Source: an uncultured Rikenellaceae bacterium | GTDB lineage: Bacteria; Bacteroidota; Bacteroidia; Bacteroidales; VadinHA17 | Direction of reading: 5' to 3' | Assembly: GCA_964642615.1 (NCBI GenBank) | Contig: CAZXSW010000006.1 | Location: 8,885-72,884, forward strand | Length of the DNA: 64,000 nucleotides | Shown: positions 1-64,000 of the stretch, in pieces | Layout: each line of letters opens with the position of its first letter | How positions within the stretch are numbered: position 1 is the stretch's first letter | Program-made: the position numbers and the translations under genes | The notes under the pieces: generated by a model | Databases searched by the model: none | Seen by the model: only the letters and a program-made list of their open reading frames with translations | What the model was told of the DNA's origin: nothing

Positions 1-1
1 G

Positions 2-1372
2 ACTGTTGAGAGCCTTACTACCTATCCCTCAATACTTGGTGGCCGTGTAAAGACTCTTCATCCATCGGTTTTCGGCGGTATCCTTGCACGCAGGGACAAT
101 CCTGAGGATCTGAAACAGCTCGGGCAATACGGAATTCCTGAGACAGATCTGGTTATTGTTGACCTTTATCCCTTTGAAGCCACAGTCAGGGAGACAGACG
201 ATGAGGATGAGATCATTGAAAAGATAGATATAGGCGGCATATCCCTTATAAGGGCTGCCGCAAAGAATTACCGGGATGTTGTCATAATCCCGGGCAAGGA
301 TCAGTATCCTGAACTCCTTAGTCTTCTGAGGGAAAGGAATGGGGTCAGCACCCTGGAAGAAAGAAGGCATTTTGCCGCCAGGGCCTTCATGACTTCTTCG
401 GGCTATGATACGGCAATTTTCAGATATTTCAACAGAAAGGAAAACATTTCTGCTTTCAGGGAGAGTATCGATACATTCTATCCCCTCAGATACGGAGAGA
501 ATCCTCACCAGAGAGCCGTCTATTTCGGCGATCCTGATTCGGTATTCGAAAAGTATCATGGCAAGGAGATCTCCTTCAACAATCTGCTTGATGTAGATTC
601 TGCAGTAAGCCTTATCGACGAATTCGATGAGACAACCTTTGTTATTATCAAACACAACAATGCATGCGGAGTTGCCTCCCGGGCTAATTCCACGGAAGCA
701 TGGAAGGATGCCCTTGCATGTGATCCGGTATCGGCCTATGGTGGTGTGATAATAACAAACCGGCCGGTTGAGGAGGAGACAGCCCTGGAGATCGACAAGC
801 TCTTTTTTGAGATAATCATAGCGCCATCATTCAGCGACAAGGCACTTGAGATTCTTAAACATAAAAAGAACAGGATTATTCTCAGACGCAAGACATCAGA
901 ACCCGCTTCTCACTCATTCAGGTCGGTCCTTAACGGAGTATTGTGGCAGGAGAAGGATTTAAGCAGGGAGCTTGCAGGTGATATGAGGCCTGTTACAGAC
1001 AGGGTTCCGGATGCAGAAGAAAGCGAAGATCTGATCTTTGCCAATAAGATTGTCAAGCACAGCAAGTCAAATGCCATCGTTCTGGCTCGTAACAGACAGC
1101 TTTGCGCAAGCGGAATTGGTCAGACATCAAGGGTGGATGCACTTAAGCAGGCCATTGAAAAAGCCCGTAGCTTCGGCTTTGATCTTAACGGAGCAGTAAT
1201 GGCCTCGGATGCCTATTTCCCTTTCCCCGACAGCGCAGAGCTGGCACATAAGGCAGGCATCACGGCCATAGTTCAGCCGGGAGGTTCGGTTCGTGACCAG
1301 GAATCAATTGACTATTGCACGGGAAATGATATGGCAATGGTATTTACAGGTATCAGACATTTCAAACATTAG
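2..1372 (+). CDS. purH: Bifunctional AICAR transformylase / IMP cyclohydrolase PurH, 5'-truncated by the window edge
   Basis: The frame is open from base 2 ([31 protein letters not shown]...) and runs into track ORF 389..1372. Motifs [13 protein letters not shown] and [11 protein letters not shown] are typical of PurH. Confidence 0.93.
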   Translation, partial: [456 protein letters not shown]

Positions 1373-1400
1373 GCTTCATAATAAAACTAACTCTCGCATA

Positions 1401-2423
1401 ATGGGACTATTTTCTTTTTTGACTCAGGAAATTGCAATTGACCTCGGAACTGCAAACACAATAATAATTCACAACGACAAGATCGTTGTTGATGAACCTT
1501 CAATAGTTGCACTCGACAAGAATTCAGGCAAGCTTATCGCCATTGGTGAGACTGCCCGGCAGATGCATGGCAGAACCCATGAGAACATAAAGGTTATAAG
1601 GCCTTTGCGCGATGGTGTCATTGCTGACTTCAACGCTGCCGAGTTGATGATAAGGGGTATGATAAAGATGATCAATAAAGGGCCAAAGCTTTTTTCGCCC
1701 TCTCTTAAGATGGTTGTCTGTATCCCATCGGGAAGTACTGAGGTCGAAATCAGAGCAGTACGTGATTCATCAGAACATGCAGGCGGCCGGGATGTATATA
1801 TGATTTATGAACCAATGGCAGCAGCCATAGGAATTGGACTGGATGTGGAAGCTCCCGAAGGCTGTATGGTTGTAGATATCGGAGGAGGTACAACAGAGAT
1901 AGCAGTAATAGCTCTTGGCGGTATTGTATGCAATAAGTCGATAAGAATTGCCGGAGATGGATTCACAGCTGATATCCAGGCTTATATGAGGCATCAGCAT
2001 AATATTAAGATTGGCGAAAAAACAGCAGAGGATATTAAAATTGCCGTTGGAGCTGCCCTGCCTGATATTGAAAATCCCCCGGCCGACTATATTGTCAGAG
2101 GTCCCAATATAATGACATCTCTTCCCATCGAGATTCCGATTTCGTATCAGGAGATAGCCTACTGCCTCGACAAATCACTTACCAAGGTTGAAGCTGCCCT
2201 GCTTAGTGTTCTCGAACAAACCCCGCCTGAACTGTACGCGGATATTGTCAACAAGGGTATCTACCTTGCAGGAGGAGGGGCTTTGCTGCGCGGACTCGAT
2301 AAACGTCTTGGTGATAAGATAAATATAAATTTCAATGTAGTTGAAGATCCGCTTCATGCTGTTGCAAGAGGAACCGGAGTCGCTCTTAAGAACGTTGAGA
2401 AATTTCCTTTCCTGATGAGATAA
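1401..2423 (+). CDS. mreB: Rod-shape-determining actin-like protein MreB
   Basis: Track ORF 1293..2423. I prefer the ATG at 1401 (MGLFSFLTQEIAIDLGTANT), which lies after the purH stop. The actin-fold motifs IDLGTANT and VVDIGGGTTE are present. Confidence 0.95.
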   Translation: MGLFSFLTQEIAIDLGTANTIIIHNDKIVVDEPSIVALDKNSGKLIAIGETARQMHGRTHENIKVIRPLRDGVIADFNAAELMIRGMIKMINKGPKLFSPSLKMVVCIPSGSTEVEIRAVRDSSEHAGGRDVYMIYEPMAAAIGIGLDVEAPEGCMVVDIGGGTTEIAVIALGGIVCNKSIRIAGDGFTADIQAYMRHQHNIKIGEKTAEDIKIAVGAALPDIENPPADYIVRGPNIMTSLPIEIPISYQEIAYCLDKSLTKVEAALLSVLEQTPPELYADIVNKGIYLAGGGALLRGLDKRLGDKININFNVVEDPLHAVARGTGVALKNVEKFPFLMR

Positions 2424-2437
2424 ACCTGTTACCGTGA

Positions 2438-3259
2438 ATGAGGAATCTGCTTAATTTTCTTGCGAAGTACAATAACCTGATAGTCTTCCTGATTCTTGAA
2501 GGCATAGCATTTTCCCTTCTTGCGACAGGTAACAGTTATCACAACAGCAGACTCATAAAAGGTTTTAAGGGACTCACCTATGGTATTGAAATGAGGGGTT
2601 CAGATATTCGCAAATACCTGCAGCTTAATGAAACCAACAGGGCCCTGGCAAGTGAAAATACATCACTTAAAAACAATATCGAACGTCTCATCAGGCAGCG
2701 CAGTATTGAATCAGGAGAAATATCCGATACCATCTATCAGCAGCAATATGATTATATAATGGCTGAAGTGATAAATAATTCTGTCAATAAACAGAAGAAT
2801 TTCATAACCCTCGACAAGGGTAGCCGGCATGGGGTGCAAATCGATATGGGAGTGGTTACCTATCAGGGAATTGCCGGGGTTGTTGTCGGGACTTCGGAGA
2901 ATTTTTCAGTGGCAATGTCGTTACTGAATATAGACCTTAAGATTAGTGCCAGGCTTAAGTCGAACGGGTATTACGGATCTCTTAACTGGGACGGTGTCGA
3001 CTACAGGCATTTGGTTCTTAATGAGATACCCCAGCATGTAAGTGTTCAGGCCGGTGATACCATTGAGACAACAGGTTTTTCAGCTATGTTCCCCGAAGGT
3101 GTGGTGATAGGGACTGTTACCGAGGTAGGGCAGACAGGAAGTGATTTTTATTTGATAAAAGTGCAGCTTCAGGAGGATTTCAGAAAGCTGCGATTTGTGA
3201 ATGTCGTTGGCAACCTTATTAAGACCGAGAGGCTGCAGCTTGAAGAACTCTATCAATGA
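2438..3259 (+). CDS. mreC: Rod-shape-determining protein MreC
   Basis: 273 aa with an N-terminal TM helix, a coiled-coil segment and a beta-rich C-terminus. Its position between mreB and mreD matches conserved synteny. Confidence 0.85.
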   Translation: MRNLLNFLAKYNNLIVFLILEGIAFSLLATGNSYHNSRLIKGFKGLTYGIEMRGSDIRKYLQLNETNRALASENTSLKNNIERLIRQRSIESGEISDTIYQQQYDYIMAEVINNSVNKQKNFITLDKGSRHGVQIDMGVVTYQGIAGVVVGTSENFSVAMSLLNIDLKISARLKSNGYYGSLNWDGVDYRHLVLNEIPQHVSVQAGDTIETTGFSAMFPEGVVIGTVTEVGQTGSDFYLIKVQLQEDFRKLRFVNVVGNLIKTERLQLEELYQ

Positions 3260-3777
3260 TAAACTCTGTTCTGAGATATGGCTTCGTAATGGTCCTGTTG
3301 ATAATGCTTCAGGTCCTACTCTTCAATAATATCCAGTTCAGCGGGTATATTAATCCCTATGTCTATATAATGATTATACTGCTTCTTCCCACTGAGTTGC
3401 CCCAGTGGGTTGTGCTGGTTACGGCATTTATTACAGGACTCATTATTGACTTTTTCTCGGGTTCACCCGGGATGCATGCCTCTGCCACGGTTCTGGCAGC
3501 TTTTGCCAGGCCCTATATCCTTGAACTTATCTCACCCCGCGACGGCTATGAGACAGGCTCATCGTTATCCATGGCCAATTATGGTATAAAATGGTTTCTT
3601 ATCTATTCAACCTCAATAGTATTTATTCATCACCTGTTTCTGTTTTATCTTGAGGTATTCAGGTTCGATGATTTCTTCAGAACTCTCTTTCGGGTGATCC
3701 TGAGTTCGGTTTTTACCCTTGCTTTTATTTTTCTGCTTGAATATTTCAGGAAAGGGAAATCAAAAACGAGGATATGA
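3256..3777 (+). CDS. mreD: Rod-shape-determining protein MreD (polytopic membrane protein)
   Basis: 173 aa and very hydrophobic. Its ATG overlaps the mreC stop (ATGA), and it sits between mreC and mrdA. Confidence 0.7.
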   Translation: MINSVLRYGFVMVLLIMLQVLLFNNIQFSGYINPYVYIMIILLLPTELPQWVVLVTAFITGLIIDFFSGSPGMHASATVLAAFARPYILELISPRDGYETGSSLSMANYGIKWFLIYSTSIVFIHHLFLFYLEVFRFDDFFRTLFRVILSSVFTLAFIFLLEYFRKGKSKTRI

Positions 3778-5603
3778 AAGATTCCTTTACGCAGCGGAAA
3801 TACATAATAATGGCAATGATTGCCGTTTCAGTTTTTATCATTCTGGTAAGGCTGTTTTATATCCAGGTGATAGATGATTCGTACAGGCTTTCGGCCGACA
3901 ATAATGTACTCAGGTATGTGACACAATATCCTGCACGGGGACTGATTTACGACAGGAAGGGAGACCTGCTGGTGACCAATCAGGCTGCCTACGACATTAT
4001 GGTGGTTCCGGCTCAGTCTCAGGAAATGGATACGGCTGCATTCTGTGAACTGACAGGGATTACATTTGAATCTTTCAGGCAAAGGATGAAGAAAGCAGTT
4101 AACTATTCGAGAAGGGCTCCTTCTCTTTTCCTTGAGCAGCTTTCTGCCGAGACATATGCTACCTTTCAGGAAAAGATGTTTTCTTTCCCGGGGTTCTATG
4201 TTCAGCCCCGAACCCTGAGGAAGTATACACGACCCATAGCTGCCCATATTCTCGGATATGTAAGTGAAGTTGATGACAGGATAATAAAACGTGACCCATA
4301 CTATAAACCAGGGGATTACATCGGGAAGCTGGGTATTGAGGAAGCCTATGAGAAAGATTTGCGGGGGAAGAAGGGAGTTAAGATCTTTCTTGTCGATGTC
4401 TACAGCCGAATAAAAGGCTCTTATGCCCAGGGCAGGATGGATACCATGGCTGTTCAGGGTTCTGACATTATATCGACCATCGACGGCGATCTCCAGGAAT
4501 ATGGTGAACTGCTTATGAAGAATAAAAGGGGCAGTATTGTGGCAATAGAGCCTAAAACCGGTGAGATACTGGCACTTATTTCAGCTCCGGGATATGATCC
4601 CGGCCTGCTTGTGGGAAGAATAAGATCGGAGAATTTCTCGCGTCTCAATGCTGATACCATTTCCAGACCCCTTTTCAACAGGGCTGTCCAGGCCTCCTAT
4701 CCGCCCGGCTCAACCTTCAAACCCATCAACGGCCTTATTGGTCTTCAGGAAAATGTTATTGATGCATCTACACAATTCGGCTGCAATAACGGATACCTGT
4801 TTGTTGGCTGCCATTCACACAGATCTCCCCTTGATCTTGAAAATGCCATTTCACACTCATGCAATTCATATTTCTGTCAGGTTTACAGGCGGGTTCTTGA
4901 GAATAACTCATATCCGTCAGTGGCGGCTGCCTTCGTGAAATGGAAGGGTTATGTCAATGAGTTCGGATTCGGCAACAGGCTGGGAACTGACATAGTCAAT
5001 GAATTGCCTGGCTTTATCCCGTCTGTTGATTATTTCAACAGATACTACGGCGAGAACAGGTGGAGAGCCCTTACAGTTATTTCGATGGCCATAGGTCAGG
5101 GAGAGATAGGGACAACTCCTCTCCAGCTGGCTAATATGGTTGCGGCTATTGCCAACAGGGGATATTTTTATACACCTCATATAGTAAAGGCGATAGGACC
5201 CGGGAAAACCATCGATCCACGATTTACAGAAAAAAATACAATAAGTATAGACCCGGCCAGGTTTGAACCAATAGTAAACGGTATGGCAATGACAGTTAAC
5301 GGTGGTCCCGGAGCAACAGCCACCGGTGCTGCAATAAAGGATATTATTGTGTGCGGTAAGACCGGGACGGCTCAGAACCCGCATGGCAAGGATCATTCGG
5401 TGTTTGTTGCCTTTGCTCCCCAGGATGAACCTTCCATTGCCATTATGACATTTGTTGAGAATGCCGGATACGGATCGACGTATGCAGCTCCTATTGCCAG
5501 TCTGATGATTGAGAAATACATCAGGGGCGAGGTTACAAACAAATGGCAGGAGCAAAGAATGCTTGAACTGAACCTTCTTGACCAGGGTGAACAGGGAAAT
5601 TAA
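3774..5603 (+). CDS. mrdA: Penicillin-binding protein 2 (elongasome transpeptidase)
   Basis: 609 aa with an N-terminal TM helix. The class B PBP motifs STFKP (SxxK), SCNSYF (SxN) and KTGTAQ (KTG) are present. It overlaps the mreD stop. Confidence 0.9.
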   Translation: MKDSFTQRKYIIMAMIAVSVFIILVRLFYIQVIDDSYRLSADNNVLRYVTQYPARGLIYDRKGDLLVTNQAAYDIMVVPAQSQEMDTAAFCELTGITFESFRQRMKKAVNYSRRAPSLFLEQLSAETYATFQEKMFSFPGFYVQPRTLRKYTRPIAAHILGYVSEVDDRIIKRDPYYKPGDYIGKLGIEEAYEKDLRGKKGVKIFLVDVYSRIKGSYAQGRMDTMAVQGSDIISTIDGDLQEYGELLMKNKRGSIVAIEPKTGEILALISAPGYDPGLLVGRIRSENFSRLNADTISRPLFNRAVQASYPPGSTFKPINGLIGLQENVIDASTQFGCNNGYLFVGCHSHRSPLDLENAISHSCNSYFCQVYRRVLENNSYPSVAAAFVKWKGYVNEFGFGNRLGTDIVNELPGFIPSVDYFNRYYGENRWRALTVISMAIGQGEIGTTPLQLANMVAAIANRGYFYTPHIVKAIGPGKTIDPRFTEKNTISIDPARFEPIVNGMAMTVNGGPGATATGAAIKDIIVCGKTGTAQNPHGKDHSVFVAFAPQDEPSIAIMTFVENAGYGSTYAAPIASLMIEKYIRGEVTNKWQEQRMLELNLLDQGEQGN

Positions 5604-7011
5604 CATATGGAAAAGGATAGACAAGGTCACTGTTGTGATCTTCCTGCTCATGGTTGCCATGGGTTGGCTGAATATTTATGCGGCAGTCTACAATGAGGAA
5701 CATAAGGAGATCCTGGATTTTTCGCAGAGGTATGGAAAACAGTTTCTCTGGATTATTGCTACCATAGTACTTGCTATTTTTATTGTTATAATAGATACCC
5801 GCTTCTGGCTCTTCTTTGCATATTTCATATATGCCGGTATCTCTCTGATGTTATTGCTCGTCCTTGTGCTGGGGAAAGAAATAAACGGAGCCCGGTCGTG
5901 GTTCGAGATCGCCGGGCTGTCACTGCAACCTTCAGAGTTTGCCAAATTCGGTACAGCCCTGGCACTTGCTTCATTCCTGGGATCAAGGAGGATGGATCTG
6001 AAAAGGATTTCAGTTCTGCTTCAGGCTTCTGCCATTATTATTTTCCCTGCAGTACTTATTGCACTTCAGCCTGACATGGGGTCAACGGTAGTGTTTTTTT
6101 CACTCTTCATAGTGCTCTTCAGGGAAGGGATGAGCCCCTATATCTTTATCTCGGGCATCCTTATGGGTGTACTCTTCTTTCTTACCCTTCTTGTTAATAA
6201 TTTTTACCTCGAGCTGATACTTGTGTTTATTGCCTCGGCATTCATTTGGTTCATAACCAGAAAATGGAAAATAGCGGCTGCAGGAATCGGAATGTTTGCG
6301 GGAATTACCGGAATTCTGTATCTGGGGAATACTTATCTGCTTAAGAGTCTGACAAATGAAATGGTCCTGCTTACAGGCCTTTTACTTACCGGACTGGTAT
6401 TTATTATGTTCATTATTGCCCGGAAAAACTCATCAGTGCTGATAGTCTACCTGTTCCTGCTTGGAAGTATTCTGTTTATCAATTCAGTTGACTATGTATT
6501 CAATAACATGCTGCAGTCGCACCAGAAAGAGAGGGTCGAGATAATGCTGGGTATCAAGTCGGATCCGAGGGGAACGGGTTATAACGTCACACAGTCTATA
6601 ATCTCGATCGGGTCGGGAGGTTTTACGGGCAAGGGTTATCTTCAGGGTACCCAGACAAAATTCAAGTTCGTTCCGGCCCAGAGTACTGACTTTATTTTTT
6701 GCACGGTAGGGGAGGAATGGGGTTTCCTTGGTTCACTTGTTGTGACGGGAATGTACCTTTTCCTGTTGCTGAGGCTTGTTTGGATGGCCGAACGGCAGCG
6801 TTCGGCTTTCTCAAGGATATATGGCTATGGTGTGGTATCGGTGTTTTTTATCCATATAATAATCAATGTTGGAATGGCAGTGGGACTTTTACCCGTAATA
6901 GGCATCCCCCTCCCGTTTTTCAGTTACGGAGGGAGCTCCCTCTGGGGTTTTACTATATTGTTGTTTATCTTCCTAAGGCTCGATGCAAGCCGGGCTGAAT
7001 ACCTTATCTGA
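5578..7011 (+). CDS. rodA: SEDS-family peptidoglycan glycosyltransferase RodA
   Basis: 477 aa polytopic protein with the FtsW/RodA/SpoVE motifs PSEFAKF, TDFIF and GIPLPFFSYGGSS. The track start is a TTG overlapping the mrdA 3' end, and the exact start is uncertain. Confidence 0.9.
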   Translation: MTRVNREINIWKRIDKVTVVIFLLMVAMGWLNIYAAVYNEEHKEILDFSQRYGKQFLWIIATIVLAIFIVIIDTRFWLFFAYFIYAGISLMLLLVLVLGKEINGARSWFEIAGLSLQPSEFAKFGTALALASFLGSRRMDLKRISVLLQASAIIIFPAVLIALQPDMGSTVVFFSLFIVLFREGMSPYIFISGILMGVLFFLTLLVNNFYLELILVFIASAFIWFITRKWKIAAAGIGMFAGITGILYLGNTYLLKSLTNEMVLLTGLLLTGLVFIMFIIARKNSSVLIVYLFLLGSILFINSVDYVFNNMLQSHQKERVEIMLGIKSDPRGTGYNVTQSIISIGSGGFTGKGYLQGTQTKFKFVPAQSTDFIFCTVGEEWGFLGSLVVTGMYLFLLLRLVWMAERQRSAFSRIYGYGVVSVFFIHIIINVGMAVGLLPVIGIPLPFFSYGGSSLWGFTILLFIFLRLDASRAEYLI

Positions 7012-7623
7012 TCAGAAAGGTATTGACATGCGGTGCGAGATCTCTATCCCGAATTCTTTCTCAACATAATCGATCAGCTGGGGAAAAAACTCCATGAAGT
7101 CATCCTGAAGCGAAAAATAATTCTTTTTAAGTGCTTTGATGGCAAACCGGGTCTCGTTGGGTAAGGATGACCTTTTACTGAGGGTGTTGAGAACATGCTT
7201 TATGCCGTTAACAGTCTGGTACGACTCAATCCAGTTGTTTATAATGAAAAAAGGCATCATCTGTTTAACATTGTCCGGAAGGATATCATAGTTATTAACA
7301 AGGGCCCTGTAGAAGTTGTATGTAACACTCTCCAGGGGCCGCCTCGAATAGAAATCCCATTCCCTTGTAAGAAAATGATCATATATTATATCAGTTATGA
7401 CTCCCGAATACTTGTGATATTTCTTTGAGAAGAAGATCTTACTGCGGTGTACCACAGGATGCCTGTCTGTAAATCCGTCAATATGCCTGTGTATTATAAT
7501 TCCCTTGCGGATCAGTTCGGGATATTTGAGATAATCGCGCCCTTTTACATAATCTCCTATGTAATTGCCGATAATGATCTTATCAGAATCGCCGGACAGA
7601 TATATGTGGGCTAAAACATTCAT
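7012..7623 (-). CDS. Acyl carrier protein phosphodiesterase (AcpH/DUF479)-like protein
   Basis: 203 aa. The N-terminus MNVLAHIYLSGDSDKIIIGNYIGDYVKG and the HRxID motif resemble the AcpH family. It is convergent with rodA with zero gap. Confidence 0.6.
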   Translation of the reverse strand: MNVLAHIYLSGDSDKIIIGNYIGDYVKGRDYLKYPELIRKGIIIHRHIDGFTDRHPVVHRSKIFFSKKYHKYSGVITDIIYDHFLTREWDFYSRRPLESVTYNFYRALVNNYDILPDNVKQMMPFFIINNWIESYQTVNGIKHVLNTLSKRSSLPNETRFAIKALKKNYFSLQDDFMEFFPQLIDYVEKEFGIEISHRMSIPF

Positions 7624-7804
7624 TTTGTGCTATAATAGTACAAAGAATTTGCCATTTCACTTACCACTATGAAAACATTTTCTTTAACATGTTTTCATCA
7701 TCCTCAGGAACAATGGATAAGTGACAATAATTCAAGTACATATTATGAGGATTCGGGATTTTTAAAAATGCGTTCAAATCTTCGTTTATTAAACATCCAA
7801 GTCT

Positions 7805-7812
7805 TAAATTTG
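7805..7812 (+). promoter_or_regulatory. Candidate Bacteroidota -7 promoter element TAnnTTTG (TAAATTTG)
   Basis: Exact match to the TAnnTTTG consensus in an AT-rich divergent intergenic region, 64 nt upstream of the ATG at 7876. No clean -33 TTTG was seen. Confidence 0.35.
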
Positions 7813-7875
7813 TTGATAGCTATAGATATAAACGTTCTAAAGGTTATCTAAATTATCATTAACACGGGAAGTATT

Positions 7876-9213
7876 ATGGTCAGAAGGAATATAATCATTA
7901 TTGGAGCAGCAGGAAGGGATTTTCACAATTTCAATACCTGTTACAGAGACAATGAGATGTTTAATGTTGTTGCCTTTACGGCGGCACAGATTCCGGATAT
8001 AGACGGGAGGTCCTATCCCCCCGAGCTTGCCGGCAGGCTTTACCCTGAAGGGATTCCGATTTATCCCGAGCAGGAACTTCCCGGACTCATAGGCAGGCTA
8101 AAGGCAGATGACTGTGTTTTCTCATACAGCGACCTGCCTTATAACAAGGTTATGTCGATTAGTGCCATTGTTAACGCGGCAGGAGCTAATTTTGTATTAC
8201 CGGGCCCGACAGGCTCTATGCTTAAGAGCACAAAGCCTGTAATTGCAATCGGAGCCGTGAGGACCGGCTGTGGTAAGAGCCAGACCTCAAGGAGGGTGAT
8301 CGAACTCTTGATGAAAAAGGGACTGAAGGTTGTGGCCGTAAGGCATCCCATGCCCTATGGTGATCTTAATGCCCAGAAGGTTCAGCGCTTCGCCGATATC
8401 AGTGACCTGGAGGACCATAAGTGCACCGTTGAGGAGATGGAGGAGTATGAACCTCATGTTGTACGAGGAAACGTGATCTATGCCGGCGTCGATTACGAAG
8501 CCATTCTGAGGCAGGCCGAGGATGACCCTGACGGATGTGATGTGATTGTATGGGACGGAGGGAACAATGATTTTCCGTTTTACAAACCCGACCTGATGAT
8601 AACAGTTGCCGATCCTCACCGGGCCGGCCATGAACTGAGTTATTACCCCGGAGAGGTGACTCTCAGGATAGCAGATGTGATAGTCATTAACAAGATAGAC
8701 TCAGCTTCTCCCGAGTCTGTTCAAATAGTAAGGGAAAGCATAGAAAAGGTAAATCCTGGAGCTATTGTCATTGACGGCGCTTCTCCCATACGGGTTGATG
8801 ATCCTGCCCTTATAAGAGGGAAGAATGTTCTTGTTGTTGAAGACGGCCCCACCCTTACACACGGAGAGATGAAACTGGGTGCAGGCATTGTTGCAGCAAG
8901 GAAATTCGGTGCCGCCAGCATGGTTGATCCCCGACCTTTTACAGTCGGAAAGCTTAGTGAGACCTTCAGGATATATCCCGGAATAGGAACGCTTCTTCCG
9001 GCGATGGGTTACGGAAAAGAACAGCTCAGGGATCTGGAGAGGACTATTAACAACACTGAGTGCGACAGTGTCATCATTGCCACTCCCATCGACCTTAACA
9101 GGATAATAAAGATAAAGAAGCCCTCAACAAGGGTCTATTATGATCTTCAGGAGATCGGAGAGCCTGATCTTTCACAGGTAATTGAAGAATTTCTCAGGAA
9201 GCACGATCTTTAA
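7876..9213 (+). CDS. COG2403-type predicted GTPase / cyclic 2,3-diphosphoglycerate synthetase-like protein
   Basis: 445 aa. The N-terminal Rossmann-like IIIIGAAGRDFHNFN and the internal P-loop-like GAVRTGCGKSQTS recall the COG2403 family. Recognised from memory only. Confidence 0.55.
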   Translation: MVRRNIIIIGAAGRDFHNFNTCYRDNEMFNVVAFTAAQIPDIDGRSYPPELAGRLYPEGIPIYPEQELPGLIGRLKADDCVFSYSDLPYNKVMSISAIVNAAGANFVLPGPTGSMLKSTKPVIAIGAVRTGCGKSQTSRRVIELLMKKGLKVVAVRHPMPYGDLNAQKVQRFADISDLEDHKCTVEEMEEYEPHVVRGNVIYAGVDYEAILRQAEDDPDGCDVIVWDGGNNDFPFYKPDLMITVADPHRAGHELSYYPGEVTLRIADVIVINKIDSASPESVQIVRESIEKVNPGAIVIDGASPIRVDDPALIRGKNVLVVEDGPTLTHGEMKLGAGIVAARKFGAASMVDPRPFTVGKLSETFRIYPGIGTLLPAMGYGKEQLRDLERTINNTECDSVIIATPIDLNRIIKIKKPSTRVYYDLQEIGEPDLSQVIEEFLRKHDL

Positions 9214-9233
9214 ACTCTAATGAGACATTAAAG

Positions 9234-9265
9234 ATGAGGCATTCCGCTAAGCCGGAATGCCTCAT
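9234..9265. terminator. Bidirectional rho-independent-type terminator hairpin between convergent genes
   Basis: Perfect 13 bp stem ATGAGGCATTCCG / CGGAATGCCTCAT with a 6 nt loop, followed by TTTAAT on the + strand. It lies between the stops at 9213 (+) and 9322 (-). Confidence 0.6.
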
Positions 9266-9321
9266 TTAATATGTTTCGTGAATATTTCTCTATCCGTCAA
9301 TATTTTAACATCCCGTTTTGG

Positions 9322-10404
9322 TTATCGGCGTACACGGGCATTGCCTTTCCATATGCTCCACACCTGTTCTTCATCGGCAGGTTCGCAGTAATCGGTCATC
9401 ACTGTAGTTGCCAGGGCTCCTGTTGCCCAACCGAACTGGATCCATTTGGCCGGTTCCCATCCTTTCAGGATGCCATAAAGAAGACCCCCGACAAAGCCAT
9501 CCCCGCCGCCTATACGGTCGAGTACGTGAATCTCGCGGGGCTCGGCAACATGCCAGTCCTTTCCTTCGCGCATTATGGCTCCCCAAAGGTGTTCATTTGT
9601 GCTTATTACCTGCCTTAGAGTTGTTGCAAAAACTTCTACTCCGGTGAAGACCTTGCCGGCTCTTTCAATCATCTCCTTAAAGCTGTCGACCTTTGAAGAC
9701 AGGTCTTTCCCTCCTTCTTCGGGTCCTTCTATGCCGAGTGCAAGCTGGAAGTCTTCTTCATTCCCTACAAGGATGTCTGCAATACCTGCTATCTCACGAA
9801 AGACAGCTGAGAGCTCTTTCTCCCTGTTTTTCCAGAAGGTGGCCCTGTAGTTCAGGTCAAAGCTTATCCTTGTTCCGTATTTCCGGGCATTTTTTGCCAG
9901 TTCAAGGCAGAAATTACCTGTTTCAGGAGAGAGGGCTGCTATGAGGCCTGAGAGATGCAGTATCTGAACGCCTTCCCTGCCAAAGATCCTGTCAATATCA
10001 AAGTCACCGGCATTAAGGGTTCTTCCCACTTCTCCGGCACGGTCGTTCTGGACCCTCGGGCCGCGCGATCCGTATCCGCTGTCGGCAATGTTGAACTGAT
10101 GCCTGTAACCCCAGGGCCCTCCCTGCTCAACCTCCACACCTTCGTAAACCATGTGTCTCCCGGCAAGGTTGTCGCGGATAATCCTGGCAACGGGACTGTC
10201 TTTGACGAAGGTGGTAAGCACCTTGACGGGCAGTCCGAGAAATGATGATACACTTGCAACATTAGTTTCAGCACTTGTAACATAAAGGCCAAAAGTGCCG
10301 GAAGTATGTACCGGCTGACCGTTTAATGGAGTTATTCGAACTCCCATGCTTGTAGGTACTACCATCGACCAGGTAAAATCTTTCCTTAATTCCATTTTCT
10401 GCAA
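9322..10404 (-). CDS. PfkB-family sugar kinase (2-keto-3-deoxygluconate kinase-like)
   Basis: 360 aa. The C-terminal DRIGGGDGFVGGLLYG matches the PfkB signature (DTxGAGD-type). It starts 39 nt downstream of pgi on the same strand, so it is probably co-transcribed. Confidence 0.75.
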   Translation of the reverse strand: MQKMELRKDFTWSMVVPTSMGVRITPLNGQPVHTSGTFGLYVTSAETNVASVSSFLGLPVKVLTTFVKDSPVARIIRDNLAGRHMVYEGVEVEQGGPWGYRHQFNIADSGYGSRGPRVQNDRAGEVGRTLNAGDFDIDRIFGREGVQILHLSGLIAALSPETGNFCLELAKNARKYGTRISFDLNYRATFWKNREKELSAVFREIAGIADILVGNEEDFQLALGIEGPEEGGKDLSSKVDSFKEMIERAGKVFTGVEVFATTLRQVISTNEHLWGAIMREGKDWHVAEPREIHVLDRIGGGDGFVGGLLYGILKGWEPAKWIQFGWATGALATTVMTDYCEPADEEQVWSIWKGNARVRR

Positions 10405-10443
10405 GAATTTATTTTTAGTTTTTGTAACAGAGTTATTCAGGTC

Positions 10444-11790
10444 TTACTTTCCCAGCCGCCTCCTTATTTTTTCAGCAGCTTCCTCAAATCCGGGTTTGTT
10501 GAGAAGGGCAAACATATTTTTCTTGTAAGCTTCCACACCGGGCTGATCAAATGGATTGACATCGAGAATATAGCCGCTTATCGCACAGGCAATCTCGAAG
10601 AAATATATTAGCTGTCCAATATAAAAAGCGTCAAGCCGGGGCATGTTAACCGCTATTACAGGTACGCCTCCGTCATTATGGGCCAGGGTAGTTCCCGTTT
10701 CGGCCTGACGGTTAATCTCCGACAGGCGTTTCCCGGCAATGTAATTAAGCTGGTCGGAGTCATCGTCCTCATGTGGTATTATAACTTTTTTTGAAATATC
10801 CTTAACTGAGATCATGGTCTCAAAAAGAATTCTCCGGCCTTCCTGGATGTATTGACCGAGGGAGTGCAGGTCAGTGGTAAAGTCGACTGCTGCAGGGAAG
10901 ATGCCTTTACCATCTTTGCCTTCACTTTCGCCAAAGAGCTGTTTCCACCATTCTGATAGGTAGTGAATTTTCGGGGTGAAGCCGACGAGTATTTCTGTTG
11001 TCCGGCCAGCCTGAAGAAGGAGGTTTCTGGCGGCTGCATACATAAGTGCAGGGTTTGTTGAGGCGTCAAGGTTTCTCCTTGTGATCTGTTCCATAGAGCG
11101 GGCTCCTTCTACAAGCATTCTGATATCGTGACCCGCCACGGCAATGGGCAGAAGGCCGGCAGGAGTCAGTACTGAGTATCTGCCGCCGATATCGTCAGGG
11201 ATTACAAAGGTCTCATAATCATTCTGTTTTGCCAGGTTCAGGAGGGCTCCTTTTCCCTTGTCGGTAATTGCAATTATCCTTTTTGAGGCAGCGTCTTTGC
11301 CTATTTTCCTTTCGAGATGCTCCCTGAGTATCCTGAAAGCAATGGCAGGTTCGGTAGTGGTACCCGATTTTGAGATTACAATAATTGAATAGTTACTGTG
11401 ATCGAGTATCTCAGTGAGGTCGGCAAGATAGTCTTCGCATATGTTATGGCCTGCGTAGAGTATGTTGTGGTGCCTGGCCTGAAGCATGCTGATGAAGGTA
11501 TGTGACAGTGCATCGTTCACAGCTCTTGATCCGAGGTATGAACCTCCGATTCCAATGACAACTGTGGTGTCGGATATTGAAGTCAGGCGGGCGGCTGTTT
11601 TCTCAATCTTCTCAAGCTGGGGCAGAATATCACCGGGCAGTGACAACCATCCCAGGAAATCGCTACCTGCTCCGCTACCCTCATTCAGTGTAACAATATG
11701 TCTCGAAGCTTTCTGGGCCAGGGCCATTATTTCTTCGGGTGCAACGAACGATTCTGTATTCCCAAGGTCAACGCTTATGTTCTCTTTCAT
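10444..11790 (-). CDS. pgi: Glucose-6-phosphate isomerase
   Basis: 448 aa with the motifs ISKSGTTTEP, GGRYSVLT and GESEGK typical of PGI. Confidence 0.93.
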   Translation of the reverse strand: MKENISVDLGNTESFVAPEEIMALAQKASRHIVTLNEGSGAGSDFLGWLSLPGDILPQLEKIEKTAARLTSISDTTVVIGIGGSYLGSRAVNDALSHTFISMLQARHHNILYAGHNICEDYLADLTEILDHSNYSIIVISKSGTTTEPAIAFRILREHLERKIGKDAASKRIIAITDKGKGALLNLAKQNDYETFVIPDDIGGRYSVLTPAGLLPIAVAGHDIRMLVEGARSMEQITRRNLDASTNPALMYAAARNLLLQAGRTTEILVGFTPKIHYLSEWWKQLFGESEGKDGKGIFPAAVDFTTDLHSLGQYIQEGRRILFETMISVKDISKKVIIPHEDDDSDQLNYIAGKRLSEINRQAETGTTLAHNDGGVPVIAVNMPRLDAFYIGQLIYFFEIACAISGYILDVNPFDQPGVEAYKKNMFALLNKPGFEEAAEKIRRRLGK

Positions 11791-11821
11791 GGTTGTAATT
11801 ATGTTAATGCTATCCTTACGG

Positions 11822-11829
11822 CAAAGGTA
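11822..11829 (-). promoter_or_regulatory. Candidate -7 promoter element TAnnTTTG (TACCTTTG on the - strand) for pgi
   Basis: The + strand reads CAAAGGTA. It lies 31 nt upstream of the pgi ATG (11790) and immediately downstream of the preceding terminator. Confidence 0.4.
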
Positions 11830-11831
11830 AG

Positions 11832-11864
11832 AAAAAAGCCGTCCGGACTGATCCGGACGGCTTT
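11832..11864 (-). terminator. Rho-independent terminator after the DUF2807-like gene
   Basis: Perfect 13 bp stem AAAGCCGTCCGGA / TCCGGACGGCTTT with a 4 nt loop. Read on the - strand, the hairpin is followed by TTTTTTC. Confidence 0.75.
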
Positions 11865-11897
11865 CAGGTAGGGATAAAATATGTAAAACTGAAGAAA

Positions 11898-12617
11898 CTA
11901 TCTCCTGTGGATTCCTCCTGCGCTTGACGAATGTGCGTTCACATATTCAGGGTTTCCCCTGTAGTTAATGCTTCCGGCACTGGATGCCCTCGCAGAGAGT
12001 TTTTTTGTAACATTTATATCGGCATCGCCGGCACTTGAGACCGATACGTCGGCTTCCCCGACCTCGAGGTTAATGGCATTCAGATCTCCAGCGCTGCTCA
12101 GATCTGCCTTAAGCAACCTGGCTTCGCCGGAAAGAGTTACATCGCCTGAGCTGCTAATGTCGACATCAATCTCTTCGGCTGTTACATCGAGGTTTATGTC
12201 TCCTGCGCTGCTGGCCGAGATCCTAAGCCTGTCAGACCTTATAAGCGTTTCTCCTGTCACATCGCCGGCACTGGTTGCCGATACCGACCTTATCTCTTTC
12301 ATTGTGACATAAACCCTTTTCTGTTCGGCTTTCCTTATTGTAACATCCGTACGGATCTGCAAAACCCCATCCCTCACTTCGGTAATTATATAGTCATGGA
12401 GATTCTCATCAGCTTCAACTATCACTGATTCCCGTTCGCCCTGCCTGAGGTAAACGTCTATGCCTGAACTGACCCTTACTCCGGTGAAGTTTCTGATATC
12501 CCTCTGGTCCTTCACCACATGTCCGTTGCCGTAGACAGTCCTAAGGAACTGGGCACCGGCGCCGGTTGTGATAACCGTAAGAAGGATGGCTGTTGTAAAT
12601 AGTTTTAGACTTTTCAT
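11898..12617 (-). CDS. Secreted DUF2807 / GIN-domain (adhesin-head-like beta-helix) protein
   Basis: 239 aa with a signal peptide (MKSLKLFTTAILLTVITTGAGAQ). The motif S-S-A/S-G-D-V/I/L recurs about every 20 residues, typical of the DUF2807 beta-helix. Confidence 0.7.
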   Translation of the reverse strand: MKSLKLFTTAILLTVITTGAGAQFLRTVYGNGHVVKDQRDIRNFTGVRVSSGIDVYLRQGERESVIVEADENLHDYIITEVRDGVLQIRTDVTIRKAEQKRVYVTMKEIRSVSATSAGDVTGETLIRSDRLRISASSAGDINLDVTAEEIDVDISSSGDVTLSGEARLLKADLSSAGDLNAINLEVGEADVSVSSAGDADINVTKKLSARASSAGSINYRGNPEYVNAHSSSAGGIHRR

Positions 12618-12836
12618 GATATTCCTTTTTTGGTTACTTTTTACTCAAAGACACCGGAAACAAAACAATGTTGCATGAAGTTGTTAAAAACATTCGGGAA
12701 TTTCTCTTACCTGGCTCCAAGGGTCCGATTTACTTAAATGGACCAGGTAAAGTGGTTTGCCTGTAAAAGTCAGGAAAAATGATTGTTGGGTATCGATGTC
12801 TGTTTGAGAAAAATGTTTTAACTTTAATAGAAAAAA

Positions 12837-13820
12837 ATGAACCGGATCTGTTCACTAATTGTGGTCGTGGTTCTTATGGCAGTATCTGGATGCGGGTCGT
12901 CAGATGCTCCGAAGGGACCCTTGCCGGAAGGGCAAAAAGAAAGTAAGAAGGACCTTAAAGGTCAGATCCTGATAGGCGGTGCATATGCGCTTTATCCTCT
13001 GCTGGGAAGTCTGGCTGAAGATTTTATGCAACTTCATCCGGATGTAAAAATCGAAATTGAAAGGACTGCTTCCGGAGAGGGGACTAAGGGCCTCATTGAA
13101 GGGAAGTACCAGCTTGCAATGATTTCAAGTCCTCTTACTGAAGACGAAATCAGTGCAGGGATATGGGAAGTCCCGGTGGCCAAAGACGGAGTAGCTCCCA
13201 TAATAAGCATGTCAAATCCTTATTTTGATCAGTTGTTGAGCCAGGGGATTGATCCCGGGGAGTTTATTAAGGTTTTCACAGGTGATAAGCCTGCTGTATG
13301 GGGAGATCTGCTGGGGAACAACAGCAGGGAAAGGATAGATGTATTTTCGAGGGAGGAAGAATCTGGCGCAGCCACTGTATGGGCTTCTTTTATCTACCGG
13401 AGCGTAAGTGATCTTAAAGGGACCAGAGTGACAGGCGATGATGCCATGATAAAGAGTGTGGGAGAGAATCCTCTGGCCCTGGGATACTGCAATTTATCTT
13501 ATGCCTTTGACCGTAATACAGGAGAAAGGACAGGTAATATCCAGATTGTTCCCGTCGATCTCGACTATGACAACAGGATCGAGAGGAAGGAATTGCCTTT
13601 CAGGAATCTGGAAGAGGCGCACCGCAGCCTGTGGCTTGGTTTCTATCCCGATGTGCTCTGCCGCGAACTTACCCTCGGTTCCATGGGTAAGCCTTCCGAT
13701 GAGGTCATTATTGAATTCATCAGATATGTCCTTACTGAAGGTCAGGATGTTGTAAAGGAGACAGGATACTGCGGGCTTAATAACGTGTATGTTCAGAACT
13801 CACTCGACAGACTCAATTAG
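12837..13820 (+). CDS. PstS-like phosphate/anion-binding periplasmic lipoprotein (orphan, no pstCAB nearby)
   Basis: 327 aa with the lipobox LMAVSGC. GGAYALYPLLGSLAEDF...TASGEGTKGLIEGKYQLAMISSPLT resembles the PBP_like_2/PstS fold. Confidence 0.65.
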   Translation: MNRICSLIVVVVLMAVSGCGSSDAPKGPLPEGQKESKKDLKGQILIGGAYALYPLLGSLAEDFMQLHPDVKIEIERTASGEGTKGLIEGKYQLAMISSPLTEDEISAGIWEVPVAKDGVAPIISMSNPYFDQLLSQGIDPGEFIKVFTGDKPAVWGDLLGNNSRERIDVFSREEESGAATVWASFIYRSVSDLKGTRVTGDDAMIKSVGENPLALGYCNLSYAFDRNTGERTGNIQIVPVDLDYDNRIERKELPFRNLEEAHRSLWLGFYPDVLCRELTLGSMGKPSDEVIIEFIRYVLTEGQDVVKETGYCGLNNVYVQNSLDRLN

Positions 13821-13829
13821 CCTGATTTT

Positions 13830-15524
13830 TTAATAAGTATCTCTTTTCAGGTAATAGACGGTACGTTCACCATTTCTGAAGGCTACAACAAAAGCCTGGT
13901 TGTAACCAAGTTTTCTCATTATGTTCTGGAGGGCCCTGGCTTCGGCAAGGGTGTCGAATTCTCCTACAGTAGTCCTGTAAGCACCCCCGTAGAAATATCC
14001 GTAAGTTTTATATCTGTTGCCTTCGATTATTACCTCAATGCTTTCCTTTGGCGTCATGCTGGCCGAGAACTGTACCCTGTATATAACCCCTTCAATTATC
14101 TCACTGCTGTTTGTGAGATAAATGGCATTTTCCTCGTTAACCCCGGCTTCAGCAGAAGGCTCAGCTGCGGCAACAGTCTTGCCGGAAGAAGGTGTTTCAG
14201 TAACCCGGGCTGTAGTGGTTCTTTCGGGTTCGGGAGGCAGCTTTACCTCAGCAAGAGGCAGATGGGCAAGGGGCTGTTCAGCCACAGCCTCTTCCTTTTT
14301 CTTCATATCTGCTTCGTCTTCCTTAACTACACTTATCTCCTCAACTTCAACCATATCTGTGATTTCTGACACTTCATCGGCATTTGCTAAAGTAACAGGC
14401 TGTTCAATAACCTTTATCAACTCAGGATATTCGACAGGCTGCCGGAGTGAATAGGCAATCTTTTTTTCTCCCGGGCTCTCATCCCTTATAATCATTTCAG
14501 TAATAAGCCCTGTCAGATCCTTATCTCCGGAGGCCTGAGCAGAGGGATCAGGAACCATCTTCATAAGGTTAATGCCATTGGCAACGGTGTTGTCCCTTAC
14601 AGTGAAAAAAGCAGTTTCCCGGCCTATGTTATCAATCCTGAAAGCTATGTCGTCGCCCGCGGTATTCACCCTGTCAGTGAGGTTCACAGCTTCAAACCAG
14701 TTAGTTCCGTCGAGTACAGCTATGTAGATATCATAGCCTCCTGAGCCACCGGTTTTGTCAGAGGAGAAATAGAGGTTGTTCCTGGCGTCGAGGAAAGGAT
14801 ACATCTCATTCCCGTACGAATTTATCTCTGCCCCGAGGTTTCTGGGTTCTGACCAGGCATCACCCTCCCTGAAGGAGATGAAGAGGTCCATCCCTCCGTT
14901 GGTTCCTGCCATGTCGGAGGAGAATACCATAAACGAACCATCAGATGACAGGGCAGGATGAGTAAATGTACTTCCGTCGTTACAGAAGCTGAGTGGTTTT
15001 CCGCGACCTGTCCAGTCAATCTGCCCCGAGGCTGTCAGTCTGACAGCTGCCTCATATATCTTTTCGGGCCTTCGGCGCGACGCTTTTGCGGTGTAATATA
15101 ACCTTGTGAAGTCATTGCTTATAGTTACGGCATCAGCCGGGTAAGGAAAATCTCTGGCAGGAGAAAAAATATTGGTTCCCGCAAATGCAATCTCTCCGGG
15201 CAGAGCAGTGTATGCCTGTATCTTTCCGAAAGAGACATGAGGACTTATCATCTTCTCTTCCATCCTTGAATCGGCAAGGAACAGTATTCTGTTACCTATA
15301 AACTGGATACCGCTTGAAGGGGGAATTATCCTGATATCGGCCGTATCTATTCTTACCGGCTTTTGAGACACTGGTTCCTGGTCTGCGGATTCAGGTACTG
15401 ACATGTCTGAAAAAGAAGCTGGTAATCTCCCGGGGTACAGGGCACCGGCCGCACTGCCGGCTGAAAGTGCCATCAGCAGCAAAGAGAAGAGTTTTACTTT
15501 TATATTTTGTAAAAGCATCACCAT
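13830..15524 (-). CDS. Secreted PD40/TolB-like beta-propeller repeat protein with an acidic linker and a C-terminal SPOR-like domain
   Basis: 564 aa with a signal peptide. It carries PD40-type repeats (FSSDMAGTNGGMDLFIS, YFSSDKTGGSGGYDIYIA). The C-terminal segment YRVQFSAS...AYRTTVGEFDTLAEARALQNIMRKLGYNQAFVVAF resembles SPOR. Its start overlaps the upstream PorP-like gene stop by 7 nt. Confidence 0.6.
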   Translation of the reverse strand: MVMLLQNIKVKLFSLLLMALSAGSAAGALYPGRLPASFSDMSVPESADQEPVSQKPVRIDTADIRIIPPSSGIQFIGNRILFLADSRMEEKMISPHVSFGKIQAYTALPGEIAFAGTNIFSPARDFPYPADAVTISNDFTRLYYTAKASRRRPEKIYEAAVRLTASGQIDWTGRGKPLSFCNDGSTFTHPALSSDGSFMVFSSDMAGTNGGMDLFISFREGDAWSEPRNLGAEINSYGNEMYPFLDARNNLYFSSDKTGGSGGYDIYIAVLDGTNWFEAVNLTDRVNTAGDDIAFRIDNIGRETAFFTVRDNTVANGINLMKMVPDPSAQASGDKDLTGLITEMIIRDESPGEKKIAYSLRQPVEYPELIKVIEQPVTLANADEVSEITDMVEVEEISVVKEDEADMKKKEEAVAEQPLAHLPLAEVKLPPEPERTTTARVTETPSSGKTVAAAEPSAEAGVNEENAIYLTNSSEIIEGVIYRVQFSASMTPKESIEVIIEGNRYKTYGYFYGGAYRTTVGEFDTLAEARALQNIMRKLGYNQAFVVAFRNGERTVYYLKRDTY

Positions 15525-16474
15525 CGGCCGCGTTCTGAATAACCTGAATTATTTCCCCATAAGTTTATGCCTGCTACAATTTCTACTGTAAGGGTTTTTT
15601 TGTAGAATGAAGTGTGGCGAGGGAATTCAAAATATGTTCCGGCATAAAACCTGGGATATCTGAACTGAAAGAAGAATGACAGATTATCAAAGTCGTTTAA
15701 GTAGGTTCCAAGGCAGAAATCCCCGGCATATATCTTCAGGGCAGGCTTAATCCATTTTTTAAGATCGCGTTGCATAGTATCGCCCGATATAAGGAGGAGG
15801 GATGGTTCAAGAACAAGGTTCATACTTCTGCTGAGAAGGAATTTATAGCCGGCATGAAAATAGAAATGTCTCGACCACGGAGCCCTGTAGACAGCCAGTG
15901 TATCGTTTTTTGCCGGAGAACTGAAGATATTTGTCACTGAAAAACCTGCATAGAGCTTTGGTGAATAGTAATAGATACCGGCATCGGCACCTGGATCTGA
16001 GAAATTTGCAGCCTCAAATCCAAGGCTTGTATCGCCGTCGAACCTGTGCCGGTAGGCTTTTGCGGAGGCACCTACTGAAAGGAAGGACAGGTTCCTGCTG
16101 TTAAGAGGTATATGGTATGAAAAAGCAGCAGATGCTCCCGACGAGCGGCTTGAACTGGTATTTTCACTGAACACTGATATTCCTGTACCGATCCTGGTGA
16201 ATTCCTTAAGTCCCGGTGATGATACAAAGCTTCCCTGTTTCTTCATAAGCCTTGTGTTGGCACTTATTATTGCTGCAAAGTCGTTTCCATGAAACGAGGT
16301 TATCATATCGGCAGAAAGGAAGTCTTTGCTTCCTGCAATAGCCGGGTTGAAGACAAAGGGAGTGAACAACCTGTATGAAACAGGAGAAAGCGGGGTCTCC
16401 TGCGAAAAGGAGCCCAGGTAAATGGGAAGGAACAGTAAGATAAGAAAAACCCTTTTTAAAACCGGCATAAGCAT
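15518..16474 (-). CDS. PorP/SprF-family type IX secretion-associated outer-membrane beta-barrel protein
   Basis: 318 aa with a signal peptide. The mature N-terminus QETPLSPVSYRLFTPFVFNPAIAG resembles the PorP/SprF signature (Q..P.FSQY....FNPA.AG). The C-terminal half is rich in aromatic beta-strands. Confidence 0.6.
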   Translation of the reverse strand: MLMPVLKRVFLILLFLPIYLGSFSQETPLSPVSYRLFTPFVFNPAIAGSKDFLSADMITSFHGNDFAAIISANTRLMKKQGSFVSSPGLKEFTRIGTGISVFSENTSSSRSSGASAAFSYHIPLNSRNLSFLSVGASAKAYRHRFDGDTSLGFEAANFSDPGADAGIYYYSPKLYAGFSVTNIFSSPAKNDTLAVYRAPWSRHFYFHAGYKFLLSRSMNLVLEPSLLLISGDTMQRDLKKWIKPALKIYAGDFCLGTYLNDFDNLSFFFQFRYPRFYAGTYFEFPRHTSFYKKTLTVEIVAGINLWGNNSGYSERGRW

Positions 16475-16583
16475 CAGGTAAACTAACTGGTCATATAATT
16501 CTTCTAACGGAGTACAGGTACTTAAAATTTCATTTACACAGCAATTTACATTAAATGCCTGGAAATTTCAATCGTTAATTCCT

Positions 16584-18305
16584 TTATTTCAGCCAATTTG
16601 ATACTTCTTCGGGAGAGGGATTCTGAAGCCCCAGTTTATTTTTCTTATTGTATCCGCATAAGTCATTGAACAGCTTTCCCGGCTTGGCTTCCCTGAGGGA
16701 GGCTAGGGTGGGGAAGCCAAGTTTTCTTACCACCTCAATCCATTCTTCGGGTATCCCTGCTTCCCTGAATTTGCCCGGAGCGTCACCCGACTCTCTTTTT
16801 TCGGGTTTCATCTGGGGAAAGAGAAGTACATCCTGAATCGAAGGCTGGTTTGTAAGCAGCATGGTCAGCCTGTCGATACCGATTCCCATCCCTGAAGTAG
16901 GAGGCATCCCGTATTCAAGAGCCCTGACAAAATCGTGATCGATAAACATAGCTTCATCATCCCCCTTTTCAGAGAGCCTGAGCTGATCCTGGAACCTTTC
17001 CATCTGATCAACCGGGTCGTTGAGTTCCGAATATGCATTTGCTATTTCCTTACCGTTGATCATAAGTTCAAAACGTTCAGTCAGGCCCGCTTTGCTCCTG
17101 TGCATCTTGGTGAGTGGAGATGTTTCGGTGGGGTAGTCAATGATGAAGGTTGGCTGAATGTATGTATGTTCACATTTCTCTCCGAAAAGAGCATCTATGA
17201 GTTTCCCTTTGCCCATCTCGGGAGAGTGTTCCACACCCAGACTGTCACATACATTTCTTAATTCATTCTCATCCATACCCGAAATGTCGGTTCCTGTATT
17301 TTCCCTTATTGCATCAGTCATGCTTATCTTTTTATAGGGAGGTTCCAGGCTTATTGTCTTGTCGCCATATACTATCTCTGTCTTTCCATGCAGGTCTATA
17401 GCGGCTTTCCGTATCAGTTCCTCAGTAAAGCCCATCATCCAGTTGTAATCCTTGTACGACACGTATATTTCAAGAACAGTGAATTCAGGGTTATGGGTAC
17501 GGTCCATGCCTTCATTACGGAAGTCTTTTGCAAATTCATAAACTCCTTCAAAGCCTCCCACAATAAGTCTCTTAAGGTATAGTTCGTTTGCAATCCTCAG
17601 ATATAGGGGCATGTCGAGGGTGTTATGATGGGTTATGAAGGGCCGTGCGGCAGCTCCTCCGGGTATGGGCTGAAGAATGGGTGTCTCAACTTCGAGATAG
17701 CCTCGCGAATTGAAGAGTTCGCGCATCGACTGTATTATCCTGGTTCTTTTCCTGAATACATCACGTACCTGAGGATTGACAATAAGATCGACATATCTCT
17801 GCCTGTATCTCATCTCAGGGTCAGTAACAGCATCATAGAGAACTCCGTCTTTTTCCTTAACAATGGGAAGTGGCCTGATCGACTTGCTCAGCACCGTGAA
17901 TTCCTTTACGTGAACGGTGATCTCTCCCATCTGGGTCCGGAACACATGCCCCCTGACTCCGATTATGTCGCCGATGTCGAGCAGCCTTTTGAAAACAGTG
18001 TTGTACATGGTCTTGTCCTCACCAGGGCATATGTCATCACGACGTACATAGATCTGGATCCTTCCCGAAGAGTCCATCAGTTCAGCAAATGATGCATTGC
18101 CCATTATGCGTCTGCTCATTATGCGTCCAGCAAGGCAGACATCACTGTACATTTCGCTTCCCGAATCAAAGTTATCAAGGATTTCCTGTGACAGGATATT
18201 AACGGGATATTCAGCTGCAGGATAGGGATCTATGCCCAGTTTCCTCAATTCGTTGACAGATTCTCTCCTTATCTGTTCCTGTTCACTTAGAATATGGTTA
18301 CTCAT
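16584..18305 (-). CDS. lysS: Lysine--tRNA ligase (class II)
   Basis: 573 aa with the class II motifs FRNEG and GIGIDRL plus an OB-fold N-terminus. A C-terminal extension is present, as is common in Bacteroidota LysS. Confidence 0.95.
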
Positions 18306-18325
18306 ACTGCTTTAAAAAATTTGTG

Positions 18326-18333
18326 CAAAGATA
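18326..18333 (-). promoter_or_regulatory. Candidate -7 promoter element TAnnTTTG (TATCTTTG on the - strand) for lysS
   Basis: The + strand reads CAAAGATA, 20 nt upstream of the lysS ATG. A CTTG lies 19 bp further upstream as a possible -33 element. Confidence 0.5.
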
Positions 18334-18413
18334 TGTAAAATAGCTGCTTCTGCAAGAATACAGAATTACTCTAAGGGAAGGATTAGTTAACCGCGCGTTG
18401 ACGGATGGTCTGC

Positions 18414-18860
18414 CTAGTTGCCTGATAGTAACGAGAGAGAAGATCCGGCCAAGGCCAGAGCAAAAAGGTAGGTTGAGATAATTAGCAGAGCCGTTATTCC
18501 TACGTAGGCGAAGAACAACCTGAGGTCCCTGAAAGCTTTTGTAAGTTCGCCGGGTTTGGAATTCTGAATATAGTTTCGGGTACGTCTTGAAAAACGGAAA
18601 AGGAACAGTACTGATAAAAAGCCGGAAACAACTGCGATTGCCGAAGCTGCCAGCAGAATTGATTCAAACAGGCCAAGAGGCGTCTCGTCAGGCTTGAAGA
18701 GAGTAAGAAAGGTTGTAGTAAGAAGGCTCATAAGCACAAGTGAACCAAGTACAATGAAGCCAATGACCGAAAGGAACATTGTCCATTTCCATGTGGCGGT
18801 CAGGTTGCTTACTATGCCGGCGGGTATACCGTTTTTTGTTTCTTCAGAAAGGTTTTCCAT
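18414..18860 (-). CDS. Hypothetical membrane protein (about 3 TM helices)
   Basis: 148 aa with three long hydrophobic segments. I recognise no enzymatic motif. Confidence 0.5.
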   Translation of the reverse strand: MENLSEETKNGIPAGIVSNLTATWKWTMFLSVIGFIVLGSLVLMSLLTTTFLTLFKPDETPLGLFESILLAASAIAVVSGFLSVLFLFRFSRRTRNYIQNSKPGELTKAFRDLRLFFAYVGITALLIISTYLFALALAGSSLSLLSGN

Positions 18861-18927
18861 CGTTTTACCGAAAAAACCTGATTCATTCCGGCTGAACTTT
18901 TAATCATTCCCGGGTCAGGTTCCGAAG

Positions 18928-18935
18928 CAAATATA
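18928..18935 (-). promoter_or_regulatory. Candidate -7 promoter element TAnnTTTG (TATATTTG on the - strand)
   Basis: The + strand reads CAAATATA, 68 nt upstream of the ATG at 18860. Confidence 0.3.
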
Positions 18936-19065
18936 ATGAATAAATTTCCTCATCACTAACAGCTGCCCTTAACTGATATCTTCATTTTTTCTTCTGTTAA
19001 CAGGGATGCTCCTGTAATCTTTTTTTTACAGGAAGCGATCTTTTTCAGGCCCTCCTTAAAATTCG

Positions 19066-19073
19066 TACCTTTG
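19066..19073 (+). promoter_or_regulatory. Candidate -7 promoter element TAnnTTTG (TACCTTTG) for lipA-lipB-recJ
   Basis: Exact consensus match 20 nt upstream of the lipA ATG (19093). Confidence 0.45.
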
Positions 19074-19092
19074 ATGTTCAAAAACAGAAGAC

Positions 19093-19953
19093 ATGCAGGA
19101 AGGCAGAAGATTGCCATCATGGCTCAGGATGAAGAGAGCCAGCGGAGCAACCTACTCCGGGGTTAAACGGATTGTCGAGCAGAACAGGCTCCATACCATC
19201 TGTACAAGCGGCAGATGTCCCAATATAGGTGAGTGCTGGAATGCGGGTACTGCCACATTCATGATTCTCGGTGATATATGTACCCGGGCCTGCAGGTTTT
19301 GTGCCACAAAGACGGGCCGGCCACTTCCTCCTGATCAGGATGAGCCTGTCAGACTGGCCGAAGCTATAAGGCTGATGGGTCTGAAACACTGTGTCATCAC
19401 CTCAGTCGACCGCGATGATCTGCCTGATGGGGGTGCCCGGTTCTGGGCTGATACCATCAGAACAATAAAGGAGGTCAACCCCGGGACAACAGTCGAGGCC
19501 TTGATCCCTGATTTTAACGGTAATACGCCCGACATTCAGAAGATAATCGATGCCCGGCCTGAAATCATTTCGCATAATATTGAAACAGTGAAAAGGCTTA
19601 CCCCGCTAATCAGGACAAAAGCCAGGTATGAGACGAGCCTTGATGTGCTCAGATATATTGCATCAGCAGGAAAACCTGCCAAGTCGGGTTTTATGGTGGG
19701 ACTTGGGGAGACTGAGGAGGAAGTTTATGAAACCATTTCGGACCTTAAGTCGGCAGGCACTTCAATACTTACAATCGGGCAGTATCTTAAACCCGACAAG
19801 GGGTACATGGAGGTGTTATCGTATGTTGAGCCCAGTACATTTGATGAGTACCGTAAGCAGGCTCTCGCCCTTGGCTTTGAACACGTTGAGAGCAGTCCTC
19901 TTGTCAGATCATCTTTTCACGCAGAAAAACATGTAAGTACGCCACATATTTGA
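19093..19953 (+). CDS. lipA: Lipoyl synthase (radical SAM)
   Basis: 286 aa with the CPNIGECW and CTRACRFC cysteine clusters diagnostic for LipA. Confidence 0.93.
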   Translation: MQEGRRLPSWLRMKRASGATYSGVKRIVEQNRLHTICTSGRCPNIGECWNAGTATFMILGDICTRACRFCATKTGRPLPPDQDEPVRLAEAIRLMGLKHCVITSVDRDDLPDGGARFWADTIRTIKEVNPGTTVEALIPDFNGNTPDIQKIIDARPEIISHNIETVKRLTPLIRTKARYETSLDVLRYIASAGKPAKSGFMVGLGETEEEVYETISDLKSAGTSILTIGQYLKPDKGYMEVLSYVEPSTFDEYRKQALALGFEHVESSPLVRSSFHAEKHVSTPHI

Positions 19954-19987
19954 TTATATTTGTTTTAATTAACAAGTCAGGCCATAA

Positions 19988-20701
19988 TTGAGTTATAGAG
20001 TTGTATATAAAGATATTGGCATCAAAGAATATAAGCATGTCTGGGATTTTCAGTCAGAAATTTTCGACAGGCTGCTAAAGAATAAAAAATGTGAAAAGTC
20101 AGACACAAGGGTTGTATCACCGGGAACTCTGATCTTTGTTGAGCACCCGAACGTCTACACCCTCGGAAAAAGCGGATCGGAGAATAATCTGCTTGTTGAT
20201 TTCATCCAGTTGCAGGCCAGGGATGCCACTTTTTTCAGGATCGACAGGGGAGGTGATATAACTTACCATGGTCCTGGTCAGCTTGTGGGATATCCCATCT
20301 TTGACCTTGAAGAACTTGGAATAGGGCTCAGGGAGTATATAAACAGGCTTGAGGAAGCGATAATCGCAAGTATTGGCGAGTATGGCCTTAAAGGTATGAG
20401 GCTGGAAGGAGGAACAGGTGTCTGGCTTGATGCTGATGCAGGCGGAAAGGCCCGTAAGATATGTGCTATAGGAGTCAAGGCAAGCAGGTTTGTGACAATG
20501 CACGGATTTGCATTTAATATAAATACGGATCTTTCTTATTTCAGTCATATCAATCCATGCGGATTTACAGACAAGGGTGTGACATCGCTTGAAAAGGAAA
20601 CAGGAATAAAACAGGATTTTGAAAAAGCAAAGGAGATAGTAAAAAGGAATCTGCAAAGGGTTTTTGATCTTCAATGGATAAATGAGGAAAGTAATGGATA
20701 A
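19988..20701 (+). CDS. lipB: Lipoyl(octanoyl) transferase
   Basis: 237 aa with RGGDITYHGPGQLVGYP and KICAIGV motifs. The track start is a TTG. Confidence 0.9.
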   Translation: MSYRVVYKDIGIKEYKHVWDFQSEIFDRLLKNKKCEKSDTRVVSPGTLIFVEHPNVYTLGKSGSENNLLVDFIQLQARDATFFRIDRGGDITYHGPGQLVGYPIFDLEELGIGLREYINRLEEAIIASIGEYGLKGMRLEGGTGVWLDADAGGKARKICAIGVKASRFVTMHGFAFNINTDLSYFSHINPCGFTDKGVTSLEKETGIKQDFEKAKEIVKRNLQRVFDLQWINEESNG

Positions 20702-22412
20702 AAGGTGGATCATAAAAGATAAAGCAGATATCCCGGTTGTGAAGCAGCTTGCAGCTTCGCTCGGTGTTAAGGAATCACTGGCGAACCTGATGGCTCAGAG
20801 GAATATAACCACGAAAGAAGAAGCCAGGGCTTTCTTTAATCCTTCACTCAGCGATCTTCACGATCCTTTCATGATGAAAGATATGAATGTTGCTGTGGAA
20901 AGGATATCCACGGCAGTTAAGAAGAATGAAAAGATACTTGTTTACGGCGACTATGATGTTGATGGTACAACGGCCGTTGCATTGATGTATTCGTTCCTTA
21001 AGTCGCAGTATTCAAATGTTGAATACTATATCCCCGACCGATACAGGGAGGGCTATGGTTTGTCTGTTGAGGGACTCGACTATGCCAGCCAGACTAACTG
21101 CAGGCTGGTGATCACCCTCGATTGCGGGATAAAGGCAGTTGAGAAAGTCAGGTATGCCCGTTCCAAAGGGCTCGATATAATTGTCTGTGATCATCATTAC
21201 CCGGGAGACGAGATCCCAAAGGCAGTTGCGGTACTTGACCCCAAGCAGCCTTCATGCAGCTATCCCTACAAGGAGCTTTCGGGATGTGGTGTGGGATTCA
21301 AACTGATCCAGGCATATTCGAGAATACATGGCATTCCATTCAGCCAGATTAGTCCCTACCTCGACCTGGTTGCCGTAAGCATAGCCTCAGATATCGTTCC
21401 CATCACCGGTGAAAACAGGGTTCTGGCATTCTTTGGACTGAAACAGCTTAACGAGGCGCCGGGGACAGGACTTAGAGAGATCATCAGGGAGTCTGAAATA
21501 AATAAAGTTCTGACTATTGAGGATGTGGTCTTCAAGATCGGACCAAGGATTAATGCAGCCGGGAGGATGGAGAGCGGGAAGAAAGCAGTAGAACTGCTCG
21601 TATCGGATGATCCCCGGATTGCATCTTTAATAAGTAAAGAGATAAATAACTTCAACAACGAACGCAGAAGTGTTGACAGAACCATTACCACAGAGGCCAT
21701 GAGGATGATCTCGGAAGATCAGTCGACACTTAATGCCAGAACCACAGTGTTATATAACCCTTCATGGAAAAAAGGGGTGATTGGTATAGTCGCATCTCGT
21801 CTTATTGAAACCTATTACCGGCCTACTGTCATCTTAACTGAATCAAATGGCTTTGCAACAGGATCAGCCCGGTCGGTCCAGGGTTATGACCTTTATCAGG
21901 CCATCGAGGCCTGCGGAGACCTGCTGGAGAGTTTCGGAGGCCATATGTTTGCAGCCGGCCTGACACTTAAAAAAGAAAACATCCGTCCTTTCATGGAACG
22001 GTTTGAACAGTTTGTAAACAACACAATAACTGAAGATCAGCTCATTCCAAGGATCTTTATTGATGCTGAGCTTTCATTTGCCGAGATAGATGATGATTTC
22101 TTCAAAGGGATACACAGCTTCCAACCCTTCGGACCCGATAATATGTCGCCAGTATTTGTCACAAGGAATGTTTTCGACACAGGTTCCGGGAGAATGGTAG
22201 GCTCAAGCGGTGAGCACCTGAAGCTGGACCTGTGCCAGGAGGCATCAGGGATAAAAAGCCTTTCTGCCATAGCTTTCAGCCAGGCCGATCACTTTGAATA
22301 TATAAGGGGAGGCAATCCTTTCGACATCTGTTATTCCATTGAGATGAATGAATTCAGGGGAAACAGGAACCTTCAGCTTAACATACGTGACATAAGAACA
22401 CCGGTATCCTGA
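20694..22412 (+). CDS. recJ: Single-stranded-DNA-specific exonuclease RecJ
   Basis: Track ORF 20682..22412. I prefer the ATG at 20694 (MDKRWIIKD). DHH-family motifs DYDVDGTTA, DCG, CDHH and GGHMFAAG are present. It overlaps the lipB stop. Confidence 0.92.
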   Translation: MDKRWIIKDKADIPVVKQLAASLGVKESLANLMAQRNITTKEEARAFFNPSLSDLHDPFMMKDMNVAVERISTAVKKNEKILVYGDYDVDGTTAVALMYSFLKSQYSNVEYYIPDRYREGYGLSVEGLDYASQTNCRLVITLDCGIKAVEKVRYARSKGLDIIVCDHHYPGDEIPKAVAVLDPKQPSCSYPYKELSGCGVGFKLIQAYSRIHGIPFSQISPYLDLVAVSIASDIVPITGENRVLAFFGLKQLNEAPGTGLREIIRESEINKVLTIEDVVFKIGPRINAAGRMESGKKAVELLVSDDPRIASLISKEINNFNNERRSVDRTITTEAMRMISEDQSTLNARTTVLYNPSWKKGVIGIVASRLIETYYRPTVILTESNGFATGSARSVQGYDLYQAIEACGDLLESFGGHMFAAGLTLKKENIRPFMERFEQFVNNTITEDQLIPRIFIDAELSFAEIDDDFFKGIHSFQPFGPDNMSPVFVTRNVFDTGSGRMVGSSGEHLKLDLCQEASGIKSLSAIAFSQADHFEYIRGGNPFDICYSIEMNEFRGNRNLQLNIRDIRTPVS

Positions 22413-22426
22413 CTTCTTTTTTGCTT

Positions 22427-24508
22427 TCAGAACTTAAGAGAAAGCTGAATCCTGAAGTCATCCCTGAATACCCTGTCGCCATCATCATTAAAGGGTACTG
22501 TAGCGCCATATTTCATTATAAGTTTGATGTTTTCAGTGGCATCCCACCTCACCATGGCATAGTTCCTGCAACCGCTTCCCGACAAGGCAGGTATGCTGTA
22601 ACTCTGCAGCAGATCATTTTCATAAACGTAAAGCCTGGTATCCCAGTCTTCAGTCCGGAAAGGAGAGAATCTGAGCCAGAGTCTCACAGGAAGTGAAGGG
22701 ATTGAACAGATAAGGTCGTGGGAAAGTACGGTCCCAACCCTGTTTCCCGGCAAGGCAGTCCTGTAGTAAATCCGGGTGACAAGCGACAGCTTCTCTGAGA
22801 ATATGTACTTCACAAGCAATTTGCAGGTTATTGTTGTCAGAACCGACTGCCCGGGGATTATGTTAAGTGAGTTGTTATTGGTAACTGTTTCTTTAAGATT
22901 AGCTGAAAGTTCCATCTGAAATGAAGATGAGGGCTCATACCTAAGTCTGATTTCTCCTGCACCGGAGTAGGAGGGGAAGCTTGTCCTGTATCTCATCCAG
23001 GGGTAATGTGATACGTTGTACCCGGCACTGACAAAAAGGTTTCTGGCGGCTTCCAGCGTAAAATTCCCGGTCAGGCCCTGTTCGTTCTTTGTCTGGCTGC
23101 CTGTGCCAGGAGCTCTGCCGTGAAAAGTTGTATAGCCCGGGGAATAGTTTCTGTAGAGCAGGTTTACAGTCAGGCGTCCTGAAGGCCGGAGAGACACACC
23201 CTGAACCAGTGCATGAGAGTCGCCGTTGTTAAGCGTAAACTCACCGAAGGCTATGATGTTGCCTGTCACAGTCTTGTAGGTAAAGGAAAAGTTCCGGTTA
23301 AGGTTACCTGAGAAGGAGTAGGGGTCTTCTTCTGAACCTGTTATACCTTCTCCATCCGGGAACCGTGTTTCGGACCAGAGAATGCCCAGTCTCAGGTTTT
23401 TCAGGTCGTATGAAACAGAAGCCCCGTAGTTTATCTCCCTCAGCCGGTCTTTTTTAATCACCAGTGAAGGTGTATTATGCAACCCGGAGGTATAGATGTT
23501 TTTAATGCCCGAGGCCTGGCCGGCTTCTGCTCCGTCCAGACCTGCATCAACAAGATTATCTGAAAACCAGGTGGTCAATCCAAGTCTTCCTTTTCCGACT
23601 TCGGCAGCCACTCCTCTGAAATAATTATATTCGTCTGCAGATGTATGAGGTCGGATCTCGTTTCTGCCCGACATGTATCCCGGAGAGGTGAGCGAAAGGC
23701 CTGTGCTTATCCCGGTGTTGAGTGCGCTGCCCATTCCGAATCTTATTCCGTAGTCGCCAGCAACAATTTTTCTCACCATACCGGTACCCGAATAGCTTAT
23801 ATAGGCTGAAGTAAAGTCGGGTGCAAGGGTTCCGGCCCTGGGGAGGCTTTCTCCTGCATCTTTTTCAGCAGTTATACCCCCGGATAAGGAGGAGGCTGAA
23901 AACCTGTATTTTGAAAGAAGTTTCCATGGAGAACCCAATCTACCCGGTTCCATGTCGGTGCTTCTCAGGGAAGCGCTTGTCAGGAGACTGTTTCTCCACG
24001 ATAAGTATCTTCCTCCGGCAGATGTTTTCTCTCCGAAGGTGATGAAGGGAGCCATCATTTCGGCCGTCGCCCTGTCAAAACCAGGGATATTGGCTATTTC
24101 ATATACTGTCTTCATCGGTCCATATTCTGAACTATAGTCAGCAATTACTTTCAACTGGAAATCAGACAGGAAGAAAAGTCTTTCAAGTTCACCCCTGTCG
24201 TTTGAATTAATGGCAACGGGCTCGCCCGAAAGCTCATGCAGCCTGTCGGTGAACTCCTCCAGGCTACCTGTTCCGGATTCATCGCCGGCCAGCTCTTCGG
24301 CCATGGTTACAATAAACTCATTAAGGTCTTCAGTCTGGCCCTTCACTGTAAACGGAACGGTCAGGGCTGCCGACAAAACAAAGACAGCAGACCTCCGGTG
24401 CAACACCTGAGGTACTCTTCTTTTCGTAAGCATCCTTGAATACCGGCAGAATATACTGAACAGCTTGTTTGATCTTTCCATCTGTTGGTCCCTTTTTTCA
24501 GGCATCAT
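22427..24508 (-). CDS. Hypothetical outer-membrane protein: N-terminal helix-hairpin-helix (ComEA-like) module + large predicted beta-barrel
   Basis: 693 aa. The segment NSNDRGELERLFFLSDFQLKVIADY...VYEIANIPGFDRATAEMMAPFITF looks like tandem HhH motifs. The rest shows alternating aromatic/polar beta-strand patterning and ends in a C-terminal F. The real start may be the internal Met (MLTKRRVPQV..., signal-peptide-like). Confidence 0.5.
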   Translation of the reverse strand: MMPEKRDQQMERSNKLFSIFCRYSRMLTKRRVPQVLHRRSAVFVLSAALTVPFTVKGQTEDLNEFIVTMAEELAGDESGTGSLEEFTDRLHELSGEPVAINSNDRGELERLFFLSDFQLKVIADYSSEYGPMKTVYEIANIPGFDRATAEMMAPFITFGEKTSAGGRYLSWRNSLLTSASLRSTDMEPGRLGSPWKLLSKYRFSASSLSGGITAEKDAGESLPRAGTLAPDFTSAYISYSGTGMVRKIVAGDYGIRFGMGSALNTGISTGLSLTSPGYMSGRNEIRPHTSADEYNYFRGVAAEVGKGRLGLTTWFSDNLVDAGLDGAEAGQASGIKNIYTSGLHNTPSLVIKKDRLREINYGASVSYDLKNLRLGILWSETRFPDGEGITGSEEDPYSFSGNLNRNFSFTYKTVTGNIIAFGEFTLNNGDSHALVQGVSLRPSGRLTVNLLYRNYSPGYTTFHGRAPGTGSQTKNEQGLTGNFTLEAARNLFVSAGYNVSHYPWMRYRTSFPSYSGAGEIRLRYEPSSSFQMELSANLKETVTNNNSLNIIPGQSVLTTITCKLLVKYIFSEKLSLVTRIYYRTALPGNRVGTVLSHDLICSIPSLPVRLWLRFSPFRTEDWDTRLYVYENDLLQSYSIPALSGSGCRNYAMVRWDATENIKLIMKYGATVPFNDDGDRVFRDDFRIQLSLKF

Positions 24509-25326
24509 TATTTAATAGAGAAGATCAACGATACCGATGAGCTGATGCCCAGCCTCTCGTGGGTAAGAAAGCCGGCATCGAGTTTCATAGCTTTCAGCCT
24601 GTAGCCCATGCCAAAGCTGAAAGAGCTGTTTTCTGTTCTGAAACCGCCTCTTATCCAGATTTTTTCCGAAGCCCCGTATTCGAATCCTGTTTTTATAACC
24701 AGGCTGTTGCCTGTACTCATTTCAGCCTCCAGCGCTGTATAGAGGCGGGGGGCCGGAAGGAATGCCACCCCGGCCCTCAGTGTCATTGGCAGGTGTTTTT
24801 CCCTTGTGGCTGCGGGTACAGGGTTGAAGATATGAACACCGATCCTTACGGTTTCGGATGCCGAGATTAGTATCCCCGCCCCGAAGGTGATGAACATGCG
24901 GTCGTTGTAACCGGAAGGGCAGTTTTCAATGAAGTAGCTGAGTCCCACTCCAGAGGAGATCTTTTCGCTCAGTGGCAGGCCGCAGGCAAGTGAAATTGTA
25001 TGCCTGCGGAGACTCTCAAATCCGAAATCTGAAAACAATCCACCCAGGGATGCCCTGCCGGCAGGGACTATCAAGGCCGCACTTCTGGCTGATAGCTCTG
25101 CAAGGCTGAAACGGTTTTCGTAACAGACTCCTGCCGAGAAGGAACGGTTGATACCCAGGATGGCCTCATTATGAAACGACGACCAGAAATCATTTTTCCC
25201 GGCACATGCATATCCTGCTCCTGCTTCAGCCGCACCACCTGTAAAACGGTAAGGATTTCCCGCGATGGCTGGCAGTGACAGAAGAACAAACATGAAAGAA
25301 ACAGATATTTTGTGCAGCGAGAACAA
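24508..25326 (-). CDS. Hypothetical outer-membrane beta-barrel protein (weak PorV/PorQ/FadL-like N-terminal motif)
   Basis: 272 aa with a signal peptide (LLSLPAIAG). GGAAEAGAGYACAGKNDFWSSFHNEAILG resembles the N-terminal motif of the PorV/PorQ-type barrels. Its TAA overlaps the downstream ATG by 1 nt (TAATG). Confidence 0.45.
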   Translation of the reverse strand: MFSLHKISVSFMFVLLSLPAIAGNPYRFTGGAAEAGAGYACAGKNDFWSSFHNEAILGINRSFSAGVCYENRFSLAELSARSAALIVPAGRASLGGLFSDFGFESLRRHTISLACGLPLSEKISSGVGLSYFIENCPSGYNDRMFITFGAGILISASETVRIGVHIFNPVPAATREKHLPMTLRAGVAFLPAPRLYTALEAEMSTGNSLVIKTGFEYGASEKIWIRGGFRTENSSFSFGMGYRLKAMKLDAGFLTHERLGISSSVSLIFSIK

Positions 25327-25354
25327 AATGTTTCTGTTAAAGACAGAAATTTAC

Positions 25355-25394
25355 AAAAAAAACCTTTACTTCCGATGAGTAAAGGTCTTTTTTT
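25355..25394 (-). terminator. Rho-independent terminator after purE (A-run/T-run flanked, potentially bidirectional)
   Basis: 9 bp stem ACCTTTACT / AGTAAAGGT with a 7 nt loop, flanked by AAAAAAAA on one side and TTTTTTT on the other. Confidence 0.65.
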
Positions 25395-25494
25395 AGAAGC
25401 ATTTTTGTTTTTTAGCCACCGTAGGGCAACAGGGCCTTCAATGATACTCATGTGCCTGGAAAGGTCAGCTGACAGGTGGTCCGTGACCGCCAGT

Positions 25495-26001
25495 TCAGTT
25501 TGTCTTGAAGGGGAATTTAACCTTTTTCAGTTCTTCGTTTGCTTCTACAATTTTCTTTTTCAGGTTATTCTTGAAACCTGTTACTTCCTTCATTATTTCC
25601 GGGTCGGATGTTGCCAGTATCTGAGCTGCCAGTATTCCTGCATTCTGGGCTGCATTGACTCCCACTGTGGCAACCGGTATTCCGGGAGGCATCTGCAGTA
25701 TGGAAAAGATTGAATCGAGTCCCTGGAGTGAGGCATTGACAGGAACTCCTATGACAGGCAGGGGGGTCATCGATGCAATAACACCGGGCAGGTGGGCGGC
25801 CATTCCGGCTGCTGCTATAATGACTTTTATTCCCCTTCCGGCAGCAGCTTTGGCAAACTGTTCGACTTCTTCCGGGGTCCTGTGGGCCGAAAGGGCATTC
25901 ATCTCGAAGGGAATTCTGAAATCATTGAGTACCCTGGCAGCTTTCTCCATTACGGGCAGGTCAGAAGTGCTTCCCATTATTATACTTACAAGTGCTTCCA
26001 T
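25495..26001 (-). CDS. purE: 5-(carboxyamino)imidazole ribonucleotide mutase
   Basis: 168 aa with MGSTSDLPVM and AAGMAAHLPGV motifs. Confidence 0.93.
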   Translation of the reverse strand: MEALVSIIMGSTSDLPVMEKAARVLNDFRIPFEMNALSAHRTPEEVEQFAKAAAGRGIKVIIAAAGMAAHLPGVIASMTPLPVIGVPVNASLQGLDSIFSILQMPPGIPVATVGVNAAQNAGILAAQILATSDPEIMKEVTGFKNNLKKKIVEANEELKKVKFPFKTN

Positions 26002-26033
26002 ATATTTAATTTAATTTAACTTACAGATAAAGA

Positions 26034-26041
26034 CAAAAATA
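26034..26041 (-). promoter_or_regulatory. Candidate -7 promoter element TAnnTTTG (TATTTTTG on the - strand) for purE
   Basis: The + strand reads CAAAAATA, 33 nt upstream of the purE ATG. Confidence 0.4.
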
Positions 26042-26083
26042 AGCTATTATTTTCATATTTTCGCAGCGGCTGATATTTGTAAC

Positions 26084-26626
26084 ATGATCATGAAGGAAAT
26101 CCGCGTACTTGATAAAAAGTTCAGGGAATATATTTCCGCGGAGGCTATCCGGGACAGGGTAGCTGAGCTTGCAGAAAGGATAAATGCCGACTACGCCGGG
26201 AAAGAGGTTGTTTTTGTCGGTATTCTTAACGGAGCCTTCATGTTTGCGGCTGATCTTTTCAGACTTATAACAGCCGGTTCGAGGATAACCTTTATAAAGC
26301 TAGCATCTTACCAGGGGACGAGTTCTTCAGGGACTGTCAGGGAGCTTATAGGCTGGAATGAAGATATCAGCGATAAGGACATCATTGTAGTGGAGGATAT
26401 CATTGATTCGGGCAGCACCCTGGAACGGATTGTCGACGAACTGGTTATAAGGGATGTGGCATCGGTAAGGATTGCTGCCCTGTTGCTTAAACCTGATGCT
26501 TACGAAAAGGATATACCTCTCGATTATATAGGTTTTGAAATCCCAAATGATTTTGTGGTCGGTTACGGACTCGATTATGACGGTTTTGGACGCAACCTTC
26601 CATCGATTTATACACTTATTAGTTAA
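26084..26626 (+). CDS. hpt: Hypoxanthine(-guanine) phosphoribosyltransferase
   Basis: 180 aa with the PRPP-binding motif VVEDIIDSGSTL. An alternative ATG lies at 26090. Confidence 0.9.
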   Translation: MIMKEIRVLDKKFREYISAEAIRDRVAELAERINADYAGKEVVFVGILNGAFMFAADLFRLITAGSRITFIKLASYQGTSSSGTVRELIGWNEDISDKDIIVVEDIIDSGSTLERIVDELVIRDVASVRIAALLLKPDAYEKDIPLDYIGFEIPNDFVVGYGLDYDGFGRNLPSIYTLIS

Positions 26627-26644
26627 ATAATAAATTTTTATTCT

Positions 26645-27220
26645 ATGGTTAATTTTTTGATTTTTGGCCCTCCCGGATCAGGTAAAGGTACACAGTCGGT
26701 ACAACTGGCAGAAAAATTCAATCTTACACATCTCTCAACGGGAGATATGCTACGTGCTGAGATTGCAGCCGGGACTGAACTGGGAAAGAAGATGAGCTCT
26801 ATCATGAGCAAGGGTGAACTGGTTCCCGATGAGGTTGTGATTGAAATGATCGCAACAAAGATTGACAACACAAAAGATACCTCCGGCTTTCTGTTTGACG
26901 GTTTCCCAAGAACAGTTGCCCAGACCATCGAGCTTGAGAAGATGCTTAATGAGAGAGGCATGAAGATAGACAGTATGCTTGTTCTCGATGTTGAACACGA
27001 TGAGCTTGTTAAGAGACTTATCCTCAGGGCCGACCTGTCAGGCCGTCCCGATGACAAGGATCCTGCCGTTATAGAGAACAGGATTGACGTATACAAATCA
27101 AAGACAGAGCCTATAATCGATTATTGCCGCGAGAGAGGCATCTACCAGCCGGTTGACGGCATGGGATCGATAGAAGATATTTTTGACAGGCTTTCAGGCC
27201 TTATGGAGAAAATTGTTTAA
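26645..27220 (+). CDS. adk: Adenylate kinase (short-lid type)
   Basis: 191 aa with the P-loop GPPGSGKGTQ and FLFDGFPRT. Confidence 0.95.
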   Translation: MVNFLIFGPPGSGKGTQSVQLAEKFNLTHLSTGDMLRAEIAAGTELGKKMSSIMSKGELVPDEVVIEMIATKIDNTKDTSGFLFDGFPRTVAQTIELEKMLNERGMKIDSMLVLDVEHDELVKRLILRADLSGRPDDKDPAVIENRIDVYKSKTEPIIDYCRERGIYQPVDGMGSIEDIFDRLSGLMEKIV

Positions 27221-27235
27221 TTACCTTTAATTGTT

Positions 27236-27308
27236 TCCGTGATACTCTGTGTTTTTCACTTTCCGGACTTCTGACCGGAAAAAAAGTGGAAAACACAGGA
27301 ATCACGGA
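27236..27308. other. Long imperfect inverted repeat / about 73 nt hairpin in the adk-obg intergenic region
   Basis: Hand-paired. 27236-27243 pairs with 27301-27308 (8 bp). 27247-27259 pairs with 27286-27298 (13 bp, including one G-U). 27260-27266 pairs with 27275-27281 (7 bp). There is a 4-A bulge and an 8 nt loop. No T-run follows on the + strand. Confidence 0.6.
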
Positions 27309-27322
27309 TTGAAAAGATACTG

Positions 27323-28315
27323 ATGACCTCATCCAATTTCGTCGACTATATAAAGATCTATTGCCGTTCAGGTAACGGAGGGGCAGGATCGGCCCATCTA
27401 CGCAGGGAAAAGTCTATTCCAAAAGGCGGGCCCGACGGAGGTGACGGAGGAAGGGGAGGACATATAATACTGAAGGGTAATGCACAGATGTGGACCCTGC
27501 TTCATCTCAAATACCAGCGCCATATTTTTGCGGAAAACGGAGTGGCAGGAGGATCAAAACAGTCGACAGGAGCCGAAGGCAAGGATGTAATCGTTGAGGT
27601 GCCTCTTGGAACTATTGCAAAGAGGGAGAGTACAGGCGAGCTTATGTTTGAGATCACCAGTGACGGGGAAGAAAAGATACTCCTGAAAGGTGGAAGGGGC
27701 GGACTTGGCAATGTCCATTTTAAGTCGGCCACACATCAGACTCCGCGTTTTGCCCAGCCTGGAGAGGCCGGAGAAGAAGAGGCCTTTATACTCGAGCTGA
27801 AAGTGCTTGCAGATGTGGGACTTGTTGGATTCCCAAATGCAGGAAAGTCAACACTGCTTTCGGTAGTGTCGGCAGCAAAACCCAGGATTGCTGATTACCC
27901 TTTTACCACCCTTGTGCCAAACCTTGGTATAGTAAGCTATCACGACCACAGGTCTTTTGTTATGGCAGACATCCCCGGAATCATTGAGGGAGCTCATGAG
28001 GGCAAGGGACTTGGAATAAGGTTCCTCAGACATATTGAAAGAAATCCTATCCTGCTCTTTCTTGTTCCGGCCGACAGCAGGAATATCAGGGAAGAATATG
28101 AGATACTTCTCAATGAACTGAGAATGTACAACAGCGAGCTTCTCGATAAAAAGAGACTACTTGGAATATCCAAGGCGGATCTCCTCGACCAGGAACTCAA
28201 GGATGAACTAAGAAAGGACCTGCCGGATCTGCCACGTGTCTTTTTCTCTTCAGTAACAGGTGAAGGGATAAACAATCTCAAGGACATGATCTGGAAACTC
28301 CTTAACAGTTACTGA
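27323..28315 (+). CDS. obg: GTPase ObgE/CgtA
   Basis: 330 aa with the glycine-rich Obg fold (GGDGGRGG) and the G motifs GFPNAGKST and DIPGIIEGA. Confidence 0.95.
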
Positions 28316-28317
28316 AA

Positions 28318-28893
28318 ATGCCTGAGCTACTCGACCAGCAGCTTTTCCTTTTCCTGAACTCCATCAACAGCCCTTTCATGGATAGGGTGATGTACTTAAT
28401 TACGGCAAAGCTCACCTGGGTACCCCTTTATCTTGCCCTGCTTTATACCTTTCATAAGAAAATGGGGAGGAAATTCTGGTTCTTTCTCATAATAATAGCC
28501 CTGTCAGTTCTCTTTGCCGACAGAGGATCAGTCGTGATTAAAAATACGGTTGACAGACCCCGTCCCTGTCATGAACAAGCCCTTGAAGGTCAGGTCCACC
28601 TTATCGGAGAAAGGTGCGGAGGGAGATACGGATTTGTTTCTTCACATGCCTCAAACGCATTCAATGTTGCCCTTCTCAGCCTGCTTGTCATAAGGAGGAG
28701 ATGGTTTACGATATCAATCTTTTTCTGGGCACTTATTGTGGGTTACAGCAGGATTTATGCCGGTGTCCACTATCCGGGTGATGTAATCTTTGGTTCATTG
28801 TTCGGAGCCCTTGTTGGATGGAGTATGTATTCGCTGTATGAATATGCCGGCGAAAAACTGCTTAAACCCGGTTCGTGGTTCATGAAGGAATGA
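28318..28893 (+). CDS. PAP2-family membrane phosphatase (undecaprenyl-diphosphatase/PgpB-like)
   Basis: 191 aa with the PAP2 motifs KNTVDRPRP, SSHASNAF and SRIYAGVHYPGDV. Confidence 0.85.
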   Translation: MPELLDQQLFLFLNSINSPFMDRVMYLITAKLTWVPLYLALLYTFHKKMGRKFWFFLIIIALSVLFADRGSVVIKNTVDRPRPCHEQALEGQVHLIGERCGGRYGFVSSHASNAFNVALLSLLVIRRRWFTISIFFWALIVGYSRIYAGVHYPGDVIFGSLFGALVGWSMYSLYEYAGEKLLKPGSWFMKE

Positions 28894-28963
28894 GCATAGG
28901 GCACGTCCGGAAAATCATTCATCTGACCGGAATAAGAATACTGATGCTTAACTATTCGCTGCC

Positions 28964-29914
28964 ATGTTATGTATTTTAAACGATTCGAACGATCCTTTTT
29001 TTAACCTGGCTATCGAGGAATACCTTCTTAAAAACAGCAGGAGGGAGTATCTTATACTGGGGATAAACAGTCAGTCGGTTATCATAGGAAAGCACCAGGT
29101 AGCTCACCGTGAGACAGATACGCGCTATGTAACTGAAAACAATATCCCCGTCATCCGGCGCATTTCAGGCGGAGGAACTGTCTTTCATGACCAGGGGAAC
29201 GTTAATTTTTCTTTTCTGGCAAACAGTGAAAAGGGAAGGCAGATCGATTTCATTAAATATACCTCCCCGATAATGTGTTTCCTTGAATCAGAAGGGATCA
29301 AAGCCTCGCTCGAAGGGAAGAACGATATAAAGACAGCAGGACTGAAGATCTCGGGAAATGCCGAACATGTCTGGAAAGAAAGAGTGCTGCACCACGGGAC
29401 CCTTCTTTTCGATGCCGACCTTGACAGAATGGGTCGATCGCTGTGTAAGGATACGGGCAGCTACGGTACAAGGGCTGTCAACTCAAATCCATCACAGGTT
29501 ATCAATATCTCGGCAGTGACAGGTCGCAAAACAGAAATCCTTGATTTCATTAATGCCATGGCCTCATGGTTCGTCAATAACATCCCGGAAACTGAGGTCA
29601 GTTATCTTACAGAGGTCGAAAAAAATGCAGCCCGCTCTCTGGCAGAAGATAAATACCATAGCTGGGAATGGAATTACGGATATGGTCCTGAGTACCATTT
29701 TACCGCTTTGTCGGAGTATAAATGTAATTTGTACACTATTAAGTTCTTTGTCAGGAGTGGAATAATTACAGAATGCAGTATAAGCGGTAAGGGAGACCTG
29801 GAGAAGGCAGCTGAGATATTTGAGGGATGCCGGCATATGCCGGGGGACATAAGTGAACGGCTTGCAGCTAAGGGTATAACAGCTGATCAGGATTTCATAT
29901 TCAGCCTGTTTTAA
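28964..29914 (+). CDS. lplA: Lipoate--protein ligase
   Basis: 316 aa with RRISGGGTVFHDQGN and KISGNA motifs of the LplA/BPL_LplA_LipB family. Confidence 0.85.
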   Translation: MLCILNDSNDPFFNLAIEEYLLKNSRREYLILGINSQSVIIGKHQVAHRETDTRYVTENNIPVIRRISGGGTVFHDQGNVNFSFLANSEKGRQIDFIKYTSPIMCFLESEGIKASLEGKNDIKTAGLKISGNAEHVWKERVLHHGTLLFDADLDRMGRSLCKDTGSYGTRAVNSNPSQVINISAVTGRKTEILDFINAMASWFVNNIPETEVSYLTEVEKNAARSLAEDKYHSWEWNYGYGPEYHFTALSEYKCNLYTIKFFVRSGIITECSISGKGDLEKAAEIFEGCRHMPGDISERLAAKGITADQDFIFSLF

Positions 29915-30060
29915 TTTTAGTTACTTCCTTAATTTGCAGCTTCTCAGTAACAGATTCCGGATAAAATTACTACATTGGATTATTAATTCAGCGATTGGAA
30001 AGTGGGCCGGGTTTCACGCATACCACTGATCTCTGGACAAGAATTATCAGTTATTGACAT

Positions 30061-30798
30061 ATGGATATTGTAAAGTCGGGCCTGGTATGGTTGACCGGTG
30101 TGTTGTACATGCTGGTCCTGTTTCCTGTAACCTTTGTGGTATGGTTGTTATTGCTGCCCTTCGACAGGGAAAGAACGGTAACTCACATGCTGCTTGTATA
30201 TCAGTCGTGGCTGATCTGTCACATCATGCCGGTCTGGAGTCTTGAGACCATAAGAAGCAGGAAGCTTACAGAAGGAAAGACCTTTGTAGTAATTTCAAAT
30301 CATCAGTCGATACTTGACATTCTATTTATCAATAGTCTGTGCTTACGTTATAAGTGGGTATCCAAAATAGAAAATTTGAAAGTGCCTGTTCTTGGATGGT
30401 ATCTGAAGATGGCAGGCTATCTGATTGTCGACAGGGGGGACCGTGACAGCAAGGACAGGATGATGGAAGATGCCCTTTCGTGTCTGCGGAGAGGCACGTC
30501 TGTTATGATGTTCCCTGAAGGTACAAGATCGGCCGGCGGAGAGATGGGGTCTTTTAAAAGAGGGGCCTTTCAGCTAGCAATAGCTTCAGGGAAACCTGTA
30601 TTGCCTGTGATTATAGACGGTACGGGAGATATTCTGCCAAAGCACGGCTTTCTATTCAGGAGGGGTCACAGGGTGAGGATCAGGGTGCTTGAGCCGGTTG
30701 ACCCTCACGATTTTGTTACAGACAACCACGATGATCTGGCTTTATGGTTCAATGATTACATGAAGAAGGAACTTGAAAAACTGAGAAGCACTTATTGA
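30061..30798 (+). CDS. plsC: 1-acyl-sn-glycerol-3-phosphate acyltransferase
   Basis: 245 aa with the acyltransferase motifs NHQSILD (HxxxxD) and FPEGTRS. Confidence 0.85.
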   Translation: MDIVKSGLVWLTGVLYMLVLFPVTFVVWLLLLPFDRERTVTHMLLVYQSWLICHIMPVWSLETIRSRKLTEGKTFVVISNHQSILDILFINSLCLRYKWVSKIENLKVPVLGWYLKMAGYLIVDRGDRDSKDRMMEDALSCLRRGTSVMMFPEGTRSAGGEMGSFKRGAFQLAIASGKPVLPVIIDGTGDILPKHGFLFRRGHRVRIRVLEPVDPHDFVTDNHDDLALWFNDYMKKELEKLRSTY

Positions 30799-30802
30799 GA
30801 TT

Positions 30803-31612
30803 ATGGTCAGAGATGCCGGATACAGGAGAATCCTTTACAGAATGGGTTACTACGAATACCAGCAGGGACTTGTATTCAGACACCTGAACCAGGAAGGAGG
30901 ATGGGACCTGCATCTTGGGAATTGCCGTGATTTTATACTGAGGTCGGTCATGAGCAGGCAGCCGGCCATTCTTACAGTTCTGGGCAGCGGATGGCTACTC
31001 GACCTTCCTCTGGGTGAACTGGCCGCCATGACGCAAAAAATTTACCTGGTCGACATTATCCATCCGCCCATGATACGTGAGAAGATTGAAAACCTTGGTA
31101 ACATAGAACTAATGGAGGAGGATGTCACCGGAGGCCTTATAAAAGAAGTATGGGAAACCTGCAGGGGTACATCAGTTTTCAGAAAAAAAACTGAAAAATC
31201 CGACATCACAGTTCCTGACTATGAACCCGTTTACGAACAGGGAATGGTGGTATCACTTAATCTTCTTACCCAGCTTGAGGCACTGCCATGCAGATTTCTC
31301 GAACGGCATGCACTTATGTCGCACGATGACCTTACCGCCCTGAAAAGTGAGATACAGCAAAGTCATCTAAGCTTCCTTCTGAAGCGCGATTCTGTTCTGA
31401 TAACAGACACATGCGAAGTTGAAACTGACTCAGGTGGGAGGATGACAACTATTCCGTCACTGCTTACCGGACTTCCTTCAGGAAAGATAAACAGTGAATG
31501 GGAATGGGATTTCGATAATGAAAAATCAGACTATTATATGAAGAAATCAGTTTTCATGGTCTCGGCAAGATGCTATCTGAATGAACAGGGAAGACATAAC
31601 AGGGATTTATAA
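30803..31612 (+). CDS. Hypothetical protein (possible degenerate Rossmann/SAM-MTase-like fold)
   Basis: 269 aa. ILTVLGSGWLLDLPL followed by IYLVDI weakly resembles motifs I/II of class I methyltransferases. Its 3' end overlaps the next ORF by 32 nt. Confidence 0.45.
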   Translation: MVRDAGYRRILYRMGYYEYQQGLVFRHLNQEGGWDLHLGNCRDFILRSVMSRQPAILTVLGSGWLLDLPLGELAAMTQKIYLVDIIHPPMIREKIENLGNIELMEEDVTGGLIKEVWETCRGTSVFRKKTEKSDITVPDYEPVYEQGMVVSLNLLTQLEALPCRFLERHALMSHDDLTALKSEIQQSHLSFLLKRDSVLITDTCEVETDSGGRMTTIPSLLTGLPSGKINSEWEWDFDNEKSDYYMKKSVFMVSARCYLNEQGRHNRDL

Positions 31613-33383
31613 TTCCCTCAGAGACCGGTATGGGCTTCTTCTCGCCGCAGAGCAGAGGAAATTGTCGGTGATTTCGTGGATGAGGCTTTTACTTTTTCTT
31701 GCCGGAGTCGTTATTTCAATAATGCTTTATAGCTATAATACCGTTGCCGGAACATCTGGTGTTGCAATTACACTTATTCTTTTCCTCTTCCTTGTCAGGA
31801 GCTTCAGTATTTCTTCAGAAAGGATAAGTCTTTATGAAAACCTTGTAAGGATTAACGACAATGAGCTTAAAGCCCTTGAAGGGGATTATTCAGAATTTGA
31901 CGGCGGAGAAGAATACCGCGACCGCTCACACGATTATTCAGAAGACATTGATCTGTTCGGGGATGATTCCATGTTCAGCTATCTTAACAGGACCGTGACG
32001 GGACATGGAAGCAGGATTCTTGCTTCGTGGGTTAAAGGGAAAGGACCTTTGGGAGAAGACCTGATGGAACGGCAGGCAGCAGTCAGGGAGTTGTCGTCAA
32101 TGCCTGAATGGAGGCAGGGTTTTATGGCTGCTGGGCCCGGAGGAAAGTCCGACATCAGTGGTATGGAGGCTCTTTACAGGTGGCTTGCCGGTACTGGTGA
32201 TACCCCCGGAATACCATTGCTGAAGTTACTGTCAGTTGCTTGTCCCGCCGCTGCCGTAATAAGTCTGATCATGGCAGTTGTGTCGCTTATACCCATGAAT
32301 GTGTTTGTAATAGTCTTCCTTGTTAACCTGATGATTGAAGGCGTATATCTTAAAAAGATTAATGCAATCCATTCCACAGTCACAGGGAGACATGGTTACC
32401 TGTCTCTTGTTATGAAGCTTATCAGAACCTTTGAGACCGGAGAGTTCAGATCACCGCTTCTGCTTTCAGTCCGAAACAGCCTGTGTTCTGAAAGCGGTTC
32501 CGCAGCAGGCAGAATAAAGGATTTCAACGCTATTGTAAAGTCGTTCGATACAAGACTTAATATGTTTGCGGGAGTTTTACTTAACGGACTGTTTCTGTGG
32601 GATATCTCTTGTGTTTTAAGGCTTCACAGATGGAGGGAAGCAGTTAAAAATGACCTTCCCTTCTGGATAGATCAGATAGGTAAGGTCGACGGGCTCATCA
32701 GTCTGGCAAACCACGCTTATAATAATCCTGACTATGCCTATCCTGTTATTACTGGTTCCGGACCAGTATTCAGGGCTGAAAACCTTGGGCATCCTCTTCT
32801 TGACAGGAGAATGAGGATAACAAACGACATTGTTATGGATAAGGGTCAGGTTTTAATCATTACGGGAGCCAACATGGCCGGGAAGAGCACTTTTCTCAGA
32901 AGCGTTGCCGTAAATATTGTCCTGGCCCGTACAGGTGCTCCCGTATGTGCAACCGGGATGGCAGCTATGCCTCACAGCTTGTTTACAAGCATGCGCACGA
33001 CAGATTCGCTAAGCCACAACGAGTCGTACTTCTATGCTGAATTGCAGCGTCTTAAGATACTTAAGGAAAGACTTGAATCGGGTGAAGATATATTTTTCGT
33101 ACTCGATGAGATCCTGAAAGGTACCAATTCAAATGATAAAAGTCTGGGATCAAAACTATTTCTTAAGAAGCTTGTTGGCCTGGGTGCTTCCGGTCTTATT
33201 GCTACCCACGACACCTCTCTGGGAGATTTGGAGGAAGAATTTAAGGGAACGGTTGTTAATAAATGTTTTGAGATCGACATTAACGGTGATGAGATTTATT
33301 TCGATTATAAGCTTCGTGACGGGGTAACCCACAGGATGAATGCTGCGCTTCTTATGAAACAGATGGGTATAGCCGGTGAGTGA
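31581..33383 (+). CDS. Membrane-anchored MutS-family ATPase paralogue (MutS domain V only)
   Basis: 600 aa with hydrophobic helices near residues 30-75 and 215-255. The C-terminal MutS ATPase motifs GANMAGKSTFLR, DEILKGTN and ATHD are present. No mismatch-binding or clamp domains are evident. Confidence 0.8.
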   Translation: MNREDITGIYNSLRDRYGLLLAAEQRKLSVISWMRLLLFLAGVVISIMLYSYNTVAGTSGVAITLILFLFLVRSFSISSERISLYENLVRINDNELKALEGDYSEFDGGEEYRDRSHDYSEDIDLFGDDSMFSYLNRTVTGHGSRILASWVKGKGPLGEDLMERQAAVRELSSMPEWRQGFMAAGPGGKSDISGMEALYRWLAGTGDTPGIPLLKLLSVACPAAAVISLIMAVVSLIPMNVFVIVFLVNLMIEGVYLKKINAIHSTVTGRHGYLSLVMKLIRTFETGEFRSPLLLSVRNSLCSESGSAAGRIKDFNAIVKSFDTRLNMFAGVLLNGLFLWDISCVLRLHRWREAVKNDLPFWIDQIGKVDGLISLANHAYNNPDYAYPVITGSGPVFRAENLGHPLLDRRMRITNDIVMDKGQVLIITGANMAGKSTFLRSVAVNIVLARTGAPVCATGMAAMPHSLFTSMRTTDSLSHNESYFYAELQRLKILKERLESGEDIFFVLDEILKGTNSNDKSLGSKLFLKKLVGLGASGLIATHDTSLGDLEEEFKGTVVNKCFEIDINGDEIYFDYKLRDGVTHRMNAALLMKQMGIAGE

Positions 33384-33522
33384 GATTTTATTTGCCCACA
33401 TCTTAATACACTCATTTAGCCGGTGTCAGCTTCCACTTGATAGTATATACCGGAGCTCCTGTTTGGTAAAAACTAAGCTGTATTGTTGAAAAATTTAAAG
33501 ACAACCGCCTCCCCTAAATAGT

Positions 33523-33530
33523 TATATTTG
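33523..33530 (+). promoter_or_regulatory. Candidate -7 promoter element TAnnTTTG (TATATTTG) for parE-parC-aroK
   Basis: Exact consensus match 18 nt upstream of the ATG at 33548. Confidence 0.45.
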
Positions 33531-33547
33531 CGCAAAAATTCTGAAAA

Positions 33548-35416
33548 ATGTCGGTTGTCGGTTATTCTGAAGAGCATATCAAGACCCTTGAATGGCGCGA
33601 ACATATAAGGCTGAGGCCCGGTATGTATATTGGCAAGCTTGGCGACGGGTCGTCACGTGATGACGGCATTTACGTACTTATCAAGGAGGTGATGGACAAT
33701 GCCATTGATGAGCACATGATGGGTTTCGGCAAGAAGATAGATGTGTCGATCAATGGTCGTGAGGTAAGAATCAGGGACTTTGGAAGGGGTATTCCTCTCG
33801 GGAAGCTTACTGAAGCTGTTTCAAGGATGAATACAGGTGCCAAGTACGATTCAAAGGCTTTCAAGAAGTCGGTAGGGCTCAACGGGGTTGGTGTTAAGGC
33901 TGTGAATGCTCTTTCGAGCAGGTTTATTATCAGGTCGGTTCGCGACGGACAGGAAAGGATCACCGAGTTTGAGCATGGAGTAACAACAAAGGAGCATCCG
34001 CAGAGGCCTACGGATGATGAAAACGGGGTTGAGGTTGTTTTTGAACCTGACGACGCACTGTTTGGCAACTATCGCTATCTGTCCGAATACGTTGATTCAC
34101 TGCTCAGGAATTATGTATATCTGAATTCAGGGCTGGTGATCAACTTTAACGGTACCAGGTTCTTTTCAAAAAACGGACTTGTCGACCTCCTTAATGAGAA
34201 CATGAGTAAAGAGGGACTTTACCCCATAATCCATCTCAGGGGTGAGGATATTGAAGTCGCTTTTACCCACGGATATCAGTATGGTGAGGAATACTACAGC
34301 TTTGTCAACGGACAGAACACCACCCAGGGAGGGACACATCTTATCTCTTTCAGGGAAGCAATAGTTAAGACAATACGTGATTTTTACAGGAAGGACTATG
34401 ATCCTTCCGACATACGATCGTCAATTATTGCAGCCGTCAGCATCAAGGTTGAAGAACCGGTGTTTGAATCACAGACAAAAACAAAGCTTGGTTCAAAGGA
34501 CATGGGACCTTCGGGCCCTTCTATCCGCTATTTCATCGGCGAATTTGTAAAGAAACAGCTCGATGACTATCTTCACAAGAACCCCGAGACTGCAAGGATC
34601 CTTCAGCGAAGGATTCTCGATTCAGAGAAGGAGCGGAAGGCTATTTCCTCGATCCAGAAACTGGCAAAGGAAAGGGCAAAGAAGGTGAGCCTTCATAACA
34701 AGAAACTAAGGGACTGCAGGGTACATTATAATACAAACGATCCCAACAGGCTCGAGTCCACACTATTCATCACCGAGGGTGATTCGGCCAGCGGGAGTAT
34801 AACAAAATCAAGGAATGTTGAGTCCCAGGCTGTCTTCAGCCTCCGGGGCAAGCCTCTCAATTCATACGGTCTGACGAAGAAGATCGTTTATGAGAATGAG
34901 GAGTTCAACCTTCTTCAGGCTGCACTTAACATTGAGGACGGAATAGAGAACCTCAGATACAACAACGTGGTGCTTGCCACTGATGCCGACGTCGACGGCA
35001 TGCATATACGGCTGCTTATGCTGACCTTCTTCCTGCAGTTCTTCCCCGACCTGGTCAGAAAGGGTCATGTATACATACTTCAGACGCCACTTTTCAGAGT
35101 ACGAAACAAGAAAGAAACAAAATACTGCTATACTCCTGAGGAAAAGGCAAAGGCTATTTCAAGCCTGGGTCCTAATCCGGAGATTACACGATTCAAGGGA
35201 CTTGGAGAGATATCCCCCGACGAGTTTATCCATTTCATCGGAAAAGATATAAGACTCGAGCCTGTCAGGATGAGAAAAACAGATACCATTAACGGATACC
35301 TCGAGTTTTATATGGGAAAGAACACCCCCGAAAGACAGGATTTCATAATCGATAACCTGAGGGTAGAAGAAGACCTTGTTGAAGAGGATATTGCAGTTGA
35401 CCAACAGATCGTCTGA
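33548..35416 (+). CDS. parE: Type IIA topoisomerase subunit B (topoisomerase IV ParE-type)
   Basis: 622 aa with a GHKL ATPase N-terminus ([15 protein letters not shown]), Toprim EGDSA and DADVDG. The short length and pairing with an 877 aa A subunit fit Bacteroidota topo IV rather than gyrase. Confidence 0.85.
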
Positions 35417-35421
35417 TACCT

Positions 35422-38055
35422 ATGGAAGAACAGGAATTTGATATTGAAAGACCTGAAGATAAAGAAGAAATGACCCCGGATGCAGGCCAGGGCATCTTTC
35501 ATTCCCTTACTGCACTCTCGGGGATGTACCAGGACTGGTTCCTTGATTATGCTTCTTATGTCATTCTTGAACGTGCCGTACCCCATCTGAACGACGGGCT
35601 GAAACCCGTTCAGAGAAGGATTCTTCATTCCATGAAACGGATGGATGACGGAAGGTTCAACAAGGTGGCCAACATAATCGGCCACACAATGCAGTTTCAT
35701 CCTCACGGTGATGCTTCGATAGGAGATGCACTTGTTCAGCTTGGACAGAAGGACCTTCTTGTTGAAACCCAGGGTAACTGGGGAAACCTTCTGACAGGTG
35801 ACGGATCGGCTGCCCCGCGTTATATCGAGGCACGCCTTTCAAAGTTTGCCCTTGAGGTAGTCTTCAATCCGAAGACCACTGAATGGAAACTCTCGTACGA
35901 CGGCCGAAACAAAGAACCCGTTACCCTTCCTGTTAAATTTCCCCTGCTTCTGGCTCAGGGAGGAGAGGGTATTGCCGTTGGACTTGCCTCCAAGATCCTG
36001 CCCCACAACTTCAACGAACTTATAGATGCCTCAATAGACTATCTCTCAGGAAAGGAATTTGTGCTTTATCCTGACTTCCCGACAGGAGGATTCATTGATG
36101 CATCAAAATATAACGACGGACAGAGAGGCGGGGCGGTTAAGGTAAGGGCGAAAATTGAAAAGATTGACAAAAAGGCTCTGGTCATCACTGATCTGCCTTT
36201 TGGCAAAACAACTACTACTCTCATCGATTCTATAATAAAAGCCAACGAGAAAGGCAAGATCAAAATCAGGAAGATAGATGACAATACCTCGGCGAATGTC
36301 GAGATAGTGATCCATCTGGTACCCGGAGTTTCGCCCGACAAAACCATAGATGCACTCTATGCCTTTACAGATTGCGAATATTCAATCTCTCCCAATACCT
36401 GCGTCATTACAGGCAGTAAGCCCTCGTTCATGGGTGTCTCCGACATCCTGCGCCACTCAGCCGACAATACTGTCAGACTTCTCACGACAGAACTTCAGAT
36501 CAGGGAGAATGAACTGATGGAAGAATGGCATATGTCTTCCCTGGAGAAAATTTTTATTGAAGAGAAAATCTACAGGGATATAGAAGAGTGTGAGACCTGG
36601 GAAGCGGTTATCAAGGCTATTGACAGCGGACTTGAACCCTTTAAGAAGAAACTTTTCAGAGAGGTCACCAGGGAAGATATACTGCACCTGACAGAGATAA
36701 AGATCAAGAGGATATCAAAATATGACTCGAAGAAGGCTGATGAACATATAAGGGATATTGAGACCGGTCTTGAGGAAGTAAGAGCTCACCTTAAAAACAT
36801 TATAGCCTATTCAATAAACTATTTCAGGCAGATAAAGAAAAAATACGGCAAAAACCGGGAGAGAAAGACCGAGATAAGGAATTTTGATACCATCGAAGCT
36901 GCAAAGGTTGTTGCCAACAATGCAAAGCTCTATATCAACTACAAGGAAGGCTTTATTGGCACAGGCCTTAAAAAGGATGAGTTTGTATGCGACTGTTCAG
37001 ATATCGACGATATTATAGTAATTAGGAAAGACGGAGGATATCTTGTTACAAGGATTGCCGAGAAAGTATTTGTGGGTAATGACATCCTTTATGCCCATGT
37101 CTTTTTAAAGAATGACGAACGGACAATATATAATATTGTATACCAGGATGGGAAAGACGGTCCTCTGCTTGTCAAACGCTGTCCTGTTTCCGGACTTACC
37201 CGTGATAAGGAATATAACCTTACAAGGGGAACTCCCGGTTCAAGGATTGTCTATTTCAGTGCCAACCCCAATGGCGAAGCCGAGGTTATAAAGGTACATC
37301 ACAAGCCCAGGGCCAGGCTTAAGAAGCCGGTATTTGAATTCGACTTCGGCATGCTTGCCATCAAGGGGAAATCATCCATGGGTAATATACTGACCCGTAA
37401 TCCTGTACATAAGATAAGCCTTAAGGAGAAAGGCCTTTCAACCCTTGGAGGCAGGAAGATTTGGTTCGATGATGCCGTGTACAGGTTGAATGTTGACGGC
37501 CGGGGAACCTTTCTTGGTGAATTCAGCGCCGACGACAAGATCCAGGTTATTACAAGGGATGGTTTTTTCAGAATAGCAGGCTTCGACCTTTCAAGCCATT
37601 TCGAGGAAAATATACTTCTTATTGAGAAATACAGGCCAGGGAAGGTGTATTCGGTAATTTACTGGGATCAGGAACTTCAGTTCTACTACCTTAAAAGGTT
37701 CACCATTGAGGAATCGGAAAGACCTCTCTGCTTTGTAAGCGAGTTCCCCGGATCAAAACTCATAAGCATCACTGAGGTTGAATACCCCCGCTTTGAGATC
37801 CATTTCGGAGGCAAACACAAGGAACGTGAGACTGAAATAATCGAAGTTGCCGGGTTCATCGGGGTCAAGAGCTACAAGGCCAAAGGGAAGCGTCTTACAA
37901 GCTATATGGTCGATAACATCCAGGAGATAGAACCGGTTGTGAAAAAGGAAGTCAGCATTCCTCCCGCCGGCGGCGAAGATGAAGAAGAGGACAGGGAAAT
38001 TCCTGATATCCAGAAGCAACACGATGATCCGGCACAGATGAAACTGGAGCTGTAA
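35422..38055 (+). CDS. parC: Type IIA topoisomerase subunit A (topoisomerase IV ParC-type)
   Basis: 877 aa with LKPVQRRIL, HPHGD and the catalytic-Tyr motif AAPRYIEARL. Confidence 0.85.
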   Translation: MEEQEFDIERPEDKEEMTPDAGQGIFHSLTALSGMYQDWFLDYASYVILERAVPHLNDGLKPVQRRILHSMKRMDDGRFNKVANIIGHTMQFHPHGDASIGDALVQLGQKDLLVETQGNWGNLLTGDGSAAPRYIEARLSKFALEVVFNPKTTEWKLSYDGRNKEPVTLPVKFPLLLAQGGEGIAVGLASKILPHNFNELIDASIDYLSGKEFVLYPDFPTGGFIDASKYNDGQRGGAVKVRAKIEKIDKKALVITDLPFGKTTTTLIDSIIKANEKGKIKIRKIDDNTSANVEIVIHLVPGVSPDKTIDALYAFTDCEYSISPNTCVITGSKPSFMGVSDILRHSADNTVRLLTTELQIRENELMEEWHMSSLEKIFIEEKIYRDIEECETWEAVIKAIDSGLEPFKKKLFREVTREDILHLTEIKIKRISKYDSKKADEHIRDIETGLEEVRAHLKNIIAYSINYFRQIKKKYGKNRERKTEIRNFDTIEAAKVVANNAKLYINYKEGFIGTGLKKDEFVCDCSDIDDIIVIRKDGGYLVTRIAEKVFVGNDILYAHVFLKNDERTIYNIVYQDGKDGPLLVKRCPVSGLTRDKEYNLTRGTPGSRIVYFSANPNGEAEVIKVHHKPRARLKKPVFEFDFGMLAIKGKSSMGNILTRNPVHKISLKEKGLSTLGGRKIWFDDAVYRLNVDGRGTFLGEFSADDKIQVITRDGFFRIAGFDLSSHFEENILLIEKYRPGKVYSVIYWDQELQFYYLKRFTIEESERPLCFVSEFPGSKLISITEVEYPRFEIHFGGKHKERETEIIEVAGFIGVKSYKAKGKRLTSYMVDNIQEIEPVVKKEVSIPPAGGEDEEEDREIPDIQKQHDDPAQMKLEL

Positions 38056-38573
38056 TGAATTCAGGCAGGATTATATACATTATTGGTTTCATGGGCTGTG
38101 GCAAAACCACCGCGGGAAAAAAGCTGGCAGCTGCCCTTGGTTGGCAATATGCCGACCTTGATAAGCTTATTGAAACAGAGACAGGGAAAAAGATTCATGA
38201 GATATTTGAGGAATCGGGAGAAGCCGGATTCAGGGAGACTGAGACCAGGGCGCTGCTCGGATTAAATCCTGATTCAGATGTTGTGGTTTCGACCGGTGGC
38301 GGAACCCCCTGCTTCAATCAGAATATGGACTTCATGCTTAAGACAGGCCTTACCATCTACCTGAAGCTTAGTCCCGGAGTACTGAAAAGCAGGCTCGAAG
38401 ACTCATCCACTGTCAGGCCCCTGATAAAAGACATAAAAAATGACGATCTTGAGGCTTATATAGCCGGAAAGCTAGGCGAAAGAGAAAAGTGGTACAATAA
38501 GGCAGATCTGATCGTGGATGCCTTTTCATGCACCGGTTCCTGCCTTGCTGATCTTGTTTTGGAGAGACTATAA
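38055..38573 (+). CDS. aroK: Shikimate kinase
   Basis: 172 aa with the P-loop GFMGCGKTT and the STGGG motif. Its ATG overlaps the parC stop (TAATG). Confidence 0.9.
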   Translation: MNSGRIIYIIGFMGCGKTTAGKKLAAALGWQYADLDKLIETETGKKIHEIFEESGEAGFRETETRALLGLNPDSDVVVSTGGGTPCFNQNMDFMLKTGLTIYLKLSPGVLKSRLEDSSTVRPLIKDIKNDDLEAYIAGKLGEREKWYNKADLIVDAFSCTGSCLADLVLERL

Positions 38574-38656
38574 GGCTGATTATTGATTATATTTTCTTAA
38601 TTTTAAGGACTAACGGGTTTGCGTGCTTTAGCAGAAACATCCTTTTAATAGAATAT

Positions 38657-40429
38657 ATGGGAAGCGAAGTATCCTCTGACGGATCGGATAATCAAGGTGT
38701 TCCTGATGGCAGGATGTCGGGAGAATGGTTGTTCCGTTCGGCATATTACCGTCTTGTGACCGGGGACCTCAACCTTCTTGACAATACTGTCAATAAATGG
38801 TTTTTCGAACAACTGATTTCATATTCCGTTTCAGCCTGCGATCTGTCACTGCTTCCCGCCCTTAGAAAAATAACAGGTGATAAAAGGCTTGGTGAAAGCC
38901 TCAGGCAAAAAGCATCAGAAGCATCAGAGCTGATTGAGGAATGCGAAAGAAAGACACGCAGGCCGGAGGGACTTTTATATCCTGCCCAGGGCATTTCAGT
39001 GATTGACATGGCAAGGGCCATCCTGGTCGGGACACGCAGGCCCCAGACCACCGAGATACTCCGCTTTCTGAAGGACAAAAGTCCGGGCGTCAGACGTATG
39101 GCACTCTACATAATAGGTAAATTCAGGATATCTGAGATGACCCAGGAGGTATGCATGTGCCTCTCCGACAATGAACTCTCAGGCGATGCGTTCGAAGTTC
39201 TGCAGTCGATGGGCCAGGATACTGGCGCTGATCTCAGGCGATACTACTTTGTTTCTTCAGGGAATCCTTTGATTTCTGCAGCCATTCTGAGGATACTGGG
39301 ATCTTTCTGCTCTGACGAGAATATGGAATTTATATATTCAAGGCTCTGGTCCGGCTCAAGATATATCCGTGAACTGGCCCTTGAACATCTTCTGAAATGC
39401 AGATATGCTGCAAATAAGGAGGAGACCATGAGAGTTGTCCCTCTTCTTTATGAGGTGAGTTCGACAATAGTCTGGTTACTGTCTGTTAAGATTTGTCTTA
39501 ACCGGAATAACAACCCTGAACTTCTGAAAGAGATCAACAGGGAATACAGTCAATGGAACTCCTTTATGGCCGGTTTGCTTAAAATCATCGATACTGAATC
39601 CCTGAAAGCCCTGAGATCGTTAAAGCCCTTTCATCTCTTGCATCAGGATGACAATCCTGCGAAAGAGGTTATTGAAATAATCTCATATATCACAGGCGAT
39701 CCCCAGCCCGAAACAGACGGTTCGTTCCGTGATGCGGCAGACGAGGAAAAGAAGTACCGTAAGCTGAAGAAATACTTTCTTTCTGAAATCCCCGGTTACC
39801 CCTCAGTCGTGGAAGATATTATAAACTGCGACTATAATGTTGCCGGGGTCTGGACAAAGGTGGCTGCGATCAGATCTGTCAGAAGCCTGGAAGACAGCAA
39901 TACAAGGGAATCGGTTGTTGCTCTTATGTTCAGCAGAGAGGCCATTCTCAGGGAAGAGGCTGCACTGCTCATAAGCCGGTATGACAGGGAGAGCTATAAT
40001 AATATTTCGGCTCGGTTGAGAGAGAAGAAGCATACCGACAGAATTGTAAGCGGGGAAATTCATGATGCGGAACTGGTAAGAAGCAAGACTCTTTTCCTTT
40101 CTTCATTCTTCAATGGCATCCATGAAGAAATGATGGTACAGGCTGCAGGGAAAATGCAATTTATAACAGGCGGTAATCCCTTGCCTGGTTTCGTAAGTCC
40201 GGGCTTTGTTCTCTGGAGTTTCAGGGAGGAGGGCGCGAAACCTTATCTTCTCATCTTTCATGAGGGAACGGGTGATGCTGACGAAAGACTTAATCATGTG
40301 AGTGGAGGAACATACAGGTTCCACTACCTGCTTCCGCTTACCGTTGTCCGGGAGTTCTGCATCCTCCATCCTGCTCATGCAAATGATGTTATAAAACTAC
40401 TGGATGTAAATGAAGAATTACTTACATAA
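38657..40429 (+). CDS. Hypothetical HEAT/ARM-like repeat protein with a possible degenerate cyclic-nucleotide-binding-like C-terminal domain
   Basis: 590 aa. HEAT-type helices are present (RFLKDKSPGVRRMALYIIGKF; SRYIRELALEHLLKC; NTRESVVALMFSREAILREEAALLISRY). The last ~120 aa (LFLSSFFNGIHEEMMVQAAGKMQF...VLWSFREEGAKPYLLIFHEGTG) resemble a cNMP-binding barrel by eye, but no clear phosphate-binding cassette is seen. The CDS itself is confident and the function is not. Confidence 0.6.
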   Translation: MGSEVSSDGSDNQGVPDGRMSGEWLFRSAYYRLVTGDLNLLDNTVNKWFFEQLISYSVSACDLSLLPALRKITGDKRLGESLRQKASEASELIEECERKTRRPEGLLYPAQGISVIDMARAILVGTRRPQTTEILRFLKDKSPGVRRMALYIIGKFRISEMTQEVCMCLSDNELSGDAFEVLQSMGQDTGADLRRYYFVSSGNPLISAAILRILGSFCSDENMEFIYSRLWSGSRYIRELALEHLLKCRYAANKEETMRVVPLLYEVSSTIVWLLSVKICLNRNNNPELLKEINREYSQWNSFMAGLLKIIDTESLKALRSLKPFHLLHQDDNPAKEVIEIISYITGDPQPETDGSFRDAADEEKKYRKLKKYFLSEIPGYPSVVEDIINCDYNVAGVWTKVAAIRSVRSLEDSNTRESVVALMFSREAILREEAALLISRYDRESYNNISARLREKKHTDRIVSGEIHDAELVRSKTLFLSSFFNGIHEEMMVQAAGKMQFITGGNPLPGFVSPGFVLWSFREEGAKPYLLIFHEGTGDADERLNHVSGGTYRFHYLLPLTVVREFCILHPAHANDVIKLLDVNEELLT

Positions 40430-43400
40430 TATGTCTTCGGGAAAAACTAAGATATTTTTAAATAATCCCTTTCCGGGTCTCAGGCCTTACAGCACCGATG
40501 AGAAGGAACTGTTTTTCGGCCGTGAGGCTGAAGGTCCTGAGATTCTTACAAAGCTTCTGGCCAACAGATTTCTGGCAGTGACCGGATCCCCGGGAAGCGG
40601 GAAGACCTCACTCATAAACTGCATAATCATTCCTGGTCTGAGAGCGATGACCGGCGCCGGAGAAAAAGGGGTGAAGGTCCTTTATTTCAGTTCCGGAGCT
40701 GACCCCCTTGCAGGACTTGTAAAAGTACTCAGGCGTGAACTTTCAACACTTTGTTCCGACGATGAATGCAACGAACTTACCGGGGAAATAATTAATACAG
40801 TTGAGCCCTCGGCAGAAAAGGTGTTTAGGAAGATCAGCGGTGACGGGAAGACAAAGTTACTTATTATTGCCGATAGGTTTGGCGATATCTTCAGTTCAGA
40901 TATTCAACCCTCACCCGGGGAGAAGCAGGCAGGGAGCATGGCGCTGATAAATATTCTTACGGCTGCTGTGAGTATGGCATCACCGGAAGTGTTCGTTGTG
41001 GTGGCTATGGATGCCGGACAGATTTCTGCCTGTGCACAGTTCAAAGCCTTATCAAGGCTAATTACTGGCAGTAACTATGTTGTTCCATGGATGGGCCGCG
41101 ATTATTGCAGGGATGTGGCAGAGAAGCCGGTGATTAAAGCGGGGGCCTTAATTGATGATGAGCTTACATTGGTACTTGCCGGTGATGCCGGGAAGGATCC
41201 GGGAACGCTTCCCCTGGTTCAGCATGCACTTATGAGGACCTGGGAGCAGTGGGAGCAATCGGGCTATCATGGTAATCCTCTTGGGATAACCGACTACAGG
41301 ATTGCCGGCGGGGTAGGATCTTCGGTTTCACTGCACGGAGATGAGATCTACGGGCATCTGGATGAGAATGAAAAACAAATTTGCGAAAAGCTTTTCAAGG
41401 CAATAACCGGTAAAGGAAGTGACAACAGGGCAATACGGCGTCCTCTTTCATTTTCTTCCCTGCAGTCTGTCACAGGCTGTACAGCTGATGAACTTAAAGC
41501 CGTTGCCGGAAGGTTCAGTGATCCATCAGTATCTTTTCTCACTCCGGGATCAGAAGTAGTTCCCGATGGCGATACCATAGTCGACCTTTCATATGAATGT
41601 CTTATAAACAGCTGGGAAAGGCTCAGGAACTGGGTCGATGAAGAAGCAGCATCGGTGAAGGTCTATATGTTTCTGTCCGAGGCTTCCTCACTTTTTCAGC
41701 AGGGGCGCCGGGGCCTGCTTGAACAGCCTGATCTGCAGGCAGCCATTGAATGGAGGAACAGGTATAAACCAGCACTTGGATGGGCGCAGCGATACGATCC
41801 TGCTTTTGAAAGGGCAATGGTTTATCTTAGAACCAGTGAAAAGGAGTATAGTGATAAAGAAAACAGGAAATACCTCCTCCGGAGACAGAAAACAAGAAGA
41901 AACCGTATCCTTTCAGGGATTCTTGGAGGAACAGCGCTACTGGCTTCCATCCTTACCATTTATGCGCTTTTTATGAGATACTCGGCCCGGGACAGGCTGA
42001 GAGAGGCTGAAGCAGGGGTGGTTGAGCTGGCAGCCAGGAAAGATGCAGCCGAGCAGTATGCAGCCATCGTTCTTAAAAACACCGTTGCCACTGACTCCGT
42101 CATTTCGGCTATGACAAGTCATTTTGAAGAGACTCAAAGGCTACTCGATGAAAAAAGCAATATGATCGCCCTTGTCGAAAATGAAATTTCTGCTGAGAGA
42201 GGAATCAGAACCGGAGTGTTGCTACAATACGACTCTGTTGTTAAGGAGAAGAAGATGACGGACAGCAACCTCAGGCAGGTAATAACCGAAAGGGATGAGA
42301 CACGGCGCAGGAGAATGCTCGCCGTTGCCCGTTCCATGTCGCTCAGATCACTTAAGAGTGAAGAACCCATTGACCTGAGAACACTGCTTGCTTACCAGGC
42401 TTATCTGTTCAACAGGAGGAACGACGGACTACAAAATGATGCAGATATTTATCACGGACTTTACCAGGTTGCAAAGGAGAAAGGGCATCCTTACATTGAA
42501 TCGTTCGAGGGACATTCGGGAGAAATTACAGGTATTGCCTTTGTCCCCGGCCGTAAGGAATTTTTTACCTCAGGTACCGATGGCAAGGTAATTAAATGGG
42601 ATATGAACGGAAACAGGACAGGCCTCGAAATCATCTGGTCCGACGGAGATATTGCCGATGTCCTGGCCGTTAGTCCCGATGCAGGCTGGCTGGCCTGCGG
42701 AGGAAGGAACTCCACCATAAGGCTGATACCTGTTGAAGGGACGGGACTTGGTTATGAACTTAAAGGACACAGTGGCAGAATAACCTCGCTTGCCTTTTCA
42801 TATGACGGAGAGTACCTTTATTCCTCAGCCCATGACGGGAAAGTCTTTAAATGGAGCCTTAGGGCAAGGACCTCTACTGATGTTACAACAGGTGAAAAGG
42901 GAATAATATCAGTCGACCTTTCTTTCGACGGAAGAAGTCTTGCAGGGATCACCTCCGACGGAGGAGCTGTGGTATGGGATCAGCAGAACGGAAAGCCGGT
43001 CTTTTCACTTGGGCCTTCTGAAAGAAGAATTACCAGTCTCAGGTTTCAGCCCGGAGGAAACAGACTTGCAGCAGGTTACGATGACGGGCAGGTTGAGATA
43101 TGGGATGCCCGCGATGGGTCGAAGATATGGGAAGCCAGGGCCCATGAAAAAGAGGTTACTGGCATAAGGTTCAACGGAGGTAAATCCCAGATGGCAACGG
43201 CCGGCAGGGATGGGATTATGAAGTTGTGGGATACCGGCCATCCTGCCGGGCTGCCTGTAATATTCAGCGATAACACAGGACCGGTTGTCGCTATCGAATT
43301 CAGCCCTGACGGGAATCTTATAGTTTCGGCGACAGAGTCAGAAAAAGATAATCTGAAGGCAAGGCCTGCTTCAACAGATCTTCTGGCCGGTGATATCTCC

Positions 43401-43520
43401 CGGAAGTTAACAAGGAACTTTACCCGTGGCGAATGGATGGCATATGTGGGTGATGATATTGAATATGAAGAGACTGTCAGCAGGTCTGATTATAATATAC
43501 TGATAAAAGAATTAAAGTAG
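40410..43520 (+). CDS. STAND-type P-loop NTPase (FFGRE motif + Walker A) - hydrophobic helix - coiled coil - 7-bladed WD40 repeat protein
   Basis: 1036 aa. The motif order is PFPGLRPYSTDEKELFFGRE, then Walker A GSPGSGKTS (nt 40584-40610), then Walker-B-like LLIIADRFGD, then LPLVQHALMRTWE. RRQKTRRNR precedes the helix ILSGILGGTALLASILTIYALFM (nt 41907-41975), which is followed by a charged heptad-like segment. Seven WD40-like blades span nt 42504-43345 (GHSGEITGIAF..DGKVIKWD, GHSGRITSLAF..DGKVFKWS, AHEKEVTGIRF..DGIMKLWD and others). The start overlaps the upstream ORF, and an alternative ATG lies at 40431. Confidence 0.85.
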   Translation: MKNYLHNMSSGKTKIFLNNPFPGLRPYSTDEKELFFGREAEGPEILTKLLANRFLAVTGSPGSGKTSLINCIIIPGLRAMTGAGEKGVKVLYFSSGADPLAGLVKVLRRELSTLCSDDECNELTGEIINTVEPSAEKVFRKISGDGKTKLLIIADRFGDIFSSDIQPSPGEKQAGSMALINILTAAVSMASPEVFVVVAMDAGQISACAQFKALSRLITGSNYVVPWMGRDYCRDVAEKPVIKAGALIDDELTLVLAGDAGKDPGTLPLVQHALMRTWEQWEQSGYHGNPLGITDYRIAGGVGSSVSLHGDEIYGHLDENEKQICEKLFKAITGKGSDNRAIRRPLSFSSLQSVTGCTADELKAVAGRFSDPSVSFLTPGSEVVPDGDTIVDLSYECLINSWERLRNWVDEEAASVKVYMFLSEASSLFQQGRRGLLEQPDLQAAIEWRNRYKPALGWAQRYDPAFERAMVYLRTSEKEYSDKENRKYLLRRQKTRRNRILSGILGGTALLASILTIYALFMRYSARDRLREAEAGVVELAARKDAAEQYAAIVLKNTVATDSVISAMTSHFEETQRLLDEKSNMIALVENEISAERGIRTGVLLQYDSVVKEKKMTDSNLRQVITERDETRRRRMLAVARSMSLRSLKSEEPIDLRTLLAYQAYLFNRRNDGLQNDADIYHGLYQVAKEKGHPYIESFEGHSGEITGIAFVPGRKEFFTSGTDGKVIKWDMNGNRTGLEIIWSDGDIADVLAVSPDAGWLACGGRNSTIRLIPVEGTGLGYELKGHSGRITSLAFSYDGEYLYSSAHDGKVFKWSLRARTSTDVTTGEKGIISVDLSFDGRSLAGITSDGGAVVWDQQNGKPVFSLGPSERRITSLRFQPGGNRLAAGYDDGQVEIWDARDGSKIWEARAHEKEVTGIRFNGGKSQMATAGRDGIMKLWDTGHPAGLPVIFSDNTGPVVAIEFSPDGNLIVSATESEKDNLKARPASTDLLAGDISRKLTRNFTRGEWMAYVGDDIEYEETVSRSDYNILIKELK

Positions 43521-43697
43521 ATATATTTGCAGCGCCGGAAAACATATTCCTGTAGCGGGGAGAGGATCAGTCAGGCCTTAAAACAGGCGGCGGGTTCCCT
43601 GCCGGGTTAATGGATCGTTTCTGGCAAATCAAAATACATGATATGTTGAACCCTTTATAGGGTTTAAGGTTTGAAAAATAGAAACGTATATAAAAAA

Positions 43698-45221
43698 ATG
43701 GAATACAGGAAGACTTTATTAATGATACTCGACGGCTGGGGAATAGGAGATGGTTCTGCCGCAGATGTTATCAGCCAGGTTCCCACGCCGGAACTTACAT
43801 ATTTTAAAAATAACTATCCCAGTTCACGCCTTCTTGCCTCAGGCGAGGACGTCGGACTACCCGACGGGCAGATGGGTAATTCGGAGGTGGGACATCTTAA
43901 TATAGGTGCCGGCCGCATTATCTATCAGGATCTTGTAAAGATAAACAGGGAATGCAAAACAGGGGAGATAAGAAACAACGAGGTACTCACTGAAGCATTA
44001 TCCTACGCAAGGGATAAGGGCAGGCAGGTCCATTTCATGGGACTTCTGTCAGACGGGGGGGTTCATTCCCTTGACAGGCACCTGTACTATCTGTGCGATA
44101 TGACAAAAGAGTATGGAATCAGCAATGTATTTATACATGGCTTTGGCGACGGCAGGGACACCGATCCGAGAAGCGGAGCAGGATATATGAGGAACCTTGT
44201 TGAACATCTTAAGACATCGAATGGCAGGGTGGCCTCTTTTATTGGCAGATACTATGCCATGGACAGGGACAAGAGATGGGAAAGGGTCAGGGAAGCCTAC
44301 GACCTTATTGTAAACGGAAAAGGCACGCCGGTCACTGATGTTGTTGAAGCCATGGAGCAGTCGTACAGGGATGAAGTCACCGACGAGTTCATGAAACCGT
44401 TTGTTGTGGTGGATGATGAAGGAAATCCTGTCGGGAAGCTGAAGGATGGTGATGTTGTAATATTCTTCAACTTCAGAAACGATCGTGCAAAAGAACTCAC
44501 CATTGCTCTTACCCAGAAGGATATGCCGGAGTTCGGTATGAAAACAATGCCGCTTCACTATTGTACAATGACTCCCTATGATGCCACATTCAAGGGTCTG
44601 CATGTAATATATCCAAAGGAAAATGCAGGCAATACAATAGGGGAAGTTATATCAAAAGCGGGCAGAGCTCAGCTGAGGATTGCCGAGACTGAAAAATACG
44701 CCCATGTGACTTTCTTTTTCTCGGGAGGCAGGGAGGAGGTCTTTGAAAACGAAGACAGGATACTAATCCCCTCTCCAAAGGTAGCAACTTACGACCTTCA
44801 GCCCGAGATGAGTGCCTATAGTGTCAGGGATGCTGTTGTAAAGGCTATCGGGACGGGGAAATATGATTTTATATGCCTCAATTTTGCAAACGGTGACATG
44901 GTAGGGCATACGGGTATATATGAAGCTATAAGGAAAGCCGTTGCCACTGTTGATGAGTGTGCTGGTACAGTTATCAGGGCTGCAAGGGCAAACGGATATG
45001 ATGTTCTTGTTATTGCCGACCACGGTAATGCCGACAAAGCTCTTAATGAAGACGGTTCGCCAAATACTGCACATTCGCTTAATCCGGTTCCCTGTATACT
45101 CGTTAGCGATGACTTTAAAAATATTAATGAGGGAATACTTGCCGACGTGGCCCCCACTTTGCTTAATATCATGGGAATTGAAATCCCCGCTGATATGACC
45201 GGAAAGGTCCTTGTCAGCTGA
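43698..45221 (+). CDS. gpmI: 2,3-bisphosphoglycerate-independent phosphoglycerate mutase
   Basis: The track ORF starts at TTG 43671. I prefer the ATG at 43698 ([15 protein letters not shown]). Motifs LDGWG and [13 protein letters not shown] are present, along with the C-terminal ADHGNA. Confidence 0.93.
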
Positions 45222-45316
45222 AAAGACCTTAACAGCTTATCCTTTCCGGTTCCGGATGAAATCATACTGATCCGTCTCAGGGAAAGTATAACGAAAAATG
45301 TTCTGAACAGGCCGAT

Positions 45317-45892
45317 ATGTTAAGAATAGGAGATACCATTTTCAGCCTAGATGTCATCGAAAAGAAATTCAGGTGCAATCTGCCATCGTGTCTTGGAAAC
45401 TGTTGCAGGTACGGGGATTCGGGGGCTCCCCTTACCAGGGAGGAAGCTGACATACTTGATACGATATGGCCCCTGATAAAGGATTATCTGCGGCCTGAAG
45501 GAGTTGCGGCAATTGAGGAGAAAGGAACCAGCGAACGCGACTTTGAGAATGACCTGGTAACACCCCTGATAGGCAATGAGGAGTGCGCCTATACTATTGT
45601 TGAAGGTAACATATTCATGTGTGCTGTTGAAAAGGCCTGGGCTGATGGGAAAGTTGATTTCAGAAAACCCCTTTCATGCCATCTGTTTCCTGTGAGAATC
45701 AAAAAATACAGGGATTTTACAGCAGTTAATTATCAGGAACTGGCTATATGTTCGGCTGCCCGCGAATTCGGGGAAGCTGAAGGAGTCTATGTTTACAGTT
45801 TCCTGAAGGAACCTCTTGTAAGGGCCCTCGGGGAGGAACTGTATAACGAACTGTGCATTGCAGCAAATGAATTAAAAAAGAGGAAAAAATAA
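45317..45892 (+). CDS. DUF3109-family cysteine-rich protein
   Basis: 191 aa. The N-terminus IGDTIFSLDVIEKKFRCNLPSCLGNCCRYGDSGAPLTREEADIL matches the DUF3109 pattern as I remember it. Its stop overlaps the next ATG (TAATG). Confidence 0.7.
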   Translation: MLRIGDTIFSLDVIEKKFRCNLPSCLGNCCRYGDSGAPLTREEADILDTIWPLIKDYLRPEGVAAIEEKGTSERDFENDLVTPLIGNEECAYTIVEGNIFMCAVEKAWADGKVDFRKPLSCHLFPVRIKKYRDFTAVNYQELAICSAAREFGEAEGVYVYSFLKEPLVRALGEELYNELCIAANELKKRKK

Positions 45893-47262
45893 TGAGAACA
45901 GTAACAGAGTATATTTCAGCCAACAGTGAAAGGTTTCTTGTCGAACTGGCAGGTCTGATCAGGATACCCTCGGTAAGTGCCAGGGAAGAGAATAAGGAAG
46001 ATATGTTTCGTGCAGCGGATTATCTCAGGGAGTCGCTTATAAAAGCAGGGGCAACCAGTGCAGGGATATTTCAGACGGCTGGCAATCCTGTTGTATATGC
46101 TGAGAAGATCGTTGGTAATGACAGGCCCACAGTTCTGATCTACGGGCATTATGATGTTCAGCCTGCCGAACCTCTTGACCAGTGGAAAACCGAGCCTTTC
46201 GAGGCTGTGATCAAGGACGGACGGATATGGGGACGGGGGGCGGATGATGACAAGGGTCAGCTCTTTATGCATGTGAAGGCATTTGAGATAATGAATAACA
46301 CCGGAACCCTGGCCTGCAATATCAAGTTTATGATAGAGGGGGAAGAGGAGATCGGGTCGGCAAACCTTGAAAAATTCTGTACCGACAACAGGGAAATGCT
46401 CGCAGCCGATGTAATCCTTATTTCGGATACAACTATGGTTGCTGAAGGTGTACCTTCAATTACATCAGGGTTAAGAGGACTCAGTTACATGGAGGTTGAG
46501 GTCAGGGGGCCTGAACGTGATCTTCACTCGGGACTTTACGGCGGGGCCGTTTTAAATCCATGTAATGTGCTGTGTGAGATGATTGCCTCCCTGAAGGATA
46601 TGAACAACCGGATAACCATACCCGGGTTTTATGATGATGTCAGGGAATGTGATGAAGAAGAGAGGAAGGTAATGGCAGAACGGCCTTTCGACAGGGAAGC
46701 ATTCGCGAAGTCGATAGGCGTTACCAGGCTAGGCGGGGAGGCAGGTTATTCAGATACTGAAAGAATAGGCATCAGGCCTACACTCGACGTAAACGGGATA
46801 TGGGGAGGATTTACCGGTGAAGGGACAAAGACAATAATACCTTCAAAAGCGTCTGCAAAGATATCGATGAGGCTTGTTCCCTATCAGGATCCTGAGAAGG
46901 TGGCTAAACTTTTTGAAGAATTCTTAAGTTCAATAGCTCCGGAAGGGATATCTGTAAAAACAAGTTATCTGCACGGAGGGCAGGCTTATGTCAGTCTGGT
47001 AGAAACAGTTGAATATCAGGCAGCAGCGCTGGCGATAAGGGATACTTTCGGGAAAAAACCCATACCTGTAAGGAGCGGAGGTAGCATCCCGATTGTTTCA
47101 ACTTTTGAAAAGGTTTTAGGAATTAAGTCCATACTGATGGGATTCGGGCTTGATACCGACGCCATCCACTCACCTAACGAAAATTTCCCTTTAGTAAATT
47201 TCTATAAAGGTATTGAGACCATCCCTCTCTTTTTCAGTCACTATTCCGGATTGAAAAAGTAG
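45892..47262 (+). CDS. M20-family metallopeptidase (dipeptidase-like)
   Basis: 456 aa with the metal-ligand motifs GHYDVQP, GRGADDDKG and EGEEEIGS. Confidence 0.85.
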   Translation: MRTVTEYISANSERFLVELAGLIRIPSVSAREENKEDMFRAADYLRESLIKAGATSAGIFQTAGNPVVYAEKIVGNDRPTVLIYGHYDVQPAEPLDQWKTEPFEAVIKDGRIWGRGADDDKGQLFMHVKAFEIMNNTGTLACNIKFMIEGEEEIGSANLEKFCTDNREMLAADVILISDTTMVAEGVPSITSGLRGLSYMEVEVRGPERDLHSGLYGGAVLNPCNVLCEMIASLKDMNNRITIPGFYDDVRECDEEERKVMAERPFDREAFAKSIGVTRLGGEAGYSDTERIGIRPTLDVNGIWGGFTGEGTKTIIPSKASAKISMRLVPYQDPEKVAKLFEEFLSSIAPEGISVKTSYLHGGQAYVSLVETVEYQAAALAIRDTFGKKPIPVRSGGSIPIVSTFEKVLGIKSILMGFGLDTDAIHSPNENFPLVNFYKGIETIPLFFSHYSGLKK

Positions 47263-47338
47263 TATAAAATGGTATGTCAAAATCTGCCGGGAGGCTTAAA
47301 AAATCGAATCCGAAGTATTGTAGATTTTAAAAAAACGG

Positions 47339-47346
47339 TATCTTTG
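47339..47346 (+). promoter_or_regulatory. Candidate -7 promoter element TAnnTTTG (TATCTTTG) for the SusC/D-like locus
   Basis: Exact consensus match 36 nt upstream of the ATG at 47382. An ATTG lies 18 bp upstream as a weak -33 element. Confidence 0.45.
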
Positions 47347-47381
47347 GCAGGTTAAGTTAGTAAAACCTAAATCTATTTAGT

Positions 47382-50300
47382 ATGAAGAAACTATTTCTGC
47401 TGATTGTTTTGTTTGTGTTTATGGGTTCTTCGGCCCTGCTGGCACAGACAAGAGTAATTACAGGTACTGTTACCTCTGCAACAGAGGGGGAGGGTGTTAT
47501 ACCCGGGGTATCTGTATTCGTAAAAGGTACCACCATAGGTGCCATAACAGATGTTAACGGACGATATTCAGTCAATGCCCCTGAGTCAGCTTCCACCCTT
47601 GTGTTCTCATTCGTGGGAATGACAACCCAGGAGGTTGATATTGCAGGCAGGGCTGTTATTGATGTTGCATTGACATCAGAACTTATCGGACTGAATGAAG
47701 TTGTTGTAACGGCTCTCGGTATTAAAAGGGAGAAACGTGAGATAACTTATCAGACTCAGAAAGTTGATGTTGAAGAGCTGGCAGTTGCCCAGCCTACAAG
47801 GGCTACTTCGGCTCTCGCAGGTAAAGTGGCCGGTCTTCAGGTCAACGTACAGGATAACAGTGTCAACCCTACCACGCAGATCGTGCTCAGAGGGTTCCGT
47901 TCAATATCTGCCGGAAACCAGGCCCTTATAGTTATTGATGGTGCCGTTTCAACCATTGGAGCTTTTGATGACCTTAACCCCAACGACATCGCCGACATCA
48001 GCGTGCTCAAGGGAGCAACTGCTGCTGCCCTTTACGGCTCGCAGGCCGGTAACGGTGCCATCATAGTTTCAACTAAAAAAGGACAGGCCGGACAGAAGTT
48101 CACAGTTGGTTTGAATTCATCCTATACCTCTGACCAGGTGGCCTACATGCCGAGATTCCAGAGTGAATACGGTACAGGATGGGAAGGAGCTTATGATGCA
48201 ATTGAGAATACCAACTGGGGCCCCAGGTTTGACGGTACTCTTCGACAGATCGGTCCCACTTTCCCCGATGGTTCCTACCAGACAGTTCCTTATGCCCCGG
48301 TAGCGGATAACCTTCTTGAGTTTTTTGACAAGGGACATAACCTTAACAATACGGTATACCTCAGCGGAAGTAATGAAACCAGTAAGTTTTATCTCTCCGC
48401 CGGAAATCAGGCAGCAACGGGTATAGTGCCTAAAGATAAATATGGACGAAATACCTTCAGGGCCAATGCCAGTAAGACACTTGGTGATGTTGAAGTATCA
48501 GTAAACGCCAGCTATTTCAATGATAAAACAGAAGAAGCAGGTGACTATATGGGTGATCAGGACAGACCGCTTTACTGGTTCCTTCTCAATACTTCGGCAA
48601 ATATCCCTCTGAGCAGATATCAGAACTGGAGGACAGATAAATATTCGACTCCGAGCGGATACTACAACGGATACTATGAGAACCCTTATATGAACATCGA
48701 TACCAACAGGGATACTGACTTTTCAAACAGGATCAATGCCAACGTTCAGGTAACATGGGACATAACTGATTTCCTTAACCTGACTGCCAGAACAGCTGTC
48801 AACAACAGCTGGGGTCACGGCAAATACTGGAGAAAGGCAATAACCTTTGATACCGATATCAAACCTACAGGAAGCGATATTTCTTCATATGTTACTGACA
48901 TGGAGTTCCAGAATTCTGAATATGTATCTGACCTCCTTCTTACAGGAAATTTTAACTTCCTTAATAATTTCTCTCTTAAAGCCATCCTTGGTGGTACAAA
49001 CCGTACCTCTAAGTACAGGGATACCTACATTACTGCTCTTAACCTGAGCATTCCTGATTTCTATGATATCTCAAACGGAACAGGTGCTTTGCAGGGCCGT
49101 TATGATTATTACGATGGAGCTAAAGCTGTTTATGCGGATGTTGCTGATGCGCAGGACTATATCAACTATGGCTTCTTTGGTGACTTCACCCTTGGCTTTA
49201 ACAACTATCTCTTCCTTAACTTCTCGGGAAGGAATGACTGGACTTCAACTCTGGGGAAAGGCAATAACAACTATTTCTATCCGGCGTTCGGACTTTCTTT
49301 TGTTCTGACCGATGCAATCGAAGGACTCAAAAATAATAACATTCTTTCATATGCTAAGGTTACTGCAAGTAACTCGACGGTTTATAATGACCTTGCTCCC
49401 TACCAGATAAATGAAAGATTCAGCAAGCATGGTTCTTTCCCATTCGGAACTATCGGAGGATTTGAACTGGGCGGGACTACCGTTGATGCAAACATCAAAA
49501 AGGAAAGGCTCAATACCACGGAGGTTGGTCTTAACCTGGGTTTCCTTAAGTCAAGGATTTTACTGGATGCTTCTTATTATGTAACAAAGACCACTGACCT
49601 TATTACGAATACAACACCTTCAATAACTTCAGGTGCAACCAATTTCCTTACAAACATAGGAGAACTGAAAGGCACAGGTTTTGAACTCACCATTGGTGGA
49701 ACAATTCTCAACTACAGAAAACTCTCATGGGATATGAGTCTTAACTATACCACCAACACTACCGAAGTTATTTCAATCAAGGAAGGTCTTGATGAGATTT
49801 CACTTCGTTCTACAGGTCAGTATGGAATCTATGCTGTTGTAGGCGAGGCTTTCCCGCAGATCAAAGCCAATACATATGTAAGGGATCCGCAGGGTAGGAT
49901 TGTTATTGATCCCAAAACCGGATGGCCGAAAACCAATGCAGAACTTTCAAATATGGGAAGAACTCTTCCTCCTCATATCTTTGGTCTGAATACGGCACTT
50001 AGATTAGCCGGGTTCACACTTTCAACAACTCTTGACTACAGGACAGGCCATGTATTCTATGAGCAGGGTTCCGATGCTATGGAATTCACAGGAAGATCCA
50101 TGGAGTCTGTTTCTGCCAACAGGCAGGATTTTGTAATTCCGAATTCTGTTGTTGAAGTAAGCGATGGAGTATTTGTTGAAAACACAAACATCCCAATTGC
50201 AAACGGTCGTCAGAGCTACTGGACAGACGTTTACAACGATGTTAAGGAGAATTATGTTAAGGACGCCACTGCATTCAAAATAAGGGAACTTGCTCTTTCT

Positions 50301-50513
50301 TATACTCTTCCGTCGGGACTTCTTAACAGGACTCCCCTTCAGAAAGTATCGGTTGGTTTTATTGCAAGAAACCTCTTTACCCTTCTCCCGGCTGAGAATG
50401 CTTTCTCTGATCCTGAATTCAACAACACAAACAACAACTCTGTTGGTATCGGCGGATACTTCCAGTCACCACCGACAAGATCGTTTGGTGTTAACCTGAA
50501 TATTGAATTTTAA
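47382..50513 (+). CDS. SusC/RagA-family TonB-dependent outer-membrane transporter
   Basis: 1043 aa with a signal peptide and an N-terminal carboxypeptidase-regulatory-like domain (RVITGTVTSATEGEGVIPGVSVFVKGTTIGAITDVNGRYS). The plug motif NEVVVTALGIKREKREITY is present and the protein ends in a C-terminal F. There is no STN (anti-sigma signalling) extension. Confidence 0.92.
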   Translation: MKKLFLLIVLFVFMGSSALLAQTRVITGTVTSATEGEGVIPGVSVFVKGTTIGAITDVNGRYSVNAPESASTLVFSFVGMTTQEVDIAGRAVIDVALTSELIGLNEVVVTALGIKREKREITYQTQKVDVEELAVAQPTRATSALAGKVAGLQVNVQDNSVNPTTQIVLRGFRSISAGNQALIVIDGAVSTIGAFDDLNPNDIADISVLKGATAAALYGSQAGNGAIIVSTKKGQAGQKFTVGLNSSYTSDQVAYMPRFQSEYGTGWEGAYDAIENTNWGPRFDGTLRQIGPTFPDGSYQTVPYAPVADNLLEFFDKGHNLNNTVYLSGSNETSKFYLSAGNQAATGIVPKDKYGRNTFRANASKTLGDVEVSVNASYFNDKTEEAGDYMGDQDRPLYWFLLNTSANIPLSRYQNWRTDKYSTPSGYYNGYYENPYMNIDTNRDTDFSNRINANVQVTWDITDFLNLTARTAVNNSWGHGKYWRKAITFDTDIKPTGSDISSYVTDMEFQNSEYVSDLLLTGNFNFLNNFSLKAILGGTNRTSKYRDTYITALNLSIPDFYDISNGTGALQGRYDYYDGAKAVYADVADAQDYINYGFFGDFTLGFNNYLFLNFSGRNDWTSTLGKGNNNYFYPAFGLSFVLTDAIEGLKNNNILSYAKVTASNSTVYNDLAPYQINERFSKHGSFPFGTIGGFELGGTTVDANIKKERLNTTEVGLNLGFLKSRILLDASYYVTKTTDLITNTTPSITSGATNFLTNIGELKGTGFELTIGGTILNYRKLSWDMSLNYTTNTTEVISIKEGLDEISLRSTGQYGIYAVVGEAFPQIKANTYVRDPQGRIVIDPKTGWPKTNAELSNMGRTLPPHIFGLNTALRLAGFTLSTTLDYRTGHVFYEQGSDAMEFTGRSMESVSANRQDFVIPNSVVEVSDGVFVENTNIPIANGRQSYWTDVYNDVKENYVKDATAFKIRELALSYTLPSGLLNRTPLQKVSVGFIARNLFTLLPAENAFSDPEFNNTNNNSVGIGGYFQSPPTRSFGVNLNIEF

Positions 50514-50526
50514 TAACGATTTGAAT

Positions 50527-52029
50527 ATGAAAAATATAATAAAATTCGCAATATTGTTGATAGTCTTTGCCGGACTCTCAACATCATGTGGTGAAGATTA
50601 TCTGGATGTCAATAATGACCCGAATAATCCTACATCGGTTTCTCCTGATCTTGTGCTTCCGGTCGCCCAGCTGTTTACAGCAAATATTATCCAGAGCGAC
50701 AGGCTCCTTAACAGCCTTGGAAACATGATGATGTACAACTGGAGCCAGAGTGACGGATATTCCTGGTATACTGATGAGATGAAGTATAATGTTACATCTT
50801 CATTTTATGATGATGTGTTTAACGATACTTATTCAACTGCCTTTAAGCAATATTTAGTCCTTGATAAACTAGGAGAGGGTTATGAGCACTATATGGCCAT
50901 CAGTAAAATAATGAAGGCTTACCATTTTCAGTTGCTTGTTGACTGTTACGGTGATGTCCCTTATACTGAAGCACTGGGTCGTAGCCTTCTTGCCACTCCG
51001 AAATACGACGATGCTAAAACTATCTATGAGGATCTGATAGTTCAGCTTACTGACGCCATAGCCATGATAAAGAATAATGATGCTGATGCTCAGATGCAGA
51101 ATCCCGGAATGGATGATGCCATTTTCAATGGTGACATGGATGAATGGATTAAGTTTGCCAATACCATTAAGGTAAGGATACTCACGCGTCAGTCTGATAT
51201 GACGGGCAGGGAAGCCTATATTAAGGATGAACTTGCCAATATTAAGGCTGAAGGATCAGGTTTTATTACTGCAGACGTTGGAGTTAATCCAGGCTTCGTG
51301 GTGAAGGAAAGCGGTAAGCAGAATATCATATGGGATGGACTCGGATGGGATTATACAGGCGCTGCAACCATGAACTGGAGAGCAACCTGTGCTACCGACT
51401 ATGTAATAACCTTCCTTCAGAATACCAAGGATCCCAGGATTGATTATATCTACGAAAAACCAGCTACAGGCCATCTTGGTGTTCCTCAGGGTCTGCTCGA
51501 TTATGATACTCCTGTAATTGATGCCTATATGCATGAATTTGTCTCAAATATAGGCCCTGGGATTCTTAAGAGTGGTGATCAGGACGCAGTGATATTTACC
51601 CTTGCAGAAAATTTTCTTAACCTGGCCGAACTTAGAGAGAAAGATCTGCTTTCAAGTGGTGATGATGCCAAGACACTTTTTGAAAAAGGCGTTACAGCTT
51701 CCTTCCTTTATCTTGGTCTTGAAGAAGCTGATGCGATGAAATACTACAAACAGGGGATGGCCCTTGCAAACTATGAATTCTCAGCCAACAAGATCGAGGC
51801 TATTATTACCCAGAAATGGGTTGCCGTTAATGGCATCACTGCAGAACAATCATGGTTTGACTATACCAGAACAGGATATCCTGAAGGTATTCCTATCCCG
51901 TTGAACTATTCGAAAACACCTGACAGGCCTGTTCGGTTGTTTTATCCTGCTGGTGAGTACTCTTCAAACGGCAAGAATGTGCCAACTCAGCCTGATGCAT
52001 TTACTGCTAAAATTTTCTGGGCTAATTAA
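50527..52029 (+). CDS. SusD/RagB-family outer-membrane lipoprotein (SusD-like_2 type)
   Basis: The track ORF starts at 50503. I prefer the ATG at 50527 (MKNIIKFAILLIVFAGLSTSC, lipobox). The mature N-terminus GEDYLDVNNDPNNPT is typical of this family, and the gene lies immediately downstream of the SusC-like gene. Confidence 0.88.
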   Translation: MKNIIKFAILLIVFAGLSTSCGEDYLDVNNDPNNPTSVSPDLVLPVAQLFTANIIQSDRLLNSLGNMMMYNWSQSDGYSWYTDEMKYNVTSSFYDDVFNDTYSTAFKQYLVLDKLGEGYEHYMAISKIMKAYHFQLLVDCYGDVPYTEALGRSLLATPKYDDAKTIYEDLIVQLTDAIAMIKNNDADAQMQNPGMDDAIFNGDMDEWIKFANTIKVRILTRQSDMTGREAYIKDELANIKAEGSGFITADVGVNPGFVVKESGKQNIIWDGLGWDYTGAATMNWRATCATDYVITFLQNTKDPRIDYIYEKPATGHLGVPQGLLDYDTPVIDAYMHEFVSNIGPGILKSGDQDAVIFTLAENFLNLAELREKDLLSSGDDAKTLFEKGVTASFLYLGLEEADAMKYYKQGMALANYEFSANKIEAIITQKWVAVNGITAEQSWFDYTRTGYPEGIPIPLNYSKTPDRPVRLFYPAGEYSSNGKNVPTQPDAFTAKIFWAN

Positions 52030-52049
52030 TCTTTAAAGGAAAGACAATT

Positions 52050-52913
52050 ATGAAAACAATTAAATTAATTATAATCCTGGTACTGGGTCTGGCCACTACT
52101 TTCAATTCCTGCCTTGTGGACGATACCACCAAATATGATCTGAACGATGATGGATATAACCTGGCAGGATTTGAACAGACCAATACCATGGTATCAAATA
52201 TCGCTGACGGTACAGAGTATGAGCTGCCAATGAAAGTAAAGGTAATTGGTCCTACACGTATGAATCTTACTAACGACATCACCCTTACAATTGATGTTGA
52301 TCAAGCTGCAATGCAGGCAGCAGCAACGGATAATCCCAAGTATACTCCTGCCATTGAGGGAGTTCATTATAGAATAGATGATCCGACTATCGTTCTCAAA
52401 GCTGCTGACAACTACCTTGGTTTGATAAATGTAACTATGATTACAGAGGGATTGGTTACTCCATTACCCAAGACACCCATCCTGATTCTTAAAACTGTTT
52501 CGGCTACGGGCGATCCCAACGTAACCAATAATGGCAAGAACCTTGAGATAATAATGAACTTTGCATGTTATTCAGAGTTCCAGGGGACTTACCGCGTTAC
52601 CCATACAAGCAGCACCGGAGCAACTTTCTCCAGAATTGAAGAGATTGTAAAGGTTGGTATTGAGCAGTATCTTACGGCAAGTGTTGGAACATGGGGATCT
52701 TCTCCGTTTACAGACTATGGGTTTATTTTCAATAACTCATGTAATGAACTGTCTGTTCCTGATCAGTATCTGGCTGATTATTATTCAAATAATGTATGGA
52801 GCCATAAGCCGGGTGAATTCAATCCTCTGACGGGAGTAATTACAATTTACTACTCAATAGAGTTTGCTGCGGGCGACAGAACGTATACGGCTGTATATGA
52901 GCCCATTGAATAA
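52050..52913 (+). CDS. Hypothetical surface lipoprotein (SusE/F-position accessory protein)
   Basis: 287 aa with the lipobox LATTFNSC. It is beta-rich, with no catalytic motif recognised, and sits third in the PUL-like operon. Confidence 0.6.
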   Translation: MKTIKLIIILVLGLATTFNSCLVDDTTKYDLNDDGYNLAGFEQTNTMVSNIADGTEYELPMKVKVIGPTRMNLTNDITLTIDVDQAAMQAAATDNPKYTPAIEGVHYRIDDPTIVLKAADNYLGLINVTMITEGLVTPLPKTPILILKTVSATGDPNVTNNGKNLEIIMNFACYSEFQGTYRVTHTSSTGATFSRIEEIVKVGIEQYLTASVGTWGSSPFTDYGFIFNNSCNELSVPDQYLADYYSNNVWSHKPGEFNPLTGVITIYYSIEFAAGDRTYTAVYEPIE

Positions 52914-52946
52914 CCAGTGAATGTAATCATTAAAAAAAAAAGCATA

Positions 52947-54017
52947 ATGAGAAAAATTATTAAATATAAAGTACTGGGAATATTGGTTCTGCTGGCAGCA
53001 ATAACCTCATGCGAGACTGCAAAGCAGGATGTTGAGCCAATAGTGAGCACAGACGGCTATCCGGTTGTGACTTTTACACCCAAACAGACTTACACCACAG
53101 TTAAAGAAGGTGATACCCTGGTTTATAATATTTCTATCGACAAACTGATCGACAGATCACTTACTTTCAGCGCCCGTATCATCGGAGGTAACGGTGATGA
53201 AAATGATATCATCATTACACCCGGAGTTATCGCTCCCTATTCCAAACAGACAGCAGTAAAGGTTGTAATTCCGCAGGACTGGGATATCGAAGGAGATGAG
53301 ACAATGAAACTTGAGTTCGGTATGTTCAGTATTGCAGACCGGTATATACTTGATCCTGCTACAGTTAATCCTGTTCTGAACCTCACAGTCAAGAATTATA
53401 TTGCTAATATCCTCACAATAAGCATGAAGTGGGATGTTGATGTTGAAGTTCAGGAGGAGATTGAGAAAACCATTGACATTGGTTATGACCTTAACTATCT
53501 TGATACGGTAGATGTAGTTGTCAACGGAGCTGATGAGATCGACTATGATGTTTATGTCTCATCTACTGATGGATTCGATATAACAGACCCATGGTCAAGT
53601 GACATCTGGTTTGCAGCTGAAACAGGTGACCATCCTGAAGTGATGGAAGTTTCAGAACTGGAGGATGGAGAATACGTGGTTTGGGGATTCCTTTATACCA
53701 ATGGGATTGCTTCATATGTTTCTCTTTCAGATTCAACAGCTCTTATACCAATAACCTCTGTTTTTGAAGTCCAGGGTGCTGAATATGCTGAGGTTGTACA
53801 GGATGAAAGCCAGGCAATATTCGGTTACACAACCGGATATTCTCCCGCAGCTACCAGACAGATGGTTTATGGTATCGCTGCCTACATTACCGTAGCTGAT
53901 GGCCTTTATACCATTTCAGATTACCAGGGCAATGCTACAGACCCATGGCTTGTTGATAGTGCGGAGGATGTAAAGGGATCTATTCCCAGATTGCTCAAAG
54001 CACCTAAAGTGAAATAG
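52947..54017 (+). CDS. Hypothetical surface lipoprotein with a Calx-beta-like N-terminal domain
   Basis: The track ORF starts at GTG 52917. I prefer the ATG at 52947 (MRKIIKYKVLGILVLLAAITSC, lipobox). TVKEGDTLVYNISIDKLIDRSLTFSARIIGGNGDENDIIITPG...VVIPQDWDIEGDETMKLEF resembles the Calx-beta pattern. The C-terminal half is very acidic. Confidence 0.55.
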   Translation: MRKIIKYKVLGILVLLAAITSCETAKQDVEPIVSTDGYPVVTFTPKQTYTTVKEGDTLVYNISIDKLIDRSLTFSARIIGGNGDENDIIITPGVIAPYSKQTAVKVVIPQDWDIEGDETMKLEFGMFSIADRYILDPATVNPVLNLTVKNYIANILTISMKWDVDVEVQEEIEKTIDIGYDLNYLDTVDVVVNGADEIDYDVYVSSTDGFDITDPWSSDIWFAAETGDHPEVMEVSELEDGEYVVWGFLYTNGIASYVSLSDSTALIPITSVFEVQGAEYAEVVQDESQAIFGYTTGYSPAATRQMVYGIAAYITVADGLYTISDYQGNATDPWLVDSAEDVKGSIPRLLKAPKVK

Positions 54018-54030
54018 ATATTTCAATAGA

Positions 54031-54066
54031 AAAAAGAGGCTGTCCGAAAGGACAGCCTCTTTTTTC
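54031..54066. terminator. Bidirectional rho-independent terminator
   Basis: Perfect 11 bp stem AGAGGCTGTCC / GGACAGCCTCT with a GAAA loop, preceded by AAAAA and followed by TTTTTT. It lies between the convergent stops at 54017 (+) and 54125 (-). Confidence 0.85.
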
Positions 54067-54124
54067 TTATTGACAATATGGAAATCAATGTTCTTATCCG
54101 TGAATCGCTTACGGATAACAGTAT

Positions 54125-55387
54125 TCAGCCTTCTATTTTTAGCTTTACCAGCTCCAGCCTGGTTGCAGTAACACGCAGAATCCTGAAATGGAACTTCTTT
54201 ATTTTTATTATATCGTTAACTGAGGGTATATTCCCGTTGTGCAGGAATATCAGTCCAGCAAGTGTTTCATATTCATCTCCCTCAGGAAGCCCGAGACCAT
54301 AAGTCTCATTAAGGTAGTCTATCTCAAGCCGGGCTGAAAACACATACTCCCTGTCATTTATCTTTTTTTCTATTAGCTCGTTGGTGTCGTGTTCATCTTC
54401 AATGTCGCCCACTATTTCTTCAAGTACATCTTCGATGGTGACAATACCCGAAGTACCTCCGAACTCATCAACGACAAGAGCTATATTCTTTTTCTCCTCT
54501 ACAAAAAGCCTTAATAGTTTGTTAGCCGGCATGGTCTCGGGGACAATGGCAAGCTTTCTCATCCCCGAACCTATGTCGGGAGGATTCCTGAAGATATCCT
54601 TAAGTTCAAGATAACCTGTTATGTTGTCAATGGTCCCTGAATATATAAGTATCCTCGAATAACCCGTCTCAACGAATTTCTCTTTTAGTCCTGAGACCGT
54701 CCCCGTAACGTCATAGGCTACTATCTCAGTCCTGGGTATCATACACTCCCTTAGCTTTACGTTTGAAAAGTCAAGGGCATTCCTGAAGATCCTGAAATTA
54801 TGGTGATCAGGTTCAGATTCCTCTCTGATCTGCCTGCTCATTTTTATAAAGTGATCCAGATCTTTCTTGCTGAAAACGAGGTTCTCCTGGTCGACAGACT
54901 GTGCTCCGTTCCTGAAGAAAAGTTTTATAAGAAAGTTGGATAATGCAAATGTGAACCGGCTTACAGGATAAAAAAGAAAAAAGAAAAATATAGTCGGGAC
55001 ACTCAGGAACTTAAGGAAAAAATTGGGAGAAACGGAAAAGATAGTTTTTGGAAGGAACTCGGCAACTGTAAGGATGAGTGCTGTTGAAATGATAGTGTTA
55101 ATTACAAGCACAGCTGCATCGGAGCCGAAGTATGGAAGAAGAAGGGGGGTTAGCAGTCTGGAGAAGAACAGCCCATAAACCACCAGGGCAACATTGTTGC
55201 CAATAAGCATAGTGGCTATAAATTGTCCGGGATTATCAGCAAATCTTTTCACGATACCTGATCCATGCACTCCCTGCTTCCTGTCGAGTTCTATCCTCAG
55301 CTTGTTGGCAGTGACAAAAGCTATCTCCAATCCTGAAAAGAACGCCGACAGAATAATTGTAGTAAGTATGATCAGAATGCTGTCCAT
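54125..55387 (-). CDS. CNNM/HlyC-CorC-family membrane protein (DUF21 + CBS pair + CorC_HlyC; GldE-like)
   Basis: 420 aa with an N-terminal 4-TM DUF21-like region. The CBS region includes [12 protein letters not shown] and the C-terminus has a transporter-associated domain. The family includes Bacteroidota GldE, but orthology was not established. Confidence 0.85.
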
Positions 55388-55396
55388 ACTTCAAAG

Positions 55397-55591
55397 TTAC
55401 AGATTTCTTCTCTGCCTGTGCCTTAAAAATGCAAACACAAAGGCTACCACAGCCATAATTATAAAGACAAAGAATGTACTGGAGAGTCCCCTTGAAGCTA
55501 CGCTGGTTATAGCAGCTACCAGGCTCAGCAACCCTGTTGCAGTCCAGATAATTTCAAGGATCAGAAGTGACTTTTTGTTCATTGGAGACAT
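55397..55591 (-). CDS. Possible small two-TM membrane protein
   Basis: 64 aa with two hydrophobic helices and a basic C-terminus (RHRQRRNL). It fills the gap between lptC and the CNNM gene on the same strand, and its 5' end overlaps the lptC 3' end by 38 nt. No homology evidence. Confidence 0.35.
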   Translation of the reverse strand: MSPMNKKSLLILEIIWTATGLLSLVAAITSVASRGLSSTFFVFIIMAVVAFVFAFLRHRQRRNL

Positions 55592-56144
55592 AGAATATTG
55601 CTGTTACATTTTTAATTTTTCGGGTTTCTTTCCTCGGGTCGTACTCAAAACCGGTTCCCATTGTTATCTGATCCTCATCAGTTATTTTGACAAACCTGTC
55701 GGTATAGAAAAGGTTTTTCTCCTGATCCCAGTATAGAAGTTCAGTCTCAACCATATCGTTTTCTGCATTTATTGCCACAACGCTGTCGCGGAGTTCCCAT
55801 AGTGCCCGTGGTTCGGTATATTTTGCGTACCTGGCGGTGATTTTTGCCGTCGGATCCTTGCTGCCTTCATAAAAAACAACAATTATTCCCGACCTGAATT
55901 CAGTATAGGGAATATCGGCATTATTATATTGTTCGAGAAGTGGTGCTCTCAGTATAAGCTGTAATTTTCCGGAATCAGTGAAGACAGTCTCGAGGTCTTT
56001 TGCAGTAGCTGAAGGCAGGCTGTGTATGTCATCACGGATAACCAATCCTGTTTTTTTCCTGCATGAGGAAAAAACAAGAAACCCGGCTAATATAAGGAAG
56101 ACAAGTTTTTTAAGGTTTTGCCGTACAACCCTTTTTGTATTCAT
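55554..56144 (-). CDS. lptC: LPS export system periplasmic component LptC
   Basis: 196 aa with the lipobox-like FLVFSSC. The size, beta-jellyroll-like sequence and conserved coaX-OMP-lptC-CNNM synteny of Bacteroidales all fit. Confidence 0.7.
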   Translation of the reverse strand: MNTKRVVRQNLKKLVFLILAGFLVFSSCRKKTGLVIRDDIHSLPSATAKDLETVFTDSGKLQLILRAPLLEQYNNADIPYTEFRSGIIVVFYEGSKDPTAKITARYAKYTEPRALWELRDSVVAINAENDMVETELLYWDQEKNLFYTDRFVKITDEDQITMGTGFEYDPRKETRKIKNVTAIFYVSNEQKVTSDP

Positions 56145-56163
56145 CGGATCAGTCTGTCGTTAA

Positions 56164-57447
56164 TCAGTCATACCTACGTTTTATGAACCAGAAATCATAG
56201 AAGTTAAGGCTTGCTCCGAAGGTGATGTAATTTTCGGTATGGAGATCCTGAAGTGCTGATCCGCTTCTTTTTGTATAATCAACAAAGAAATTTGCCTTTG
56301 AAAGCGACCTGCCCAGAGGTATACCCAGACCGGCAGTAAAGCCTGTTTCCTTTATCTGGTCGTTGTTGATAACCAGATAGTAGTCGCCCGTATGAAAACC
56401 AATCCTGTACTCTATCCTTTTCAGAAAACTGTAGTTCGAGATCCAGTCGGGAATATATTCGGCCCCCAAATGCAGGGACCTGGTATCGGCAAGATATCCT
56501 TCTGCACCATAGATATCGCCGTTGGACCATTTTGTAGAAACCAGGTCAATGCCAACGGAGTACTTGTTCTTTTTTCCGGCTGCCAGACCAAACCTGTAGG
56601 TTGGCGGAATATGGGCCCGTGTTGTGTTATCTTTGAAGTATAGAAGAGTATCTTCGTTGCTTGTAGAATACCCCAGATGAATGTTTTCATATTCTGAGCG
56701 GTAATTCCTTCCTGCTGAGACAGATGCTCCGGCATTTATATATTTACCGTTTTTAAGGTCGAGGGAGTACTGGAGACCGGCATCAAAATTCAAACCGTTT
56801 ATCTGAAGTTTCTCCGTATTGATGAAATGGAACATATAGAGAAAATCTGAGAAGATAAGTTTGTTGCTCCTTTCTATCTGTCCGAATAAAACCTTTACGT
56901 TTGCTCCTGCCGATAACGATCGGGTGATCTTTATGCCCGAGCCCAAAAAGACACTGGTCATGCTACCCGAACCTGAATGAATAGAAGCATATTCACCCAC
57001 AGACGGATCATAACCCGGATCTCCCTCATTAACTGCTTCGGAAATCCTGTAGTAACCATTGCTTACGGGGACCACACCGAGGGCAAGGCCAAAGCCCCTG
57101 GCTATGGGCATACCCATAAGCAGGTGATCGAAGTTCATATCATCCGAAGAATGTTTTGTACTACCGTCCTTAAGGTAATTCATACTGTAATCCAATCCGA
57201 AGTCGAAAATGAACGAAGTGGTATCAAAACTGGCATAAGAGGCCGGGTTGTCGAAATAAACCGAGCTGTTGTCGCTGAAGGCTGTTCCGGTGCCTCCCAT
57301 CCCCAGACTTCTGAATGATCCGGCCGGTTCAAGGGTTCCGATATTGAATCTTCCATAGGGACTGTTAACAAGTTTCTGGCCTGAGGCAGTAACTGAAACA
57401 AGGATGAGCAATAGGGAAACAGTATTCCGGAATAGCTTGTTACGCAT
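56164..57447 (-). CDS. Hypothetical outer-membrane beta-barrel protein (FadL/PorV-like N-terminal motif)
   Basis: 427 aa with a signal peptide (VSVTASGQ). NSPYGRFNIGTLEPAGSFRSLGMGGTGTAF is followed by alternating beta-strand patterning. Its ATG overlaps the coaX 3' end. Confidence 0.6.
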   Translation of the reverse strand: MRNKLFRNTVSLLLILVSVTASGQKLVNSPYGRFNIGTLEPAGSFRSLGMGGTGTAFSDNSSVYFDNPASYASFDTTSFIFDFGLDYSMNYLKDGSTKHSSDDMNFDHLLMGMPIARGFGLALGVVPVSNGYYRISEAVNEGDPGYDPSVGEYASIHSGSGSMTSVFLGSGIKITRSLSAGANVKVLFGQIERSNKLIFSDFLYMFHFINTEKLQINGLNFDAGLQYSLDLKNGKYINAGASVSAGRNYRSEYENIHLGYSTSNEDTLLYFKDNTTRAHIPPTYRFGLAAGKKNKYSVGIDLVSTKWSNGDIYGAEGYLADTRSLHLGAEYIPDWISNYSFLKRIEYRIGFHTGDYYLVINNDQIKETGFTAGLGIPLGRSLSKANFFVDYTKRSGSALQDLHTENYITFGASLNFYDFWFIKRRYD

Positions 57448-58159
57448 TGTATTCTAATATATTATTTAAACCATCAATCACAATATCAGGCATTAAGGTG
57501 ACATTGTGACTTATTTTGTTCCTTAGAAATTCTCCATCACCTCCAGTGAGTACTACTTTTACCTGAGAGTATTTTTTTTCAAACGTGCGAATATACTCAT
57601 TTATTTCATAAATGATCCCGGATATAACACCCGCCACTATGGCATCGGTTGTATTACGGCCCGGGAAGGTGAAGATCTCTGAAGCTTCAACAAGGGGCAG
57701 ACGGCCGGTGAATTTGTTAAGGGCTTTGAATCTTATTCCCATACCCGGCGAGATATTGCCACCCCTGAAGGTCTTCCCCGCGAGGTAATCATAGGTGATG
57801 GCTGTTCCGGCATCGATTATAAGCACATCTGAGCCGGGCCACATGAAGGAGGCTCCGGCAACGGCTGCGAGACGGTCGGGACCAAGTGTCTCGGGGGTGT
57901 CGTATTCAATCCTGAAGGGCAGCCTCGATTTTGAAGAGAGGTTGTGTATGTAGGGTATTCTGAAGGGTAGGAGATCAGAAGCAGGGTCACTGCCTTTTCT
58001 GACCGAACAGATTATTGCCTTGTCAATCTTAAAGGACGCCAGTTTTTTCCTGAGTTCTTCATTGTTCAGATCCTTTACCCTGTACAGGCTCACCCTCTCG
58101 TTTCCTTTGTAAACAGCAACCTTGGCTGCTGTGTTACCCATATCTATAATCAGGTTCAT
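57440..58159 (-). CDS. coaX: Type III pantothenate kinase
   Basis: 239 aa with IDMGNT, IIDAGTAITYD and LTGGD motifs. Confidence 0.9.
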   Translation of the reverse strand: MNLIIDMGNTAAKVAVYKGNERVSLYRVKDLNNEELRKKLASFKIDKAIICSVRKGSDPASDLLPFRIPYIHNLSSKSRLPFRIEYDTPETLGPDRLAAVAGASFMWPGSDVLIIDAGTAITYDYLAGKTFRGGNISPGMGIRFKALNKFTGRLPLVEASEIFTFPGRNTTDAIVAGVISGIIYEINEYIRTFEKKYSQVKVVLTGGDGEFLRNKISHNVTLMPDIVIDGLNNILEYNA

Positions 58160-58184
58160 GGCAGAATGGTATTATGCTGATTAA

Positions 58185-58192
58185 CAAATATA
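58185..58192 (-). promoter_or_regulatory. Candidate -7 promoter element TAnnTTTG (TATATTTG on the - strand) for the coaX operon
   Basis: The + strand reads CAAATATA, 25 nt upstream of the coaX ATG (58159). Confidence 0.45.
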
Positions 58193-58244
58193 ATAAAAAC
58201 GAACGAAAGAAAGCCGGATAGTGGTAATCATACCCTGGTTAAAG

Positions 58245-61200
58245 TCAATTCAGCGAAGTATCTTCAACTATCGTTGAAAGAATTCTTATTGCATCCTTTA
58301 CTCCCGGAGTATTCTTAATGGTCAGACTCAGCTTTGATCCTTTCTGCTTCACTGACATTGCTCCTGACCTTCTGCTTACATAATTCATAAGCCTCACGAA
58401 GAGTGCGCTTTTATAGAATACCGAATTCTGATCGGATACAAAGGAGGCGATCATCAACCCGTTCCTCAGTATTATCTTTTCGATGCCGAGCTTTACGGCA
58501 ATCCATTTCAGTCTGACTATATCCAGCAGGGCAGCTGCCGGAGGTGGAATCTTGCCGAATCTGTCGGTAAGCTTATTTTCAAAGGCAGAGAGTGATTCTT
58601 CGGTATTTATATCATTGAGTTCCTTGTAGAGCCTGATTCTTTCAGGGATGCTTGATACATAATCATCAGGGAACATAATCTCAAGATCAGTGTCTATCTG
58701 GAAATCAGTGACATACTTCCGTGATCCTTTGTCTTTCTCCTGTTTTTCAGATAACTGCGATGCCTCCTGGTCAGTGATGTGTTCGCTTTCCTTAAGTTCA
58801 GCAATAGCTTCGTTAAGTATCCTCTGGTATGTCTCAAATCCCACATCGGCAATGAAACCACTCTGTTCCCCTCCAAGAAGGTTTCCCGAGCCTCGTATGT
58901 CAAGGTCCTGCATGGCGATGTTAAAGCCGCTACCCAGTTCCGAGAATTCCTCAATTGCCTTGAGCCTTCTCCTGGCTTCCTGTGTCATGGTACTGACAGG
59001 TGGCGCAAGCAGGTAACAGAAAGCCTTTTTGTTCGAACGGCCTACCCGACCCCTCAGCTGGTGGAGTTCTGACAGTCCGAAATGATGGGCATCATTTATG
59101 AAGATCGTGTTTGCGTTGGGAATGTCGAGCCCCGACTCAATGATGGTGGTGGCTACCAAAACGTCATAGTCGCCCTGGATAAAGTCGAACATTATGTTCT
59201 CTATCATACTGCCTTCCATCTGTCCGTGTACTATTGCAGTCTTTACCTTCGGGCACATCCTGCCTATGGCCGCCTGTATCTCACGGATGTTGTCTACACG
59301 GTTATGAATGAAGAACACCTGTCCGTTTCTCGATACCTCGTATTCGATCCCTTCCTTGATTATGTCTTCATTAAACCCATGCAGCTCGGTTATGATGGGT
59401 ATCCGGTTCGGGGGAGGGGTGTTAATTACAGAAAGGTCGCGGGCTCCCATAAGTGAGAACTGAAGGGTGCGTGGGATGGGAGTGGCTGTGAGGGTAAGGG
59501 TGTCAACATTTGCTTTCAGCTTTTTAAGCTTTTCCTTGACGGCAACACCAAACCTTTGTTCCTCGTCGATGATGAGCAGACCGAGATCCCTGAAGCTTAC
59601 ATCCCTGGCTGCCAGCTTATGTGTGCCAATTATAATATCTATTTTCCCCTCAGCCAGTTCCTTTAATATCCTGCTTTGATCGGCAGCCTTCCTGTGACGG
59701 CTAAGGTAATCAACCCTGCAGGGGAAGTCCTTCAGTCGTGAGGAGAAGGTTTTGAAATGCTGAAATGCCAGGATGGTGGTAGGGACAAGGACAGCAGTCT
59801 GTTTGTTGTCGGCAGCTGATTTGAAAGCGGCACGTATGGCTATCTCAGTCTTTCCGAATCCCACATCTCCGCACACAAGCCTGTCCATAGGGTGGTCGGC
59901 TTCCATGTCGTTTTTCACTGCCATAGTCGCAGTGAGCTGGTCGGGAGTGTCTTCATAGATAAATGAAGCTTCCAGTTCCCTCTGCATATATGAATCGGGA
60001 GAAAAGGAGAAACCAGGCGAAGATCTTCTCTTTGCATACAGAAGGATAAGATCTTTGGCTATATCTTTGACCTTTTTCCGGGTAGCCTGCTTAAGCTTCT
60101 GCCATGCCCCTGAGCCAAGCTTGTATATCTTTGGCTCAGCATTGTCCTTGCCCTTGTATTTCGATATCCTGTGAAGGGAATGGATACCAACATACAGGAT
60201 ATCATTATCCCTGTATACAAGTTTTATGGCTTCCTGTACCCGGCCGTTTACCTCAATCTTCTCAAGTCCTCCGAATTTACCAATGCCATGGTCAATATGA
60301 ACCACATAGTCGCCCGGGTTAAGTCCTGTCAGTTCCCTTACCGATATGCTTTCTTTCTTTGTAAAGTAGCCCCTGATGCTGAATTTGTGATAGCGGTCGA
60401 AGATCTGATGGTCGGTGTAGACAGATATACGGAGTTCGTGGTCGGTGAAACCGCCGTGCAGGTTAAACAAAAGGGGCGTGAACAACAGGCCGGGCTTGAT
60501 CTCCGCAAAGATATCCCTCAGCCTTTCAATCTGCGACTGGCTCTCAGAGACTATAAGTGTTGAATAGCCCTCAAGGTTGTTTGCCGTGAGTTTTTCGGCA
60601 AGGAGTTCAAAATTCTTGTTGAAGGCAGGCTGCGGTTCTGTCCTGAAGGTAAAGATCTTTTCGTGTTTGAAGAAAAAGCTTCTGCCAAATTCAGCCGTTC
60701 TGAATGCTGAGCATTCTTCAAAGAACCTGCTGCCTGTCATCACAAGTTCTTTTCTGCCGCTCATCTGTCCCGACTCTTCTCTTTGAACTACCTGGGAGAA
60801 TATGTTGTTCATCTTTTCCTTCATAAAGGCAGCCTCGTCAAACCAGATGACGGATGAAGGCGGGAGGAAGGCGGTAAATGAATCCGTCACCTCCTCAATA
60901 GAAATATCCTGGATATTGGGGATTACTGAAATCTGTTTTTTTATCTCCTGCGACAACTGGTCGTCGGTGTTGAAGGTCCTTATTGAGTCAACCTCCTCAC
61001 CGAAAAAATCTATCCTGTAGGGGAGGTCGGCAGAGAAGGAAAAGATATCGGCTATACTCCCCCTTATGGCATATTGTCCGGGCTCATATACAAAATCGAC
61101 TCTTTCGAAGTTGTATTCACTGAGCATCTCTTCAATAAACTCAAGGGAGAGCCTGTCACCCTTTGATATAGTAAAGGTGTTCTTTTTAAGGTTACGGCGG

Positions 61201-61601
61201 CTTATTACTTTTTCAATCACAGCCTCCGGATAGGTAACTATAACCGATTTCCGCTTACCCGAGGCAAGATGGTTAAGGACTTCTGTCCTCAGGACTATAT
61301 TTGCAGGCTCAGTTTGTTCGTACTGTATTGATCTTTTGAATGTTGAAGGATAGAAGAAAATCGAATCACCTCCGGTAACCGAAACCAGATCGTTGTAGAG
61401 ATAGGCTGCATCTTCCTTTTCAGGTATAAGAACAACATGGGTTACCTGGGTATGGGAGAAGGCATGGGCTATGCACAATGATTTTGATGATCCCGTAAGG
61501 CCTTCGAGTCCAAGGTTACCGTTTCCTCCTGTTAAAAAATCAGTGAGTCCCGCCAGAACGGGATGTGATTTAAAAAGGATCGCTAGTTCGTTTTGTTTCA
61601 T
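58245..61601 (-). CDS. mfd: Transcription-repair coupling factor
   Basis: 1118 aa with the SF2 helicase motifs GDVGFGKTE, DEEQRFGV, TATPIPRT and QLRGRVGRS, plus a CarD-like domain (GDYVVHIDHGIGKF). Confidence 0.95.
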   Translation of the reverse strand: MKQNELAILFKSHPVLAGLTDFLTGGNGNLGLEGLTGSSKSLCIAHAFSHTQVTHVVLIPEKEDAAYLYNDLVSVTGGDSIFFYPSTFKRSIQYEQTEPANIVLRTEVLNHLASGKRKSVIVTYPEAVIEKVISRRNLKKNTFTISKGDRLSLEFIEEMLSEYNFERVDFVYEPGQYAIRGSIADIFSFSADLPYRIDFFGEEVDSIRTFNTDDQLSQEIKKQISVIPNIQDISIEEVTDSFTAFLPPSSVIWFDEAAFMKEKMNNIFSQVVQREESGQMSGRKELVMTGSRFFEECSAFRTAEFGRSFFFKHEKIFTFRTEPQPAFNKNFELLAEKLTANNLEGYSTLIVSESQSQIERLRDIFAEIKPGLLFTPLLFNLHGGFTDHELRISVYTDHQIFDRYHKFSIRGYFTKKESISVRELTGLNPGDYVVHIDHGIGKFGGLEKIEVNGRVQEAIKLVYRDNDILYVGIHSLHRISKYKGKDNAEPKIYKLGSGAWQKLKQATRKKVKDIAKDLILLYAKRRSSPGFSFSPDSYMQRELEASFIYEDTPDQLTATMAVKNDMEADHPMDRLVCGDVGFGKTEIAIRAAFKSAADNKQTAVLVPTTILAFQHFKTFSSRLKDFPCRVDYLSRHRKAADQSRILKELAEGKIDIIIGTHKLAARDVSFRDLGLLIIDEEQRFGVAVKEKLKKLKANVDTLTLTATPIPRTLQFSLMGARDLSVINTPPPNRIPIITELHGFNEDIIKEGIEYEVSRNGQVFFIHNRVDNIREIQAAIGRMCPKVKTAIVHGQMEGSMIENIMFDFIQGDYDVLVATTIIESGLDIPNANTIFINDAHHFGLSELHQLRGRVGRSNKKAFCYLLAPPVSTMTQEARRRLKAIEEFSELGSGFNIAMQDLDIRGSGNLLGGEQSGFIADVGFETYQRILNEAIAELKESEHITDQEASQLSEKQEKDKGSRKYVTDFQIDTDLEIMFPDDYVSSIPERIRLYKELNDINTEESLSAFENKLTDRFGKIPPPAAALLDIVRLKWIAVKLGIEKIILRNGLMIASFVSDQNSVFYKSALFVRLMNYVSRRSGAMSVKQKGSKLSLTIKNTPGVKDAIRILSTIVEDTSLN

Positions 61602-61618
61602 CTGCCGGAATGTGGCGG

Positions 61619-61626
61619 CAAATTTA
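61619..61626 (-). promoter_or_regulatory. Candidate -7 promoter element TAnnTTTG (TAAATTTG on the - strand) for mfd
   Basis: The + strand reads CAAATTTA, 18 nt upstream of the mfd ATG (61601). Confidence 0.45.
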
Positions 61627-61648
61627 ACATCATTTTCCGGGAAAACCT

Positions 61649-63007
61649 TCAGCCCTGGAAGCTAAGACAGAAGACAGTCTCTTTTCCCGCGACAGATCTT
61701 ACCTTTAGATTACCCCCGTGAGCTCTCATAATCTGTTTCGAGATGCTTAGCCCTATCCCCGACCCATTCCTGCGGGTTGTGTAAAAAGGCACAAAGATTT
61801 CGTCAATGAGGTTTCCGGGGATACCCGGACCGTTATCTGCCACACAGATCTCGGTATGCTTGTCGGAAACAGTCCGTGCAGTGATTGTGATTTTTGCCGA
61901 GCGATTGTTCTCATTGGCCTCAAGGGCATTTTTAATAAGATTGATGAGTACCTGTGTGATAAGGTTTTCGTCAGCTTTAATCTCAAGATCAGGATCTTTG
62001 AGAGAAACAAATAGGTCGGTGTCTTCACTTCCGGCAAGAGATCTGTAAAGTATGCTCACCCGGTTCATCAGGTCGTCAACCCTGAACAACTTCATGTCGG
62101 GTTGAGGAATCCGTGTGAGCTGACGGTACGATTCAACAAACGACATAAGGCCTTTTCCCTGATCCTGAATTACGTTAAGTCCCTGAATTGTCTTTGAAAT
62201 TGCCATGTCGGTTATTGAATCAGGAGAAACCGGATGTCCGTCAGAAGTGAAAAAACGTGCCAGGCTATCCGAAAGTGAAGTAATTGGAGCCAGGGAATTC
62301 ATTATTTCATGCATAAGCACACGTATAAGCTTAATCCACGAGTCGAGTTCTTTTTCGTCAAGTTCATTGCGTATGTCCTGGATTGAAATTATCATCAGCT
62401 CTTCATCGCGCATTTTAAAATCCGATGCTTTAAGGGCTAATTGAACTTCTCCCCGCTCTGAACTTATCGAAACCAGCCTTCTCTCGGAAGGGGCAATTGT
62501 TTTTATTGCCTGATACAGCTTAAGGTCAATCCGTTCAAGTTGCTGTATATGAGTAAGGATGTCAAGTGATAGAAGCGTTTTTGCAGTGGAATTGGTATGT
62601 ATGATAAACCCTTTTTTATTGAAAGTGATTAACCCGGTTGCCAGGTGTTCAATAATTGATTGAAAATACTGTTCTCTCTGGCGGTTTTCAATTTTCAACT
62701 GCTGTATCTGCCTGTTGACTTTATTCAGGCCCTGGTAAATGGAATGAATTGACTTATCGGTAATATTTGTCGGCATCGTAAGGGTCGAATCATCATTCTG
62801 AACCGACTCGAGAAAATAGCTGATCCTTCGGTTGGTTGTATTGAGAAAATGAATAAGAAGAAATATGAACAGGATGTCAGTGAGGATTACCAATAGGATT
62901 AATTCAACAGGTTTCCCTGAAGAAATCATCCAGCCAGCCAAAGCACCAAGCAGTGAAACTGCCAGTATCCTGATGATTGTCTGAAAGTAGAAATTTTGGG
63001 TTATCAT
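61649..63007 (-). CDS. Sensor histidine kinase (2 TM + PAS-like + HisKA/HATPase)
   Basis: 452 aa with the H-box LMHEIMNSLAPI, N-box LINLIKNALEA, G1 DNGPGI and G2 GSGIGLS. Its ATG overlaps the stop of the upstream regulator (ATGA-type overlap at 63007). Confidence 0.85.
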   Translation of the reverse strand: MITQNFYFQTIIRILAVSLLGALAGWMISSGKPVELILLVILTDILFIFLLIHFLNTTNRRISYFLESVQNDDSTLTMPTNITDKSIHSIYQGLNKVNRQIQQLKIENRQREQYFQSIIEHLATGLITFNKKGFIIHTNSTAKTLLSLDILTHIQQLERIDLKLYQAIKTIAPSERRLVSISSERGEVQLALKASDFKMRDEELMIISIQDIRNELDEKELDSWIKLIRVLMHEIMNSLAPITSLSDSLARFFTSDGHPVSPDSITDMAISKTIQGLNVIQDQGKGLMSFVESYRQLTRIPQPDMKLFRVDDLMNRVSILYRSLAGSEDTDLFVSLKDPDLEIKADENLITQVLINLIKNALEANENNRSAKITITARTVSDKHTEICVADNGPGIPGNLIDEIFVPFYTTRRNGSGIGLSISKQIMRAHGGNLKVRSVAGKETVFCLSFQG

Positions 63008-64000
63008 TATCCCAGTTTCCTTATTTTATTATATAGTGTCTGACGGGTTATACCCAGCTGATCTGCTGCGGCACTCAGATTCCCATTGTTTTTTTCAATA
63101 GATTGACTTATCATTCGTTTCTCCATTTCTTCAAGAGTCATGTCAGTGTCGGAAGTCCTTCCCTGTATAACAGGTTTCATGAAGAAGTCTTCAGCTTTCA
63201 GAATATTGCTTTCGCTTAAAATTACAGCCTTCTCAATAGTGTGCTGCAATTCACGTATGTTCCCTGGCCAGGAATATTTAGACAGTTTTTCCTGAGCCTG
63301 ATTATTGATCTTCAGATTCGGTTTATTGTATTTTGAAGAATATTTTTTAAGGAAGAAATCGGTTAAAACAAGTATATCGTTTCCTCGGTCACGAAGAGGA
63401 GGAACCTCAATCTGGATGGTGTTGATACGGTATAGCAGGTCCTCACGGAACAATCCTTCACCTACCATCCTGTCAAGGTTTTTATTTGTTGCACATATAA
63501 GCCTGATATCGATCGGTACTGATTTATTGGATCCTATTCTTGTAATCATCCTGTTTTGAACCACAGCCAGGAGTTTGGACTGAAGGTGGTAAGGAAGGTT
63601 CCCTATTTCATCGAGGAAAAGGCTCCCCTTATCGGCTACTTCAAATTTTCCGGGACGGTTTTCCCTTGCATCGGTAAAGGCTCCCTTTACATGGCCAAAC
63701 AGTTCACTTTCAAATAATGTTTCTGCAACAGAACCCATATCGACACTTATCATTACCTCGTTTGCACGATCTGACAGACGGTGAATTTCATGAGCTATCA
63801 ACTCTTTTCCTGTGCCATTCTCTCCCGTTATCAGCACATTCGCATCGGTCTTTGCCACTTTCCTCACCATTTTAAGAACCTGCATCAATTGAGGTGAAGA
63901 ACCTATTATATACTTCTGTTCACGATTTAGTTCCGATTTCAACCCCCTTTCCTTTTCTTTCAATAAACTTACCTCTTTTTTCGACCAGTTGAGTTGAATT
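63007..64000 (-). CDS. Sigma54-dependent (NtrC-family) response regulator, 5'-truncated by the window edge
   Basis: The frame is open up to base 64000, so the receiver domain presumably lies outside the window. The AAA+ module has Walker A GENGTGKE, GAFTDA (a variant of GAFTGA) and Walker B LFLDEIG. A C-terminal Fis-type HTH (AAADQLGITRQTLYNKIRK) is present. Confidence 0.88.
   Translation of the reverse strand, partial: IQLNWSKKEVSLLKEKERGLKSELNREQKYIIGSSPQLMQVLKMVRKVAKTDANVLITGENGTGKELIAHEIHRLSDRANEVMISVDMGSVAETLFESELFGHVKGAFTDARENRPGKFEVADKGSLFLDEIGNLPYHLQSKLLAVVQNRMITRIGSNKSVPIDIRLICATNKNLDRMVGEGLFREDLLYRINTIQIEVPPLRDRGNDILVLTDFFLKKYSSKYNKPNLKINNQAQEKLSKYSWPGNIRELQHTIEKAVILSESNILKAEDFFMKPVIQGRTSDTDMTLEEMEKRMISQSIEKNNGNLSAAADQLGITRQTLYNKIRKLG

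Follow-up and report, generated by a model that had tools for sequence, protein, structure and literature searches.

A coupled gene pair for a HEAT-repeat protein and a STAND NTPase, predicted to be the stripped-down core of a larger Bacteroidota cassette

Two large open reading frames, ORF A and ORF B, occupy the interval between aroK (38055-38573) and gpmI (43671-45221) in DNA from an uncultured Rikenellaceae bacterium (contig CAZXSW010000006.1 of assembly GCA_964642615.1; the stretch of 64,000 nucleotides analysed here is called the window). The initial annotation described them as a candidate sensor/conflict module, which raises the question of what the two genes encode, whether they belong together and whether that label is warranted. 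The two ORFs that it placed between aroK and gpmI were confirmed and are both intact, with A starting 83 nt past aroK. A scan of the window found no tRNA and no Rfam family, and sigma-70 promoter and terminator scans of the window gave results at chance level, the models being ill-suited to Bacteroidota. The features of the locus are as follows.

38657-40429, + strand: ORF A, 590 aa; predicted cytoplasmic HEAT solenoid with a degenerate cNBD-like domain (AF2, homology, dN/dS)
38711-40066, + strand: all-alpha HEAT/ARM-type solenoid, A residues 19-470 (AF2 secondary structure, Foldseek)
40076-40426, + strand: truncated cyclic-nucleotide-binding-like domain, A residues 474-590; 4 strands, no phosphate-binding cassette (Foldseek)
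40410-40433, + strand: A/B junction, with the last A codons, TAA at 40427-40429 and the alternative B starts ATG 40410 and ATG 40431
40431-43520, + strand: ORF B, 1029 aa from ATG 40431 or 1036 aa from ATG 40410; nSTAND1 NTPase, TM helix, helical stalk and WD40 propeller
40467-41711, + strand: nSTAND1 NTPase module, B residues 20-434, predicted cytoplasmic (PF20703, E 1.7e-65)
40584-40610, + strand: Walker A GSPGSGKTS, B residues 59-67 (family consensus G[AS]SGSGKSS)
40857-40886, + strand: Walker B region LLIIADRFGD, B residues 150-159 (family consensus hhhhDQFEE)
41907-41975, + strand: single transmembrane helix, B residues 500-522 (hydropathy, conservation)
41976-42305, + strand: charged helical stalk, B residues 523-632, poorly conserved, predicted periplasmic (composition)
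42306-43364, + strand: conserved helical linker and WD40 beta-propeller, B residues 633-985, predicted periplasmic sensor (WD40 E 6.4e-40, conservation, dN/dS)

The junction reads ...ACA TAA t ATG TCT, so that 1 nt separates the stop codon of A from ATG 40431, and ATG 40410 lies 20 nt within A; both starts had been recorded in this arrangement. ATG 40431 is the likelier start of B, since conservation among B orthologues begins only at M8 (1036-aa numbering) and a separate gene call on a 95%-identical contig begins B (1029 aa) 1 nt past the A stop. Both genes are under purifying selection (dN/dS 0.137 for A and 0.189 for B, compared to 0.07-0.08 for the neighbours). Values were well below 1 in every domain and no domain was elevated, the WD40 part giving 0.198.

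The AlphaFold (AF2) model of A (pLDDT 86.6, pTM 0.85) consists of a HEAT/ARM-type solenoid and a small alpha/beta C-terminal domain. Pfam HEAT_2 scored 24.8 bits, under its threshold of 27.7, and Foldseek of the whole protein against the PDB returned only generic solenoids (PP2A-A, karyopherins, AP-beta and alphaRep; E at least 1.6e-3, TM < 0.25). When the C-terminal domain was modelled separately, the top 50 Foldseek matches of residues 451-590 were all cyclic-nucleotide-binding domains, at weak scores (E 9e-3 to 0.1, TM 0.3-0.44). About 18 barrel residues and the GE...R[ST]A motif are absent from this domain, and PF00027 (cNMP_binding) did not match window A; distant A homologues score above the PF00027 threshold at the same position. 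The prior description of A as HEAT-like with a degenerate cNBD-like C-terminus is consistent with these results. A STAS-like fold for the C-terminal domain, prompted by the PP2C gene of class-3 loci, was dropped when the Foldseek matches proved to be cNBDs throughout.

A does not belong to an orphan family. Over 95-99% of its length it shares 31-37% identity with NTT/MFS-HEAT fusion proteins of ~1014 aa, aligning to their C-terminal soluble ~575 aa. The A-family profile recovered 1444 representative proteins at E <= 0.001, including fusions of ~1030-1075 aa; among Bacteroidales, the fused homologues P0082 and P0094 score 33-34 bits for Pfam TLC (PF03219), above its cut-off of 21, and the distant homologues P0340 and P0355 combine HEAT_2 with a genuine cNMP_binding domain. 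NTT-HEAT and NTT-HEAT-cNBD fusions were described by Major, Embley & Williams (2017, Genome Biol Evol, PMC5381601). The fusions are described as widespread, without assigned function and including a conserved Chlamydia trachomatis gene, and the NTT-HEAT-cNBD family also occurs in cyanobacteria, Chlamydia and oomycetes. A itself lacks the NTT/TLC (PF03219) transporter domain and any TM domain, and tblastn with the N-domain found none in the window. Homology thus identifies A as what remains of an NTT-HEAT-cNBD transporter fusion, its soluble HEAT-cNBD tail, the transporter domain having been lost in the window lineage. As the NTT/TLC domain is missing, A is classed on sequence grounds as a derived fragment of this family and not as a full member.

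ORF B matched PF20703 with 222.6 bits (cut-off 27.1, E 1.7e-65) over profile positions 1-376 of 379. The profile search therefore upholds the initial assignment of B as a STAND NTPase and places it in the nSTAND1 clade; the motifs that had been quoted from it (NPFPGLRPYSTDEKELFFGRE, GSPGSGKTS, LLIIADRFGD and LPLVQHALMRTWE) are all present. Walker A satisfies the P-loop pattern GxxxxGK[ST], and G59, G64, K65 and S67 are invariant among 120 sequences. Walker B is less regular: D155 occurs in 120/120 sequences and E158 in 115/120, and the window protein reads DRFGD in place of the consensus DQFEE (Q156R, E158G, E159D). G at position 158 was found in 5/120 sequences only, which make up the window's sub-lineage. 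Given this deviant Walker B, NTP hydrolysis by window B may be impaired. No solved nSTAND1 relative of the NTPase was found in the PDB by sequence or profile search, the matches being P-loop segments of ABC ATPases and UvrA only, and an NCBIfam search gave only noise. B carries no recognisable effector, as had been proposed, since the nSTAND1 match starts at residue 20 and the 51-aa tail that remains beyond the WD40 region (to ~985) has no domain match.

Beyond the NTPase, B was said to contain an Arg-rich stretch, a 23-aa hydrophobic helix, a heptad-like segment and seven WD40-like blades. The stretch RRQKTRRNR precedes the 23-aa helix at residues 500-522. A 19-mer with KD > 1.6 was present in 120/120 sequences (positions 465-514), and the helix is likewise found in the distant L133 orthologue. 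Its flanks have net charges of +5.8 (N side) and +2.4 (C side), a positive-inside bias in which the C side is positive too. The following ~104 aa (89-110 aa in length) contain 0.8% P+G and 64% of the helix-formers AEKRQLM; a crude periodicity test did not show heptads. As that test was negative or uninformative, the segment is named a helical stalk and not a proven coiled coil. The WD40 match (E 6.4e-40) covers a propeller region of ~285 aa (residues ~700-985) with six scored repeats, and several beta-propeller families match there besides WD40. The Arg-rich stretch, helix and WD40 region of the earlier description stood. Because a single TM helix separates the NTPase from the stalk and propeller, the propeller is probably periplasmic; the topology is predicted from one TM helix and the positive-inside rule. 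A cytosolic sensor of the Avs type is disfavoured by this most likely periplasmic WD40 region.

The pairing of A and B was examined across relatives. Among Bacteroidales genomes, a B-type gene followed A in 74/74 testable loci, always at aroK/gpmI. In this clade the entire parE-parC-aroK ... gpmI neighbourhood is syntenic, and conservation of the pair there is therefore no proof of linkage by itself. Such inherited synteny is all that would join the genes if they were independent, with A, for example, regulating another transporter and B acting as a stand-alone membrane receptor; the absence of B within 10 kb at 12/54 testable distant NTT-HEAT-cNBD loci would also fit. We regard independence as very unlikely, as the pair recurs in unrelated genomic contexts: a B-type gene follows the NTT-HEAT-cNBD gene in 42/54 testable distant metagenome loci, and the cultured Cytophagales Fulvivirga maritima, Ekhidna lutea and Reichenbachiella versicolor carry the pair within three different flank sets. 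The A stop and B ATG are <= 13 nt apart in 32/37 loci of class-1 relatives, and the two genes diverge together, their pairwise identities correlating with each other (Spearman 0.84-0.87) more closely than with those of parC (only 0.60-0.73). The pair has also outlasted three successive rounds of gene loss that stripped all else. A and B are therefore a real, tightly coupled pair, and the neighbourhood survey supports the pairing put forward in the initial annotation. No description of the pairing was found in the searchable literature, in agreement with the earlier statement that no characterised system contains it; a STAND gene downstream of the fusions is mentioned neither in the accessible text of PMC5381601 nor in two other papers using 'NTT-HEAT'.

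Comparison of loci indicates that A and B are the stripped-down core of a larger Bacteroidota gene cassette, of which no description was found in the searchable literature. In most relatives the A module is attached to an 11-12-TM NTT/TLC-like transporter as its cytoplasmic tail. Fuller cassettes contain up to five extra genes, though not the whole set at a single locus. These encode a HAMP-PP2C membrane sensor, a triple TIR-like/DUF4062 protein, an outer-membrane beta-barrel, a lipoprotein and a giant Ig/PKD-repeat T9SS cargo protein. The envelope partners bear a signal peptide or lipobox, and only the soluble module of A and B are always retained. In 34 metagenome loci and in E. lutea the slot between A and B is occupied by a DUF4062/TIR-like gene; in R. 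versicolor it holds a ~499-aa gene with no recorded Pfam match. Homologues of the transporter domain, HAMP-PP2C gene, OMP, lipoprotein and DUF4062 gene are all absent from the window. A parC+parE tree places the fused form as the earlier-branching state, the transporter domain having been lost in the window clade; the reduction runs from 6-7 genes to 5, to 2, and to 2 without the transporter, with remnants of lost cassette genes at locus L073.

Progressive reduction of this kind could have left A and B as non-functional leftovers heading to pseudogenisation after the loss of their partners, and the deviant Walker B of the window's sub-lineage and a somewhat relaxed constraint (dN/dS 0.14-0.19 against 0.07-0.08 in neighbours) point the same way. 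Decay is nevertheless highly improbable. Here and in nearly all class-1 genomes both ORFs are intact, 66/71 loci (all classes) having both NTPase and WD40 matches show a single intact B ORF, selection is purifying in every domain, and the class-1 state has been kept throughout a deep clade of the parC+parE tree.

We favor, at about an even chance of being correct, the view that A and B form a minimal core, still functional, of an envelope-associated signalling cassette conserved in Bacteroidota, an envelope-spanning STAND switch with a HEAT adaptor. B would reside in the inner membrane, with its NTPase in the cytoplasm and its stalk and propeller in the periplasm. Binding of a periplasmic or envelope cue by the propeller would be signalled across the membrane to the STAND module, which would change its nucleotide state and then oligomerise. 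A, made stoichiometrically with B via the stop-start junction, would be its putative direct cytoplasmic partner and might serve as an adaptor, an output scaffold or the keeper of the B off state. In fused relatives the STAND switch would be coupled to transporter gating; the transporter having been lost in the window lineage, A would there have to target B or a product encoded elsewhere. Against this view, the window has no envelope partners, transporter or candidate effector, its Walker B is deviant, 12/54 distant loci are without B, the C-side flank of the helix is also positive, and nSTAND1 has until now been described in conflict systems.

A more elaborate reading of the full cassette, which we consider doubtful, is an envelope-spanning NLR-like pathway in which the WD40 propeller watches the surface and signals via STAND to the HEAT-cNBD module to act on nucleotide flux. 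The stalked propeller would monitor the outer membrane or surface via the OM barrel, lipoprotein and giant T9SS protein, and the HEAT-cNBD module would gate the NTT-type nucleotide/NAD+ transporter and cooperate with the DUF4062/TIR-like protein in NAD+ processing. The cue might be contact, damage or an invader, and the window lineage would retain the sensor-adaptor core only.

Could the pair instead serve in anti-phage defence or another conflict? B would then be an NLR-like sensor whose oligomers activate effectors supplied in trans. The candidates in full cassettes would be the DUF4062/TIR-like NADase-type protein and/or the cNBD-gated NTT, depleting or leaking nucleotides or NAD+, and A would be the adaptor or effector that is left in the window. 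The nSTAND1 clade was defined in conflict systems (Kaur, Iyer, Burroughs & Aravind 2021, eLife, PMC8195603), and an NADase effector role of DUF4062 is proven for Swarozyc, Avs2, Vulcan (a DUF4062-HEAT fusion) and Vesta. The gene in the A-B gap of distant relatives, absent from the window, is the only hint from the cassettes in this direction, yet its DUF4062 domain has an invariant Q-N in the stretch where, by position, the catalytic Glu is expected. A and B also diverge much faster than their neighbours (mean identity 44-57% vs 85-88%).

Searches with PADLOC-DB v2 gave no match for A and, for B, only a WD40-region match to HEAT-ARM_XIII and P-loop-level matches to mad8 and mad3; five distant-cassette proteins (DUF4062/TIR-like, A-like, B-like, HAMP-PP2C and lipoprotein) had no meaningful match. 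No effector was recognisable in the window, fused or adjacent. A patchy, island-like, mobile distribution was not seen, all 74 testable loci being at one position, and across the clade A and B diverge in step with the neighbouring parC (Spearman 0.73 for A, 0.60 for B), which together fit vertical descent. The cassettes are linked to OM, lipoprotein and adhesin genes and not to defence islands, dN/dS of 0.14-0.19 is elevated in no domain, and a periplasmic sensor is atypical of antiviral STANDs. We therefore judge a conflict role unlikely. With no defence-model matches and no island-like behaviour, the conflict label is unproven for the pair and finds no support in the window.

These results give the NTT-HEAT(-cNBD) family a consistent genetic partner, a STAND NTPase, and with it a testable regulatory hypothesis for the fusions; the NLR-like pathway, if true, would offer a first functional entry point to the enigmatic NTT-HEAT-cNBD family. 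With a predicted extracytoplasmic repeat sensor on a STAND/NLR switch, the NLR paradigm would broaden from cytosolic surveillance to include transmembrane signalling. The stepwise reduction is a natural dissection that marks the HEAT module and STAND protein as the indispensable unit, and experiments are feasible in cultured Cytophagales, of which Fulvivirga, Ekhidna and Reichenbachiella carry the cassette. For annotation, nSTAND1 membership by itself does not equal 'defence system'.

Among known systems, nSTAND1 STANDs (PF20703; PMC8195603) share with B the end-to-end profile match of residues 20-434 (E 1.7e-65), the N-terminal PFPGLRPF...FFGRE motif, Walker A and C-terminal superstructure-forming WD40 repeats. 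B differs in lacking an effector and any effector-associated domain at its N-terminus, and in having a TM helix between NTPase and repeats, DRFGD for DQFEE, a fixed, vertically inherited locus and a HEAT-cNBD protein as obligate partner. A is homologous along its whole length to the HEAT and C-terminal module of NTT-HEAT(-cNBD) fusions (PMC5381601), although it lacks the NTT domain and its cNBD is truncated, with no phosphate-binding cassette. The NLR logic of an NTPase oligomerisation module with a C-terminal repeat sensor is common to B, Avs1-4 and bacterial NACHT proteins; B belongs to another STAND clade, has no fused effector and has a predicted extracytoplasmic sensor, and A and B have no meaningful PADLOC match and are not in variable islands. 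An NTPase with a WD40 propeller as sensor is also found in APAF-1, NWD1, NWD2 and TEP1 (2026 preprints 10.64898/2026.05.01.722283 and 10.64898/2026.09.04.749371), whereas the NTPase of B is nSTAND1, not NACHT or AP-ATPase, and B is predicted to span the membrane. The DUF4062-NACHT-WD40 proteins NWD1, NWD2 and TEP1 also recall the distant cassettes, in which a DUF4062 gene lies directly upstream of the STAND-WD40 gene; the two are separate genes in the cassettes, and in the window the STAND-WD40 gene stands without the DUF4062 gene.

The two open reading frames appear in the ORF list with the same coordinates and lengths as in the initial annotation, and all motifs quoted there were found in their sequences:

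38657-40429, + strand: ORF A, 590 aa
40410-43520, + strand: ORF B in its long form, 1036 aa

The genes parE, parC and aroK lie 5' of A, while gpmI, an Rv0495c-family gene and an M20 peptidase gene lie 3' of B, and GC content is uniform over the A/B region. On the basis of a SusC-like gene at 47382 among the window ORFs and of the best-matching genomes, the window is placed in an uncultured Bacteroidales lineage; the closest record, L001, is labelled as an uncultured Rikenellaceae MAG (amino-acid identity 95% for parE and 90% for parC). The A/B junction reads ...CTT ACA TAA t ATG TCT.... The likely start of B is ATG 40431, as judged by M8 of the long form, which is the first residue conserved among orthologues, and by gene prediction done independently on a 95%-identical contig, where B begins 1 nt past the A stop. 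The mechanical ORF of gpmI begins at TTG 43671 (window 43671-43700). Alignments to homologues cover it only from residue ~3-10 onward, and gpmI is 507 aa long as called on the 95%-identical contig. Its true start is probably ATG 43698 (MEYRKTLL...), which would extend the spacer between B and gpmI to ~177 nt.

B had been proposed to be a STAND NTPase, and the Pfam profile search agreed, establishing the identity of both of its domains:

B residues 20-434: nSTAND1 (PF20703), E 1.7e-65
B residues ~700-985: WD40, E 6.4e-40

The B alignment comprised the window protein and 119 full-length orthologues of 120 listed (42-93% identity). A single hydrophobic 19-mer (Kyte-Doolittle > 1.6) was present between positions 465 and 514 in 120/120 aligned sequences, and this transmembrane helix is a conserved feature of the family. 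The 15 residues on its N side contained a mean of 6.2 K+R (net charge +5.8), compared with 4.4 K+R (net +2.4) on the C side; charge contrast was stronger in the distant L133 orthologue, where KRKLQRARR precedes the helix and FYQKSEADKQ follows. As the NTPase requires cytosolic nucleotide, we infer that the N-terminus of B faces the cytoplasm (N-in) and that stalk and propeller lie in the periplasm. Residues 523-632 form the stalk, which ranges from 89 to 110 aa in length; it is weakly conserved and has 0.8% Pro+Gly and 64% helix-forming residues. The segment following the helix had been described as heptad-like, but a crude autocorrelation of the stalk detected no heptads. Walker A is G[AS]SGSGKSS in the family and GSPGSGKTS in the window, and Walker B is hhhhDQFEELF in the family and DRFGD in the window. 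DQFEE occurs in 115/120 aligned sequences, and the window protein carries the changes Q156R, E158G and E159D (40857-40886, B residues 150-159). Gly158 is confined to 5/120 aligned sequences, which form the window's sub-lineage. These substitutions suggest altered or reduced NTP hydrolysis; the domain is nevertheless under purifying selection (dN/dS 0.205). Sequence and profile searches of the PDB found no solved structure akin to the B NTPase beyond the P-loop.

For A, Pfam returned a sub-threshold HEAT_2 match alone. An AlphaFold2 model built with 90 homologues (pLDDT 86.6, pTM 0.85) contained two parts:

A residues 19-470: all-alpha solenoid
A residues 474-590: small alpha/beta domain

The whole model matched generic HEAT/ARM proteins and nothing else in Foldseek. 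When the C-terminal domain was modelled separately (pLDDT 78.4), its best 50 Foldseek matches were all cyclic-nucleotide-binding, although weak (E 9e-3 to 0.1, TM 0.3-0.44). At E <= 0.001, the A-family profile matched 1444 representative proteins. Two distant members, P0340 and P0355, combine MFS-like and HEAT_2 domains with a genuine cNMP_binding domain (PF00027; 28.5-29.7 bits, cut-off 27.5) in the position of A's small domain. The earlier description of A as a HEAT-like protein with a degenerate cNMP-binding-like C-terminus is supported by the solenoid model, the weak Foldseek matches and these homologues. In the alignment, the cNBD-like domain of A is short of ~18 barrel residues, and a canonical phosphate-binding cassette was not evident, distant members included.

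Approximately one third of 94 A homologues are ~1014-aa proteins with the source label "ATP:ADP antiporter, AAA family", and A aligns to their C-terminal ~575 residues. The N-terminal ~440 residues of these fused proteins contain 11-12 hydrophobic segments, and in P0082 and P0094 this part exceeded the Pfam TLC (NTT) cut-off of 21 bits, with scores of 33-34. By sequence, the A family corresponds to the NTT-HEAT-cNBD family, which Major et al. 2017 (PMC5381601) describe without an assigned function. A is the former tail of an NTT-type transporter, and no transporter domain was found within the 64-kb window. Many stand-alone A proteins (P0010, P0028, P0034, P0050, P0053) open with M-[GAR]-x-[RK]-x-[FLY]-x-L-P, which aligns in alignment A1 with the first residues of the fused transporters, MRDKLFSLLG; the A of the window does not have this N-terminus. 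It is as if the transmembrane domain had been removed by in-frame deletion with the original start kept, or the match may be an alignment artefact.

A and B are near-universal neighbours in several genomic contexts. With each GTDB species represented by one genome, the genome scan confirmed 134 A-family loci; 80 of these were retained. B was found in 74/74 loci that extend far enough, as one intact ORF in 66/71 loci with both NTPase and WD40 matches, and tblastn gave the order parE-parC-aroK-A-B, usually with gpmI next. All 80 loci are labelled Bacteroidales, Bacteroidia, Bacteroidetes or Rikenellaceae except L049 (Chloroflexota; JBLNAO010000261.1). The L049 contig, 9 kb in length, has the class-3 cassette typical of Bacteroidales (A, PP2C gene, B, OMP, lipoprotein); it probably reflects mis-binning and not a presence in a second phylum. 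In metagenomes, a scan that started from the distant cNBD-bearing group gave 80 loci, 54 of them with at least 2.5 kb downstream. A B-type gene was present in 42/54 (NTPase 44-55% identical to that of the class-3 locus L017) and an OMP homologue followed B in 35. As aroK or parC was nearby in only 5 metagenome loci (4 with the cassette) and gpmI in none, synteny alone is insufficient to explain the association. The cassette was also present, with different flanks in each case, in the cultured isolates Fulvivirga maritima, Ekhidna lutea and Reichenbachiella versicolor, for which the gene calls were independent and the Pfam hits precomputed. There, a HEAT_2+cNMP_binding gene (1054-1084 aa) comes first, and nSTAND1+WD40 (1041-1094 aa), OMP_b-brl_2, a ~400-460-aa protein and a Por_Secre_tail protein (2995-5962 aa) follow. 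A gene of ~500 aa takes second place in E. lutea, with a faint match to DUF4062, and in R. versicolor, with no Pfam match on record.

Three locus architectures were distinguished:

Class 1: stand-alone A (575-596 aa), then B; the window belongs here
Class 2: NTT-fused A, then B, then gpmI
Class 3: NTT-fused A, TM-sensor-HAMP-PP2C (SpoIIE) gene, B, OMP_b-brl_2 with signal peptide, lipoprotein with propeller-like repeats

The tight coupling noted in the window, where B begins 1 nt past A, is shared by most class-1 loci (B ATG <= 13 nt past the A stop in 32/37). A neighbour-joining tree of parC+parE placed class 1 as a derived clade, with the fused classes intermixed and branching first. L073, a class-2-like locus, retains PP2C and OMP gene fragments, which are molecular fossils of stepwise cassette reduction. 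The fragments, at ~11748-11972 and ~15170-15331, derive from the HAMP-PP2C gene (42% identity over 86 aligned positions) and the OMP gene (57% over 54 aa); B of L073 is split. The tree order and these fragments establish the direction of reduction, and the state in the window therefore arose through stepwise loss.

Selection was assessed as dN/dS against the 95%-identical contig (dS ~0.17). A gave 0.137 (HEAT part 0.120, cNBD-like part 0.240) and B gave 0.189 (TM and stalk 0.143, linker and WD40 0.198), with tighter constraint on gpmI (0.071) and the Rv0495c-family gene (0.081). Both genes are thus under purifying selection. Across 50 loci, mean pairwise identity was 44% for A, 54% for the B NTPase, 57% for the B WD40 and 85-88% for parC/parE, and A divergence correlated more closely with B (Spearman 0.84-0.87) than with parC (0.73). 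These comparisons indicate that A and B are functional, fast-evolving and co-varying.

Relatives carry further genes. In many distant cassettes a gene of ~480-520 aa lies between the NTT-HEAT-cNBD gene and the STAND gene, at 5294-6739 in L133 and at 12331-13842 in L163. It occurs in 34 metagenome loci and is absent from L001-L080 and the window. DUF4062 scored above threshold in 2/3 scanned copies (27-36 bits, cut-off 24.7). Because weak TIR_2 matches occurred at varying positions in all three copies, we read the protein as three TIR-like modules, the central one DUF4062-scoring. That domain may be non-catalytic, as an invariant Q-N occupies the stretch where the catalytic Glu is expected by position. 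A sensor phosphatase gene lies between A and B in L017 (11727-13700), 18 other class-3 loci, L139, L143, L152, L155 and L156. Its two TM helices, ~275-aa periplasmic domain, HAMP and SpoIIE-type PP2C hint at a phospho-regulatory layer. Class-3 and metagenome loci have a very large ORF with a signal peptide 3' of the lipoprotein gene (L017 from ~19339, L113 from ~18930); it contains PKD_5, Ig_7 (CHU_C-associated) or Big_5 domains. The giant protein of the three isolates has Por_Secre_tail (T9SS sorting domain) with PKD, Big_5 or Calx-beta repeats:

L162, 17878-21165: giant secreted protein region
L163, 19828-21255: giant secreted protein region
L164, 19565-21255: giant secreted protein region

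The cassette may be tied to a giant cell-surface adhesin, of which no trace was detected within the window.

The initial annotation labelled the pair a candidate conflict module. That A and B are a defence system gains some support from the known contexts of nSTAND1 and from the DUF4062 gene in relatives, but a defence-model search of A, B and cassette proteins gave no meaningful match, the locus is fixed and vertically inherited, and dN/dS is raised in no domain of either protein. The cassette also accompanies envelope and adhesin genes, and the window is without any effector. In the best-supported model, B would instead be a transmembrane STAND switch with A as its cytoplasmic adaptor, and in fused relatives this switch would regulate the attached transporter. 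We infer that A and B are physical partners that signal from periplasm to cytoplasm.

Among known systems, 2026 preprints identify the DUF4062 of Swarozyc, Avs2, Vulcan (DUF4062-HEAT) and Vesta as a TIR-like NADase, and in the human proteins NWD1, NWD2 and TEP1 the domain adjoins NACHT and WD40 (10.64898/2026.05.01.722283, 10.64898/2026.09.04.749371). The biologically relevant nSTAND1 papers of the searched literature mention no transporter partner, and the available text of Major et al. 2017 mentions no STAND partner of NTT-HEAT. The earlier statement that no characterised system has the A-B pairing held in the searched literature, outside which most subscription-journal papers lie; the membrane-spanning STAND and the cassette were likewise absent from it. 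A and B each belong to a named family and neither is categorically new; what appears undescribed in that literature is the combination of the two, the membrane-spanning build of the STAND protein and the cassette in its larger form.
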